Under the pieces are notes generated by a model that saw only the letters and a list, made by a program, of their open reading frames with translations, was not told the origin of the DNA and did no database searches. The position numbers were made by a program, and so were the translations under genes. A stretch of 63,017 nucleotides of DNA, the filler included, from Klebsormidium nitens (lineage: Eukaryota > Plantae > Klebsormidiophyceae), in NCBI GenBank assembly GCA_000708835.1. It is 8 parts of 8 records of this genome, joined end to end, with 100 filler letters (N's around TTAATTAATTAA, not from the genome) between each part and the next. Parts side by side here need not be neighbours in the genome. Positions count along the whole stretch, not along the records: positions 25,560 to 54,717 come from DF237790.1; 7 more parts are not named here. One strand, written 5' to 3'. Shown here piece by piece: positions 1-63,017 of this stretch; the stretch's first letter is position 1; each line of letters starts with the position of its first letter.

Positions 1-3000
1 GGTCGGCTTCCGTACCGTTACACAGGACGCTTTGCTGTAGTTGCTGTGGACGATTGTGTGCGTTTCGCATAAAAGAAACCAATGTCAGGGCCTATTGGCA
101 CTGTATTCTCACCGTCGAAGCTGCTTCTTCCGCATTGTTGACAAAGTGCATCTTTTGTTCGGGCGTTGAGTTGCTGAAGCGTTCTTGGAACAACTTTTTT
201 GGCGCCCGCTGCAATCCTACAATTCCTTTTAGAACGTCGCACAACCGGAGTCTGTCGGCTTTTGCGGTGGTCCATGGTTGTTGATTCTGCAATTGGTATG
301 AATTTGGAGCTGTGTCCTTCAACTCCAAGCCTTGATGGAGGCACGTGAGGCAGAACTGATTCCACCTATTTCTCAGTTGGTAATCACGCTGAAATCCTCA
401 AGCCCACGTATCCGCACTGCCCAGGTAATATGCAATGCGTGCACAGGAGGAGAAAGCCAGTGATTGAGTACATCCCGATCCTGAACCAATTGTTGTGACA
501 CTACAGACTGAAATCAGAGAACGACGCACTGGAATATAGTAGTAATAGAGCAATTAGTAATGATATTGGCCCCCTGGACTGAATCCGCAGCAAAGCAAGA
601 AGCAGTTTGAAGGTTATAGTGGGATCGTTTGAAAGTGGTTCTCTCATGATGACTGAAGACGCCGACTGATGGATCATAGTACGGGATAACAGCAACTGTT
701 AACAGCGAGGTTCGGGACTGAGAAACAGCTAATCTGAGTACCATTACAAGTAACCGGAAAGCATGGATGCTTGAAGTTCGAGAGCGCACACTGCATGTAG
801 TATTTACGGTCAATGACCCCGGTGGGTATACTGTTTGCAATCTGGTTAAGCGCGCCTCATCAAGACAGAAAGAAACCTAGGACTGTGCCTTGGCAAGAAA
901 AACTTGAAATTTGTACCAATAAGATATTAAAGGGATTACTACAAAGACGTAGGACAGTGACAGTTCACATCGTATTCTGTAACTTTTACCAGAACCTAGC
1001 CTACTCCTAGTCAGACTTGTTCATTCACAGGGAAATATACAAATGCACTGCACAATATGCGGGACTGATTGGAGTGCGTAGCGCTTCAAACTGAACGCAA
1101 CTTGGCAAGCTTACTACCGCAACGTCCTTCAATCTAGCAGGGCTCCACCGACCTGCTTAATTCTTGATATATTGTAGGCGTACAGCCCATGGGCCTAGAA
1201 GACGAGCTAAGCGGTTGCTGTCACCAAGATAAAGATGCGCCGCCGTTCATAAGTGTCTTGGTGGTCACAGAATCTGCCGGCTGGCAATGCTCATGCGTAA
1301 CTTGTTGACGATGACGTCACTGTTGACAGGTAGCAGCAATTGCAACATCTACCAAGGCGGCTTTTGCAACCGGTGGATTCCCCTGGCCCATACGGTAGCC
1401 TAGTAGGTGGCTGGGAAGTCTGGTTCTTTGCCTCGCTGGCCCCATTGAAGGCTCAAGCATCGACTTACTACGGCCCTTTTTAGGGCCCTTTGCCATGAAA
1501 GAAGGAAACAACTTCAAGCACACACTCTCACTGCATGGTGTTCAAGTGGAGCCTGTTGTTAACGTGCACTATGCATGATCCAATTTATGACCGACTACGT
1601 TAGCCGCCGCCTGAGCAAGGACTAGTGGCCCGACACCGTCCAACGCGTTCCCGTGTTCACCGGTAATTGGCATGCCGGTCTAAGCCCGTCGGACTAGCTA
1701 TAGTCCCGCGCGCGGTTGATGATTCAGTGCTACCAAAGTGAAGTTCCTTCCGCGGCACTCAGTGCCAGAATCAGTATATCGGAAGTGTCGGATAATAATT
1801 GACATGATCCGACCGTCATGGTGCATGTGCGGCACGTCCGCTCACATGCTCGTGTGTTGCTCTCATCAATCTGTGTTATAGCTTTCTGACTTCAGAACCT
1901 GTGCTCCACGTACGTTCATTCAGAAGTTTGATTGAATCATTGGCATGTCACGGACACGGTTGATCGAGCAGTTGAGCTAGTAAAGGGCGAGAAGTAATGG
2001 GCTGCTCAGTGTGCGTGCGCCTACATGGCGCCGAGCCGCTGGCGCAATACATCATCATAGAAATTAAGGCATCAACTAATTCATGCCAGCAATTTTGGTT
2101 CTCGACGGATGCCGTGCTGTTTAGGGGTGGCAATTGTCTGGGGCCCGAGCCTATTAGATGCATACGGCTTCCCCCTATTCAGTTCAATCGTTGAATCAAC
2201 TGAAAGTGGGAGCTTGTTCGCGCGCGGCTGCGCGCTCACGTACCATAAGCGGCGGCATACGGCCAACCCACGGCCAAACGCCGCGGAATGTACCGGTAGA
2301 TTATTGATTGTGAGTCCGGGACCAAAACCCCTCGAAACCTCGACACTAGCTAGTGTGCGCGCAGAGGCCGCCCGCCCACGGCCGCGCGCATGATTGTGGG
2401 AGCGGCCAGTAAGGGCCGCGCGCAGGGTATTAGAGAGACAATGCGCGCCCCCGGGTTGGTTATTGAAGCCTCACGATTGAATTAGGGTCAATCGCTGTAC
2501 CCCTCACTGTATGATCAGTGCCCGCTATGATGAATCCCCTAAAGGCATAATAAAGGCTTGAAGGCTCAGGTATCTGTGGGCGCAGCCCTTAGTAGGATTT
2601 TCTTGGCGCAAGGGATCCCTTGCGAGTCTTGCAAGGCCTAGCTGAGAGTTCTAGTTTACATCGCTTTTTAGTTCAGACGCATCGTGGCATCCTCTTGAGC
2701 CGCGAATGAAATTTATTGCTCTACACGCGCGGCATGTGCGTAGTGCGGATTATGGACTCTAAACAACTGGCTACTAGTCTTCGCCCAAATGCCAAAACGT
2801 CAGGCAACCGAAGCCGTCTCCTCGCTCATGCGCATTGACAATAAAGCTTCAGACATGGGACATTGCATAGATAGGAACCAAAAACGAGGGAGGCTTAAAC
2901 CGACCCCTGTTTAAGCACCTGCAGGCTGCCCAAGGGCGCCGCTTCTTACTACCGCTCACAATATATTGATTCGATATTCGTTCCAGCCGTCCAACCGACT

Positions 3001-3713
3001 GGCAGTGTCTGCTGATCAATTGCATGGCATGTCACTATTACCAGATCGGGTGTCTTACATTGATAGCATCGTTCTGGCCGTACACGCACAATCCGTTCAC
3101 TTGGTTACCATGTACACTACTATATCCTTTACCAAATTGTATGAATGCAATTTGAGACCCTCTAGTTGCTGCCTCAATTTACATCGACTCGGATATTCTT
3201 GTTGAAATCATAAGTACATGCTTGAAACCAACGTGGCCTTGACCACCCTCAACACAAGCGCCTTCACACAAGGAAGCGCTCTTCTCCCAACAAGCATCCC
3301 TTAGTATGAGTTTCCATCACAATACAAACGTCCAAACCATACTAGAGGAGCCTACAATCAGCCCTCTGACCCTCTATCCTCTGTACTGTGCAACATCGAC
3401 AATCAACGGTCGTCACTCTGTGCAAAGTACTCATCCAACGGCTAAACTCGAACTACCCCTCCTATGTAAAAACTCCCTGATCGACGGCTCACACTGAGTA
3501 AGAACTCAAGATCGTACGGTCGAAACTAGCCTAGCTACACTAGCTAGTAACCACGTCCTAACTCGAACAATTTGGACGTCTAACCGACCTCTACTTCCAA
3601 CAATTCTTCAATAGAAGGACTAGGCTAAGTATAATTACACACCACGAGTCTACTGTGACCAATCCAATCTCTTTCCATCCTTTAGAGGGCCTCGACGCCT
3701 TGGTCTTTCGGTC

Positions 3714-6313
3714 TTAGTAGAAGGCACTGGCAATGGCGCTGCACGAGAAGCGCCCAGTGCAAGTGATTTTGTTAACAATAATCTTCTTAGAAGCTCCAAA
3801 GCTGTCCTCAAACGTTAGCATCTTGCGGGCTACGGTCATGGGCAAGAAGGCGTTGGGAACTTGGTAATGGTTGAAGCGGGCGTCTGTCGCCAGCAGAGAT
3901 GACGTCATGTAGTCGGCGTCCTTCCCTTCAACGATGTCAATTTGGTCGACACGCTCGCCGGAGCCGACGAAAGACATGGCCTCCTGAATGGCGGTACGGT
4001 GCGACTCGGCGAAGGTTTGGCCCAACGCGCCATGTACGGTTGCTGCAAGGGGGAGTTCAACAATCAATCAGATGGTACATTACCCAAATGACGGCTCTAT
4101 TGCTCGAGAGATTGTCGAACAAAGGGTTTTCTTAATTGCCGTGGGTACCAACACAACTTCATTAAGGTCTTTCTTTTCCTGATCAAAGTCTCAAGGAGAT
4201 CCTCATTTTGTCGACTTCCATTGATCAATGAAACTTAACAGGTTCGACCGTCCAATAGCATCAAAGATCAGCCCTCACCTGTCACGTTCAAGTTCTCCAA
4301 CGAGAAGTCCAGATGGTTGCCCTCCGGGTGCTTGTGGTGTCCAAGCATGATGTGCAAGGTCCCTTGCGAATGGATGTCGAGGGTGAAGCTCCGGCCGTCG
4401 AAGGTGCGAGTGATTGTCAGCCCCTCGTCATTGTGAAGGAGGTGGTCAGAAGTGCCACCGGCAGTCTGGATGGTAGTGGGCTCTTCGACCGGTACGTCGT
4501 CAACCTCCACGACAAAAGCAGCCTCGCTCGTGCGAGCCTGATCCTCCACCTGTAAGATAGAAATTGAATGGAGTTATGCGTCAATAAACCAACTCAAGCA
4601 GTCAGCGTCTGCACGCAACAGGTCCTGAAGCCAAGGCTTCGTAGCCTGGACATGACGAAGAGAAGCTGCCAAAGCCTATCAATCGACCTTCAGGTTGGAG
4701 CGATGTCTGACTTGAAGTCCTTGAACTTCGGGAGCATTTGGCACGAACACTGACCTGGTTCGTTGAGCCCAGAAAGGTGATCAGAAAACCTCAGAAAGAG
4801 CAGGCGTCCAACTTGCCCCATATTTCATGTAAATCAAGCAAGCATGCTTATTGAAGCATAGCTATCATAGGTCTGTCTTTTATACATCAGGAACCCTCTG
4901 CATCAACAGTACCTTTCATTGAGGTTTAGGGGACACCACATTAATGTAAAAGTGATGGCCTTCTTTGGCAAAACAAGAGAGTTCAACACTCACCTCGCTA
5001 GTCAGGGAGATGGTGAGGGTGCGCATGACGCCATCCTCCTGAGTCCACGTGACCCCGAGTGCAGACATCCAGGTCCCGTCAAAGCCTGTCTCCGTCCCGT
5101 CCTGGCCGATGAAGTGGGCATTCACGTTGAGGTCCTTATCCGTGATCAGAGTGAAGTCTCTTCCTGCAAGCGCCAAACAGTTGTTTCAATTGAGGACCAG
5201 CTCTTGGTTTGTAGCCTTCCTTGGGCAGTCCGGTCAGCACGTGGACGAGACCAGCGAGCAACAAGCCTGGAGAAAGCTTACTCAGTCTATGTTCTGGAGT
5301 CCCACAAGTAGAAGGGCGGCTTTCAAAGGTTGCTTGCAGACATGGATGGCTAGTAAGTATAAGGTCTAACGTTTCTTGCAGGAGTGGAAATTGTGGACGC
5401 TGTGGCCAAAATAGCCTTAGTGCATTGGCAACTTGATGTTCCCAGTCACGCACAACATCAAAGACACACGCAACTTGTAGGGCAGGTTCAATCTCAGTCT
5501 GCCCTAAAAGAGCAGAGTGATAGCTTACATCACCGCCCAGCTCAATTGTACTCACCAGGAACACCGTGGAAGTCATAGTTGACACCATAGGCTCCGACGA
5601 AGTGAGGATCGCTGCAGGCGCCTGCGCAAAAACCAGACTCTTGGTTTGTAGAAAGCGCTAGATTTATGAGATTTTAAAGAAGCATTCGATGCCCACTCAT
5701 TCAGAGCCGTCCCCGCATTGACTCATGGAGTCTAAGCAACTGATCGAAATTTGGAGCTCAAACAAAAGGATAGATCAGGCACAACGTCGAGCCTTCAGGT
5801 TGTCCATCACAATAAGGAGCTTCATAGGCCGGGGTCATGACGCAAAGCAGCATGCTTAGCTCAGGACTCACCAGGAGTTGGGTCGCTGGAGCATTGGCAG
5901 CTGATGTGAGTGTAGTACGTATATCCCCCGTTGAAAAAGTTGCTCAGGCCAAATTCAACGGCGTCTGTGCAACTGAAGTCGCACGTGCAGCCCGCCTGCC
6001 CGACGGGGCACGAGAGGCAATGTGTATTGAATGCGTAGATGTAGCCAGGGAACCCATAGTCCTTAAGCGGGGTGCCGAACAGGTGGCAGGGCACGTAAGA
6101 AAGGTAGCTGCCAGTTGGCAGGTTTCCTTGGGGCGTCCCAGTGATAGCGTTCGTTTCTTCGAAATCACAGCCCTCCGTGTTTGCAAAGCGGTTGGCCGTG
6201 TGTGCACCTCCAATCCCTGAGGCCAGCGAACTGGGACCTCCAGCCACGAGCTGCTGCAGGAGGACGCCCGTGAGGCAGAAGACCAGAAGAGCGGCGGAGC
6301 TGGAGGGAGCCAT
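3714..6313 (-). CDS. Secreted root-cap domain (PF06830-like, LEA/extensin-related) protein with Cys-rich N-terminus; exons 6313-5872, 5621-5556, 5163-4994, 4549-4279, 4042-3714
   Basis: GT-AG junctions join in frame. Signal-peptide-like start MAPSSSAALLVFCLTGVLL. Motifs CSDPHFVGAYGVNYDFHG, RDFTLITDKDLNVNAHFIG, GTWMSALG, HLDFS, VHGALGQTF and DYMTSSLLATDARF match the plant root-cap family pattern as recalled. Confidence 0.85.
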
Positions 6314-6535
6314 CGCGCTGGAGTTGACAGGAGAGGCCCTTTTGGCGCTTTGCAAAGTGGAGAGCTTGTTTTGAGAAAGACGCTCCGGCGTAGGCAACTT
6401 AAGTACTCAACTTTCGCGACTTGAAAGGCGGCAGCAGGCTATTGTGCGGTTCTCCCAGCAGGGATTCCAATTCCCTGTATGTTCGGGGCCCGGGCCCCGG
6501 GCCGCACCCGCTTATAGGGCAAGGTAGGAACTTGG

Positions 6536-6710
6536 ATCGTTCTCTAGAATATGTTTAGTAAGCTCAATGTTTAGTACTGGGACGGGTAGGGTTAGTATGG
6601 TGGTTAGGGTGGGTGCGGGTGCGGAGCGAGTGATTATTTGGGTTTAGGTTTTTAGTGTTAGCTCGTTCTTACTAAACCTTGAGCTTACTAAACATATTCT
6701 AGAGAAGTAT
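6536..6710. mobile_element. Mutator-type MITE, 175 bp, G-rich telomere-like core
   Basis: Perfect 28-bp inverted repeat TTCTCTAGAATATGTTTAGTAAGCTCAA (6540-6567 / 6679-6706). Flanked by the 9-bp direct repeat GGAACTTGG (6527-6535, 6711-6719). Confidence 0.8.
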
Positions 6711-8013
6711 GGAACTTGGGAGGGCTACCCCGTGCGGCGTCAACGGTGGACCTGGGACCGGGTAGGTAGGTATTGGACCCGCCCGCCCGGGGACGTTAGA
6801 ACGCTTCCGAAGTTTAGGAAAAGCTTGCCAGCTGCATGCACTGTGTAGGAGTTTAACTCTTTCTAATGGCTTGCTCTTTTCAAATACGAACGTCGAAGCA
6901 CTCCACCACGAAAGAGACCAAACATCGGCCGCTCTGGTTTGATTGTGTCGCCCCGACCGGCGCAGTCTTTAAGCTTTCTGCAAGCCAGGGGAGTCGATAA
7001 GGGCACCTATCTGACAAGGCTATCGGCCCCAAAGCTTGACCCCCCCGACCTCCTCGGCAAAAACTTCATGGGATGGGGTCGCCAGAGGCGAACCCATCCC
7101 TTGCCAAAGGCAGGGATGGGTCGCCGAAGGCGACCCCCTCGAGCTAAACCGATGTTTTTGCTCAAGACCACGTGAAAGAAGTTGTCAAATCAACTTGATG
7201 TGACATGTTGTTACTTTTCTTCCGGGCCATTAAGCCATTATGCAGGAAGTTTTTCCTCTACATTTTCGTACAACCATACTTGTCCTCATTATATCTTTAC
7301 GCAGATTTATGTTTGAAAGTTACCCTCAGGCCATTCTTAAAGTTACCTCAGTTTCATTTTTTAGAAACTGAACGATGCAAAGTATATGAAGACTGCTTTG
7401 TCTGATTGATTGTTAGACTTTGCGGTGCCTGTGAACCGATCGGCCTAGAGTCACCAGCTACTCAGCTACAGTAGTATAAATTTATACTGTATAAGCTGCC
7501 AGCGGCGCTCGACGGCGGCCGCAGACAGCGCTAGGGTTTGAAGGTTCGAGAGTTCATCGAACATTTTCGACCGTCGCAATCTCATCGTGCGGCCATTACT
7601 ACTCTGTGCGCGAGCATTGTCCGTTGCTCGCTCCAACCGTACGCACGCGACGGCAGGCGCTTGCCGTTGTGTCGACACAGTCTCTGATTGAAAATCCTGC
7701 TCCCGGAATTAACGCAGCTCACTTTCTGCATTATGCAACACATGTCTTTCAAGGCTCGTTCTCTTCTCTGTGCATTATTGAATTTATAAGTTATGTCGAG
7801 GGCAGCAACTCCGACCGCTCAGCTGAGCGCGGCCTCGGAACGTCGTCGGCTCTGATGACGCACAGCTGCGCAACCCCGGCGAGGCGACCGGCGAGGCGAA
7901 TGCGCCGGCCTTAAACCCTGCGCAGGCTTCTGGAATCTAGTATCTTAGGGTAGAGCTCTCATACAAAGTTTACGCTTCGTAACCGCAGCGCTCTTGACCG
8001 ACCGGCCTGCCTC

Positions 8014-8072
8014 GATTCCCCTGTGGCGGCGGAACGTCGCAGGGTTGGTCACGGAGCGCCCTGAGTAACGAA
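8014..8072 (+). repeat. Short dispersed repeat, second copy at ~12040-12100
   Basis: GATT(C/A)CCCTG(T/C)GGCGGCGGAACGTCG...GGT(C/G)ACGGAG occurs at both sites. Confidence 0.45.
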
Positions 8073-10484
8073 CGTGAGAAGCGCACCCAAAGCTGCCACG
8101 ACGCGTGGCTTGTTGTCTCAGATGCGGAGAGACCTCCCTACTGTTTGCTCCCCTTGTTCACCAGTGGATTTTGCACGAAATTCAAGCCAAAAAAAGAGAA
8201 GGAATATCCGATTGGGTGCGAATTAAGAGAAGGAAAGATTCTCTTCACATGCTCGGGGAAGTATTGAGCAAGTTTCGACCATATTATTAATTAATTTGGG
8301 CACCGGCTTGAAGCTAATGAGAAAGAGCACATGCCTGGGTGGTCTTAAGAGACAAAGCACGGGCGACGATCTATGCCAGAAAAGCTTCTTCCTTGGACGC
8401 TCTCTTACTGTGTAAGAAAGCACGATTGTGTCCACCTTTGACAGTTGAGACGGAGTCTTACGTGGGTTCCGTTCTCTGCCTTTTTGGCCATGCTCAAAGC
8501 CTGCATCTTGACTCGCTACGAATCCACCTCAAGGACGCATGAATATCCCGAAGTCCGTCTGGGTGGCTCTCTTGTGCCCTCTCATGAGAGAGCTGCCTGG
8601 CAGATATTTGCAAGGAGGTTCCTGTTGAAAGGGTTCTCGACGTCTTGAAGCCTCCCAAAAAGGTTGAAAACGCCCCGCTTCACCCCCTCATCATCCCGGG
8701 CGCTTGCACCAACGCTCCCTTCATTCCACTGACGTTTCAGGACACTTTTTGCTGACGGTTCGGAAGCCCGCGCTATTGGGCTCAGCCCCTCCACCAACAA
8801 TGTCCGAAAGCTGGCGCTCTATGTCAGGCAACGGTATTGGGGGGCAAGGGAGGTGAAATCCAAAGTTCGTCAGCTTTTCGTTTCTGTCATGTTGTTCTTC
8901 GTAAGGATTGCCGGGCGCTCGTGTGCCAAACTCCGACGACTCCTCTGCGGCCAGGACCAACCGGGATCTGGAATCAGCTCCCGCTCGAAAGCGTCCACTG
9001 CCCAGCAGATTGCGTTCAGGGCGTCGCAGTCAGCTTTGCAGCGCTCCGCATCGGTCAAGAAGGGCCTCCAAAGCTCTCGCTTAAAGCTCTTTATCAGTTG
9101 AGAGAGAGCTGATCCTGTCAGCTTTCTGTTTCATCAAGACGACGGCTGTGCCATTGAACCTCCCATCCACCTTCCTAGTTTTGAAGGCGGGTTAGTACCA
9201 AGGAATTATTTTCTTAGGAGAAGGAGAGCCAATTCTGTTGTGCCTCTGACAACATAACGCCGTCATAAGCAATCTCAACCTGAGGAAATCCTTCAACTGT
9301 TCAGCTGAATGAATCTTTTATGCTCCTTCGCCATTGCCTTCCCGCCATCACCAGAAAGACGTCACCCGGCCCACGGTGCCATTGAACCGCTAGCTGTAAA
9401 ATACAGTAGCTCCATGTCCCTCATTCTCTACTTCCCCAATTCATCAGGTCGCCGCCCCTGTCTTCCGATCGGTCTCTTCACCCTCGCTCACTCGCCATTC
9501 ATGAAGTAAGTGATCACTTACTTCCGGAACACGCCTTTTCTGGTCATTTATTTGTTCCAGGTCCCTCGATTACCGTTCGCTCACCCTTATTCTTTCTTCT
9601 CATTTTACTCCTTCCCCACTCTTCCGTTTCCGGTCTCGCTGATTCCTGGTCGGATGACTCGATCTCCCCGAGTGGAACGAGCGGCTCAACGGCCAAACGC
9701 CATCAAAGCAGAGACTCAAACAAGTTGTCCGCTCAAGGAAGGATCCCCAACATGAGAATGTTCTTGTCGCACCTCTGCCCGAGGAAGGACGTAGTTGAGA
9801 GAGAGAAACGGTCCTCAGCTGCTGCAATGGCTTGATTGCGACGCGAAGTGACGTGAAGGAAAGTTTGGGGCGAGATCTGCGTGATAACGAACTTAGCCCC
9901 CAGTAGAAGCGCTCAGAAAATATGGGTAAGATAAAAGGGGGGGCTGATTTACCAAATCATCTGAGGGACATGCATGCCTATCCGAATCTGAAGAAGCGGT
10001 CTACGACTGCTTTGAAGACTTTTGATCCTTGTCTGCAGAAAGGGCATCATCTGCGGCTACGAAGATACAAAACGATTCTCAGATCCAAAGAATAGGTTTT
10101 TCACAGGATCCGCTTTTCATGACGTGCATCAATCAGCAGATAATTTGCCAGTCTGAAAATCACGTATCCCTGCTTGAGAATCCTGCCTGAGACTTCTGAA
10201 TAGAGCACGAGCTCTGGCTTTGTACCTTTTTTCCACTTGCAGTAATTCACGGCGCACACCAGGAAAAGGAAGGGAGGCTTGATTGGTGTGACCGCCTGCT
10301 CATGCATATGCAAACGCGAAGGGAAGAATCTCAATTGCTCGCTGTCAGAATACGGACTCAAAATGCTCCTATTCCCTTGCATGAGTGCCTGACTCGGTTG
10401 TGCTGCGTGCCTGTCGAAAATTAGCATGGTTTCGTTTTCGCGGCGCTGCGATTGCGAAAACTGAGGGGCGTTTCTCGGAGCCGT

Positions 10485-11555
10485 CAGATCTGCCACGTGG
10501 CACCATCTGACGGCAAGACCCGCCTTTCTTGCAGGCGGCCCACAAGGATGCCCTACGATTATTGGGCGCCTTTATATACCCAAACATAGCGATAGCTTGC
10601 AACGCTAGAGGCGTTAAGGGCTGCGCCCTGCTGATAAGGGGGTGCCCCTTCCGGGCTGCGCCTGGGAGCATACGCCGCGGCCCCGGGCGATGACGATCAC
10701 CATTGGCGTATGCTCAAAATACTGCGGGTGATCACGATTACCCCCAGCATTTTTGCTTCTTTACCTTTTCCTTATACCAATTTAGAAGGGCGGGTCTCTT
10801 AAAGTAGACCAATTTAGCATCCTCATACATGAATCCTCGAAGCAGCACCGATCCTGAGGTAGGAGATACGTTGCATCTGATGAACTGAGCTCAGCTGGAC
10901 ACCATATAGAAGCGCGTAACAAACCCTCGCTCATATGTGAGGATGGTTATTTCAAGCCCTGCAAATGAAAGCGCTTGAGCCTTGATTACCCCCAAAGCTT
11001 GGTAGCTTTGAACAAAACCTCGACAGCTGTCTGCATTCGTGCTCGAAGACGAGCTGCTTCTACCGAAGCCCACGATATGTGTGGCCCAGTTTTGATCGCC
11101 CTAATGTGCGTTTGTTCATTCGAAATTTCCAGTATCAAAGAGCAACAAGCTGGACCCCTGGCACAAGTCAGCATGTCAAATTCTTTTTATGTTTCCTTAT
11201 AAGCGATGCAGAATGATAAGCACACAATTCCTGACATGAACAAGGCCGGAATTGTCGTGTCCAAGCAACGTTTTTCCTGCTATGGTCAGCAGCAAAAGAT
11301 GCAAAATATGCTGGAGCATATTTCAACACGCGCTAATGATGATCGTCATCACCCGCAGCGCGTGTTCCCAGGCGGCAGCCTGGCCGGGCGGCAGCCCGGA
11401 AGGGGCTTCCCCCTTATCAGTAAACGCTTGTGGCGTTGCTGTGCTGGGCTGAGTTTGGGTATATAAAGGCTGCTTAACCTCCAGAACCGACTTTGTGGGC
11501 CACCGATGTAACCAGCCTTTCCAGCCGTCCGAAGACGCCACGTGTCAGATCCAAG
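10485..11555. repeat. Diverged long inverted repeat (~220-bp arms at ~10485-10705 and ~11335-11555); foldback/MULE-like remnant
   Basis: Both arms share, in order and in opposite orientation, GATCTG(C/A)CACGTGG, GGCCCACAA, GCCTTTATATACCCAAAC, CTGATAAGGGG..GCCCCTTCCGGGCTGC and GATGACGATCA. Confidence 0.7.
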
Positions 11556-12884
11556 GGCTCTGAGGAGGGCAAGCAAAATCTGACGGTCGGCCAGGACGCG
11601 GCGGCCGCGCAAACACGGCTCGGCAGATCACCGGGTAGTCGGCAACGCCCAGAAACAGAAGGCGCTTAGTCGGATCCATTTCATTAGCAGACCAATTGCA
11701 GATGTCATCTCCAACGCCCCAAGGCGTCTATTTGCTGGATTGCGGTGACGGTTCCAGTACAACCTTGTCATCCAAACTGCTGTATGCCTATCAGTGTGTT
11801 CAAGAGACGGGACACCCAATTAGAATGGTGCAAAACTTGAACACGTATATGATAGCCAGAGGCACCTGCAAGCCCACTCTAGTGCTTCGAGACGCGGCCC
11901 TTCTTTTTCGAGCGATTCGGCATGACCAGGGTTGCGGCACATGATACCTTTTGAAAATACGTCCAAGTATCCCAGGCAGAGCCTCAGCTGCCTATTCGCG
12001 ATCCTTGGCGGCAGTACGTGCTTTTCATCGACCTGCATCGATTACCCTGCGGCGGCGGAACGTCGGGGGGTGGTGACGGAGTGCTTGGACAGGCGAACGA
12101 ATGGGGTTCCATCTAATCAACTCCTGAGAACTTCTCTGGAATCTGATTGAGTCAAATTCTATCAGTGTGCGCTCAAAAGCGACACAAGCTTTGTGATTTC
12201 GATGGTAAGCAGCCAGACCTCGCTACCCTCTCGCTCCCTCTTTCGTCTTCGGATTGTGCGCGAGCTTCAAGCACAAATGATGTAATAGAGCAACCCGAGT
12301 CGCGGAAAGAGACACGGAGAATGTCACCGTTCTACATGCCCGGGGTCACAAAAGCTAGGGCCCTCGTTACAACCAGGAGAGATGAACGTCACTGTCGGAA
12401 GCTGTTCTATTTTCGGGACTACTCATCCCTTCTCTCTTGCGTGCTTCCGATCAGGACGTGTTTCGCCCGAGACAAGCTGAGCCACAAAAAATCGCCATTC
12501 GACTTTCATTTCAAGTTTACTTGCGCGTGGCATCTAGCCTAGCGCAAAAATCACGCTCGTATCATGCCATGATCGTGCCAGCCAACGAAAATTGTCAAGA
12601 TCATCAATGACTTATTGGCTTGATTTGTCATGCAAGCACGGGCCGCGCCGCCGCCACCATGTTGCGTTCGCACCCCGCGCGGGAGACATGCATCTGTCAC
12701 TTCATGCGTGCAACCGCCGGCGGCATGCTGTGGGCGGCTGTATGGCACTGCAGCTGTCAATATGATGAAACCACATACGGTGAATCAGGGGAGCATGCAT
12801 GCATGCCCATATGAATCTAAACTTCAAACTTGGTCTGACGCTCAGCTTCAATGGCAGATTCTCAGGTCAAAGGTCTGAATGTAT

Positions 12885-12991
12885 ACAATCTCCGTGTATT
12901 CCAAGTTTTGACGAGCCAATTAAATCGCTCACAATATATCATAGTACACAATCTCCGTGTATTCTTAACAGATGAGCCAATCAAGTCGCTC
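12885..12991 (+). repeat. 63-bp tandem duplication with CCAAT motif
   Basis: ACAATCTCCGTGTATTC at 12885 and 12948, each followed by GA(C/T)GAGCCAAT..TCGCTC. Confidence 0.6.
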
Positions 12992-15900
12992 GAGTCCAGA
13001 AGCGGCAACTAAAGAGTGCTCCCTCGAAGCTACTGTCAATGTGTCGGCACTCTGACGCTGTCATCATTGCATGGCTCAAAGGAGCTTCCCAATCCAAAAG
13101 TCTGGCCACCCGCAACCCCCGCCGGCTCAGCAGGCACCAGTAGACGCAGAAACCGCGCCAGGAACCGCTCCCTTTCTGAAGCCTTCCGTATGATTCTCCG
13201 AGCCCGGATGACAGTCGGCCACGTGGACATAGAAAGCGAGCGTCAGATCAATGCTCGTGAGCGGTGGGGAGCACACCGTATGATGAATGCGGGAGGGTCA
13301 CATTATCCACTGGTCCTGCCCTGAAGATCCCTTCAAGTCCTTTCGTGCTTGCCATCCTCCTTTCCCAGGGAATGTCGATGGCCAAAACGTCTTCTACAAA
13401 GACGGAGTTTGAGAGATTGCAAAAATCAACCAAGATACCACGTCAAAGTCGCAAGCACCGACCAAGCGCTACTTTGGGTCTAAAGGCCTCTCACTTCTTG
13501 TGACGACCGAAAGGCACTTGAACTCTGGAGTAACTGAGACAGGCTTGTGGCGATTGAGTTCTTGAACAGGACTTCGCTCGATCTTGGTCCCGGAGACGAC
13601 TTCTCTTATACAGCTCGCTTCGAGCTTTCTTAGGAGTTTGCATGTCTCGCGCTTTGATAGCAGCTCTTTTCCAAATCAAGAACGGGGAAAAGTTGGCAGG
13701 AGCGGCTTAGCGAATCAGGAAAAGAGGTGGTCACCTCGAGGCCCCTTTGGAGCTTATCCTTAAGCCTCCTGATTGAATGCATGTCTGCATCGGGAGCGAG
13801 TCGAAGACACAGACTTGGACGGTTCCCGCTCCGATCGGCTGGCATACCTCTGTCATGAACGGCGACTGCGACCGCTGTCGCATCCGGCGTTGGCGCCAAA
13901 CCCCGCGCTCGCAGGCGCATTCAGACGACTCTCGCAGGATGATCCGCGAAAGCACTTCAGGGTCGTTTCGCGCACAGCGCTACCTCGGACAGCGGGGCAG
14001 TATTTGTGGCCTACTAGGGTACGCGGCCGGCACAGCGGGTGACGGCCTCGAGCGCGCAAGCGTGAACACGTCCTTGAGCAGGGAACCAACGATTTTTTCC
14101 AGCTGAAGCCCAGCCGTAGACAGCCAACTTCGATGTTTAATTGAGCAAGAGTTTTGAGAAGCGTCTGCTTCTGATGGTTTGCAGCGGCACACAACAGAAC
14201 AAGTGTATGACATGTGTCGCTCCAGAGTCGACGGCTCTTTAAAGACCAAAGACGCGGCTCTCGATCACTGGGTTGTCGAATCTGTTTCATGACGCCCACC
14301 AGAACAAGGCCGCGGAAAAACGGACTCGTCTTCGAAATTTTCCCTACATTAAGCGGAATACCTGACATTGCATCCTGACGTGAGAAGAAGGCGTACCTAA
14401 TTGCAGCTGTTCTGTTGCGACCGCCGAGACGTCACACCCGCTCGCGCCACGTATAATTTTCCACCCGCAGGCGGATTTCGCTTCCGGCGCTGACGTCAGC
14501 ATCGGACGGGGGCCAGGACCTGTCCGATGACGTCATCAGCGACGAGCTCCAGCCAGGGGGTTGCCCCCACTCTGCAAAGCCGAGAATGAGACTTTGTAAT
14601 CCGAAGGACTCCTGGCATTCAATTGCGGGCAGATGACTCTGCTTGGTTCGTTGTGGGCGTGGCTACGATGCCGCTGGATAGGATGGGGGAGTGGGCTGAT
14701 GAACTAAGCTGACCAACTGCCGGTCCTCTGAGGCTTTGTCAACCACCTAAAAGATCGGGCAGCAAAGAGCACAAGACTCATCCAGCCTAAATTCCGAGAC
14801 TCCCGTGCACATCGTCACTGATACAAACGGATGGTTGCAAAAGAGGGCTACTTGAGACTGTCACAATGCAAGGTTTCAAGAGTATTTTGTGCGGAGCTCG
14901 TAAACCGACCTACAGGGTTCGCTTCCGGTTCTTCTTTGCGTGCGCCCAAAGAAGCGTCCAGGTCTTCACAATGTCAACTTTAGAAAGACGCAGCCACAAA
15001 TCGTGAGGACCCTTCCCTGACTACCTAATAGCCTCATACAGTAGAGAATATGGTCGGCTGCTACATTGGGAAACACAAAAGAAAGGCCTCCAGCCAGGAA
15101 GTTTGGAACCAGGATCAATCTTGAGATTTATCGGTCAAGGATTACCCATAATCTTTTACAGCAGCAATTGAGCCCACACTCATTAAGCGACTTGCACAAC
15201 TCAGAACATGTGAGCTTTCAACTTGACAAAGTAAGGCCTCTTACTTTTGCTACTCGCCCAGCTATACAGGATGGAACTGCACAGACATCGAGACTGTCCT
15301 TGCAACTCTCCCATGACTCTCAGCCCCCGCCCCCGACATGCCTTGCAATTCTCCGACTGCAAATCAAAACCGTCCAATAAGGATGAGATACGCACCGGCG
15401 ATGATATGTGCCCAACCCGGTTCTTGTGAGACTCTTTTCACCCTGTGATACATTCCAGGGCGCATCCTAAGCTGGGTGCTCCGCTGGGCCCCTCACGCCA
15501 ATCCCGGGCATATACCCGGTCCAAAATGCGTCGTGCATTGACTGGATGCCTGCGATCAGGGCTTCCAGGGCTTTGCCTTGATCAGCCTGGATGGGTTTAA
15601 AAATGAATGTTCTTGCGTGTGTGTACAATAAGCAGACATCGGAATTTCGTCTTCTGCTTTTGTTGCTTCCGCCCAGACCAGGGTGTTGCCCATGACCCTC
15701 AGCTTTCTGGTGGATAGCATGACTCTGGGCAGAGAAAACCCTCTCTGAAGACAAATCCCCCTGGGACCGTCTGCATGGCTTCCGCTTCTGCCTTTTCAAC
15801 ATTTCAAGCACGGGTTCCACTTCAATTTGATGTCCCTCGCTTTATTTAAAACTCCCTTCAAAGAATGCAACAGACATGGATCCCACCAAAGAGTGCAAAA

Positions 15901-16532
15901 GATATTCTTAGCCAGCACGCACCTGCCTCTTGTCATTGCACATTCTTCTCCGCCCAACGCTGTGCACCCAACGCTGTGCATCCTGCCTGCCATTAACATA
16001 CTTGCCCCCAGGCATGACCAGCCCTCGCCGCCACGCGATGCGCTCCGGCATGGACCTACAAGCACAGCTGACGCAAGCAGTGGCCCCACAGGTGTTCTGC
16101 TCAGTCAGCTGGTTGCGCACCAAGGCACTTCAGGTCTGTTGCTCCTCAAATAGCAAGAGGGTTTCAAGGACTCTGCATTGGCTGAAGGAAGCTTGCAGCA
16201 GTTTCCTTCCGTTGGGTGTCCTCATCATTGAATTCAAGCCACTTCCTGGTTCGCTATCTCCAAGCGGAGGTCTCTTGCACGTTGTTGAGTGTCTGTCTGC
16301 AAACTGAATTCAGCACCTGGTTCTTTGGGCCCTTAGGAACATGTTGACCCCCTGCGATTCGCAAAGCTTTCATATCTAATGCAGAGCATGAGAACGAAAG
16401 AGATACCAGCGTCCTGAATCTACGTTATGTAATTGGAATCTCTCCTTCAACTTCAAGTTCCTATATAGGTACCTCAGCCTGTACCTCCCACATCATTGAC
16501 CCCCCTGGACAGCTCGGATGGTCCAAGACTCG

Positions 16533-16632
16533 NNNNNNNNNNNNNNNNNNNNNNNNNNNNNNNNNNNNNNNNNNNNTTAATTAATTAANNNNNNNNNNNN
16601 NNNNNNNNNNNNNNNNNNNNNNNNNNNNNNNN
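16533..16632. other. Artificial assembly spacer (44 N + TTAATTAATTAA + 44 N); same spacer at 22168-22267, 25460-25559, 54718-54817, 57820-57919, 59351-59450, 61881-61980
   Basis: Seven identical 100-bp blocks; the 12-mer gives stops in all six frames. Plain N gaps also occur at ~19677-20490 and 36391-36496. Confidence 0.95.
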
Positions 16633-16802
16633 GTGAAATTTTCGGACTTACTAGGTGACGGTCCACTGAGCCTACTAGGCTAGAGTGTAGACCTAAAGAT
16701 AGGCCGTGACTCGGAACACTCCATATACATTGTGTGAACTTGATTGATTGAATATCACTTCCAACAACGCTGTGTTTCAACATTAACACCTTGGCACGTT
16801 TT

Positions 16803-17352
16803 AACACCTTGGCGGCGTGGAGACTTCAAAGTCGTAGACCAGCTTTACCTTCTCATGCAGCATGCATATTGAAAGGCACTCGTGCTCCGCTTCTCTCTTA
16901 CCTCTGGCTTCGGTTCCAATCGAGCGCACACATGGGAGTCGACAGCACCGCTCCGAACTCGCTTGAAAAGAAGGTTGTTCTTCGCACAGGTCCAAGCCGC
17001 GGTCAATGTCACCAAGGAGCTACTCTGCGAACATCAAGCGCCCTATTCGCGCGGTGCGCCCTAGCTATGAAGACTTGCCAAAGAGAAGTGAAAGGATCAC
17101 TTCTCCTCGGCCTTATATGTTCGGCCGGTGCACAAGTCTCAATCATGGGCTACAGTATCGTACCCTAGTCTCGGCCGGGTTATCTTGGTACTTTACCACT
17201 AACCAGACATAAGGGGCCTACCCTTTGCCTCTAATTGCGGCGCGCGCGCCAGCCTCCCAATCCGGCCGCGGTTCGCCCTGGTATCGCTGCCGCACGTGGC
17301 AATTCTGCGCCACGTGTTACTATATGGGCACTACCTGGCATGGACAGCTTTC
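16803..17352 (+). repeat. Dispersed ~550-bp repeat, copy 1 (copy 2 at 34409-34967)
   Basis: Colinear shared blocks: AACACCTTGGC, CTCATGCAGCATGCA, GGTGCGCCCTAGCTATG.AGACTT.CCAAAGAGAAGT, AATCATGGGCT, TTTACCACTAACCA, TTCTGCGCCACGTGT.ACTAT.TGGGCACTACC. Confidence 0.85.
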
Positions 17353-17724
17353 GGCCCTAGCATTTGGCACTAAAAAAATAGCTCTTGTCTACCATATAGC
17401 TTGGCAAAGTCATGCCCTTTGCTGGCGGTGCCAAGCTCCGTCGCCACATAGAGGGCGCAGGTTTTCTCAGCCCTCAAAACTAGCTGTTTTCGCTCCTACA
17501 AGGTTTAACGTCATCGTCCTTACGCTCACAGGCTTGCTTTTGCTGGTTTTTGAAGCTGGACAGAGGAGCGCGTCCGGGCAGCGGGGCCTATTCCTGGCGA
17601 ACAAACTTGAACTCGCCAGATTTGATTAAGATTTGATGCTGCATTTGCCTGCGGGCCTGCGGGAGCGGCCATTTATAGTGTTCAGAATATCAAAATGGTG
17701 CGCCCGATCGCAGTCTGAATTTCA

Positions 17725-17909
17725 ATCACGCGACACTTTAAGAATAAGCTTTTAAGAACAGTAAGCTCAAACCAAATACTAAAATCGTAACCTACAAAAC
17801 CCACTTGCTCCGCACCCGTACCCACCCTGATCCCCAAATTAACCCTACCCGTCCCAGGCTGGTGGGCTTACTATTCCTAAAGCTTACTATCCCTGAAGTG
17901 TCATCTGTC
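17725..17909 (-). mobile_element. Second, older MITE of the family at 6536-6710 (opposite orientation)
   Basis: Reverse complement of the core (CTGGGACGGGTAGGGTTA..AGGGTGGGT.CGGGTGCGGAGC.AGTG..TTGAGCTTAC) matches element 1. Degenerate TIRs GACACTT../..AAGTGTC. 9-bp direct repeat TGAATTTCA at 17716-17724 and 17910-17918. Confidence 0.7.
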
Positions 17910-18626
17910 TGAATTTCACGATCTCGACGATCATCGGCAAATCATGCCACGTCAGCACTTTGATTACATTGCCCGATATTATAGATTGGCAAGATTGCGG
18001 GTGCTGGTCGCAAAAGTTAACCGGTAACTACAACCGAGCGCGTCGTGATCTGCCCTTTTGCCCGCCACTTCCGATGAGCCGGGTCGCACCCCCCCCCCCA
18101 CCCCCTCGGTTCGACGACAGCCGCTTTAGGTTAGGTAACATGGGTTCATGGGTGGCCGTCTGTGCGAGGGCAAAGGCTTGCCTCTTCGGGCCTCGATTAA
18201 AATCGCAATCAACGGTTGACAATCGCAGTCGACAGATAATCATGGCGAATTTTGTTTTACGGTGTAGATTTCTTACTCGTGAGAACAGCCAACCGAGCAA
18301 GCGCGAAATTTCGACGTCGAAGACCTCCAACATGCATGAACTTAGGTCGACTTCGAGACTGGCACCATGCAGCGTTTCGACGTAATTGTTCGCTTCGGAA
18401 GCCGCAACTGCGCTGCACGGGGAGGCCTACTTCAAAAATCTCGCACCGTTATACTGGCAAACGTGTACATTCGTTCACTGCACGTTCATTGTACGCTTTA
18501 TTTTCGAACCGAGCCAAATCATTGGCAGGTCGAATGGCTGCCGGGCGCCAATTGAAAGCCCGATTCCGTAGGTTCCCCTCCCCAAGAGGAAGAGGCAAGC
18601 CAATGTAGGTAGCCTGCTGCTCTCTC

Positions 18627-19670
18627 GGTAGACGCTACAAGAGCACGACCTTCGATCAAAATTGAGTCGGATTCGGTCCCCGCGGTCGCGCGAAAATTCA
18701 CTCTACAAATATTCAGAATCTTGTGTCACCACCGCAGACTGACGACACTCGACGACACTCAGCAGAATCTGCTAACGGTTGTTGTGAAATCCAATCTGTA
18801 TTTCAGCCCTTGTATTTCAGCCCCGGGTAACCGTAATGGCCGATTCCCAGGATTCCGCGCGGGCAACAAAATTATACAAGTGCTGTTCCTAGCGTCCCAA
18901 TTGCCCGGTTCAGACCTTAGGCTTACAAATTAACCGGGTACTTGAGGCGCCTATCTTTTGCCCCGGTGATTCGCAAGCACGATTAGCCGGGCAGGCTGGA
19001 CGCCAGAAAGAGTCCTGCTGCGGTCCAGATTTGCTTGCCCGGGGAATCGACCATTCCTTACAGGGCTGAAATGCAGACTGGATGTCCGACAACCTTCCCA
19101 TTTATTAGGTATTCTGTCGTGTGGGGCCAGTCTGCGGTGCGACCAGGATTTATTTAGTGATTTTCCCCAGGGTTTCCCACGGACTTTTGTCCCGGCCGGC
19201 CAGCTGCCGGCGCCCCTCGGGTTCAGCCGGCTCGATAGTCGGTCTTTGACTGCACCGGCCGGCTGAGCCTGCCCGGCAAGTGCCTGCATTTTTTGCCGGC
19301 TAGCAGCCAGCGCCGGGGGTGCCTTCGGCACCGGGCCGGAGTCCCATCTCGGCCGGCCAGGTCCAGGTCCTCTTGCCGGCAGGCTGTGGGAAACCCTTGA
19401 TTTTCCCGCGACCGTCCGAGTCAAATTTGTCTACCCATCTGTTCCTGGGTAGACCCTGCAAGAGCACGACCTTCAAAATTGACCCGGACGTACGGACGCG
19501 GTCCCCGCGGTCGCGCGAAATTCCACTCTATGAAATAAGTTTTGTCGCACCGTAGACTGCCGACTTGCTGCCGACACTTCGCAGAATTCCTTCAGGTTCT
19601 TGCGGACTCCAGTCTGCATTTCAGTCCTATAAGAAGTACCCCATCCCCCGGGCAAGCCAACCAGACCGTA
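18627..19670. repeat. Mixed direct/inverted repeat cluster, probable DNA-transposon subterminal region
   Basis: A ~210-bp unit (GGTAGAC..CAAGAGCACGACCTTC..CGGTCCCCGCGGTCGCGCGAAA..GCACCG.AGACTG..TCTG.ATTTCAG..CCCGGG) at 18627 and 19448, with an inverted partial copy at ~19035-19145. Confidence 0.6.
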
Positions 19671-20490
19671 GCAGGANNNNNNNNNNNNNNNNNNNNNNNN
19701 NNNNNNNNNNNNNNNNNNNNNNNNNNNNNNNNNNNNNNNNNNNNNNNNNNNNNNNNNNNNNNNNNNNNNNNNNNNNNNNNNNNNNNNNNNNNNNNNNNNN
19801 NNNNNNNNNNNNNNNNNNNNNNNNNNNNNNNNNNNNNNNNNNNNNNNNNNNNNNNNNNNNNNNNNNNNNNNNNNNNNNNNNNNNNNNNNNNNNNNNNNNN
19901 NNNNNNNNNNNNNNNNNNNNNNNNNNNNNNNNNNNNNNNNNNNNNNNNNNNNNNNNNNNNNNNNNNNNNNNNNNNNNNNNNNNNNNNNNNNNNNNNNNNN
20001 NNNNNNNNNNNNNNNNNNNNNNNNNNNNNNNNNNNNNNNNNNNNNNNNNNNNNNNNNNNNNNNNNNNNNNNNNNNNNNNNNNNNNNNNNNNNNNNNNNNN
20101 NNNNNNNNNNNNNNNNNNNNNNNNNNNNNNNNNNNNNNNNNNNNNNNNNNNNNNNNNNNNNNNNNNNNNNNNNNNNNNNNNNNNNNNNNNNNNNNNNNNN
20201 NNNNNNNNNNNNNNNNNNNNNNNNNNNNNNNNNNNNNNNNNNNNNNNNNNNNNNNNNNNNNNNNNNNNNNNNNNNNNNNNNNNNNNNNNNNNNNNNNNNN
20301 NNNNNNNNNNNNNNNNNNNNNNNNNNNNNNNNNNNNNNNNNNNNNNNNNNNNNNNNNNNNNNNNNNNNNNNNNNNNNNNNNNNNNNNNNNNNNNNNNNNN
20401 NNNNNNNNNNNNNNNNNNNNNNNNNNNNNNNNNNNNNNNNNNNNNNNNNNNNNNNNNNNNNNNNNNNNNNNNNNNNNNNNNNNNNNNNNA

Positions 20491-22167
20491 AGGACTTACA
20501 CGGTGGAGAAGTCCACCTTTATAGGTGAGCCGTAGCTCCAGTCACAAGGTGCAAGAGAACATAATAAAGCAGTGCTCGCAAGAAAGCAGCAACCGTAACG
20601 GACAAATGCAAGCAAGTAGCCGTTAGGCTATGGCGATAGGTACGCATCGAACGGTGCAGATATGCCACGTCAACCGTATAGGTGTCGTGGCGCCAGAATA
20701 TGCAATAACAATGATGCACGTGCTACAGCTAGTCCCCCCCCTGATCTGCAGCAACGTCCTCGTTGCTGCCAGAGGGGGCTGCCTGTACTAGGGTTGAGTC
20801 CACCCACATTGCTTCGTGAAAAGGTTGATCGCGAAACGTAACCAAGTATTGGGTTCGTGTCGTGTTCCGTCGTCTGACTTTTCGGGTGTCGATAACCCGG
20901 TCAATCGTAAGAGCAGGATCTGCGTCAGAAACAAGGGCAGGTGGAGGGGGTTGTTCCCGCCCCGGAATTCGGAGGTCGTCGTTGGGGGTGAAGGGTTTAA
21001 GCAGGGATACGTGGAACACGGGGTGTACCCGCATGTGGTCGGGGAGGTCTAATTTGTAGGCGACGTCGTTGATCGCCTGCAAAATGGTGAAGGGCCCCGT
21101 GTATTTTGGCCCGAGTTTTCGTACTTGCGTACGCCCGGGGAGAGTGAGATGTGCTGTGGAAAGATACACCTGGTCGCCGGGCTGAAGTATAAGCGGCCGT
21201 CGCTTACGGTCCGCGTACTGCTTCTGCCGGTTTTGGGCGACTGCAATAAGGGCTTTGGCGTCAGTAAGTGCAGTCGCGATATTCGCCAGGAATTGATCAG
21301 CGGCCGGGGTGTCGGTGGGTGGTGGTTTGAAAAGGGTTCTCGGGGTGAGGGGGTGGCGACCCGAGTTTAGGTAGAAGGGGGAGTGCCCGGTGGAAGCTTG
21401 CAGGGAGTTGTTGATGGCGAACTCCACCGGGGTGAGGAGGGTGTCCCAGTCAGTGTGGCGTGCAGAGACATAGGCGCGAAGCACCTCTTCGATGACCCGG
21501 TTGATGCGCTCGGTTTGGCCATCGGTCTGCGGGTGGAAGGCGGTTGAGAAGGACAGTTTAGTACCGAGTAGGCGGAAAAGTGTACGCCAGAAGTGCGAAG
21601 TGAATCTCGGGTCCCTATCGCTAATAATGACCCGAGATAGGCCCTTATGTCTGAACACAGTGTCGAAGTATGCCCGAGCAACAGTGGGTGCAGTGGTGTC
21701 AGCAGTCAAAGGAGCAATGAGGACCTGTTTTGTTAGTCGATCAATGAACACTGCAATTGCGGTGTGACCGCGAGGGGTTTTGGGAAGTTCGACGACGAGG
21801 TCCATCGAAATGTGTTCCCAGGGGGCGGTAGGAATGGGTAAGGGGCGAAGCGGGCCGGCCGGTACCCGGTTGGATGGCTTGTTGCGTTGACACTTGTCGC
21901 AACTCCGGACATACTGTCGGATATCCTGCTGCATGTCCGGCCAAAAGAAGGATCGAGTGGTTAGTTCCTCGGTTTTGTCCATCCCGAAATGTCCGGAGAT
22001 CGTACAGTCATGACAAGTGTCAAGTTGTGACGGTTGGACAGGGTCACACGCTGCCTGTCTACTTCACATGTGCGGAAACCATGCGAAGCTTCTCAGCACG
22101 CCTCGGGATCACCTCAGCAAGAGCGCCTCTCAGAAAAATTGCGTCTTCTTGCCTTCTTCCCAAAGAC
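20491..22167 (-). mobile_element. Ty3/Gypsy chromovirus 3' fragment: integrase-chromodomain, PPT, start of 3' LTR
   Basis: Integrase ORF ends in the PPT CAGGGGGGGA. Candidate LTR starts TGTAGCA at 20727 and runs into the N gap. The 5' part is lost at the spacer. Confidence 0.85.
20729..21982 (-). CDS. Gypsy integrase with GPY/F motif and chromodomain (partial pol)
   Basis: H(upstream HD..SGHFG)..CDKC zinc motif, ISMDLV, IISDRDPRF, HPQTDGQTER, KYTGPF, HPVFHVSLLKP, chromo-like IDRVIDTRKVRR..QYLVTFRD..HEAMWV. Confidence 0.92.
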   Translation of the reverse strand: MDKTEELTTRSFFWPDMQQDIRQYVRSCDKCQRNKPSNRVPAGPLRPLPIPTAPWEHISMDLVVELPKTPRGHTAIAVFIDRLTKQVLIAPLTADTTAPTVARAYFDTVFRHKGLSRVIISDRDPRFTSHFWRTLFRLLGTKLSFSTAFHPQTDGQTERINRVIEEVLRAYVSARHTDWDTLLTPVEFAINNSLQASTGHSPFYLNSGRHPLTPRTLFKPPPTDTPAADQFLANIATALTDAKALIAVAQNRQKQYADRKRRPLILQPGDQVYLSTAHLTLPGRTQVRKLGPKYTGPFTILQAINDVAYKLDLPDHMRVHPVFHVSLLKPFTPNDDLRIPGREQPPPPALVSDADPALTIDRVIDTRKVRRRNTTRTQYLVTFRDQPFHEAMWVDSTLVQAAPSGSNEDVAADQGGD

Positions 22168-22827
22168 NNNNNNNNNNNNNNNNNNNNNNNNNNNNNNNNN
22201 NNNNNNNNNNNTTAATTAATTAANNNNNNNNNNNNNNNNNNNNNNNNNNNNNNNNNNNNNNNNNNNNCACGATACATGATGTGACTAGATATGCATCAAT
22301 AGCATACAGCTCTACATACAGCGTGGATTATGCGGCTAATCGTATAGCTCTCTCTTGTCCACTACCTTTGACAAGACCAGCCACGCAAGCTGTGCAGAAC
22401 ACAGATAAGCTTGGCTGCATCGAACGGCGAAGCCGAACACAACTTATCCTGAACGGTGACATCGGCTCACTGAAGCCGATCCATCCGGGATATTACGCCG
22501 TCTTGCAGACAGCTACGCAGTGCGTCGTTAAGACGTAACCACCGCCGTTTCGCTAACTCGCGGTCAACGAAATCCTGTCGAGAACGAGGTCAGGCTTAGC
22601 CAGTCGTAATCGTTACACAATTGTCAATCCTCCGTTGCCTGGTACCTTTGGAGCCTCAACAAGGATTGTGGACCGAAGCAGACTTTTCGCCCATTGTCAA
22701 AGCCAAGTACAGGTTTGACTATCTCAGCAACAATGCGTTGCTACCTTCAGAAGCAGCATACCAACAATACAAGAGGTGCGCACAAAGTCGATGGAGAAAT
22801 CTGTACGATGAGGGAGTTTGGACGCAC

Positions 22828-24747
22828 CTGGCCGTCGTAGGCTACTGAGCAGCATGCCGCCTCGCGCCCAGGAGCGATGCGGCAGACCCTTCGATAGGTG
22901 GTAATTGGGTAGCGCGCTCCAGCCGTCGTCAGAGCCCCCTTCCTGCTCTCCAGCTGCCATGGACGGCCGCATGGAGAGAGCAACTCGACGGGTCGTGGGG
23001 CGCAAAAGTGCTTTGCTTTGTCACGCCGTTGCACACCTTCTTCGCCCCACCGTTCAGAAAGGCTCGCAACACTCGCTCCGCCCCGGCTCATGACCGTGTC
23101 AATCTTCTTGTGGCTGTGGCCCATGTCGAGCGCCGCCGCCGAGAGACACTCCCAAAGCTCGAGGCTCTGCCAATGGTTGCACGCAACTCTCGAGTCTGGT
23201 CGCCGGCACGCGGGGTCGTTACAGACCAAAAGCCTCCTCGTCCCCGCTTCTCGCTGTTCAACCCGCTCTGCCCGCCTCTCGGCGAGGGCCCGCGTCGCCT
23301 CGCTCCCGCCTCCATCATTTGAGCGCTCGATCAGGGGCACGGATTGCTTCGAGAGCACCTCCAGAAGGTGTTGACACCGCTCTGGACCCGTGCAGTTGAC
23401 GCCGCTGCAGTGCGCCTTCTCCCCCCAAAGCATGCAAACCACGGGCTTCTCTCCAGGGTTGCTCACAAGGATCACTCGGAGTTGCGGCCCCCCTCTCCAC
23501 GCCTCCGCGTCAAGCCCAAAGAGTGTGCCTCCCAGGCACCCCCCTTGTTCTAGCGGCAAAACCCAAGGCACGCCGTTGGTGACCTCGAGCACAAAGGGGC
23601 GGCTGTCGTCAAAGGCCGTGAAGATGGCCTCTCCGTTTTGCCACCAGCCGCCCATGAGACGCGTCGCCTCCAGGAACCCCACATCGTGGTCCCGGCACGC
23701 CTTCTGGCCGCACAGGCACCGCAAGCTGCCCATGTGGTCGACCTTCACAAGTCGGGGGACGTTGACGAGCCCCCGATCCGTGGCAGCAATGTCCAAAAGG
23801 CGCCCACTGGAGGCGTCGAGCAGGGGAACAAGAAAAAGGCCGGGGGCAACGGCGATCGGAGGGATCTTGCTTCGCCTCAACTCAGAAAGGAGCGCCACCG
23901 TGCCAAGCTTTCGTGGGCTGGGCCCCTCTTCAAGCGCCCTCTTGACACCGCGCCTCACCGGAGCGGCCGCCTTGGGCTCACGACAGTACGGGCAGGGGGC
24001 AAGATCCCTCCTTTGCACGAAGAATTGGTGGCCGCCCTCGGTCGCCTCCTCCCCCGACCGTACTTCCCGAAGCTTCTGAGTACTAAGGAACACTTCGTAC
24101 TTTGTGAAGAGCTCTTGCTGAGGAATGGAGCATCCGGTCGCGCTTGAAACAAAGGGGCTCCCCTCTTTGTACTGAGCCTCCACGCACCGTAAGCACAGGA
24201 GATGCCCCCCTCCGCCTCGGCAGATGAGTGCCCCACCCCGGTTCCGTTTCCGCTCCCAGATGAAGGGTTCACTCCCCCGAGCATAGACCGCCCCCTTTCC
24301 GCCGCACGTTTGCCCGATGCACGTCGACCCAAAGCCGCCCCGAGCAAAAGCCCCTGCAGGCCGCAAGCTGAAGGCGAGCCCGTAGTCAAACGCAAAGTCG
24401 GCAGCTCCCTGCTTTGCCGCATAGGAGGGGCGCCCCCCTCGCACACCCCCTGCATTTGGCAAGGGCGGGACGGCCGTCGGGACGCTCTTGACGTCGCTGA
24501 AGACTGGAGCAGGGCCTTTGAAGTGGACTGCCGCACAACTCCTGACGGCTTGACCGGCCTTCAAGGTCTCGTGCAGGGTCGCCGAGGCCGCAGGGGTGGT
24601 CGATGCAATGAGCACGACGCCGGAGGATTCTTTTTCGTCACGCGACGCCGTACCGAGATTCATCCTGGCATCGGAGAGAAAGCTTTGGGTTTGAGCCGAC
24701 TTCGATGGCCTTAAGCCTCTTCGGCCCCCCTGGAATCCGCTCATCAT
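22828..24747 (-). CDS. Large Cys-rich exon (~640 aa), possible CxC/KDZ (Zisupton-like) transposon-associated protein; continues past a GT donor at 22827
   Basis: Uninterrupted 1.9-kb frame. Motifs HLLCLRC..CPYC, CLCGQKACRDH, CSGVNCTGPERCQH, CNDPAC..ACNH and PCGRPW..YRRVC..CCSVAYDGQ|gt. The family assignment is recalled similarity only. Confidence 0.5.
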
Positions 24748-24797
24748 GCCAGAACCAAAAGTTGCACGTCATGTGGCCCGGTGGCCGCCCCGACGCT

Positions 24798-25459
24798 GGT
24801 CCACACCTTGCAGATGGCTCCTAACCCGGTTTTCAATAAAACTACTTGCAACGTGTGGTCCACCAGGCTAGCCTACTGCTCGCCATATGCTTCTGGGTGG
24901 CCGGGATGGCCGGCCCGACTTACGAACGTGTTGGACCACACCTTGCATACGGCTCTTCCTAGCAAAGAGCGGAATTCCTAATAACTATTGACAACGTGTG
25001 GTCCAACCCCAAAATGCTTCGTCACATGCTTCTGAATGGCCCGGATGGCCGGTCTGACTTGCAAACGGGTTGGACCACACCTTGCATATGGCAAAGAGCA
25101 AGATTTCTAATAACTATTGACAACGTGTGGTCCACCAGGACCGAAAGTGCTTGCCATATGCTACAAAAGGGCCCGGATGGCCGGCCTGACTTACGAACGT
25201 GCTGGACCACACCTTGCATACGGCTCTTCCTAGCAAAGAGCGCAATTCCTAATAACTATTGACAATGTGTGGTCCACCAGGACCGAAACTCCTTGCCACA
25301 TGCTTTTGAATGGCCGGGATGGTCGGCCTACTTCATGTGTCGCTGGACCACACCTTGTATAAAGCTGGGCCGCCTGGCAAAGAGCTAAATCTACACGAAT
25401 CTTTAACGTCGTGTGGTTCAAAGGGACCGACCCAAGACTGCTTGCCATATGCTTCCGAT
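24798..25459. repeat. Tandem array, ~135-bp unit, about 5 copies, each with an inverted GGACCACAC/GTGTGGTCC pair
   Basis: GG(A/T)CCACACC at 24798, 24933, 25072, 25204, 25345; GTGTGGTCC roughly 50-55 bp downstream of each. Confidence 0.9.
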
Positions 25460-25568
25460 NNNNNNNNNNNNNNNNNNNNNNNNNNNNNNNNNNNNNNNNN
25501 NNNTTAATTAATTAANNNNNNNNNNNNNNNNNNNNNNNNNNNNNNNNNNNNNNNNNNNNATTCTAACA

Positions 25569-25580
25569 GGTTATGGGCCC
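25569..25580 (+). promoter_or_regulatory. Primer-binding site, copia half-tRNA-iMet type
   Basis: GGTTATGGGCCC directly after the LTR-terminal CA; this PBS type is established for Drosophila copia-like elements. Confidence 0.8.
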
Positions 25581-25757
25581 ACACCACGTAAGAGCGCAAG
25601 AAATCGCATGTAGCAATGGCAGAGAAAAGTGTCCTGGAGAGCGTGCAGAGCGTGAAGGAAGTCTAAAGAGCGTGAAGAGAGTGTGAAGAGAAGAGAGGAG
25701 CGTCAGGGGAGAGCGTGAAGAAGTTTGTTCAAGAGAGAGAACAGCAGGTCTGCCAAG

Positions 25758-26606
25758 ATGGCTGACGAAGGTGTTAGGATCAAGATAGATCTTCTTGATG
25801 TGGAGAACTACTTGCCATGGAGCCAGAAAATGAAGTTTCTGCTGATCTCGAAGGACCTTTGGGAAGGAGTTGAAGATTCTGCGTCACATGCTGCAAAGTC
25901 TAGGAGGGCCTTGGCGATCATTGGACTTCACGTGAAAGATCATCATCTCGGAACCATTGCGGCATGTAAGACTGCAGAAGAAGCTTGGGACCTTCTAGAA
26001 AAGACGTACAAGAGCAAAACAAATGCTCGGAAGTTGCAGTTGAGAAAAGAGATGAGTGCTCTCAAGATGGAGCCTAACGAGCCTGTTGCCACCTATGTTG
26101 CTCGCGCTCAGGATATGTACAGAGACTTGGTGGCTACTGGCTTTCAGATGACCTCAGAGGAGTTGGCCTGGAACGTGCTTGCCGGACTGCCAGTCACCTT
26201 TGATACTCTGGTGACGGTTCTGGAGACTCAAGAGGAAGAGTTACAGGTGGAGAAAATTCTTCCAAAGCTTATGGTGCATGAGCAGAAACAAGTGACGCGG
26301 GAAGACGAGGCTCTTGATAAGGAGCGCAATCCGCTGGCGTTCTCAGCACGAAATGCAGGCTTTGGCAAGGGAAACTTCCAGAAGCAAGGGAAATTTGGAC
26401 AAAAGCAAGAGCAGTCTCGTGGACATCAAGTAACGTGCTTTGAATGCGGACAGGAGGGACACGTAGCAAAGTTTTGTGAGCAAAGGAAAGCGCGTGAAGA
26501 AGCGAGACAATGTTACAGGTGTGGCAAAAAGGGGCATATTGCACGAAATTGTCCAGGTGACTCTAGGGAAGAGGTTGCGAGGGCTATGTCTGTGATGCAC
26601 TTCTGA
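25758..26606 (+). CDS. gag: Copia Gag with two CCHC zinc knuckles
   Basis: LDVENYLPWSQKMKFLLISKDLW, AEEAWDLLEKTY, LKMEPNEPVATYVARA, VLAGLP..FD, CFECGQEGHVAKFC, CYRCGKKGHIARNC. Confidence 0.92.
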   Translation: MADEGVRIKIDLLDVENYLPWSQKMKFLLISKDLWEGVEDSASHAAKSRRALAIIGLHVKDHHLGTIAACKTAEEAWDLLEKTYKSKTNARKLQLRKEMSALKMEPNEPVATYVARAQDMYRDLVATGFQMTSEELAWNVLAGLPVTFDTLVTVLETQEEELQVEKILPKLMVHEQKQVTREDEALDKERNPLAFSARNAGFGKGNFQKQGKFGQKQEQSRGHQVTCFECGQEGHVAKFCEQRKAREEARQCYRCGKKGHIARNCPGDSREEVARAMSVMHF

Positions 26607-26969
26607 AGGAAAGAGTGTGATGGGAATGGCGCAATGGAAGAGAGATAAAGAGAGAGATCCGAAGAGCGAGGAAGAGGGAGATGATGAGAAGAGCGAGATG
26701 AAGAGCGAGGAAGAGGGAGATGATGAGAAGAGCGAGATGAAGAGAGGGGATGTGAAGAGAGTTGAAGAGCGGGGATGTGAAGAGAGAGTCGAAGAGAGGA
26801 GTGAAGAGCGAGGAGGAAGAGAGAGTTGAAGAGCGGAGTGAAGAGCGAGGAGGAAGAGAGAGCGGGGAGAGCATAAAGAGAGTGAAGATGGAAGCAGAGC
26901 AATAGAGAACTATTGGGATAGTTTGTTGGAGATGAGTAGCCATTATAGAGTTATTCAATTGAGAGGGAG

Positions 26970-27290
26970 TGTTAGGATCCGGTTAGGATTTGGTCAATCA
27001 AATAACTCTAAGGTTAGTGAATCGACGGCTAGGATTTGATTGGGAGAAGCTGACTGTGCAAGGAAAGCTGACTGCGCTAGGAAAGCTAGGAAAGCTGGCT
27101 GTGCAAGGAAAGCTGACTAGGCTCAGTCTGTAGAGTGAAGTTAGACTATAGACTTGAGGAGGAGGAACTTGATCGATAACATAATCAGAGAAGCATGAAG
27201 TAGAGAAGAAGGCGCCTTTGAGAGGCGCTCGTGCCACTGTGCTGTTTGCTACATGTGATTGTCTGCCAGATGCATTGATACATTCTAACA
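26970..27290 (+). repeat. 3' LTR (321 bp) of the gag-only Copia element
   Basis: Starts TGTTAG right after the PPT and ends CTAACA (perfect 6-bp terminal inverted repeat). Confidence 0.85.
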
Positions 27291-27356
27291 GCATGACCGC
27301 GGTTGTCATCGGTGAGCGTACGCAAGTTGTATCTAAATTGTATGATGCTTGTTGTC

Positions 27357-27736
27357 GGCCCCGGAACATGGAATACTTGACCCCCCGTATTTTGTATTCC
27401 AAGGTTTCAAAAAGGCAGTATTCCGTATTCCAAGTTGCTCGGGTATTCTGTATTCCGTTTCGCAAATGTGTTTTTTGACACTTTGAAAGGAACGTAAGGA
27501 GTGCGCTTGTCATGTGAGTTCTTTTACAATCTTCTTTCGTTCAAAGGATGCTTTTGGATGTCTTTTTACTTCGAGGTCAGATATGTTGATGTTGTTTGCC
27601 ACATGTTGTGTACCGGTAGTATGCTCGGAGCCCTGTATTCTGTATTCTAGTATTCCAAGGCCCAAATTCGGGTATTCCGGATTCTTTCGCTTCCAAAATA
27701 GGTATTCCGTATTCCAATATTCCATGTTCCGGGGCC
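27357..27736. mobile_element. 380-bp MITE with subterminal GTATTCC repeats
   Basis: 19-bp perfect TIR GGCCCCGGAACATGGAATA. Many GTATTC(C/T) units inside both ends. Flanks GCTTGTTGTC / TATTGTTGGC match at only 7/10, so the TSD is uncertain. Confidence 0.75.
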
Positions 27737-28725
27737 TATTGTTGGCTTGGGGTGGTATGGGACACTCCCCTGCATGATACTTCTCGGTAGTATTAGGCTT
27801 GCCAGGCCAACTCCACGCGACCTCCACGCTATTATTCCGCTGCCTGCTCTCGTGACATAGCGTGCCAGTAGCTTATGAGACTTTCTGGGTTACACAGTGG
27901 CAATTATCTCGCGTTAGCATAACTCTGGTACCATACGATAGCGGGTTGTTAGCAGAGCCGCTGCAGAGGGTCTCGGGTTTGCCTGCTCAGTGCTAGTGGT
28001 CTCGGCGTGTCGGTGGTCTCTCTAGTGCCGTACACCACGTGCCATCGAGCTTCGAAAGCCGTCGAAAAACGCAGTCGATCGATTTCATACCGGAACAGTG
28101 CCAAAAGTACCGTTCGCTGGATAAAATCCGCTTAACAGAGTGACCCATCCCACAACCAAATGAAAATGGCCTCCCTAATTATCCCCGGCTGCTCGCTGAT
28201 GCATTGGGTTTGTTTCTGGATTTTCTTGACCGGACAAATGCTGAGAACAGTGGCGGAATGGCCAGTCAACGGTGTAGATTGACCGGAAGATGAATCGACG
28301 GCCTTCGGTCGTCGAAGTCAAATGTCGACGAGCCTACGTGGCGGGCCGGTAAAGGTTTAGCCAATAGGATCACGAATAAAATAGCCTTACCGCGAAATTG
28401 ACATGCCAATACAGGGAGGCAACCAGCCGGGTAAAATTAGCGAGAGCTCGTTTTTTACAAAATAAAAAAACCGAGCTGAAAAGAAAAAAGTAGCAAACCC
28501 TGGACGTATACCGTATTCTCTCGCACTCCTGAGATACTATATTTAATACCCGCACTTATACAAGTTTTAGTCCAAGATACTAGCTGTTTAAGATCTGTAT
28601 ACCGGTATGCTTTATCTGCATTCGAGTCTGGTGTCTTCAGACTTCCGTTTGCTTCAGTGAGTGTGGCCCGAACGGCTGCTGGGGGAGAAGTGCGGGAGCT
28701 CGGCGGCACTGATCCCTTGCTGGCA

Positions 28726-31700
28726 ATGGCGGTATCCGCGAGACATCCCCGGTATCACCGATTCAAACAAGTAGTTGGCATATCCATCCTTTGCATTGCT
28801 GCAGCATTGCTCTCACTGCTATTGTGGCCAAGTTTGTGGAATAAGAATTCCATACTCTCAACAATATCAGCCAAAGCAGAGACAAAGAAAACACAGTTGC
28901 TGTCTAGTACTCCCGATACCTGCCCGGTAGCTCAATGTGCACCATGCTGCCTGGGTCGTGGCGGCATCAGGAAGCCACAAGCTAGCAATCATAACTCCGA
29001 GCATGGTCATCCTGTCGAAAGCACTTTACTTCCTCCCAACAAAGAGACAGTACCACCTTGGGTTTCAGTATTGCCAAGGAATTCGACATTTTTTGATGGA
29101 CAGATGAATGCTCCAAAGCGCAGGGATGTTTCCAGGATCTGTTTGATAAGCGAGCGCGTAAGCGGCAGCAATTGGCTAACATCAACCTTACAAAAAAATT
29201 TCCCACGTCAGGTCGCTACAAACTGTTTTACTTTCAAGCATTGGTTTCAATCTCCTCTGGATATTAGGGACAGATTGCAGGTGAGCTGCTTGCTGCATGG
29301 CAAGGATCATGAAGCCGTGCATATAATTTTGTGCCAGATGAGAAGCACTTGAAATGCATCTTTACGTATGAGAGTACTGAGCTCTGCTCATGTCATTATC
29401 AACAAATTTCTACCAGATCGCTTTTGTCTGACGTTGTATGTGCAAGCAAATGCCTCAAGATCAAAGAACGTTGTTTTCTAACAGCTTAGTGTCCCTTTTT
29501 CCCCTGTTGCATGCATACCCGATGCACCGGTGTCAAGACACTTTAAAGTGGTGCATCAATCTTGGACTTTTCCGATTTGGAGGGGCCCATAGAGGTCGAT
29601 TTTGAGACAGTCACATTTGGCGGAAGGGGTCTCAAATACAATTTCTGGTTCACTGCCTTGGATGTCCTTTGGGGGTGGTCATATGGAAGCTGGGTTTAGA
29701 ATGAAGTCGACCCGGGTGCAACCAATCATGATATGAGATCAAGTCAATTTGTTACATCAAATTCTTTGTTCTTCTGGGTGTCAATCACACTTTCTCTGTT
29801 TGATTTGGTCTATATAATGCAGAGATCTCCAAGACAAACAGGCAGCCCTTGAGTCAGTAAGCTTCTCAATGTTTGCAGGATGGCGACATCGTCATAGTCA
29901 ACTTCCGTAATGCACTCGACTGGATTCTACATCTATGGCGAAAGCCTTGGAACAGCAGTTCCCACCACAATCTGACGTTGGAGGAATTCATAACAAAACA
30001 GTGGATGGCCAACCCGCAAATCGGGTTTGGCGAAAATCAAAATACCGCACTTCACCCGGGAAGACATCTTTCTGTCACAGTTGAGGAAAATTACAGTGCC
30101 TTTCACGATCATTATGAGAAGTACAAACATATCTTTGGAGGCGATTTTCCTGAGGTAATTGCACTATCCTTCAAAATCAACGACAGTTAAGGTTTGCTGG
30201 TTGCTTTGCAATGCAAGAATTGGAGAATCGAGAATCGATTTTGCTGCATATACACACCGCCAGAGAACAATCTGTTCCATGAAAATACCTGGGATGACTG
30301 TTCTTCGGATAAATCTGGCATTAGAAGCTTGGGATGTTTTTTTGAATGGCTTTTTGCGATTGTGCGGGCAGCTTATCCCTTGGATTCATGTGCAGGGTCC
30401 AATCGACAATATCATGAAGCTTCGAGCCATGAAAGTGGATAATTTCGTTCGTATAAAAGATTGGATTTTGTCCGATCCCGCTTGGACCCCACGAGTATTG
30501 TTTGTCAGGTGAGTAGACACCACCGAACTTTCGCAAAAGAGACTGCCAATGGTTAAGATCCTTGTTTAGATTACGAGAACTTTAGCCCCTTGCTACTCAT
30601 TGCATGCCTAAAAACATACACGACCCGGGTGACCGGCGTGTATCTTTACAACGATCCAAAGGTTACGGTGCAGGATCTGTTTGTTTGCTTTTTCTGTCAT
30701 TAACAAAGCGTGGTCGTTGCCAGTTGTTGGAACCATTGGCCTGATCGATTTCTAGTAGCTCCGCGCCCTCATAGCCGCTATCATCATTCTTCTTTCTCAG
30801 TGAATATCTTTTAACCCTGTTGGTGCCTGTGTCTACTGCTTCTAAGTTTGTGCACCGGGCTTCAAAGCTTCTGAATACTCTCATACGGAAAGAGCGAATC
30901 TGTTAGTGAGGCATGCCAAGAAAGAATTGCATCCTGTGAAGTCAATTTCAGATTGAATGAACTACAATTAATGGAGAAATGTGTTAATTTATTGGACTCC
31001 AACTGATACCATTCCCGCTGTTCGGTTGGGCGGCAAATAGTCCAGGAGCTGCCCAAATAACTAGACTCAACAGTCAATCTCTGCCGGATCCTGCTAAAGA
31101 AAGAAAAGCTAGAATTCATTCTCGAAGGCCCATTTAGACCACAAAGAAGCAACAATAGCTGAATCTAGGGTTTGCTCGCATTTGCCAAAGATTATGCCAA
31201 GTTGGAGTGTGATTTACCCAAATCGCGTACTACATGCGCCAATTCTTTGGCAAAAATCCTTCAACTAGGATGACGCTGAATTGCAAGTCGTATGCCGAAC
31301 CGCTGTTAATTTCGGCAAAAAAAATAACTATTTGCACTGCCGAAACTAGCAGAGCGCGCAATAATGGTTTGATTATTGTCACTTCAGCAGGCAATCCTTC
31401 GGTTGCCAAAAAGTTTCATTATTGAGTAATCCGTGCTGAAGGTGCCAAAACTAAATACCGGTGATGTAGTACTCTTTTTTGAAGGGCTTTTTGAGAGGTT
31501 TCGATTCGATTCAGGATGATCTGCTTTCCATATTTCACACGCTCTCTATCTTGCAGTTTTGGAAGCCATGCAATGTAGCCATATTTTCAAGTTTGCAATG
31601 GCAACGTTGCTTGAAATGCCAAGAGCAGTTGTGTTTGTTCGTTGGAGATCGCACATCGTTAGAAAAAGTGGCGATTTCAGCTCATACTCAATGGTTCAAA

Positions 31701-32436
31701 TTCTAAACAAGTTCATCGTCAAGGTTCGTTGGGTGATCATTGATGTGATCCCCATTGCAGATACGAAGATCTTATAGCAATTGGTGGGCAAGGCATGGAG
31801 AACTTCATCAAGGGTTTGAAAACGTCCTATAATTTTGTCAATGAAAAGGAAGAAGATGTTATCCTGAACACATATAAAGGAAAAGGTAACCAGGCTATAA
31901 ACATGACCGAATTCGAAGCACGAGAGGTGAGACCTTACTCGAGTCTCCGAATGGCGTTCGACTCTGGGTTTTTGGTTTTTGGGTGGTCCATCCGCTTCTG
32001 GTATTGCCCGTTGGCTTCTATATTTCACCCTCAAATCACATTCATTTCCTTAGAAGCCTCAATTTTGACCTAACATTGCCATACATATCGAATGTAGTCA
32101 ATTTGGTGTCTACAAATGGCCATCATGCCTCTACAAATGGCCATCATACCTCTACACACTAAAGCAGAGCTACAATGATTCTTGTCAAGCAAGAACGATA
32201 CCCATTGCTGTTGAATCAATACTGTGCCATCCATTTTTTTTTGGGACCTTCCGAAAATAATTGTAGCTAAGATTCTGTCGACAAACACTATGATGCATTG
32301 TTCTGTGCAGCTTTATTACACAAAGAATCCGGAAAGCAGCATCATCACTCCGGAAGTTCAGAATATACTTTTAAGGCACCTAGACTTTGAGCAAGAAAAA
32401 AAGTTGGGCTATCATTACGAATTTCTAGGCCCTTGA
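28726..32436 (+). CDS. Type II membrane sulfotransferase-like protein; exons 28726-29280, 29879-30154, 30396-30508, 31761-31926, 32311-32436
   Basis: N-terminal TM (VVGISILCIAAALLSLLLW). 5'-PSB-like ISERVSGSNWL, FKHWF, 3'-PB-like IVNFRNALDW..LWRKP, NIMKLRAMKVDNF, spliced VR|YEDL and terminal LDFEQEKKLGY. All junctions are GT-AG and in frame. Confidence 0.8.
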
Positions 32437-34210
32437 GTAGTTCTGGGTTAGAAAGTATGGACCTGACCATTTTGTGGCACCCTAGGTACATTCATTTTGT
32501 ATTGTCTAAAACCGTCGTTCTAGGAAAGGATTTGATTGGCAGAGAACTAGCAGGACCGGGTTCTTGAGGGCGCGCACAACCCGTAGGGTCCGGCGCTTGC
32601 GACGGGAGGTTCTGCATGATCCTTCGCTCAATATTTCGTCGCTTTTGCCAGCTAGCATAAAAGCTGTACGGCCTGAACGGACGGTGGCACATGACGTCAA
32701 TCAAACGCATTAAAATCTTTGCCGTCCGATACAAGGAAAGTCCTTCAAAACTGGATCCGTACGGCTCGACTGACGCGTGTGAAAGTCCTGGAATATACGG
32801 TGATAATATATTGGGTATTCATATATTGATGAAAGTCACACATATGGCCGATAAGAGAAAGTAATATGGATCATCATTCATGCATACTGGCCAATGGCAA
32901 GCATATTGCTTGCATCCAACTTACAATTGGGACCTATAATCTAACCCAAACTTGGAGTCGTACTTCATCCCAAAAGCGCCCTTGACCTTGAACTAAACCC
33001 GTTTTTTCCAGGGATGATATATTGGAGTTGCAATATGGAAAATTGCTTGAGTAGAAACTAGACTGATACCATCTCGAACGCAATGATGAGATCGTCCACG
33101 ACGTATATGATCTTGCAATCCGAAGCCGCCTCTCTGCACACACGTAATTTCGGAATCATGTGGCCCAAAGTCAATCTGCCAGACCCGTCGGTACGAGTTC
33201 GGCCAATCAGAAGAAGGCACTTGGCCACAGACTGACATCGGAGGGCCAGCTCTGATTGGGCACTTGGTGATCGGTACCTGAGGAAATGACGAATTCCTGC
33301 AGCTCCGTTGGAGTACCGTCACTTTGAGGTGACAGCGGGGTAGGTATCTTAACAGGGGGGGGAGGGGCAGAGGTTTGGTATCTTGATCGAGGTCGGGGGG
33401 GGAGAGGGGCTTGAGGCCTCTGGCGGGGGCGCAACCCCCAGCTACTTTTTCTCAACTCAAATCATGCAAAACTCTCGTAACTATTTTGACCCAATTTGTA
33501 GCTTATGAGACCACATGCTTGAGGCCAGTTTTGACTGGCTAGGCCCTCCCGGGGGGGTGTTTGTGGCCCTCTGAGAAAGTGGCCTCAAGAATACGTACCC
33601 CGGTGCCACTTCAAAATGACGGTGCCCATACGGCCGATCCTGATATGGGGTCACTATTTTTGTCTGCAAATTGCGTTGTGTACACCGAGTTACATCTCCG
33701 CAGTAGTGAAGTTTTGGGCCGGCAAAATCTTTCTAAGACATTTACATCTTCATGGTGGCAATCTATCTTAACCATCGTGTCTAAATAGGTAGCTAAATTG
33801 GCTCATCGGTAACTCAGTGCGGAGGCGAAGTCAAATTCAAGGCTGCTTGGAGAATTTTGGACGATTCCAAAAACAGGTATGTTAGCATTGGTCGAGTTTT
33901 GAACACACTCAAAGACCAGATGATGCTTTCCCCTGATTGTTTTGGTTTTTCTAGGCACTTTTGGCGCATAGTTGCCACCACATGCGGAATTGCTTGTATT
34001 ACTAGAATAAGCACATACACCGGGCTTCGAACTCAGTTGTACACCTTCTTACATGTAGTGCGTATGGTACAAAGTGCGCTGACCTTCATTTCCTCTAAGG
34101 ATGTCATGCAATGTAGGCTCGAAATTCGATTAGGAACGGTAAGGAGGCTTGTGAAACATGTGCATCGGCAGAAGCATTTGAACTACATGATGACATGCTG
34201 CATTGAGTGT

Positions 34211-35159
34211 GCCGTGCGGCCTTGCCTCCCTTGCCGGCTGGCATCGAAAACGGTCCCGTGGCCTAATAACACACAACTATCCCTACCACCAACGGCTATG
34301 TACGGCCTACTTGACCTCAAACTATCCATAGCATGATGAAAATGAAAATAATGACCCTAATCGACCAGGCCTCTTCATTTGATGGCGTGTTGGTTCCCTT
34401 GGGCGCATAACACCTTGGCAGTATGGAGAGGTCACAAGCGCTGAAGATCACCTCCCGCTCTCTCATGCAGCATGCACATCACCAATCATGCAATGCTCAT
34501 GGTAATCTTGACTTCTCTCTTGTCCTTGGCTTCGGCTCCGATCATGCGCAACATATGAGCACTAACAGCGCATCTCCCCGCACTCCTTTGAAAAGGACTC
34601 GGAGAAAACCCTCCGCCACAGGTCGCAATCCTGCTGTCAATCAGCTCGCTGCACTATGCAATGAACGCTAGCGCCCTATCCTCGGTGCGCCCTAGCTATG
34701 GAGACTTACCAAAGAGAAGTAAAGGGATCACCTTTCCTCGGCCCTATATGTGCGGCCGACACAAGTCCTAATCATGGGCTGCAATGTCGCACCATAGACT
34801 CGGCCAGTTATCTCGGCGGTTTACCACTAACCATGCACTAGTGGCCTGACTCTACCTGCGGCCGAGCGCCAGGCTTGCAAGCCGGCCGCGGCTCGCCCTA
34901 TCGATGCCATGTGGCACTTCTGCGCCACGTGTCACTATCTGGGCACTACCCGGCACGGATAGCTCTCGTCATGGCAGCTGCCGTCCGGCCTTCCCTCCCC
35001 TGCCGGCTGGCATTGAGAACGGCCCCGTGGCCTAGTCACACACTTCTATCCTTGCCGGCCGGCAATGGCAGGCTATGTACGGCCCACTCGACCTCAAACC
35101 ATCCATGGCATGATGAAAATGAACAAAACGACCCTACTATCGACCGGGCCTCTTCATTT
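34211..35159 (+). repeat. ~175-bp diverged direct repeat (34211-34380 and 34980-35159) upstream of H3-like copy 1
   Basis: Shared GCCGT.CGGCCTT.CCTCCC.TGCCGGCTGGCAT.GA.AACGG.CCCGTGGCCTA and GCATGATGAAAATGAA..GGCCTCTTCATTT. Confidence 0.85.
34409..34967 (+). repeat. Dispersed ~550-bp repeat, copy 2 (copy 1 at 16803-17352)
   Basis: See copy 1. Confidence 0.85.
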
Positions 35160-36390
35160 CCCCCCCACTCGCTGGTTGCGGTCCCCGCGGCCCAAGCGAG
35201 TCACACACGCTGCGGCTCCGCTTCTCAGCACATTGGGCAAAGTGCAGGAATTGGAGGCCATTCTGCAGAAAGGTGCAAAGCAAAACGACATGCCTGCCGA
35301 GGATGGAGCAGAACAGGAGGAGGTTAGTGGGGGGAATGGGACCATGAGGCCAAGAACCGGGGTTGATATGTTCGATCTGCTGGCAGCAATACTGCCGGAG
35401 CCCTTTTTGGTTGCAGAAAAGGAGGACAAAAAACCGAGTTCGCATTATTGTTTGGATCCCAGTGCATGCTCAATATGGTGGGCTCTCATCTTGAGTATGT
35501 TATGCACCAGTGGAGAAGAAGCGCAATGGGGTAAAGAGCGCAAACCTCAAGGCAGCGGCAAGCGGCAAGAGAAAGGCACCGGACACTCAGACTACGCAGG
35601 CTGGCAAAGGTACCGTTATCAGGTTCACCTCGTTCCGCGGTTTCTACGAGCTTTGGTTGTCATGAAGTGTTGGATATGGATCAAGTGCACGCTCTGCCTT
35701 ATGGGCTTTTGCCAAGCTGTGCTTCCATGTTTCAAGCATAATGCATCTAGTTAAATCACTGCTCATTGTTTGAACCATGTTTCGACAAGCTCTAAGCGTA
35801 AGGCGCCGGAAGGCGCTGCCTCTGGCAATACCCAACCAGAGAAGAAGACGCGTCGGTACAAGCCGGGAACCCTAGCTCTTAGGAAGATTCGCAAGTACCA
35901 GAAAAACACGGACCCGCTCATCCCGCGACTCTCGTTTGCTCGTCTCGTGCGCGAGCTATGCGATGCAGAGACTGCCCGGCGGCCTGGTACCGACACAAAC
36001 GGCAAGATTAGGTATGCACTCCCACCTGGCTTGGACTGCCTAAGTGTTGATACGGCATGAGCTGGAGCAAGTGGCTAGATCGATCAACGTCTCCAAGTAT
36101 GGACGTGAAATATTCAAAAGTGAACAAAAATGTTTTGTTTTTGAGAATCGTGCGGTTACGAAGCTGTCCCCTTTTATCATAGTGCTGATCCGAGTTGGCA
36201 AGCTTACGTTCAGGTGGCAGGTGTCGGCGTTGGACGCTCTGTTGGAGGCAAGTTAGGACTTTGTCGTAGGGCTGTTTGGTGACGCGATCTTCTGCCAGTC
36301 GCACGGCAAGCGGAAGACCCTCCAGAAAAAGGACCCGGACCTAGCGCGCAGGATCCGCGGAATTCGGAACGAAGACAACACTCTGCCCTT
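35110..36390 (+). pseudogene. Histone H3-like (CENH3-type fold) copy 1; fold exons ~35790-36011 and 36214-36390+; premature TAG at 36254; 3' end lost in gap
   Basis: [41 protein letters not shown]|WQVSALDALLEAS*DFVVGLFGDAIFCQSHGKRKTLQKKDPDLARRIRG. The 5' exon start (~35110) is approximate. Confidence 0.85.
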
Positions 36391-37086
36391 NNNNNNNNNN
36401 NNNNNNNNNNNNNNNNNNNNNNNNNNNNNNNNNNNNNNNNNNNNNNNNNNNNNNNNNNNNNNNNNNNNNNNNNNNNNNNNNNNNNNNNNNNNNNNATACC
36501 ATACTTTTAACAGTGACACACGCCAGCCAAATTGTACAGAATGCAAAATCAAAAAATAGATTAAATGACTTGCTTGGATAAGGTCACACGATCATGGTAC
36601 ATGTAAGCACGTCGACATGCATCGTATAGTGAACGTTTGACATATGATTGGCCTATGTTGGAATCTCTTGGAAACTCCCTCATTGCATTTCGGGCATTTC
36701 TGGGTAGGGTCTCAAAAGACAAGCGGTGCCTGGCACGTACTATTATCTATTGACGACGCCTTGCTACCCTACTTGCAACTACCATACAACCTCTAGCATG
36801 AACGAAGTTTGCTGCTTGCACCGAATGTACAGCTGCGCACAATCACAGATTCTATGCTTCTAGAACGTCTTTGGGATCTCGTGCGCTGTTATGCTCACTC
36901 CACAACAGCCCGTGCTTCAAGTGCGGTTAGAACAGACATACACTTTGCTTTCTATTTTACCGCTTGTGATCTATGGACGCAATCGCTATGTACAATTTCG
37001 CACCCTTCCTAAAGTTTGCAGACGGCTCTTGTTGCACGCACCAATCAAGCCACTTTCTTCTCTCCTCTTGCACCTTCCTTGCACGA

Positions 37087-39485
37087 TCATGTTCCCCCCC
37101 GGCGCTTCTTTCCGGCTTCCTTATCCCCCTGGGATAATTCCGCCCCGGTCTTGGCCTCCTTCTCCGCTTTTCCCCCCTCCAATTCACCCGTTCTGGAGGC
37201 TTCGCCGCTCTCTCCTCCATGCGTCTCCTCTGCTTCCTTCTCCCTCTTGGTCCCCCGCTTCGACTTCTCTGCGCCTCCCTGGGATTCCTCCAACGTTCCC
37301 TCCACCACAGCTCGGCACGCTCCCCGGCCGATTCAACCCCTACGCCAGGCCCCTGCTTCGCTTTCGTCTCTTTGCGTTTCTCAAGTAGCTTCTCCGTTTT
37401 GGCCCCTCCTTCCGGCCCCTGCGTTGTTCTTTTCCCCTTGTCCTTCCCCTCCGACTTTTCAGCCCCTCGCGAGGGCCCCTGCGCAGTCCTTATAGCGCGG
37501 CTTGCTGCCTCGCTCTTCTCTTTCTCCTCTTGTGCCTCTCGCGCCTCCCGTTCGATCTGCTAGGGGGGCTTCCACCGTACTTTATATGGGTTTGGGTCAT
37601 AGACCTTGGTATCACGTCGGTCCACGACGTGCTCTACAGCCTCTTGCAATGGGAGTTTGTCGTCCTCATTTCGGATGCCTCAGATCCGTTTTGCAAGGTC
37701 CAAGTCTTTTTTCATCTGAGTCGTCCACTTTCCGTGTGCTTGGCAGAATACGGCGTCTCCAAACAGCCCCACGACGGAGTCCTGACTTGCCTCCAACAGG
37801 GCGTCCAACGCCGACGCCTGCCACCTGCAAGATAGTCACGTCATCAAGACATCAGTGCAAAGCTCGAACATTGTCTTGTTTATCTCCCGCATGATGTTCG
37901 GAACCCCGCCAATGTACCCGAAGTTTTGGAGAATAGCTGGTCCACGGCTGGAGTGTTGCAGAGTTTGCCACCCATGATATCCAAAATCTCAATGATCCGC
38001 CTACTTTCGGAGATGGCCCGGGCGCAGTCTTGTCAGAGCAATTACTTTCGGAAACCTGGCTGCCGGATCGGATCATGGGCCTAGAGCAAAGCAGACCGCA
38101 TGCTCCCAAAACCATGAAACTTAATAGAGGTTGAAGCTTTTCAGTCCCGGGCCAAAACAACGACCGCCCACATAATATAAAACGTACCTGAGGTCTTCTT
38201 GTTTCGAATACGTGTTGCACAGGCGCCTCACGATCCGACCGAACGTGATTTTTGGAATTAGGAAGTCCGTGCTCTTCTGGTACTTCCTGATTTCTCTGAG
38301 CGCCAAGGTGCCCGGCTTGTACCGCCGCGGCTTCTTCTCGGGCCGCAGGGGCGTGATCGCCGCCGTTGCTTTCCGGTTGTCTCCAACCACCGCCTTTCCA
38401 CTGCCTTCCTTCGCAAGCTTTTGCCTCCCCTCCCCAGCTGCCGGCTTCCCGACATCTGGCGCCCGTCGGTGCCACTTTCTTTTTTTGGGCACCCCCTGAG
38501 CCCTTCTGCCCCGTGGGCCCTGCTGCCTCCGGCTTGCCTGCAAGCGCCGCCACCCCAGCCACCGGCTTCTTACCCCCCACCACGCCCCAGACGCTTGATG
38601 GTTCCGACCTGTTGCTTTGCTTCGCGGCTTCTTTCGAGGCGGCTTGCATGTCTTGCCGGCCGTCACAAGTTCTCTGGAGGTCTTCCCAAGGCTTTTTGCT
38701 GCTGCCTTGTGCCTCCTATGCTGCTCCGTTGAATCCATTTCCCGACCACGCTCTCCCAACATCGAGTGCAGCTCCCCCCCTTCTTCTTCCTTTTCAACCT
38801 CCGCGGGCGCTTCCTCCCCTCGTGCATGGTGCTTGAACGTCATTTCGGCTTGCAGCTCCGATTCGGTGGGCGCATCGGGATCGTCTTCCCCCGCCGCATT
38901 CAAGTGGACATCCGCTTTTCTGAGGATTGTCTCCTTCAGGTTATGAGTCTTGGATGGTTTTTCATAGAGAGCATTGTTCCGTGCAATGTCGTCAAGCACA
39001 GCCCGGTATTTTTCTGAGCTCATAATGCGCCGCTCCTTTCGGACTCAGTCTTCCGGAGCCCCTTGCTCTGTCTGCAGGGTCTCTGGCGGAGGAGATTTCT
39101 CCCCGCTGAGCTCTGCAAACTTTGCTTGATAATGAGCTTTCGCCTTCGCTTTCTTCTTTGAGGACCACTTGTTTTGCGTAGCAAGAGTTTCCACGTATGA
39201 CAAATAATCCTCTAGTCCCCAATCGGCATGAAGGCCACACTCGTCTAGCTCTAGTGTGTCGATTGCAGTTTCGGACTCTCTCGGGACTTGCACTTCCCCC
39301 GGGTTCTCCGAGTTACCAACTTCATCCTCTTGCGCGGCCACCTTCTCCGCCTCCCGGCCCCGTTGCAAAACTTGGTCGCAGGCTGATGCGCGGCTTTTGC
39401 AATTGAAGGAAGCGTTGGAAGCTTGCGGCTGATCAGAAGCGGCCGCGCCCTTTAAGCGAATGAGACCACGAAAAATGACATTCAA
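37087..39485 (-). pseudogene. Histone H3-like (CENH3-type fold) copy 2, ~380-aa N-tail plus charged C-tail; intron 38187-37825; in-frame TGA at 39045 and several frameshifts
   Basis: [43 protein letters not shown]|WQASALDALLEASQDSVVGLFGDAVFCQAHGK, then shifted KKDLDLAKRI*GIRNEDDKLPLQ..RWKPP. ORFs 39045-39485 and 38121-39023 are in one frame. Confidence 0.85.
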
Positions 39486-39868
39486 TGTAAGGCAGACTTT
39501 TTACGAAGTTGTGATGGATTGTTCGATTTTAGGGTTTGCTTAGGTTTTCGCACGCTTGGCGAATGTCACGCTCCCGCTCGTTTACTTCATTTCGACGATA
39601 TAGCTCCTGCAGCCTATGTCGGTCGACTCAACGCTCACAATATCGAACCCGCTCGCAAGTCGACGAATAGCGGGTCCTACACCTACGCTGCAGCCTGTCA
39701 AGCTATCGAAATCAAACGCAAATTACGAAATGTCTCGGATTGACTTTCAAACCCGGCCCATGCACGGCCAAATTTCTGGTTGCTTGCATGGTACGGTTCG
39801 TTGGAAGTTGGAAGGCGCTCAAAACAGCCGCGAACATCCATTTGGCGTTGCTTCGTCTGCGCTTGATA

Positions 39869-42800
39869 ATGAGAGCAGCTGTCCGGTCTTCAAGCGACGA
39901 CATTCCAAACGAAGAGGTCAATGGGCTAGAGGACCCTGAAATTCTGTTGAAGCAAGCAAATCTAAATCAGCAAGAAGCGGAGAATTTGGAGGCGGCCGCA
40001 TATAGCAAGAGATCGCCCTTGGAAAAGGGACCTCTTGTTATGTCAATCCCCTTGCAGCATGTTGAAGAAGTTACCGAAGTGTTCAAAGGGGAGGAGGAAG
40101 ACCCCTTGCCTTTTGCGCAGCAGATTGCACTCGCAGAGCACGTCTTCAAAAAAGAACACGCGGCTTACGAAGCGGCGCAGGCTAGAAAGGCAGAGAAGCA
40201 CGCAAGAAGGGGAAGGCGGCCGCACTAGCCGCATTCCAGGCAGCGAGCAAAGCTGCTCCCCCTCAAATGAAAAAGGGCTCTAACAGAAAGTCCATTGCCA
40301 AGCTCGGGCCAACGGGAAGGCCGAGGCCTGGTGCTGGGGTGCTCCGCGGACTCCCGGCAGTGCCACCAGGGCGGAGCAGCAAGGGGAAGGGCAGCGCTCC
40401 AGAGCGAAGCGGCATCAAGAAGGCATCTGCACGGGAGACACCCACCAAGAAGACATCAGCAGGTATGAACTCTTGAACGCCTTGCAAATTGCCGGGCCTC
40501 TTTTGTCAGCTCAATGCCTTTGATTTCAGCATTCTAGCTAGCGGGTTGTATCCCAAACAGGTTGCATGAGTGCTTTATGGTAAACGGGCTGTAGAAGTTG
40601 AGCTCAAATGTGAGCGGTCCATGAGCGATCTAGGCATAGGTGCGAGCCAGTTGTCCCTGAACATGATGCTTGGGCGCCTCCCTAATACAGCAACTACCAA
40701 GATGTGATTAATGCTTTGATGCTTTCGCATTTCAGCGAGGAGTTTGTTCACCACTAGGTACATGCTCCCGTTTTAGAGTGGTGGGCGCTCATGTTGACAG
40801 TAATGCAAATGCTTTTTTGCAAAATACGAGCACCTCCTTGTTTGTTCTATGTTGAGTTTGTTCAAAAGCAGGTGCATGCTTGCTAAACTGCAAGATCATA
40901 AGGCTCTTTTTGTCAGCTCATTGCACTTGGTTTGAGCATTTTTGACGAGATGGTTGTTTCCCAAACAGGGTGCAGAAGCAGTTTCTGGTATATGGGTTGT
41001 AAAGATTGAGCTCCATTTGATCACTTCATGAGCGTCCTGGGCCTATTTTGCAAGCGGAGGGTCCCTAAAACACGGTGCTTGCGGCGTTTTTGGTAGACCA
41101 ACTGCCAACTGGTGGTCAAGGCAATGGTTTCATAGCTGCTCATGTTACCTCAAAAACTTACTATCCTCAAAGACCCACTACGTGACTGAGCGCCCTGCGC
41201 GCGCGTACGCGCGACAGACACCAACCGTGCAAACCCTGTGAATCGGAATCAATCATTGGTGGCGACACCCCGACCATACAAGCGGAAACGAGCATCATCT
41301 GATTGGCTAAAGTAAGTGGCGTTACTTCTGCGCGCCGAATCGGGAGGCGACACGTGGCGACCCTTCGGAACACTCTAGAATCAGAAGAAAGTGACCGGAA
41401 GCTTCGTAGTCTTCAATTAGAATCTAAAGATGGTACGCAGTAGATCACGTGGAACTAAGACCCAAATTCTAGAAAGAGCCGAGTAGATACGGGGTCGGTT
41501 GCCAGCATGACTTCTGGTCGCTGACTGCCCGTGATAGGCTAGATGGGAAAGACACGATCAAAAGAGAAGAGACAAGAAGAAATTGAACATTCTTTCCTGG
41601 AAGAGATAGGAAGAATCCGCTTGTGTGCGCCGCCTTGCAGCCACCAAGTGCTTGACCCACTGTTTTCTGTTTTCATTGCGCGCCGACCGACCCGCTTCAA
41701 CTATCTAAATGTTGGTGAATGCTTTTGATGAACTTTTGATTAGGTGGGCTTCCCGTGGGCTTGTTTGATGATATGACCAACCAGCCAGTCTGCATCATTG
41801 TTATGCATTAATGACCTATCTGCATCATGCACCTAGCTAGCATGTTTCCGAGCAAGGCGATTTCTTAAGGTAACACTCCAGCTAGATTGTTTGTTCAAAA
41901 CTACTAGTATTTGGTCCCATTTTAGTACGGTGGGCTCTTGTGTAGAACGTAATACAATTGGTTTATTGCAAAGTATAAGCACTTAGTTTGTTTCGCAGGC
42001 AACAAGCGCAAGGCGCCAGAAGGTCCAGCTCCCGCCTCCAAGCGTGATCCAAAGAAGCCGCATTGGTACATGCCAGGCACCCTAGCGCTCAGGGAGATCC
42101 GGAAGTACCAAAAGAGCACGGAGCCTGTTGTCCTCAGGCTCTCGTTCGGTCGGCTCGTGCGTGAGCTGTGCGACACGAAGAGAAACAAGAGGGGAAAGAG
42201 CTACGGCCTCAGGTTAGCATCTCAGTTGAAATCGAGTAGTTGACGTCTATTGTTCGATCTTACTACGTTGGGCTGTGATGTGGAGCTTCAAGCAGGTCGG
42301 AACGAGCAACTTGGGCAGGAATATGTGGTATCAGGTGTTTGAAATGAGCTGCTCACACATTGCCATTGAGCTGGCAGGTAAACAAAGTCGCAAATGCTTC
42401 CACTCTGATCATGTGGGCGACAATCTTGTTCACGAGGGAAGCGGCAACTCAACTAGCATGATTTGCGCAGCGAAAGTGTGCAGGTCTCTTTGCACTGGTA
42501 GAATAAACCAACTCCCGGAATCATATGTGCTTCTACACCTGTCCTTCCCAGTCGGACGGTCCAATTCCAAAGTGCGTAACAGAATGTGCATTTGGAAATC
42601 GTTCGGGGGAGGGATATCCAAGATTCAAGCATCCTAATCTGCTTTGAAAATCTTGCAGGTGGCACTCGTCCGCTCTAGACGCACTTTTGGAGGCGAGCCA
42701 AGACTTCATCGTGGGCCTCTTCGGAAAGCCATCTTCCGCGTTGCGCACGGCAAGCGCAAGACCCTCCAGGTGAAGGACTTGGACCTAGCGCGCCGGATCC

Positions 42801-43057
42801 GCGGGATCCGCGACGACAACAACAAACTGCCTCTGCAGAGGGAGGTGCAGCACGGGCACTCCTACGACAAGAGGGAGTACTATTCTCAGCTGCGTGCTGG
42901 CGCAGAGAGGTGGAAGCCGCCAAAGCAGATCGAGCGGGAGGAGAGAGAGGCAAGGGAACGGGAGCGCGCTGCCGCTCAAGAGGCAGCGCAAGGCGGGGCT
43001 GAAACGTTCAAGGCGGGTGAAGAGAGAGGGAAGCAAGCGGGGAAGCAAGGGAAATAG
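39869..43057 (+). pseudogene. Histone H3-like (CENH3-type fold) copy 3; exons 39869-40462, 41999-42212, 42659-43057; two -1 shifts in short A runs (~40204, ~42726), possibly sequencing errors
   Basis: [43 protein letters not shown]|WHSSALDALLEASQDFIVGLFG/AIFRVAHGKRKTLQVKDLDLARRIRGIRDDNNKLPLQ..RWKPPKQIEREEREARE. Confidence 0.87.
40498..41145 (+). repeat. Diverged ~240-bp duplication in intron 1 of H3-like copy 3 (~40498-40735 and ~40905-41145)
   Basis: Shared CTCTTTT(T)GTCAGCTCA.TGC, GGTTGT.TCCCAAACAGG.TGCA, TTGAGCTC, CATGAGCG, GTCCCT.AA. Confidence 0.7.
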
Positions 43058-44096
43058 GTGGTGGCATCTCGGGCAAGGGGCAAATATGGCGCGGGGCAAG
43101 GGCAATCCGAGTAGATTAGGTGCACGAATGGGGTCTAGAAAAGGGGCGGGGTCCGCTAAGGCGGAAGATGTGGTGACGGGTGGCCGGGGCCTAGGTGGCG
43201 GGACTCCCGAGAAAGGAACTGGTGGTGCTGGGGGAGTTAGTGGTGCGCCGGCGTCTGCTTTGTTTGTTTCGATTGACTATTAGTTTGTTGATCTGCCGGT
43301 TTCGCAAAAGAACGATCTTGGAGTCCCGATCTTGTCAGACCCGTTTTTGTATTGGGTTGTGCATGGGCAAGCTTTCTTTGTCGGCACATTTGCAGTAGCA
43401 TCATAAAGACCCAAGCAAGACAGGCAACTGCATTAAATACTTGAACAAGATTGATATGATTGACGCATCTAACGGCATCCTTTCGTTTCATTCTGTGCTT
43501 TATTTGTCATGCCGGTTCGAGTCGCAGTGGTTTTATGTCCGATCTAGTTGGTCATGTCGAGAATTGAGTGGTAATGACATGGACCTCAGTGTGCCCAGTG
43601 CACTTGTGACTTGGAGGAAGAATGAAGCCCTATAGCTTCATTCTTTCTTCTGTTCAATTGTAAGACTTGAGGAAGGGCGGCATCAGGTGTCCTTGCGAGT
43701 TGCATCATGGCCAGAAGCTAGTCTCAACGGTGACGCATGTGAGTGGTGACGATAGGAGCTCCCTGTGCACATGGCTCTGTTCTCTGTGACATGCTAGCGA
43801 AGCATGACTTTTTCACAGAAGAAAGAATCCAGAGCCAAGTGAGGTTAGGGAAAGTGTTCAGCTTGGGGGAGCTGTTGGAGCAGCAGCCGTTGCAGGACGC
43901 GACGGCGCTGGAAAGGGTTGGCAGGCAGAAAGTCTGCGACCTGCGGAGGGCGGACCCCGCTGGGGTTGCGCCAGGAGTGACGGTGCTGCGGCACGGGAGA
44001 AGGGGAGCGGAGCGTCTGCGCACCCCAGGGAGACCCGCGAGCTTAGGGAGGCCCGAGGAGGTAACGGTCACGCGATCAGTTGCTGGTTGATGACGA

Positions 44097-45206
44097 ATGG
44101 GGGACGATCTTAGGCAGTTAGTTCAGCGGATCAGGGGTCTCAAGCCAAGTGAAGTGGAGAACGCGCAGGGTTTCATAGACGGTTGGAATCGCTTCAAGCT
44201 GCGGTTTCCACGTGGGTTCCCGGAGGATAAGCTGTGGGTTAACTTTGTTGCAAACCACCCTGAGAGAGCAAAGTTGTTGGGAGTTACGGTCAACCCCAGG
44301 CAGCACTGGCCGTTTGTCCAGCTGCGCTGTCCCTCTCCTTGCCCGCTGTGCCACAGGCCGGAGAGAGACGAGCAGAGGATACGGGAAGCGGTGGAACGTG
44401 CTGAGGCAGAGGAGAGAGAAGAACGTGCTAGGAAGCAGTTGTCGGCGCGGCAGCAGCAGGAAGAGCGGGCGCTCAGGGAAGCTGAAGAGCTGCGGCGCCG
44501 GGACGAGCTGACGGCGGTGCACGGGCGCCGGTTTGAGCAACGGGAGGAGGCGTTGGAGACTAAGAAGGAGTTCCGGAAGAAGGAGGAGAAGCGGCTTGCG
44601 GAGGTGCAGGAGCAGTTTGCGAAGGACGTGGAGAGAAACCCTAGGCTAGCGGAGCTGCTAGAGGCCACGCAGAGGTTCGTCGCAAGGTGGGGGCCGTACG
44701 TGGACGGACACAGCGGGGTACCAGAGGCCAAGCTTTGGCTCGCCTACGTAGCCAACGACCCGAGAGGAGCGAGCGGGTTTGGAGCAAAGGTCAGCTTAGC
44801 GGAGCACCTCCCGCAGGTGGTGAACGGGTGCTTGACCGCCTGTCGCTTGTGTGACCAGGTCCAGTCGCTGGAGACGCGTCAGCAGGTGTGGAACCAGACG
44901 CAGCAGCTGGTGGAGCAGGCGGCGAGGGCGAAGGAGCTGAGGGAAAGGGCGGTTGCAGCAGAGGCGGCCAGGGTGCAGGCGGAGTCGGCCAAGAAGAAGC
45001 GGGAGCGGAAAGCGGAGGCGAAAGCGAGGCGCATAGCGGAACAGGGAACGGGTAGCAAGGAGAAGGAGGGCGAAGAGGCGCGCCCCGCTTGGCTGGAGGA
45101 GGAGCTCCGGGGTTACTGTGAGTGGCACTCGGTGCACGGGTGGCTGCTGGCGCTGCTGGACACACGCCTTGCGGACCAGGGACGCGGTGTGGAGTGCCTG
45201 GACTGA
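44097..45206 (+). CDS. ORF1 / Gag N-terminal region with two copies of an unrecognised H-C-C-C domain separated by coiled coil
   Basis: PEDKLWVNFVANHP..GVTV..HWPFV..CPSPCPLC (aa ~23-85) aligns with PEAKLWLAYVANDP..GAKV..HLPQV..CLTACRLC (aa ~190-252). Confidence 0.65.
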   Translation: MGDDLRQLVQRIRGLKPSEVENAQGFIDGWNRFKLRFPRGFPEDKLWVNFVANHPERAKLLGVTVNPRQHWPFVQLRCPSPCPLCHRPERDEQRIREAVERAEAEEREERARKQLSARQQQEERALREAEELRRRDELTAVHGRRFEQREEALETKKEFRKKEEKRLAEVQEQFAKDVERNPRLAELLEATQRFVARWGPYVDGHSGVPEAKLWLAYVANDPRGASGFGAKVSLAEHLPQVVNGCLTACRLCDQVQSLETRQQVWNQTQQLVEQAARAKELRERAVAAEAARVQAESAKKKRERKAEAKARRIAEQGTGSKEKEGEEARPAWLEEELRGYCEWHSVHGWLLALLDTRLADQGRGVECLD

Positions 45207-45224
45207 GCGGACGGCTGGTGTTTC

Positions 45225-48200
45225 ATGCCGGTGGAAACCAGGGGGCAGTGGGCGGAGAGGTATCAGGCGGTGCTGCGTGCGGAGGCAGAGAGCACAGAGG
45301 AGTCAGGGGTGGGCCAGGAAGGAAGGGTTGAGGCTGGGAAGGAAGTCCAGCCGGTTGTGAGGGGTGAGCAGGCCGTGGGGTGGTGGGAGGATCCATTTGG
45401 GGAGATGGCAACATGCGCGGGGGCTGATGGGAAGCTTAGGTTCTCGGGAAAGAAAGGCGAGGGGTTGACGATTAAGCAGTTCGAGTTAATGGTGAAGGGG
45501 AGCTTGCTGAGCAGGTTTAAAAAGCTCCAGAAAGACGTCGGTGAGCCGATCACGGGCCCTGAGTTCCTGGGCAACTACTGCATCTTCCTTGGGGAGTTCC
45601 TGGACAACCCCGCCAAGCTAGCCCACGAGCGGGAGTACGAGGCGCACTGCCGGGAAACGGACCCGGTGGCAGCCCTCCTAAAGTCCCTCAAGAGGCATTT
45701 CAAGGACCATAAGGAGGGCAGGGCTCACGAATGGGTGGCGTTCAGGAGGGAGCCGGGGGAGGAGCTCCCGTCGCTGCTCTTTAGGCTCCAAGGGCTAGCG
45801 CTGGACCTGGAGAAGCCCCTGGAAGACAAGGAGCTGGTGGGGAAGTTCGTGGCAAGCCTCGATCGCCGGTTCGCGGAACAGACTAACACGCAGGCGATGT
45901 CGTCGACGGTCGAGACAGGAGGGGCCTACACGCTGGATGAAGCGTATGAGGCCGCGCTGATGGTGGCCGCCGGCAATGCGTGCATGAAGATCGCCAGGGA
46001 GCTGGTGCCCAGGAGTAGCGAGGTCCCCCGCGCGTGTTGGGGAGGACGGGCAAGCGGGGCGCACTCGGCACTGCAGCTGGAGGAGCCCGTATACGCAGCG
46101 GCGGTGGCCGCTCCCGTGGCACAGCAGGGGGGCTCGGGGGCGTGCCACAACCGCGGGGAGACCGGGCACTACAGGAACGCGTGCCCCCATCCCCCGCAGA
46201 ACAGCGCTGGGCGGGGAGGCGGACGGGCTGGACGCGGCGGCGGCGGACGCGGCCGGGGACGGGGCCCCTGTTGGGTCTGCGGTGATCACGACCACCAGGC
46301 TGCTCAGTGCGCAAAGCACGCTGCCCCTGCCCCTCAGCCTCAGCATGCTGCGGTGGCGGTGCGTGCCCCCCCGGCATGTGGAGACGGGAGGGGAGTGCTG
46401 GTGTCGGGGGCAAAGTTGAGGGCGTTCCAGGAGTGGAGGGCATCTTCTCAAGCGGCGCTGGCGACGCGGGCCGACGAGGGGGAGGAGGAGGACTTCGAGT
46501 GGGACGAGCAAGAGTACGCACTCGGGGCGGTTGCGCTCCCCGTCAGCGAAGGCACGCCAAACAACATGGCGGCGGCAGGAACTAGGGCGGGGGCGGAAAA
46601 GGCGAAAGCCACCAGGGCAGCGAAGCGCGGACCAAGGGAGGCGGGACGGCAGGAAGCGCAGGTGAACAAGGGCGCTGTTGGGAAAGTGGGGACGGAGCAG
46701 ATCGCGCGGCCAATGGGGGACGGGACAGAGGAGGCGCTCAGGGCAAGACGGGACAAGGGGGCGGCGAAGGAGCGGGCCGCGAAGCTGCCCGATCATGGGC
46801 GGTACGTCGTGCCACAGGGGCTGCACCGGCTGCCGGCGGGGTTCGCGGTCAGGGACGCGCAGGTGCCGCAGGCCGCTGGGACTACGCGCGTCAGAGCCGC
46901 AGGAAATGCGCGCGCCAGCTCGCCCGACGTGGTTCCCAAACCCACTCATCCCAGCTCCTTTGAGACCGTGCAGGCCCCATACCACCTGCCAGGTAAGACA
47001 GCCCCGGCCCCTTTCCAAAACCAAGGCCGTGGGCAATCCCAAACCTTGCAGGGCCTGGTAGCGCCTGGCGCGGGGGTCCTGCCACAGCCGGTGCTGACCG
47101 GGGGGGTCCACCTCGACGTGGGAACGTTCCTAGAGCTGGCCCAGCGCGCGGACATGAGCATGGCGGACGTGGTGGCGCTGACTCGTGGGCAGAAGGCGGG
47201 CGTGGCGCCGCCGCAGGCCCAGGTCACCGCCGGTTCAGGCAACGGGCGCAGCCTGTCACCAGCGGCGCTCAGGGCCCAGGAGGCAAGGGAGCGGAGCGCC
47301 GGCGCGGCGCAGCAGAGCGAGGGGCAGACGCCGGGGGGGGCTGGGGCCAAGGAGATCTCAGGACCCATGGCCCAGTGGGTGGCCATTCTGGAGGACTCAG
47401 TCAGGCGGGCACCAGAGCCGGCGGGGGTGGCGGTGGGAGCGCCCAGCGGGTCCATGGAAGGGGCAGATGACGAGGGATATGCAGACGCGGTGGTGTGGGC
47501 AGACGTCCCGGTTGAAGAGGCTCCTGAGAGCTCGGCGATGGGGGAAGGTCGGGGGCGGGCCAGACAGCGGGGGCAGTCAGACAAGGCAATGGCAGAGGCA
47601 CGGCAAGAGGAGGAACTGAGGGCCCACGCAGAGGAGCGGAGCATCAAGGACAGGGTATCCAGGCAGGACGCTGCGCTGGCAAGGAAGCTGGTGACAGGTG
47701 AAGCGATGGCCAAGGGGATTGACCCCAGCGCAGCGGTCGAGGCCCAGGCAGCGTTGGGGGGAGAGCGTGGGGAAGCGGAAAAGGGGAAGGAGAAAGAGGG
47801 GGACAGGGGCAGTAGGGCAAGCTTGGAGGAGGCGCTGGGTTGGGAGAAGCGGGTAGCTGGCGGGGCGAAGAAAGGCAGCACGCCGCTGGCGCCTGTCACA
47901 TTTCAGCCGCACAGAGCCACGGGGCATAGTAAGGAATTGGAGGCGGATGCCTACGCGCACGCGGCGATAATGGCGTGCTTCGCCGACGGGCGCCCGCTGG
48001 TGGAGGCTGGGAGGCGGTCGCAAGTTGAAGGGGTTCCAGACTGGGTGGACAACAGCAAGGGAGCGGTGCGAGTGGCGGCGCCCCAGGGACTGGTGACACC
48101 GCAGCGGGTGCTCTTGGACGGCGGGAGTTATTACACGATGGTGGGAGCCAGGCTCAAGGAGCAGCTCGGGCTCGGGGATGCGGATATGGACGCGGGGGGC

Positions 48201-48566
48201 CAGAAAGTCCACACAGCGACGGGTAAAGTGGAGTCCCTGCAAGGCGGACTGACAAAAGAACCGGTGCCGATCATCCTCAATGCAAACACGCCGGAGGAGT
48301 TGACAATCTGCGAAAAGGTGGCTTTCACGGGGTCAACAGGGTATGACCTCTTGATCGGCATACGGGCGGCGTACCCGTCTGGTCTCTTGGTGGACAGGTG
48401 GGCAGAGACGGCAGTCTACAGGGCGGACTGGCAAAGGCAGGGCGTGGTGGTGGGGAAGTTGCCGATGAAGCTGCATCAAGAGCTGGGGGCGGCATGGACA
48501 ACGGTAGGCAAACGGGGGAGGAAGGGGGTGGCGGGCGTGGCGCTCGCTTGCTGCCTCACCAAATGA
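45225..48566 (+). CDS. Gag (retrotransposon gag core, two zinc knuckles) plus aspartic protease
   Basis: FRREPGEELPSLLFRL gag-core-like segment, degenerate CHNRGETGHYRNAC, CWVCGDHDHQAAQC, protease VLLDGGSYYTMV and YDLLIG. Confidence 0.8.
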   Translation: MPVETRGQWAERYQAVLRAEAESTEESGVGQEGRVEAGKEVQPVVRGEQAVGWWEDPFGEMATCAGADGKLRFSGKKGEGLTIKQFELMVKGSLLSRFKKLQKDVGEPITGPEFLGNYCIFLGEFLDNPAKLAHEREYEAHCRETDPVAALLKSLKRHFKDHKEGRAHEWVAFRREPGEELPSLLFRLQGLALDLEKPLEDKELVGKFVASLDRRFAEQTNTQAMSSTVETGGAYTLDEAYEAALMVAAGNACMKIARELVPRSSEVPRACWGGRASGAHSALQLEEPVYAAAVAAPVAQQGGSGACHNRGETGHYRNACPHPPQNSAGRGGGRAGRGGGGRGRGRGPCWVCGDHDHQAAQCAKHAAPAPQPQHAAVAVRAPPACGDGRGVLVSGAKLRAFQEWRASSQAALATRADEGEEEDFEWDEQEYALGAVALPVSEGTPNNMAAAGTRAGAEKAKATRAAKRGPREAGRQEAQVNKGAVGKVGTEQIARPMGDGTEEALRARRDKGAAKERAAKLPDHGRYVVPQGLHRLPAGFAVRDAQVPQAAGTTRVRAAGNARASSPDVVPKPTHPSSFETVQAPYHLPGKTAPAPFQNQGRGQSQTLQGLVAPGAGVLPQPVLTGGVHLDVGTFLELAQRADMSMADVVALTRGQKAGVAPPQAQVTAGSGNGRSLSPAALRAQEARERSAGAAQQSEGQTPGGAGAKEISGPMAQWVAILEDSVRRAPEPAGVAVGAPSGSMEGADDEGYADAVVWADVPVEEAPESSAMGEGRGRARQRGQSDKAMAEARQEEELRAHAEERSIKDRVSRQDAALARKLVTGEAMAKGIDPSAAVEAQAALGGERGEAEKGKEKEGDRGSRASLEEALGWEKRVAGGAKKGSTPLAPVTFQPHRATGHSKELEADAYAHAAIMACFADGRPLVEAGRRSQVEGVPDWVDNSKGAVRVAAPQGLVTPQRVLLDGGSYYTMVGARLKEQLGLGDADMDAGGQKVHTATGKVESLQGGLTKEPVPIILNANTPEELTICEKVAFTGSTGYDLLIGIRAAYPSGLLVDRWAETAVYRADWQRQGVVVGKLPMKLHQELGAAWTTVGKRGRKGVAGVALACCLTK

Positions 48567-48869
48567 CAGGACGCGGGGGGGGCTGGGCCAGGGAGCGAGG
48601 AGGACACAGGGGACGGGCCCAGCTCCCCAACTGGTGGGAAGGAGGGTGGGGGGACCCTCAGGCAGGAGCGGATGAGACGGTGGAGGGGGAAAAGATGGCC
48701 GCGGGGGCCGGTGCTGGACGTGGCAGCAGAGGCGGAGAGGGCGGTCTGGCAGGCAGTGGGGGAGAAGCGCAAGAAACCAGGGGATCCAAAACAGGTCCCC
48801 TTGCCGCAGCTGGAGGGGTGCAGGCCAATCAACTGGAACGTCGCCGCCCCACTCCCAGCAGACAGGCCC

Positions 48870-49810
48870 CTCCGAATCTTAGAGCTGTTCGCCGGGGCTG
48901 GCGCTGCTACGCAAGCTGTAGCGCGGCTGGGGTATTCTGTTGGGGAAGTCATCGCGTGCGAAAGGAGGGGAGCAGCACGGCAGGCCCACTCCAGGGCGCT
49001 GCAGCGCCTCGCGAAGGAGTTCCCAAACCAGGTCAGCCAGCGGGCGGGGGCGCAGCTTCACCATCGCCTTCCACAAGACGTGCAGCTGGTGACGGCGGCG
49101 CACCCTGGGGCCCATCGACCTGGTGGTCGCGGGTTGGCCATGCCAGCGCGGCAGGTGGCGGGGGTGGTTTGGACGACGCCAAGTCAGGACTGTTCGTCGA
49201 GCTCCTGCGAGTCCTGGGTATACTGCAAGGGCTGCACAGGAAATGGGGACGAAGCCTCGGGTACGTGGTTGAACACGTGGCAGCGGGGTTCGACCGCAGG
49301 CCAAAGGTGCGGGATCACTACGCAGCTGTGCGGGGGCTGTTAGGCCCAGAGCTAGTGTTTGACGCCGCGCAGGTCGGGTCCCGGGCGCATCGGCTTCGTG
49401 CCTGGTGGACTAACCTGGAGGGGATGGCGCTTCAGCGCGCCGCCCTCAGTGTGCAAAAACGCCCAGAGGGGCTGTTCGTGCAACAGATTCTAGGGGCAGG
49501 AAAGCAGGCAAAGCCGCCCAGAACGCCTGGTGTTGCACCTTGGGCCTGCGTGGAAAGACCTGGGGAGCCGCGGCGGGCCCTCAACATGTTCGTCAGCTAC
49601 GGGGGGTCCTACGCGTTTTCAAGAGGGGGGAGCGGCGTGCTGAGATGTGTTGACCAGACGGGCAGGGTATCCTGGGAAGAGCCGACGGCGGAGGAGCGTG
49701 AGCTGTCTATGGGGTACCCGCGCGGGTTTACAGAGGTGGAAGGACTCAGCGAGCAGACGCGCAGAGAGCTCCTTGGGCAGGCGATGGACTTGAACGCTCT
49801 GATGTGGCTG
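48870..49810 (+). pseudogene. C5 cytosine DNA methyltransferase domain (DNMT3-like motif set), split over three frames
   Basis: Motif I LRILELFAGAG (48870); II ACE; IV IDLVVAGWPCQ (49114-49146, third frame); GLDDAKSGLFVELLR; VI YVVEHV; VIII DAAQVGSRAHRLRAWWTNL; IX EERELSMGYPRGFT; X RRELLGQAMD. Confidence 0.9.
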
Positions 49811-50339
49811 CTCGCAGCCTGCCGAGAAGGTGGGCGCTGTCGAATTAGAGCGGCCAGCTCCCAGCTGGGAGGGGTAGGGATCAGCGGTACGGCAGCCACG
49901 GGCAGCAGGGAGCCGGCGACGGTGGGAGGAGGTATCCCAGCAGGCAACGGCCCAACGCGCAAGGCGGCGGTTGGAGGTAGTATCCCAGTGGGCGCGGCAG
50001 GTGTGCGCGCAGCTGGTGGACTGGACAGCCCCCCGGTGCGGAGTGGGAGCACGGACGGGGGGCCAGCAGGCAGTGTCCCAGCGCGCGAGGCGGCGGCTGG
50101 AGGTGGCGCCCCAGCAGGCGCGGCATGTGAGCGGTCAGCTGGAGGACCAAATAGTCCCTCGGCGCAGGCCAGGAGCACGGGCGGGGGGCCGGCGGGCGGT
50201 AGCCCAGCGCGCAAGGCGGCGACTGGAGGCAGGGCCTCGGCGGGTACGGCAGGTGCGGGCCCAGCTGGAGGGGAGGACGTGAGGGTCGGAGCGGCGACGG
50301 TGGGCGGCGTGAAAGCAGAGGGGGCAGCGGACGGATGGC

Positions 50340-52534
50340 TGGTTGGTGCGCAGCTGGAGGAGGCTGAGAAGCAGCGGGTGGCGGCGGTTGTAGAGAAAAA
50401 CAGGGACGTCTTTGCGTTCTCGCTCGAGGAGATAGGGGAGTTCAAGCTCTTTGAGGTGCAGCTTGATCTAAAGACGGACCAGCCAATCTACGAGCGCCGC
50501 CGGAAGCACAGTCAGCGGGAATGGGAGTTGGTGGACGAGAGGTGCGCGGAGCTGGAGAGGGCGGGCATCATCGAGGAGTGCGACTCCGATTTCGCAGCCA
50601 ACTCTGTCATGGCGGCCAAGAAGGATCCTGAGGGCAACTGGAAGCTGGCCCGTTTCTGCACGGACCTGCGAAGGGTGAATGAGCAGACTGCCCAGGACCG
50701 CTATCCCATGCCCCTGCCGGAGGAGGTGCTGGAGGGGCTGGGACACGCCAAGTTCTACTCCACCATCGACATAAGGGGGGCGTTCCACCAACTGGTGGTG
50801 CGGAAGGAGGACCGCAGAAAGCTGGCGTTCTGGTCTAGCAATAAGCTGTACTGCTGGAAGCGCTGCCCCTTTGGTGCGCGGAACGCCAGCGCCTGGTTCC
50901 AGCGGGCGATCGACCGGGCGCTGAGGGGATGCGAGGCTCTTGCGCGCAGCTTCGTTGATGACCTGCTCGTGGCGGGGGGGGAGACTGCGGAGGAACACAT
51001 GCTGCTGGTTCAGCAGGTGTTCGACCGGCTGCGGGAGGTGGGGCTGAAGTGCCACCCAGAGAAGTGTTGTTTTGCTGCGGAGTCGGTGGAGTACTTGGGG
51101 ATGTGGCTGCGGCCTGGCGTCGTCTCCCCCCATGTGGCGAAGGTGGCGGCGATTGCGGCCCTGCCCAGACCCACGGACGTGACTTCGGTGAAGGCGTTCT
51201 CGGGGGTGGTGAATTACTACAGGCAGTTCATCCCCGACTGCAGCAGGCTCCAGGCGCCTCTGAATGAGCTAACCAAGAAGGGGGCGCTGTGGCGCTGGGG
51301 CCAGGCACAGGAGGATGCCTTCCTCGCGCTGAAGGAGGCGCTGCAGGAGGACCCGGTCCTGGTGCTGCCCAAGAGAGGCAGGCCCTTCAAGGTGCGGTGC
51401 GACTGGAGCAAGCGGGGCGTCGGCGGGGTGCTGCTGCAAGAGGACGAGAGCGGGGCGGAGAGGGTGGTGGCATACGGCAGCAGGAGTTGCAATCAGGCGG
51501 AGTCCCGCTACAGCAGCTTTGAAGGGGAGCTGCTTGCGGCGATGTACTTCGTGCGCCTGTGGCGGCAGTACCTCTGGGGGGAGCGCTTTGTGCTGGAGAG
51601 CGATCACCAGCCCCTGAAGTGGATCCTGACGAACACCAAACTCACGGGGAAGATGGCCAGGTGGGCATTGATGCTAAGTGAGTTTGACTTCGAGGTTGTC
51701 CACAGGCCTGGAGTGGACAACGAGATGGATTGTCTGAGCCGTTACCCGCAGGCGGGGCAAGAGGACTGCGCAGGGGTCAGGCAGGAGGGTGACCTGGAGG
51801 AGAACCCACCCCTTGTGTGGCCGGCGGCGATTTGTCTCGCCTGGCAGCCAGCGCAGACGGAGCCGGGGCGGTCAGAGAGCGGTCCTGTGGAGAGGACAGC
51901 GCCGCTGGCGGACGTGTGGGCGGACGCGGCGTTGCTGGCGCTGCTAAGGGGAGGGGGGTACCCTGCTGGCGCGGACAGGCGGAAGCGCGACAGGCTGCAG
52001 CACAGGGCGCGGGGCTATGAGTGGCGGGGCACCCACTTGGTCAGGCAGGCGGCGGGCAGCGTTTGGGTGGTGCCCAGGGCAGAAGTGCGGGACAGGCTGG
52101 TGCGGGACGTGCACGAGCGGGCGGGCCACGTGGGGGTCAAGAAGACCCATTCCCTGCTCCGGCCGCACTACTGGTGGGTGGGGCTGCTGACGGACGTTTC
52201 CCGGGTGGTGCGCGGGTGCGAGGCCTGCGACAGGGTGAGGGCCACTTTCAACGTGAAACACCCGACGCTGCACCCCCTCCCCATCAAAGGCCTCTTCTAC
52301 CGTTGGGGGCTTGACTTCGCGGGACCGCTCCCCCGGTCAGCCCAGGGCAACCAGTACGTGCTCGTGATGGTTGAGCACTTCAGCAAGACGATCGTCCTGG
52401 TCCCCACTGTGGACAAGGAGCCCAGCACTGTGGCGGCGGTGTTCACTCGGGAGGTGCTCACCAGGTTTGGGGCGTGCGCGGAGGTGGTGACGGACAGGGG
52501 GGGGAGTTTGCAGCGGAGTTCCAGGAGTGCCTAG
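50340..52534 (+). CDS. pol: Gypsy RT - RNase H - integrase N-half (3' part of ORF 48398-52534)
   Basis: RFCTDLRRVN, DIRGAFHQL, CPFGARNA, FVDD (50951), FKVRCDWS..GVGGVL, EGELLA, SDHQPL, ARWALMLSEFDFEVVHRPG, HERAGH..CEAC, GLDFAG, VTDRG. Confidence 0.95.
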
Positions 52535-53382
52535 ACGCGGCGCTCACTGACCACCGCCCCACATCAGCCCACCACCCCCAGGCCAATGGGCTCAGCGAGC
52601 GGATCGTGCAGGTGGTCAAGCGCTCGCTCCGCAAGTGGTGTCTGGGGCACGTAGCGGAGCAGTGGGACCTCTACCTCCCCTGGGTGTCGATGGGGTACAA
52701 CTTCAGCGCCCAGTCCTCGCTCGCAGGGTTTTCCCCTTATCATCAGCTGCACGGCCGGGAGCCGGTGATGCCAGGCGCGCTCAAGGTGGCAGTGACGGAG
52801 CCCCTGGACCTGGATCAGCCGGAGCGGCTGACTGCGCTGGTGGCGCAGCGGGCAGAGCAGTTCCGGCGGTGGATGCCCATGGCGATGGGCAACCTGCAGA
52901 TCGCGCAGCACAGAGACACGCTGCGGTACGCGCACACGCGCAGCGGTGCCTGGAAGCCCAAGGCGGTGCAGCACGCAGTCGGAGACTACGTCTACCTGCA
53001 GCGCGAGATGCTGGACACGCTGGACACGAGGGCGGGGCGGCGGATCCTGCGCGTGAAGGCGGTGGGGAGGGACGGGGTGCTGGAGCTGGAGGGGTCGGAT
53101 GCACGGACTGTGCGCGTGCACACGGAGCGCTGCGCCCCATGTCACCGAACAGACATCGAGGGTCAGATGGACCCGAGGCTGGCGAGGCCTGCAAAGGACT
53201 TCGCGTGCACGCGGTGCCGCAGGGCAGACGGGGAGGCGCGGATGCTGTTGTGCGACGGGTGCGGGGCGGGGTGGCACACGGACTGTCTGGCTCAGCCGCT
53301 GGCGGCGGTGCCCGAGGGTGACTGGTACTGCCCGCGGTGCAGGGCATCCCAGGCGTTGCAGGTGACCGATCCCAGCCATTGA
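52500..53382 (+). CDS. Integrase C-half plus PHD finger (53206-53340); joined to pol by a shift in a G homopolymer
   Basis: One extra G restores DRGGEF. HHPQANGLSER follows. PHD C4HC3: CTRC..LLCDGC..WHTDCL..PL..VPEGDWYCPRC. Confidence 0.9.
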
Positions 53383-53662
53383 GAGTGGGCCCCGCGCAGG
53401 CGAGGGGCCCAGGAGGGGATGATAGCGTTGGGATCGACACGTAGGTGGTCAAGCCATGCCGAGACATTTTTATGTCGAGATGCATAGGCGCGACATTATC
53501 TCGAACAAAACTCCTTCTCCGAGTCGCGCTGCTTGTGCCATATCCAAATGTAGCAATGAGTAATGCCGCGAGCATCAAATACATATTACGATTCTGTTTG
53601 GTAACTTTGTAGATTCTGCGCCTCCCCCCGAGTTCTTCAATGTCAAGATCGACGTCTCCGCG

Positions 53663-54717
53663 ATGCTAGCCGCTAATGCAGCGGCTCTGGACGGCAGCTC
53701 AGCATATTGCCAGCTATACAGCGCATGGCGGCAGGCGTGGCAGGGAGAGCTAACCCCGGATGGCCGAGTGGCCATCGGCGTTATGGTCGACTTTTTGGAA
53801 GGCCCGCGGCGAAAGGCCATCCGCTCAGGTACCTTTCAACGTATGCTCATTGGATGCAAGTGTCTGCAACGTTGGAAGATGGCGTTCTACCGGTCCACGC
53901 ATCAGCCAACACTCAAAGTCTTCAAACTGTTTTGAAAGCATTGGCGTGATGGTTGTATTCTGCAGCACCTCGTTCTCCTGAATTGCAGCGTTCTCAACAT
54001 GACAAGAAGATTGACGTTTCATGCAATCTTGCGCGTACTTTAGCCAAAGCGGGGCATATCAAATTTCGACTCTTTAGCTCGTTTCTTTGAAATGATGCGT
54101 GCGGGTTCACGACTCTGATATCTGCGTTTACTTCCTTGCAGCAGCTGGAGGTGAGGACGACGGGGACAGGTGGAGGCTTCGGCCGAGAAACATCCACGAG
54201 CTGTTCTCGAAGGGGACGGCGAAACGGGGGCAGGGGGTTTTGATGGAGGCGCCAGCGGATTCGAGATGGAGAGCGGGGCGGGAGGGGCGGACTGCGTCCC
54301 TCGAAGACGCAACTCTGTACGTCCTCCACGTCCGGATGGAACAAGAGGAGTGGGTCTCTCCACCCTTGCACGTCATCGACTGGAAGTCGCAGAGAAGCAG
54401 TGGTCCGAGGAGGGGCTCATTGAAACGGCGCAGCAAGAGATGGAGGTAGACACGGTGGTAGCCATGCTCACAAAGCTCTCGGTGTTTGTGTTAGAGGGGT
54501 TAGGGCCGTACTATTCGGCAACGCAGCTGAAATACGCCACCGGCACCAACTCCCACGTTCTAACACTGTACCGCTTCATCCGGTATGCAAAGCGGCTGGG
54601 CGGAAGGGACCAGGAGAAAGTGGAGCTGGAGTTTGATGGGTTCGAGCAGAAGGGAGGTCTTCCGTTGGCGGGAAGGCCGACGGGCGCGCGGCCGAACCCC
54701 AACCCGATTGGGTACGA
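53663..54717 (+). other. Possible exons of an unidentified gene (53663-~53829, ~54141-54717), truncated at spacer
   Basis: GC-rich, protein-like frames bounded by plausible GT (53829) and AG (54140) sites. No family recognised. Confidence 0.25.
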
Positions 54718-54817
54718 NNNNNNNNNNNNNNNNNNNNNNNNNNNNNNNNNNNNNNNNNNNNTTAATTAATTAANNNNNNNNNNNNNNNNNNNNNNNNNNN
54801 NNNNNNNNNNNNNNNNN

Positions 54818-57800
54818 GTGAAAGTGCGACACCTCGCGGCAGAAGTGCGACACTTCGTTGCACTCGTTGCCGAGTCCTGGAAAGTGCGACACCTCGTCAC
54901 AGATTTTTGCTGGCCCTTCTTCAAGGGCCCAAAAGTGCAACACCTAGTTGCACTTTTCGCAGAGTCCCTGAAAGTGCGACACCTCGTCGCTGAAGTGCGA
55001 CACTTAATTGCACTCGTTGCCGAGTCCCGGAAAGTGCAACACCTCGTCGCAGATTTAAGTTGCTGACCCTTTTTCAAGGGCCCAATAGTTCAACATCTAG
55101 CTGCACTCGTTGCCGGGTCCTAGAAAGTGCGACACCTTGTTCCACTTTTTGCAGCGGCCCTGAAGGTGCGACACCTCGTTGCATTTTTTGCAGAGTCCTT
55201 AAAAGTGCGACACCTGGTTGCAGTTCTAAGTGCAACATCCAGTTGCACTTTTTCCAGAGTCCCTAAAAGTGTGATATCTCGTTGCAGAAGTGCGACACCT
55301 AGTTGCACTTTTTGCAGAGTCCCTGAAAGTGCGACACCTCGTCGCAGATGTTTGCTAAAAATCTGCAAACATTTTCTCAACATTTTCTCGACACTTGTGC
55401 AACGAGGTGTCGCACTTCAAAGACCCGGCAACGAGTGCAACTAGGAGTCGCACTTTTGGGCCCTTGAAGAAGGGCCAGCAAACATCTTTCGGCGCGGTGT
55501 CGCACTTTCAGTGACTCTGCAATAAATGCAACTAGATGTCGCACTTTTGGGCCCTTGAGGAGAGGCCAGCACAAATCTGCGACGAAGGTGTCGCACTTTC
55601 CAGGACTCGGCAACGAGTGCAACTGGGTGTCGCACTTCTGCAACAAGGTGTCGCACTTTCAAGGACTCTGCAAAAAGTGCAACGAGGTGTCGCACTTCTG
55701 CAACGAGGTGTTGCACTTTTAAGGACCCTGCAAAAAGTGCAACTAGGTGTCGCACTTTTGGGCCCTTGAAGAAGGGCCACCAAATATCTGCAACGAGGTG
55801 TCACACTTTCAGGGACTTTGCAAAAAGTGCAACTTTTGTAAGTGTTGCGCTTCGCGGCAACGAGGTGTTGCACTTTCAGGTCCAACACTGCTACAAGTGC
55901 AACAAGGTGTCGCACTTTTGGGCCCTTGAAGAAAGGCCAGCAGACATTTGCGATGAAGTGTTGCACTTTCGGAGACTCTGCAAAACGTGCAACGAGGTGT
56001 CACACTTTCAGGGACCTGGCAAAAAGTGCAACCAGGTGTCGCACTTTTGGGCCGTTGAAAACAGGCCAGCAAACATCTGCAACGAGGTGTTGCACTTTCA
56101 GGGACTCCGCAAAAAGTGCAACGAAATGTTGCACTTTCAGGGAATCTGCAAAAAGGGACAGCAAATATCTGCGAAAAGATGTTGCACTTTTAGGGACGCT
56201 GCAAAACGCGCGACGAGGTGTCGCAGTTTCTACCTGACCCGGCAACGAGTGCAGCTAGGTGTCGCACTTCTGGGTCCTTGAAGAAGGGCTAGCAAATATC
56301 TGCGACGAGGTGTCAAAAAGTGCACTGATTAGAGGTTTTTGGTGTCTAAACCCGACGGGAACTTAGTAGCCTAGGCTAGGTAGGCTTGCCAAACCCCCCG
56401 CAAATTTCAAATCGATACTGCCACTGAGCTAGGATCCTAGCTGAAACTCGCCGCAGCCCGTACGATCGAAATTTGACTCTCGCGATCGACCGAAACCGTC
56501 CGTACTGTGAGTCAAATTTTAAATTTAATCACGCGCGACGGTTGCGAGGGCTGAACCACTGGTCACTAGTCTAGTAGCCTAGGCTCACTAGGCTAGTGGG
56601 TCAGGGGTCGTATTCCGGCCGGGTTTTGACTCCAAAACTCCTCTAATCAGTGTGACCAGGTGTCGCACTTCTGCGGAACGAGGTGTTGCACTTTCAAGAA
56701 CTCTGCAAAAAGTGCAACTAAACGGTCGCACTTTTGGGCCCTCCAAGAAGGGCAAGGAACTTAAATCTGCGACGAGGTGTCGCACTTTCTAGGATTCGGC
56801 AACGAGTGCAACTAGGTGCAGTGTCGCACTTCTGCAACGAGGTGTCGCACTTTCAGGTCCAACTCTGCAACAAGTGCACCAAGGTGTCGCACTTTTGGGC
56901 CCTTGAAGAAGGGCCAGCAAACATCTGTGAGGAGGTGTCGCACTTTCAAGGACTCTGCAAAACGTGCAACGAGGGGTCGCACTTTTAGGGACCCGGCAAC
57001 GAGTGCAGCTAGGTGGCGCACTTTTGGGCCGTTGAAGACAGGCGCCAGCAAACATCTGCGACGGGGTGTCGCACTTTTAGGGACTCCGCAAAAGTGCAAC
57101 GAGGTGTCGCACAAGTTCCAAAACCCGGCAACGGGTGCAACTAGGTATCGCACTTCTGCAACGAGGTGGACCGCACTTTTAGGGACTCTGCAAAAAGTGC
57201 AACGAGGTGTCGCACTCTCAGGGACTCTGCAAAACATGGAACAAGGTGTCGCATTTTCTAGAACCCGGCAACGATTGCAGCTAGATGTTGCACTTTTGGG
57301 GCCTTGAAAAAGGGCCAGCAACTTAAATCTGCGACAGGTGTTGTACATTCCACGACCCGGCAACGAGTGCAACTAGGTGTCGCACTTCTGCAACGAGGTG
57401 TCGCACTTTCAGGGACTGTGCGAAAAGTGCAACAGGTTGTCGCACCGCAAAAAGTGCAACTGGTCTGCATCGGAGGTGTTGCACTTTCAAGGACTCTGCG
57501 AAAAGTGCAATTCGATGTTGCACTTTCAGGGACTCTACAAAAAGTACAACAAGGTATCGCACTTTTGGGCCCTTGAAGAAGGCCCAGCAAATATCTACAA
57601 CAAGGTGTCGCACTTTCAAGGACTCTGCAAAACGTGCAACGAGGTCTCGCACTTTCAGGGACTCGGCAACGAGTGCAACTAGGAGTCGCACTTTTGGGCC
57701 CTTGAAGAAGGGCCAGCAAACATCTTCCGCGAGGTGTCGCACTTTCAGGGACTCGGCAAAGAGTGCAACTAGGTGTCGCACTTTTAGGCCCTTGAAGAGG

Positions 57801-57819
57801 GGCCATCACAAATCTGCAA
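54818..57819. repeat. Complex satellite built on the dyad AAAGTGC(A/G)AC-N5-GT(C/T)GCACTTT, orientation flip near 55390
   Basis: Dozens of copies with a few recurring spacer types (CAAGGACTCTGC; TGGGCCCTTGAAGAAGGGCCAGCAAACATCTGC). It reads GCGACACCTCGTTGC before ~55385 and GCAACGAGGTGTCGC after. Confidence 0.95.
56323..56652. mobile_element. 330-bp CACTG-ended MITE (CACTA/CMC-like) inserted in the satellite
   Basis: TIR CACTGATTAGAGG (13 bp perfect, ~40 bp imperfect). It interrupts a satellite unit; flanked by TG on both sides. Confidence 0.75.
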
Positions 57820-58136
57820 NNNNNNNNNNNNNNNNNNNNNNNNNNNNNNNNNNNNNNNNNNNNTTAATTAATTAANNNNNNNNNNNNNNNNNNNNNNNNN
57901 NNNNNNNNNNNNNNNNNNNAAAGAAGGAAAGGATGTGAGAACCAACAAATAGTCAACCAGACAACAGCATGTATCGGTCACTGAAAAATGGAAAGCATGC
58001 ACGAGGAACAAGCCTTTGATATGAAAGGCGAGGAGGTTCACCCGAACCAAGGAATACAAGATTCCTCTCTGGTTTATACAACCGGGCAGTCCACAGACTG
58101 AGAGCGCGCATGCGCAATGTTCCTTACAGCAAAATG

Positions 58137-58514
58137 TCAATGTCCTGCATTAACTCTTCCTGCTTGCAAAACTGCTGCTGCCTTGTTAGAACACTCTGCA
58201 TTCAAATGACCGTACTGGTGACAAGAGAAGCAAGGACCTCGCAGACCGCCACCCTGACCAGACTGCTGAAAGCCTCCCTGACCAAACTGCTGCTGATAGC
58301 CACCAAAACCCTTGGAGAAACCTCCCTTCTTGCCATTCCTGAACTGCCGGAAACCGAAGGAGTTCTTCTTCTTCTTGCCAGCCTTCTCCTTGGACTCTGC
58401 CTTGACCTCCTTCACATCATGAGGAAGCTCGAGATGGAAGTCATGCTCGTCCATCTTCTTAGCAACATCCCATGTTTCAGCTTCAGCCACTTCATAGAAG
58501 CGCATGCGGCGCAA
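58137..58514 (-). CDS. Fragment with Gly/Gln-rich tract and CCHC zinc knuckle (Gag-like or RNA-binding)
   Basis: GGFSKGFGGYQQQFGQGG..CFSCHQYGHLNAEC. True start not identified. Confidence 0.55.
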   Translation of the reverse strand: MRRMRFYEVAEAETWDVAKKMDEHDFHLELPHDVKEVKAESKEKAGKKKKNSFGFRQFRNGKKGGFSKGFGGYQQQFGQGGFQQSGQGGGLRGPCFSCHQYGHLNAECSNKAAAVLQAGRVNAGH

Positions 58515-58902
58515 ATTGCAAATTTGAAGCGGTTCGCGCCAAGAGAACCGCGATTCTCATCGCGCTGCGCGCGCTGAGAATCTACAATTTTTCACAGCAG
58601 TGCTGCCTGCAAGTTGTACGGTAATGAAGGTCAGCCAAGCTGCGGTTAAGCATTCCCAGATCTCCACAAGGATGGCGATAGTCAGCGCGATCCACATATA
58701 ACACAGGGTTACGACCTGATCGAGGCTGTTTAAAAATCCACTTCATTCCAGTAGCTCTGCATTCATCAGAATCAATGCTACAATGCTGCAGTGCGTTGCA
58801 ATTTGCAGCAACCCAAGTGAGACGTATTCGAGGAAGAGCGTTCATCGTTCCTAATAGGGATAGCAAGCAAGCCTGGCCAGCTTCTGAATCTGCCGCTACA
58901 CA

Positions 58903-59025
58903 ATGACGGCTGCCACTCATGGCGCCGATGTGTGGGCCGCTCTGGCTTCGGTGCGGGCTAAGAACCCGCTAGTCCAATGCATTACAAACTATGTAAGCAT
59001 GGACTTGATGGCCAACACACTGCTG
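58903..59025 (+). CDS. thiM: Hydroxyethylthiazole kinase, first exon only
   Basis: VWAALASVRAKNPLVQCITNYVSMDLMANTLL then GTGAGT donor; matches the ThiM N-terminal PLVQCITNxVSMD motif. The remainder is not seen before the spacer. Confidence 0.8.
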
Positions 59026-59520
59026 GTGAGTGCATCTCAGTGTGTCAGTGGTTCGGAGATTTTGAAGAAGAGAGATTGTGGGGCTTTGAGACGATGGCGT
59101 CAGTCCCAGCAGTAATGCCTGTTGGACTCCTTTACACATTGATATCCCCGCACTGTGGCTTTCTGCGTGGACATACCGGCTGGGGTGCTGGCTGCGATTG
59201 CTCAGATTGGCGCCTCTTTCAGAGTGTCAACTGCAATCGGACTAACAAGCTGCCCTTGTAAACCCAGCCCCAACAATGAACGTGTAACGGCGCTAGCTTT
59301 CCGGGCCCCTCGTGTGGATCCCCCGGTAGCTGTACGCGCGCGGGTCGTGCNNNNNNNNNNNNNNNNNNNNNNNNNNNNNNNNNNNNNNNNNNNNTTAATT
59401 AATTAANNNNNNNNNNNNNNNNNNNNNNNNNNNNNNNNNNNNNNNNNNNNAAACCTTCACTAAAACGACGTCGGATGACTTCAAAAACGAAAGGATTGGT
59501 CACTGTTTCGTTCCGCGCAG

Positions 59521-61779
59521 TTTTGCTCCTCGAAACACCAATCCCTTCGACCAGTTCAACCTCTTCCCCTCGCCCAAGGACCGGATGATATCGCTATCGG
59601 TGAATCGAAAGACGCAGCGCGCTTACTTTGTGACTGATGCGCAGAGCAACAGTCTGGCGCTGTACCCGTCGACCTATGTAAGCTGCCGTCCTCCAAATCT
59701 GGCCGCGATTCGATACTGGAATGTTTCGTTGCCCTAAGAGAGCCGAAGTGAAATGTTACATGAGAAGTAACGTAAATTTTCTCGTGGGTCCAGACTACCA
59801 CCTTGCTACTTTACTTCAAAGTATCATCATGACGGTCGGACTGCAGACCAAGAGAGAAGCTCCTGAAGATCATCTAGTCGGTTGTTTTGGACGTAACCAA
59901 TGACAGTTATTCAGTAAGACGATCCTGACGAGAGCACTTTGAGCGACCTTGTCCGCTCCTTCGCTTTCAATACCTGTTCCGCGTCGTAAAAGCCGAAGGA
60001 AATCTGACAAACGAATGATTCAAAACGAGACCTTTCTTGCAAAGGTTCCGATAAGCTTCTGAAACTTCAACTCTCAGAGCATACTCTCACTGTCGTACCA
60101 CGCCCAGACGCTATCCATCAGTAACGATGTTCACGGCTTTAGGAGTTCAAAGGTCCTTTCATGTCTTCGCTGCACGCGCCCTTATAACGGAAGCTTCTAA
60201 CGAAACCCAAGTAGAAACCCTCCCAGCCCACGAACTCCTTTGAGCAGGGGCTTTCCCTTTGCTTACAACACCCGTTGCTCCGCCTTGCAGAGAGTCAGCT
60301 ACATATCCGCTTTCAAGGGTAAAAACTTCACGGAAATCTCCGACACGCCCGGCAAAGTGGGCTCCATACAGGGCCCCATGTGGTTCTCGGCTACAGTGGA
60401 TCTAGGCTTCGCCTGGCACGACAGCCTCGCCAGCCCTTCGGGCCTCGATCTAGTTGCCTTCAACCCGGCCACCTGTCCTGGGGGCTACTTGACGTGCCAG
60501 TATCTGTCCACACTTTGTAGGTGAGACTGCACGATTAAAAGGATGCAATCGTAAAGACCTTCTCAGCCATTTTTGAGTATAGAAATGTCCGCTCCTTCGC
60601 TCGTTTTGGGCTCCGCCTATGTGTGTTGCCAAGTCCGCTCGCGCTAGACAAGCTTCGATTTCACCCGTTTGAAAAAGCTACGCTATGTGCGCGAAGTCAT
60701 CGCCTTTTCGTGCTTGGAAAGGTTGCGAACTTATCTACGCTCAACCAGTGTAATTGCAGACAGAATGTATATTGACTCAATTGGATCGAAGCACTTGGTT
60801 CCGTTCCGTTTTTGATCCTCAAAACCGGACCCGCTTGCTTTGAGATGAACGGCGTTTGCTATCCCCTACCCTGATACGACCTTCCCACCAGATTCACCAC
60901 GCGGTCTTCACAGGCTCATATCTTCGTCAAGAAGACTTTAGGCTTGGAGCATGGGTTTTTTGAGCTTGAAATTCCTTCAACTTTGCTTCTTAAAGGTTGA
61001 GTTTTTGAAACTTCATCTTCCTCATTTCTGAAGCTTCGAGTCCCTAACACTTACCCTTGCACGCGCGTGTAGCTGCCGACTCAACAACACCTCTACCAGC
61101 CCGCTCATATCGCTCACGCCCCAGATCGGGCTCACCCCCTGCTTTGGCTCTTCTCAAACCCCCAGCAACATCTCGCAAGACTTTCCCACGTGCCTGGTTC
61201 CGGGGTCTCCTCCTCTCGGCAAATCGAGCCCCCCTCCGGCGAAACCCCCTCCCTCCAAAATAAGCCCCCCTTCGGTGTTGCCCCCCCAGCAAATCCGCCC
61301 CCGCTGTCTCAGCCCCCACCAAACGAGCTTCCCCCCCGCTTCCGCAACCCCCCCCAATAACGTCCCTCCACCAGAAGCTGCATCTCCCCCCCGCCGGCAA
61401 ACGTCGCCCTTCAACCGCCGCCCGAACTTTGCCCCCCCCCTCCCGACCTCCTTTCCCCCCGCCGTACGGCAGCTTCGTCGGAGCTCAGCCGCCCCTTAAC
61501 GACTTTGGCCCCCCGCTTTCCAACCCCCCGGAAAGTGCACCGCCTCCCAGTCCGAGTCCTAATCCGAGCCCTAACCTGAGTCCTAACCCGAGCCCTTCTC
61601 CGAGCCAGAGCCCGATTGTGACTCGGACACCCATGCCGTCTCCCACACCCCTTCTTTCTTGCAGCGGCCAGTCGGCTGCCGACACGTGTGCAGACGGCTC
61701 GGAAACGCTCTCGTTTCAGTTCTCGACTGAGGGAGCAATTGAGGACTCTTCGGGGGGTTGTGACGGCGGGGCTAGTTAG
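59521..61779 (+). CDS. Fragmentary multi-exon gene ending in a Pro/Ser-rich (SP)n tract; probable cell-wall glycoprotein
   Basis: Candidate GT-AG exons ~59521-59677 and 60291-60519. Terminal Pro-rich region ~61150-61779 (PPPSPSPNPSPNLSPNPSPSPS) has frame changes in C runs. Confidence 0.4.
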
Positions 61780-62243
61780 CACGCCGTTGGACTGAATACA
61801 CTTACGGCTGTCAGTCTGCTTACACATGTGCGGAAACCATGGGCAAGCTTTACAGCGAACAGACAAGGAAGACACGCGAGNNNNNNNNNNNNNNNNNNNN
61901 NNNNNNNNNNNNNNNNNNNNNNNNTTAATTAATTAANNNNNNNNNNNNNNNNNNNNNNNNNNNNNNNNNNNNNNNNNNNNGTCCCAAATCCGGTTCGCGG
62001 TCCAGCCCGAAGTCGCCATCTCGTCCGCTCCGGATGCGGGGAGCACTTCACCTCCTGCACCCCACGCAGCAAAGTCACGGCCCGCATTGTTTGCCAACAA
62101 CCCGGATTGCAGTTCAGCCGACGAGAAGACGGCGTTCAACTCCTTCAGCTCGCCCTTAAATCCCCGCTCCGCAGCTTCAGCAACACTCAGAACGCAGCCG
62201 CCATAGCCGCTCGACACGATCTGGCTCGTCCGCGGCTTCACGA

Positions 62244-62984
62244 TCAGCACCTGGGCAGCTCGCGGGCATATTGCTGGTCGCCCATCTGGGGGAGCGCGCC
62301 ACGCGCTTGCACGGACGGGTCGTCCGCGCCTCCGTGCTCGTCCATTGTTGCTTGAGCATCCTGCGGGGCAATGTCGTTCTTGCACGCAACCCCTGTAGTT
62401 GGCTCCGTAGAAACCTGGATTAGGCCGCTCATAGAGGCCTTCGAAAACTGAATCTCCTTTGGCGCAGGCTCGCGGGCCTCCCTTCTTTTCGCGCTCAAAC
62501 GGGTACTCACGGCCCCCTCACATATCTCGCTCCCCCTGGACATTTGAAGTACCGTGACCTCGTTCGCAAACCCGCACATCCCCGGGCTCCCCGTTGATGT
62601 CACTTCGGGCGCCCGTGTATCCTTTCGATTGTTTTCATCTGGCCGATTCAGCCCCTGACCTGCTTTCCCGCGGGTCAATAGAGCGTTCCCCCTTTCGCTT
62701 TCATCTGCCTCAGACTTTGGGTTGGCGTCGAGTTGTTGAAGCAAAGCCCCCCTGCAAACCTCGTTCGTCTCCTTTTCCACTAGCGCATCCACGTCGTCAC
62801 GCGCGGGAAGTTCGTCCAGAATCTTGCCTTTCGTTCTCTGAATCGCCAAACGGACGATTGGCAGAAGCGGCCGCTCTCCATTCCGCTCGCAACTTTGCGG
62901 ATGTAGGCTCGGGCCCAAACCTGGGCGGCCTGATGATGAACCCGCAACAGATTCTTGTGCACGTTCTACGCGCCCTTCCTTCAA
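62244..62984 (-). CDS. Unidentified low-complexity ORF; probably continues in another frame to the spacer
   Basis: 246-aa open frame; overlapping frame 61933-62385 continues it. No motif recognised. Confidence 0.3.
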   Translation of the reverse strand: MKEGRVERAQESVAGSSSGRPGLGPSLHPQSCERNGERPLLPIVRLAIQRTKGKILDELPARDDVDALVEKETNEVCRGALLQQLDANPKSEADESERGNALLTRGKAGQGLNRPDENNRKDTRAPEVTSTGSPGMCGFANEVTVLQMSRGSEICEGAVSTRLSAKRREAREPAPKEIQFSKASMSGLIQVSTEPTTGVACKNDIAPQDAQATMDEHGGADDPSVQARGALPQMGDQQYARELPRC

Positions 62985-63017
62985 GTGCGGCCGGCCGCCC
63001 CTCTGCCAGAGGTGTTG

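Follow-up and report, generated by a model that had tools for sequence, protein, structure and literature searches.

A repeated three-gene cassette of long-tailed, CenH3-like histone H3 variants in Klebsormidium nitens

Canonical histones H3.1 and H3.3 are proteins of about 136 aa that carry an ARTKQTARKS N-tail, Q68 and F84, and end just after RIRGERA. Few features of eukaryotic chromatin are as constant as the length of the H3 C-terminus, owing to its location at the H3-H3' interface beside the dyad. Loss of Q68, replacement of F84 by W, a longer loop 1 and a divergent N-tail are the classic sequence hallmarks of CenH3, whose short C-terminal tail serves CENP-C binding in other lineages. Two CENH3 genes occur in some plants, and Drosophila has several CenH3 paralogues (Cid1-5); the Cid genes have remained intact and lie scattered as single genes, and we know of none with a long C-terminal extension. 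Among the other core histones, macroH2A consists of H2A with a folded macro domain. Finally, in Dothideomycete fungi, a canonical H3 coding sequence that resides within a defined hAT element undergoes degradation through RIP (PMC6710886).

The window analysed here, a stretch of 63,017 nucleotides of K. nitens DNA, carries three genes with an H3 fold between 35.1 and 43.1 kb (copies 1 to 3, on the +, - and + strands, respectively). A sequence-only reading of this DNA had pointed out the three folds and a set of shared traits, and we found every sequence feature that it listed in its place; the distance between the head-to-head copies 2 and 3, given as about 380 bp, has to be corrected, as their start points lie about 490 bp apart. 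The spacer between them (39382..39860), where a divergent promoter may be presumed, is multi-copy in DNA run X1, with a depth of 211-267. Only the fold exons are similar in DNA between the copies (70-78%); their introns and tails do not align. The surroundings are rich in transposons, with a copia gag, a 10-kb gypsy-type element and a solo LTR.

The three genes form a cassette, in the order copy 1 forward, copy 2 reverse and copy 3 forward, that we found at four places with 82-88% identity: the window, loci L001 and L004, both in the single K. nitens NIES-2285 assembly, and L002, an ENA contig. All three window copies carry disabling lesions, in line with the decay that had been proposed for them. 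The copies of L001 and L004 are damaged too, and part of their indels could be errors of the K. nitens assembly. Amplification had likewise been proposed, and is borne out by the repetition of the whole three-gene cassette in K. nitens (L001 and L004) and on L002, and by k-mer depth, which points to more copies. In DNA run X1, contigs 90-95% alike reached a depth of 116-290 vs 13-23 for exact contigs, which suggests, by this rough measure, roughly 5-15 additional cassette copies in the genome. In our assessment, the window probably contains one copy of a three-gene cassette from an H3 variant family known so far from Klebsormidium only, with all three genes being transcribed pseudogenes.

Both halves of the fold are matched by Pfam PF00125 (E 3e-14 to 1e-9), and the fold is matched by PDB H3 chains at 1e-11 to 1e-15. 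The order of elements is that of the H3 superfamily, with an H3-type alpha-N, alpha-1, loop 1, alpha-2, loop 2 and alpha-3. In the alignment, R69, R72, C110, H113, K115, R116, T118 and D123 are kept in the intact L002 copy and, outside the lesions, in the window copies; together with RIRG, these residues make contacts to H4, DNA and the second H3. All CenH3/CENP-A sequence hallmarks are present in the alignment. Q68 is replaced by A or G in all three copies (LSFAR in copy 1, ITFGR in copy 2 and LSFGR in copy 3), F84 is replaced by W, and loop 1 has 2, 6 and 10 extra residues in the three copies. Neither ARTK, Q68 nor F84 of canonical H3.1/H3.3 is present, and the intact member has about 640 aa. 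Furthermore, a phase-2 intron splits an Arg codon (AG|G) in all three copies, at 36011/36214, 38188/37824 and 42212/42659, and its position is the same in all family copies and in the distant relative L003.

Copy 1 (35110-36495, +) comprises an N-tail coding region (35110..35789), where the ORF 35065-35754 is collinear with L001 and L004 (83-88%), a first fold exon (35790..36011; Pfam Histone E = 3e-14) that reads KRKAPEG...RRYKPGT...LSFAR...17-residue loop 1...IR and ends on the AG of the split Arg codon, a GT..AG phase-2 intron (36012..36213), and the visible part of the last exon (36214..36390), which reads WQVSALDALLEAS*DF...RRIRGIRNEDNTLP. An in-frame TAG at 36254-36256 (EAS*DF) interrupts helix alpha-2. 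The last exon continues into an assembly gap (36391..36495), which conceals about 410-430 nt with the C-extension and the 3' end; the gap is thus no in-frame continuity, and the rest of the exon is hidden there. The equivalent intervals of L001 (12255-12683), L004 (15126-15539) and L002 (3027-3430) encode ...LPLQAAVEHG...RWKSAKQIEREARE... followed by a stop, and therefore copy 1 has the same C-extension.

Copy 2 (37087-39381, -) consists of an exon 1 (38188..39381) that encodes an N-tail of about 345 aa and the first fold half, a GT..AG phase-2 intron (37825..38187), and a last exon (37087..37824), aligned to exon 2 of the intact L002 gene, that encodes helices alpha-2 and alpha-3, the C-extension and a K/E/G-rich tail. 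Its start is lost (CTG, not ATG, at 39381-39379), exon 1 contains a TGA at 39047-39045 and two frameshifted stretches at about 38961-38910 and about 38601-38455, and the last exon contains stops at 37682-37680 (TGA, RI*G) and 37562-37560 (TAG) as well as a +2 frameshift near 37310.

Copy 3 (39861-43057, +) begins with an N-tail exon (39861..40462; ATG at 39869) that is represented by exact contigs in runs X2, X3 and X4, which are Logan contigs treated here as RNA although their RNA status is only a guess. Its frame is broken near 40205 by 2 nt that are absent from paralogues in run X1. Intron 1 (40463..41997) holds a cryptic exon (40969-41171) seen in RNA and a solo LTR of 723 bp with TG..CA ends (41143-41865) that is not in L004. 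The first fold exon (41998..42212) reads NKRKAPEG...WYMPGT...LSFGR...13-residue loop 1...LR and is followed by a GT..AG phase-2 intron 2 (42213..42658) and by the last exon (42659..43057), which encodes alpha-2, alpha-3, IRGIRDDNNKLPLQ, RWKPPKQIEREEREARE, a charged tail and a stop. A 1-nt deletion at 42727/42728 (LFG|AIF) breaks the frame in alpha-2; the missing C is present in run X1 paralogues, and the deletion is also found in an X3 RNA contig. The predicted 42212/42659 junction is contained in an RNA contig of run X3. The GT..AG joint 40462/40969, present in runs X2, X3 and X4, is the dominant splice of the window copy 3 and leads into a stop codon. A run X2 contig from an L004-type paralogue shows a 40462-type donor spliced to the 41998 acceptor, in frame from the N-tail exon to the fold exon. 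The depth of the fold exons in the RNA runs is low (1-10). On the evidence of runs X2-X4, with RNA status guessed, the three window genes are pseudogenes that are still transcribed.

Among all copies seen, the only intact gene is copy 2 of L002, and there is none in the window. It encodes 396 + 244 aa (about 640 aa), of which the N-tail takes up 345 and the C-tail 196; protein P0001 (396 aa) corresponds to its exon 1, exon 2 accounting for 244 aa. The N-tail is rich in K, E, G and A, has no ARTK and is mostly disordered; in the structure model most of it has a pLDDT under 50, and residues 58-93 form its one helical hairpin. The continuation of the proteins past the fold, which the sequence-only reading had noted as unusual, proved real in all three copies (IRGIRNEDNTLP in copy 1, I*GIRNEDDKLP in copy 2 and IRGIRDDNNKLP in copy 3), and RWKPP, QIERE and the charged tail are present downstream in copies 2 and 3. 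In L002, the C-extension begins with a conserved IRGIRNxDNKLPLQxAVEHG, which a variable linker connects to the likewise conserved RWKPPKQIEREAREARE motif, and it ends in a disordered K/E/G tail. The RWKPPKQIEREAREARE motif opens a predicted 28-residue charged helix, modeled at residues 87-114 of exon 2 with a pLDDT of 79-94.

We observed that the fold evolved under constraint between paralogue types, with a dN/dS of 0.15-0.24 at dS >1, and that the C-extension gave 0.15-0.41 where dS was computable, with dS >1 or saturated; therefore, the family was long functional. The C-terminal extension is thus common to all three paralogue types and was under purifying selection in the past. Within a type, the fold gave a dN/dS of 0.42-0.66 and the N-tail one of about 0.8, the latter supporting the rapid tail evolution that had been anticipated; values in this range (0.4-0.8) indicate recent decay. 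The findings go against what would have refuted the sequence-only reading: the folds form their own well-supported clade, an intact paralogue exists on L002 and spliced RNA was recovered. A recent dN/dS near 1 gives no sign of selection on any present-day copy. Our results show that the paralogue types split in ancient times and were kept under purifying selection, that the cassette was later duplicated several times as a unit, and that most copies are now decaying.

Searches of 5.8 and 1.84 billion proteins returned only P0001, P0002 (GAQ92323.1), P0123 (GAQ89160.1) and P0022, a distant relative, as proteins sharing the N-tail, which confines the N-tail to Klebsormidium-type sequences and agrees with the proposal of a lineage-specific family. 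GAQ92323.1 and GAQ89160.1, labelled merely 'histone H3' in K. nitens, are copy-2-type members of this family and cassette, and are automatic models of damaged copies, one with its second fold exon deleted and the other running into a gap. An atlas search for the family gave no match, we found no description of it in the literature, and the best 120 matches listed included no ordinary, separate CENH3 of Klebsormidium.

The family could instead represent the true centromeric histones of this alga, with several CenH3 paralogues of which the window would hold dead duplicates; we consider this unlikely, while giving it some weight. It would account for all three CenH3 sequence hallmarks and for N-tails that evolve fast. 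Like plant CENH3 (HTR12), the family combines an H3 fold in which Q68 is gone, F84 is W and loop 1 is extended with a divergent N-tail that has no ARTK, and in agreement with angiosperm CENH3 its alpha-1 starts with LIP (not LIR), E/Q is followed by an acidic residue in alpha-2 ((E/Q)D) and there is a KKD-x-(D/E)-LA pattern in alpha-3 ((M/Q)KKD(L/M)(D/E)LA). An unrooted tree, in which CENH3 was sampled from angiosperms, places the family and plant CENH3 on one side of the split from H3 with fungal Cse4 (97/92). However, the family, angiosperm CENH3, and H3 with fungal Cse4 are three supported groups that meet at one point, so that the tree cannot show a sister relation, and the family is not nested within angiosperm CENH3. 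A descent from CENH3 rather than H3 would be compatible with the data. Fold scores against PDB chains of CENP-A or Cse4 are no better than against H3.3. Furthermore, the family keeps the canonical RIRG and continues for 90-200 aa, whereas in the aligned angiosperm CENH3 about five residues follow R(L/I)GG, the last of them mostly PW. It also differs from plant CENH3 in its N-tail (about 345 aa vs about 50-60 aa in the compared angiosperm proteins), in reading HGKRKT where CENH3 has HAKRVT, and in being multi-copy and mostly pseudogenised. An essential gene would not usually be expected to have numerous decaying copies amid transposon-rich DNA. As in Drosophila Cid1-5, there are several diverged CenH3-like genes per lineage with differing N-tails, but the family does not consist of dispersed single intact genes and has a long C-terminal extension.

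Capture and amplification of an H3 gene by a transposon, without host function, would make the cassette the cargo of a mobile element. This reading, which we judge improbable, draws on a multi-copy cassette with about equally diverged copies and high k-mer depth, on the transposon-rich neighbourhood, on decay in most copies, and on the precedent of Dothideomycete hAT elements with H3-like genes (PMC6710886), which the family resembles in being an H3-derived gene with many copies, most of them inactivated. However, transposon carriage, which had also been suggested for the window, is unsupported, as we saw neither a transposase nor common termini: the shared unit, whose left end lies beyond the contig ends, contains no transposase, reverse transcriptase or terminal repeats. 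The sites of the retroelements are empty in L004, so that these are later insertions, and collinearity between the window and L004 passes beyond the cassette into the right flank (53496-54717, 93%). Finally, where the fungal elements carry H3 copies in a transposon frame, no such frame was found here, and the three paralogues are old, have been under selection and possess introns as well as new tails; the ancient types, a dN/dS of about 0.2 and conserved spliceosomal introns argue for long protein-level selection and not for captured fragments.

Chance decay of ordinary H3 genes with coincidental tail sharing, to which the stops and frameshifts in all window copies might lend themselves, has a negligible probability and is refuted by the derived residues, intron position and selected C-extension motif common to three types and four loci, by the clade of their own that the folds form (95/88, with no scattering among canonical H3), by a dN/dS of 0.15-0.24 at saturated dS, and by the intact relative on L002.

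As members of a distinct H3 variant family, intact proteins would replace H3 in the nucleosomes of some specialised chromatin, and their tails may reach outwards at the entry/exit DNA and at the four-helix bundle of H3 and H3', possibly as docking or charge-modulating arms. The arrangement resembles macroH2A, by analogy only, in placing a large non-histone part on the C-terminal end of a core histone fold; here the histone is H3 and the extension is one charged helix with disordered sequence. A more speculative version, which we hold to be very doubtful, is a CenH3-derived 'macro-H3' of a streptophyte alga that has giant tails and, at its C-terminus, a selected helical arm, and whose three-gene cassette would travel and multiply with repeat-rich, possibly centromeric DNA. 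If true, repeats linked to the centromere would bring along histone genes of the centromere type, and centromere drive would find its substrate built in.

To our knowledge, no H3 has previously been described with a conserved C-extension of 90-200 residues that purifying selection maintained in three old paralogues. The window copies being dead, the intact L002 member and P0022 offer concrete constructs for tagging and nucleosome reconstitution. Klebsormidium is a reference alga for the origin of land plants; the occurrence of the family there, together with its CenH3 signature, therefore bears on the diversification of centromeric histones and on the behaviour of histone genes when amplified in repeat-rich DNA.

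Translation of the three regions confirmed that three H3-fold genes lie where the sequence-only reading had placed them, between positions 35110 and 43057 of the window. Copy 1, on the plus strand, encodes 57 residues directly before an intron, then WQVSALDALLEAS, a stop and DFVVGLFGDAIFCQSHGKRKTLQKKDPDLARRIRGIRNEDNTLP. Copy 2, on the minus strand, encodes 47 residues followed after the intron by WQASALDALLEASQDSVVGLFGDAVFCQAHGKWTTQMKKDLDLAKRI, a stop, GIRNEDDKLPLQ and, further on, RWKPP and a stop, while copy 3, on the plus strand, encodes 50 residues, then beyond the intron WHSSALDALLEASQDFIVGLFG, a frame break, AIFRVAHGKRKTLQVKDLDLARRIRGIRDDNNKLPLQ and, further on, RWKPPKQIEREEREARE. The common GT..AG intron that had been predicted, which splits an Arg codon as AG/G, was found at 36011/36214, 38188/37824 and 42212/42659, and its position is kept in the locus of a distant relative, L003 (TTGAG/GTGAGC). 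Both halves of the fold match Pfam PF00125. Self-comparison of the piece revealed that DNA similarity between the copies is confined to the fold exons (70–78%) and is missing from introns and tails. A direct repeat of ~180 bp (82% identity; 34210–34380 and 34979–35159) lies just upstream of, and overlaps, the start of copy 1.

Alignment showed that the nucleosomal contact residues of H3 are kept and that the CenH3-type changes are indeed present: Q68 is replaced by A or G, F84 by W, and loop 1 is longer by 2, 6 and 10 residues. Furthermore, the family has in common with angiosperm CENH3, and not with H3, the motifs LIP and KKD-x-(D/E)-LA and an acidic residue in alpha-2. Its C-terminus is unlike that of angiosperm CENH3 sequences. 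An unrooted maximum-likelihood tree of 28 rows and 96 columns contained three supported groups, namely the family (95/88), angiosperm CENH3 (99/93), and H3 together with fungal Cse4 (97/92). Because an unrooted tree of three groups does not reveal which pair is most closely related, descent of the family from CENH3 is compatible with the data and unproven. Sequence searches of the PDB favoured CENP-A no better than H3.3. The last 135 aa of exon 1, used as the query of a word-based search, returned only ordinary H3 or Cse4 proteins and no Klebsormidium CENH3, and the best 120 matches to an Amaranthus CENH3 query were angiosperm CENH3 only. We found no description of the family in the literature on Klebsormidium CENH3, H3 variants and centromeres, and Klebsormidium is absent from the supplementary material of van Hooff et al. 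(2017).

All three window copies are broken. In copy 1, CAG is changed to TAG at 36254–36256. A ciliate-type reassignment of this stop, with TAG read as Q, was dropped, given that the remaining stops are TGA and that long ORFs in the standard code are plentiful. The lesions of copy 2, read from a base-by-base alignment to the intact relative that the ENA contig L002 carries, comprise a CTG in place of the ATG (39381–39379), a TGA made by a 3-nt insertion (39047–39045), two out-of-frame stretches each lying between compensating indels (~38961–38910 and ~38601–38455), a TGA between RI and G (37682–37680), a TAG after RWKPP (37562–37560), and a +2 frameshift near 37310. In copy 3, one base is missing at 42727/42728, and the frame is broken a second time near 40205. 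The 1-nt deletion of copy 3 is no assembly slip, because an RNA contig of run X3 has the same deletion; the extra C is present in paralogous DNA contigs of run X1.

The copy-2 gene of L002 is open throughout. Its exon 1 corresponds to protein P0001 (396 aa) and its exon 2 encodes 244 aa ending in KKRRGGT and a stop, so that the fold is flanked by an N-tail of 345 aa and a C-tail of 196 aa, the latter with 24% K+R, 21% D+E and 13% G. AlphaFold models, built per exon, predict a mostly disordered N-tail (244 of the 396 residues of exon 1 with pLDDT <50) with one confident helical hairpin at residues 58–93. The exon 2 model contains alpha-2 and alpha-3, a short helix that covers LQEAVEH, and a helix of 28 residues modelled with confidence (pLDDT 79–94); the conserved KQIKREAREARE motif opens this last helix, and the sequence beyond it is disordered. 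The remaining copies seen outside the window are damaged. On K. nitens DF237929.1 (L001), the intron donor of copy 1 is GC and a TGG has become TAA, and copy 2 misses its second fold exon. On DF237441.1 (L004), copy 1 has a stop after KRKTL, copy 2 has in-frame stops and continues into a gap, and copy 3 has a frameshift in its first fold exon and an intact last exon. Some of the indels in the K. nitens assembly of L001 and L004 could be assembly errors.

Only two close proteins were found for copy-2 exon 1 among 5.8 billion: P0001, from an ENA assembly, and GAQ92323.1, whose database name is 'histone H3 [Klebsormidium nitens]'. HMMER, run in full against 1.84 billion representatives, added GAQ89160.1, also from K. 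nitens, and a more distant protein from a Logan contig (P0022). The other strong matches among the representatives, including most of those at E = 1e-14 to 1e-17, were rejected as mispredicted proteins, each containing two to four canonical H3 units. No relatives were found in JGI metagenome contigs scanned with C-extension peptides, an atlas feature search with the N-tail gave no usable match, and an exact-protein look-up gave no exact match to a 300-aa ORF of the window.

The arrangement of copy 1 forward, copy 2 reverse and copy 3 forward is repeated on L001 and L004 and is carried in part by L002. Every pair of cassettes is 82–88% identical, including the two within one K. nitens assembly. 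Therefore, the cassette was duplicated as a unit. These matches also place the window in a Klebsormidium genome. The recurrence bears out the amplification that the sequence-only reading had proposed; transposon carriage, the alternative origin that it named, fits poorly with a shared unit that has neither transposition genes nor termini. H3-like genes borne by hAT elements in Dothideomycetes are a precedent for H3 amplification (PMC6710886), although they differ from the Klebsormidium cassette in every structural respect. L004 also matches the window past the cassette (53496–54717, 93% identity), and its sites are empty where the window has a 10-kb retroelement and a 723-bp insert; the retroelements present are later insertions. 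In the DNA-like run X1, exact contigs had depths of 13–23 and contigs 90–95% alike had depths of 116–290, which suggests, as a rough figure, some 5–15 further close copies.

The ~10-kb element (43503–53496) is GC-rich (65–70%), has TG..CA ends with TTAT at either side, and showed no long terminal repeats. It contains a coiled-coil ORF of 369 aa that is internally duplicated (44097–45206), a gag-like ORF that weakly matches a zinc knuckle, an RT-RNaseH-integrase region and a C-terminal PHD finger. A DNA methyltransferase suspected from an ELFAGAG-like motif had no Pfam support. Within the long ORF of the element, three tandem units with a period of 126 bp (49937–50278; 90 bp aligned in each, 72–77% identity) code for a Pro/Ala/Gly-rich stretch that separates the N-terminal part from the RT domain. 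The 723-bp insert lies in the first intron of copy 3 (41143–41865), is bounded by TGTTACC...GGTAACA and shows a CTC duplication. In RNA-like runs it closes a contig of 4982 nt that has a high depth (80–290), and it is probably a solo LTR belonging to an active retrotransposon. A copia-type gag ORF (25725–26606) at the left end of the piece encodes Retrotran_gag_2 and two zinc knuckles.

Identity to L004 is mosaic, being 84% across copy 2 and the N-tail of copy 3 (37500–41141) and 92–93% across the fold exons of copy 3 and the flank (41876–43503 and 53496–54717). The L002 copy-2 N-tail is more diverged than the adjoining intron and 3' spacer. Such a pattern could arise if cassettes exchange sequence by gene conversion or if the tails evolve fast. 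L004 also bears a 2.25-kb insertion (11901–14154) in the copy 2 C-tail region, at window position 37501/37504, which holds an annotated gene of 184 aa that matches nothing in Pfam.

Three other loci are collinear with the window on either side of the assembly gap at 36391–36495. The matching interval in them spans ~410–430 nt (L001 12255–12683; L004 15126–15539; L002 3027 to the contig end) and codes for the remainder of the copy 1 last exon, ...LPLQAAVEHGLGHKREKV.YEPGK.DEK(R/K)(W/R)KSAKQ(I/T)EREARERATK..., and a stop. The letters flanking the gap are therefore discontinuous. As judged from these loci, the gap is under-sized, and copy 1 shares the C-extension of the other two copies.

Logan contigs of four runs, three of them guessed to be RNA (X2, X3 and X4), were placed on 37060–43059. 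The copy-3 N-tail exon had exact contigs in all three, with a GT..AG joint at 40462/40969, and the predicted joint 42212/42659 was present in an X3 contig. An X2 contig joined the end of an N-tail exon in frame to the fold exon at 41998, and the 30 loose letters of this contig are identical to L004. In the window, the 40462/40969 splice of copy 3 leads into a stop. Copy 2 had one exact, low-depth contig, in X3. On the best reading, the window cassette is dead yet transcribed.

For the tree and for dN/dS, the fold exons were joined in scripts with X or N placed at each lesion. Between the three paralogue types, dN/dS was 0.15–0.24 over the fold (dS 1.1–1.4) and, where dS was computable, 0.15–0.41 over the C-extension from RIRG to REARE (dS >1 or saturated), which retains 45–62% amino-acid identity. 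Between cassette copies of one type, dN/dS was 0.42–0.66 over the fold and about 0.8 over the N-tail. These ratios show that selection long maintained the family proteins, C-terminal part included, after the split into three types, and that the sampled copies have drifted since. Our best reading is a Klebsormidium-lineage family of H3 variants that combine a CenH3-like fold with giant tails and a selected C-terminal arm, and whose three paralogues are encoded in a cassette copied within the genome.

Follow-up and report, generated by a model that had tools for sequence, protein, structure and literature searches.

A Gypsy retrotransposon that encodes its own cytosine methyltransferase raises the question of what such an enzyme does for a mobile element. 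In one copy from the charophyte alga Klebsormidium nitens, the C5 cytosine methyltransferase (DNMT) domain is interrupted by two frameshifts, which raises the further question of whether the enzyme alone has decayed or the copy as a whole is dead. We analysed this copy in a stretch of 63,017 nucleotides (the window, meaning the whole of that stretch), for which an earlier note, made from the sequence alone, had described the domain and proposed that it was probably inactivated while the reverse transcriptase, RNase H and integrase part was nearly intact.

The methyltransferase domain and the polyprotein

The DNMT lies between the protease and the reverse transcriptase (RT) of a 9,991-bp Gypsy element (43505-53495), whose features are collected in Table 1. 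The domains are ordered protease-DNMT-RT-RNase H (RH)-integrase (IN)-PHD finger, within which the canonical Ty3/Gypsy order PR-RT-RH-IN, with a DDE integrase, is present. The C-terminal PHD finger and the permuted repeats at the element ends were both absent from the earlier reading. A DIRS or Ngaro identity was rejected, since Pfam gives rve and Integrase_H2C2 and no tyrosine recombinase. Elsewhere in the window, 20732-22063 (minus strand) presumably represents another Gypsy integrase fragment, and 25719-26603 (plus strand) is what we take to be a Copia-type gag fragment.

Table 1 Features of the Gypsy element, with positions along the window
Feature	Position	Strand	Observation or basis
Left target-site duplication	43500-43504	+	TTAT and one further T, or else 5 bp duplicated with a C>T change; empty-site joints in X1-X3
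LTR part A (putative promoter, R and U5)	43505-43815	+	Starts TGTCATG, ends CATGACTTTTTCA; both ends like part A of L006/L029
Predicted self-primer near putative transcript start	43640-43652	+	3' arm of hairpin 43615-43648; paired in the predicted fold
Putative primer binding site, self-priming type	43816-43828	+	Directly after A
5' part of the polyprotein frame	44094-45206	+	370 codons, no Pfam match above cut-off; ends in TGA at 45204
Gag-like region and protease	45207-48566	+	Ends in in-frame TGA at 48564
Weak zinc knuckle in Gag-like region	46266-46316	+	zf-CCHC match under the cut-off (E 0.12)
Aspartic protease	about 48093-48437, catalytic Asp 48117	+	37% identical to P0237 over its Pfam Asp_protease_2 region
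DNMT3-type C5 cytosine methyltransferase domain	48861-49813	+	Normal motif order from I to X; motif VI reads EHV; two 8-bp deletions, near 49103 and 49146
Gly/Ala-rich linker	49937-50278	+	Three repeats at 126 bp spacing
Reverse transcriptase (FVDD), open	50618-51106	+	RVT_1 E 3.6e-24
RNase H, open	51296-51685	+	RT_RNaseH E 1.3e-32
DDE integrase and zinc-binding domain, frameshifted	52082-53175	+	Pfam rve and Integrase_H2C2
C-terminal PHD finger	53206-53340	+	PF00628 E 3e-10; stop codon 53380-53382
Polypurine tract, putative plus-strand primer	53411-53419	+	Same place before B in L029, L011, L025, L035
LTR part B (putative U3 start)	53420-53495	+	Starts TG after the polypurine tract; ends GCGCGACA like relatives' B ends
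Right target-site duplication	53496-53499	+	TTAT; empty-site joints, junction letters

A three-frame reading of the DNMT region (48840-49860) places motif I FAGAG (48888-48902) and motif II (E at 48960) in frame 3, which holds all of motifs I-III, and motif IV PCQ (49138-49146, LGPIDLVVAGWPCQ) in frame 1. Motif VI EHV (49271-49279), motif VIII RLR (49391-49399), motif IX (from 49694), and motif X (49760-49801) follow in frame 2. Every motif of the series that had been read inside the polyprotein was thus found at its place, and the catalytic Cys (IV), Glu (VI), and RxR (VIII), as well as the SAM motifs I, II, and X, are all encoded. Frame 2 stays open through RT, RH, and the first half of the integrase, so the C-terminal two thirds of the DNMT share a frame with RT-RH-IN in an intronless ORF. 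In the relatives P0003 and P0006 the whole DNMT is in one frame with RT-RH, and in P0004 and P0001 the protease and the DNMT belong to one protein. The liverwort-type proteins P0227 and P0232-P0243 end about 85-135 residues past the DNMT, and Gag-PR-DNMT and RT may therefore be separate frames there.

With an X placed at each of the two breaks, the repaired domain reaches 452 bits against a profile built from 8 relatives, 7 of which match PF00145; the split, unrepaired pieces gave no PF00145 match in a Pfam search. When compared with solved structures, the profile ranks DNMT3A first (E 2.6e-24), followed by DNMT3B, DRM2 (1e-10, over the first 127 profile positions only), and M.HhaI (7e-6). In agreement with this ranking, the predicted model of the intact relative P0005 (pLDDT 92.5) matches DNMT3B and DNMT3A with a TM of about 0.70, consistent with the DNMT3-like character that had been suspected. 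The catalytic domains of animal DNMT3A and DNMT3B, the best match in both sequence and fold, have motif order and catalytic residues in common with the window's DNMT, which differs from them in its low identity (about 24%), in EHV for ENV, in the absence of PWWP and ADD domains, and in its fusion to a polyprotein. A plant DRM identity was rejected, since DRM enzymes have a circularly permuted motif order whereas the motifs in the window run from I to X.

Family, host range, and trees

The nearest named protein is KFL_009030040 of K. nitens, with 76% identity over the DNMT piece and 84% over RT-RH, and for this reason the copy very likely belongs, as judged from sequence, to the KnitGypsy-Dnmt3 family described in 2018 (de Mendoza et al., PMC5890265). 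This agrees with the earlier remark that DNMT-bearing retrotransposons are known from charophytes. Both KnitGypsy-Dnmt3 and the window's element have an unrearranged, intronless Dnmt3-type domain inside a Gypsy Pol ORF, and the parts A and B of the window's copy would fit the DIRS-like repeats given in the legend of Fig. 4c of PMC5890265. The copy differs in its five breaks and its single-B form. In the literature searched, the name KnitGypsy occurs in PMC5890265 only.

Other named relatives come from Marchantia polymorpha, Calypogeia fissa, Closterium spp., Hariotina reticulata, and, as a fragment, Tetrabaena socialis, with intact-looking members in Marchantia, Closterium, and chlorophytes. 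They show two layouts, the DNMT standing before RT in the window, Closterium, and liverworts, and between RH and integrase in Hariotina and many further loci; the DNMT tree splits the two layouts at 97/99. In an RT tree (FastTree) of 162 rows, left from 199 once 37 with more than 90% likeness had been removed, the 90 rows that bear a DNMT group without exception in one 99-row clade with support of 100, apart from 63 other Gypsy RTs, this outgroup consisting of the returns of one word-based search and holding no reference lineages. The 9 rows of the clade that carry no DNMT are mostly partial proteins, two being possibly true losses. The simplest reading of the RT and DNMT trees would be one capture of the DNMT and one move within Pol. 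No DNMT was detected in P0297 and P0296, which have enough sequence to contain one, and P0298 from Tetrabaena keeps a diverged fragment only, so the domain appears dispensable in some lineages.

A metagenome scan with the window's own piece gave 63 pattern matches and no relative, and among the best 80 of 222 loci of a second scan none was above 43% identity. The 53 loci found in a viral scan all matched weakly and in part (best E 4e-13), with no full-length one among them. The capture was placed in the K. nitens lineage in PMC5890265, and later papers cite that work for streptophytes in general (PMC12344493; bioRxiv 10.64898/2026.05.21.726589). The accessible text of PMC5890265 makes no mention of EHV, the PHD finger, self-priming, the internal palindrome, or the repeat mechanism, and the relatives found here reach liverworts, Closterium, and chlorophytes. 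Among the papers listed by our search of openly accessible literature, none appeared to treat EHV, the chlorophyte and liverwort members, or the repeat mechanism, some of which the supplementary figures of the 2018 and 2025 papers may show.

Element ends and permuted repeats

Empty-site contigs set the limits of the element at 43505 and 53495, inside a repeat of higher depth. The element starts with TG and ends with CA, and its TTAT duplication is imperfect by one base, an extra T on the left. No repeat shared by the two ends of the copy exceeds chance, with 188 of 300 shuffles reaching an equal score, and no direct LTR pair is present. Inverted-repeat (TIR) ends were rejected, 294 of 300 shuffles scoring as well, and a collapsed LTR as the source of the higher depth over 43464-44500 was rejected because one contig carries a unique left junction. 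No single contig of runs X1-X3 spans the whole element.

The repeat hosting the element is present at about 7 to 10 times depth and may itself be a further mobile element, one that carries an H3-like gene. Immediately upstream of the insertion stands a split coding sequence resembling histone H3 (41953-42830; Pfam Histone E 9.6e-11 over 41953-42240), and a second, 76%-alike copy of its 3' part is found at 36269-36387. The segment 45000-45764 has a partial second copy with other flanks in X1-X3 (loose ends), and 54819-57809 is a satellite-like array with units spaced 39, 60, and 90 bp and a strand switch near 55400.

The predicted self-primer is a 13-nt perfect complement of 43816-43828, a match which none of 2000 shuffles reached, and locus L029 shows the same self-priming arrangement with 16 nt (0 of 2000 shuffles). 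The overall stability of the 200-nt 5' RNA is ordinary (z -1.08), only the primer stem being specific. No tRNA gene is present in the window, and the 4 chlorophyte-type loci tested gave no self-priming signal. Since a self-priming site follows A and a polypurine tract (PPT) precedes B, the true LTR would be B-GC-A, with TG...CA ends, whereas the inserted copies begin at A and end at B, which would place their termini inside the LTR.

The window's copy has the form A-coding-B, with no second A-B, whereas L029 shows the order A1-coding-PPT-B1-GC-A2-AT-B2, flanked beyond A1 and B2 by an AAGG duplication. The full A-B-A-B form is seen in this one locus, L006 being cut by a contig end. Loci L009, L033, and L065 are A-coding-B with perfect 4-bp duplications, and such duplications lie outside A1 and the last B in all four distinct two-ended loci (L009, L029, L033, and L065). 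Of the eight distinct loci in which a B end is visible, six terminate at that point; L030, L034, and L047 are the same loci as L029, L033, and L046. The B|A join is the palindrome GACAGCTGTC (GACA-GC-TGTC). Among 71 element loci, which include both layouts, it is present 9 times against 0.5 expected, in every case downstream of IN/PHD; 62 other loci contain it once, against 0.87 expected. Beyond the palindrome, no second B was found in 7 chlorophyte-type loci, 3 of which have under 400 bases left. In L025 (3737-9601) and L044 (7083-13919) a 1,500-codon ORF comes after the palindrome, in the order integrase-B-A-gag, which would fit a one-LTR circle, a tandem, or an assembly collapse alike.

Because the copy begins and ends in the middle of the terminal repeat, the family may insert from a circle, and we infer that integration takes place at the LTR-internal palindrome, probably from such a circle. 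Counting against the circle route, no circle was observed, one locus, L029, shows the full form, and the chlorophyte-type loci gave neither a second B nor a self-priming signal. The A-coding-B form could also arise with no circle at all, either by recombination between the B repeats of an A-coding-B-GC-A-B insertion or by an integrase cutting both palindromes of linear cDNA. Either route would produce precisely A-coding-B and leave the duplications intact, recombination between repeats is known from old copies, and the frequency of the B-ended form points the same way. Nevertheless, B is short (76 bp in the window, about 113 bp in L029) and a poor recombination substrate, the A2-AT-B2 of L029, which reads as joined cDNA ends, is left unexplained by either route, and both routes still need an internal attachment site. 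We regard an origin without a circle as possible, if rather unlikely.

Motif VI and conservation of the domain

The EHV of motif VI had been noted as a departure from ENV, to be checked for fixation in the family. In the profile alignment of 235 rows, 28 were dropped as over 90% alike, leaving 207 non-redundant domains. EN occurs in 187 of these, none of which is more than 43% identical to the window, whereas all 12 relatives with at least 65% identity that cover motif VI have EH (a thirteenth is without the region). EH also occurs in two Closterium clusters, apart from the Klebsormidium-type clade. The tree used to follow changes in motif VI, which leaves out L056, L070, L002, L003, L008, L016, L064, and L012 as well as four outgroup rows, needs three changes and gives the 12-row EH clade 99% support; in the trees a long branch leads to the EHV clade. 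The RxR of motif VIII is present in 202 of the 207 domains, and xCQ or something close to it in most, while the Cys, the Glu, and both Arg are conserved across the EHV clade. Judged by this alignment, EHV is a fixed trait of the Klebsormidium-type clade and not decay. Among the same 207 domains, motif IV reads ECQ in 101 and PCQ in 80, and motif VI reads ENT in 76 and ENA in 23; in L070 it is EHH. P0005 and P0006 are of the EHV type, whereas Mp4g09160 of Marchantia and L005 are of the ENV type.

In Dnmt3a, the Asn matching motif VI bonds to the Pro carbonyl of motif IV, and the N167A variant keeps 10-17% of the activity, the role of the residue being positional only (PMC4802922). The His that replaces Asn in motif VI would keep the positioning hydrogen bond, so that the live enzyme would still work. 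Between the window and the X7 copy, synonymous differences make up 9 of 10 in the DNMT and 11 of 22 in the linker (32 used of 66, from a partial list).

It is conceivable that the domain of the EHV clade binds DNA or SAM without methylating and persists as a non-catalytic part of the particle or the integration complex. One KnitGypsy-Dnmt3 domain gave no methylation in yeast, a result which its authors call inconclusive (PMC5890265). The CpG observed/expected ratio of the element is 0.81, against 0.87 and 0.97 in the flanks, a slight depletion which, like the long branch to the EHV clade, would suit a domain that does not methylate. Nevertheless, human DNMT3B failed in the same yeast assay (PMC5890265), the motif VI Asn is not catalytic (PMC4802922), EH arose more than once, and the catalytic residues and the SAM motifs are all retained in the clade. 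We therefore consider a non-catalytic role unlikely and favour an active enzyme in the live element. Two retrotransposon Dnmt3s of dinoflagellates methylate CG de novo in yeast (PMC5890265).

A separate observation concerns X5, whose differences from the window over 43000-54000 consist nearly entirely of C>T (113) and G>A, the pattern expected of a bisulfite-converted library. Some of its element contigs differ at 0-2 positions in 200 bases, a sign of either dense methylation or unconverted DNA.

Breaks and state of the copy

The ORF is broken in five places, namely by the two DNMT deletions, by the two in-frame TGA stops (Table 1), and by a frameshift in the integrase core, in a run of G (52497-52504) that follows the second Asp and precedes the Glu. 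The whole DNMT domain is spanned by one contig each in X1, X2, and X3 with 0 differences and 0 gaps, these runs being from one sample that is possibly the source of the window's sequence. A contig of X5, from another sample and study, crosses both deletion sites ungapped, with 27 letters to the left of the first, and a 92%-alike X7 contig has 8 extra bases at each DNMT break, where relatives have three residues in the protein alignment against one base in the window. The stop at 48564 and the integrase frameshift are spanned by contigs without any difference, the G run being covered by X1 and X2 contigs with 0 gaps. The X6 and X8 matches are one small contig each.

The frameshifts had been described as bracketing motif IV and as something other than simple homopolymer slips. 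The second part stands, since they are real 8-bp deletions, while the first needs correction, as the second deletion lies directly after Cys-Gln, within the catalytic loop and beside a 3-base repeat, not outside motif IV. No single open frame runs through the DNMT, and the view that the enzyme is inactivated in this copy is borne out. The deletions sum to 16 bases and put RT-RH-IN out of frame with Gag-protease; together with the broken integrase and the two stops, this contradicts the description of RT-RH-IN as nearly intact. Since the two stops and the integrase frameshift break the ORF besides the DNMT deletions, the whole copy is dead, not the DNMT alone.

This bears on the suggestion that the DNMT is a passenger being shed, which would decay faster than pol and make the copy a step toward a DNMT-free element. 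Two of the five breaks do fall within the DNMT, 10% of the ORF, and some chlorophyte members are without the domain. In 17 bryophyte-clade loci, which were chosen by their DNMT motifs and are mutually non-independent, the DNMT has 1.04 stops per 100 residues against 0.58 in RT. However, the same loci have 1.41 in RH and 0.83 in IN, which puts the DNMT within the range of its neighbours, and the clustering of breaks is compatible with chance (P 0.085), all the more as the two deletions are 41 bp apart and may be one event. The deletions also disrupt the frame of RT-RH-IN, and 475 clusters (E<=1e-30), some of which may be host DNMT3s, retain the domain. Loss of the DNMT with retention of a nearly intact pol is thus not supported by the copy, and we find the shedding of a passenger very improbable. 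An assembly chimera, or frameshifts that are sequencing errors, can hardly be right: X1-X3 are one sample, maybe the window's source, and the whole element is in no single contig, but the three runs and the X5 sample agree across the domain, and many independent proteins have the same domain order.

Discussion

We consider it probable that the window holds a dead A-coding-B copy of a Gypsy family, very likely KnitGypsy-Dnmt3, whose live DNMT3-type enzyme likely methylates the element's own new DNA and whose integration likely cuts the LTR-internal palindrome. The live element would be one ORF of about 3,100 codons, so that the DNMT would enter the particle together with RT and be the first to encounter the cDNA. 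Methylation of the element's own cDNA was also proposed by the 2018 authors (PMC5890265). Reverse transcription, self-primed after A and PPT-primed before B, would give an ordinary cDNA with the LTR B-GC-A, whose ends may then be joined, as suggested by CA-AT-TG at A2|B2 of L029. The integrase would open the GACA-GC-TGTC palindrome and drop the GC, so that a two-LTR circle would give A-coding-B-GC-A-B and a one-LTR circle the form A-coding-B seen in the window. The latter, lacking terminal redundancy, would be a dead end. The PHD finger may steer integration by reading chromatin.

Parts of this scheme have counterparts in known systems. The integrases of foamy virus and HIV-1 can cut the palindromic junction of a circle, where two attachment ends abut (PMC1180852, PMC1905944); their palindrome is the join of the cDNA ends, whereas that of the window's family would lie inside the LTR, the join of the cDNA ends staying within the insert. 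SymbioDIRS-Dnmt3 of Symbiodinium also has a Dnmt3 in the Pol ORF, two domain orders, and A-coding-B-A-B repeats, and its Dnmt3 methylates CG de novo in yeast, but it is a tyrosine-recombinase DIRS element (PMC5890265). The window's element, in contrast, encodes a DDE integrase and belongs with target duplications of 4 bp. Tf1/Sushi and plant Tcn1 elements likewise have a primer binding site complementary to their own 5' end rather than to a tRNA, but have two ordinary LTRs and a chromodomain, with no DNMT or PHD finger reported in the accessible text (PMC6317226). The EpiLTRs of Cymbomonas and Euglena are Gypsy elements with a cytosine methyltransferase and a chromatin reader; their DNMT differs in being sister to DNMT4 and in standing beside an adenine methyltransferase and a chromodomain, and is stated to represent a capture separate from Gypsy-DNMT3 (bioRxiv 10.64898/2026.05.21.726589).

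For the group as a whole, we hypothesize, at about even chances, an old Gypsy clade of chlorophytes, charophytes, and bryophytes in which DNMT3 was captured once and moved once in Pol, methylates the element's own cDNA, and is accompanied by DDE integration from a circle opened at a conserved LTR-internal palindrome.

The family has been in print since 2018, its methyltransferase capture included, and the copy analysed here is a fossil of it; the added weight lies in the wider range of the clade and in the proposed integration route. The intact-looking members of Marchantia, Closterium, and chlorophytes offer natural enzymes for studying the function of retrotransposon DNMT3s, and the EHV variant could be the reason why the yeast assay failed. 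LTR circles are usually regarded as dead ends. A DDE-integrase clade inserting from within its LTR would, if true, be a natural case of circles as intermediates. Such elements would be invisible to LTR finders, and a plant reference survey that required two LTRs would miss them (PMC6317226). Intact Marchantia copies would make both claims testable in a model plant.
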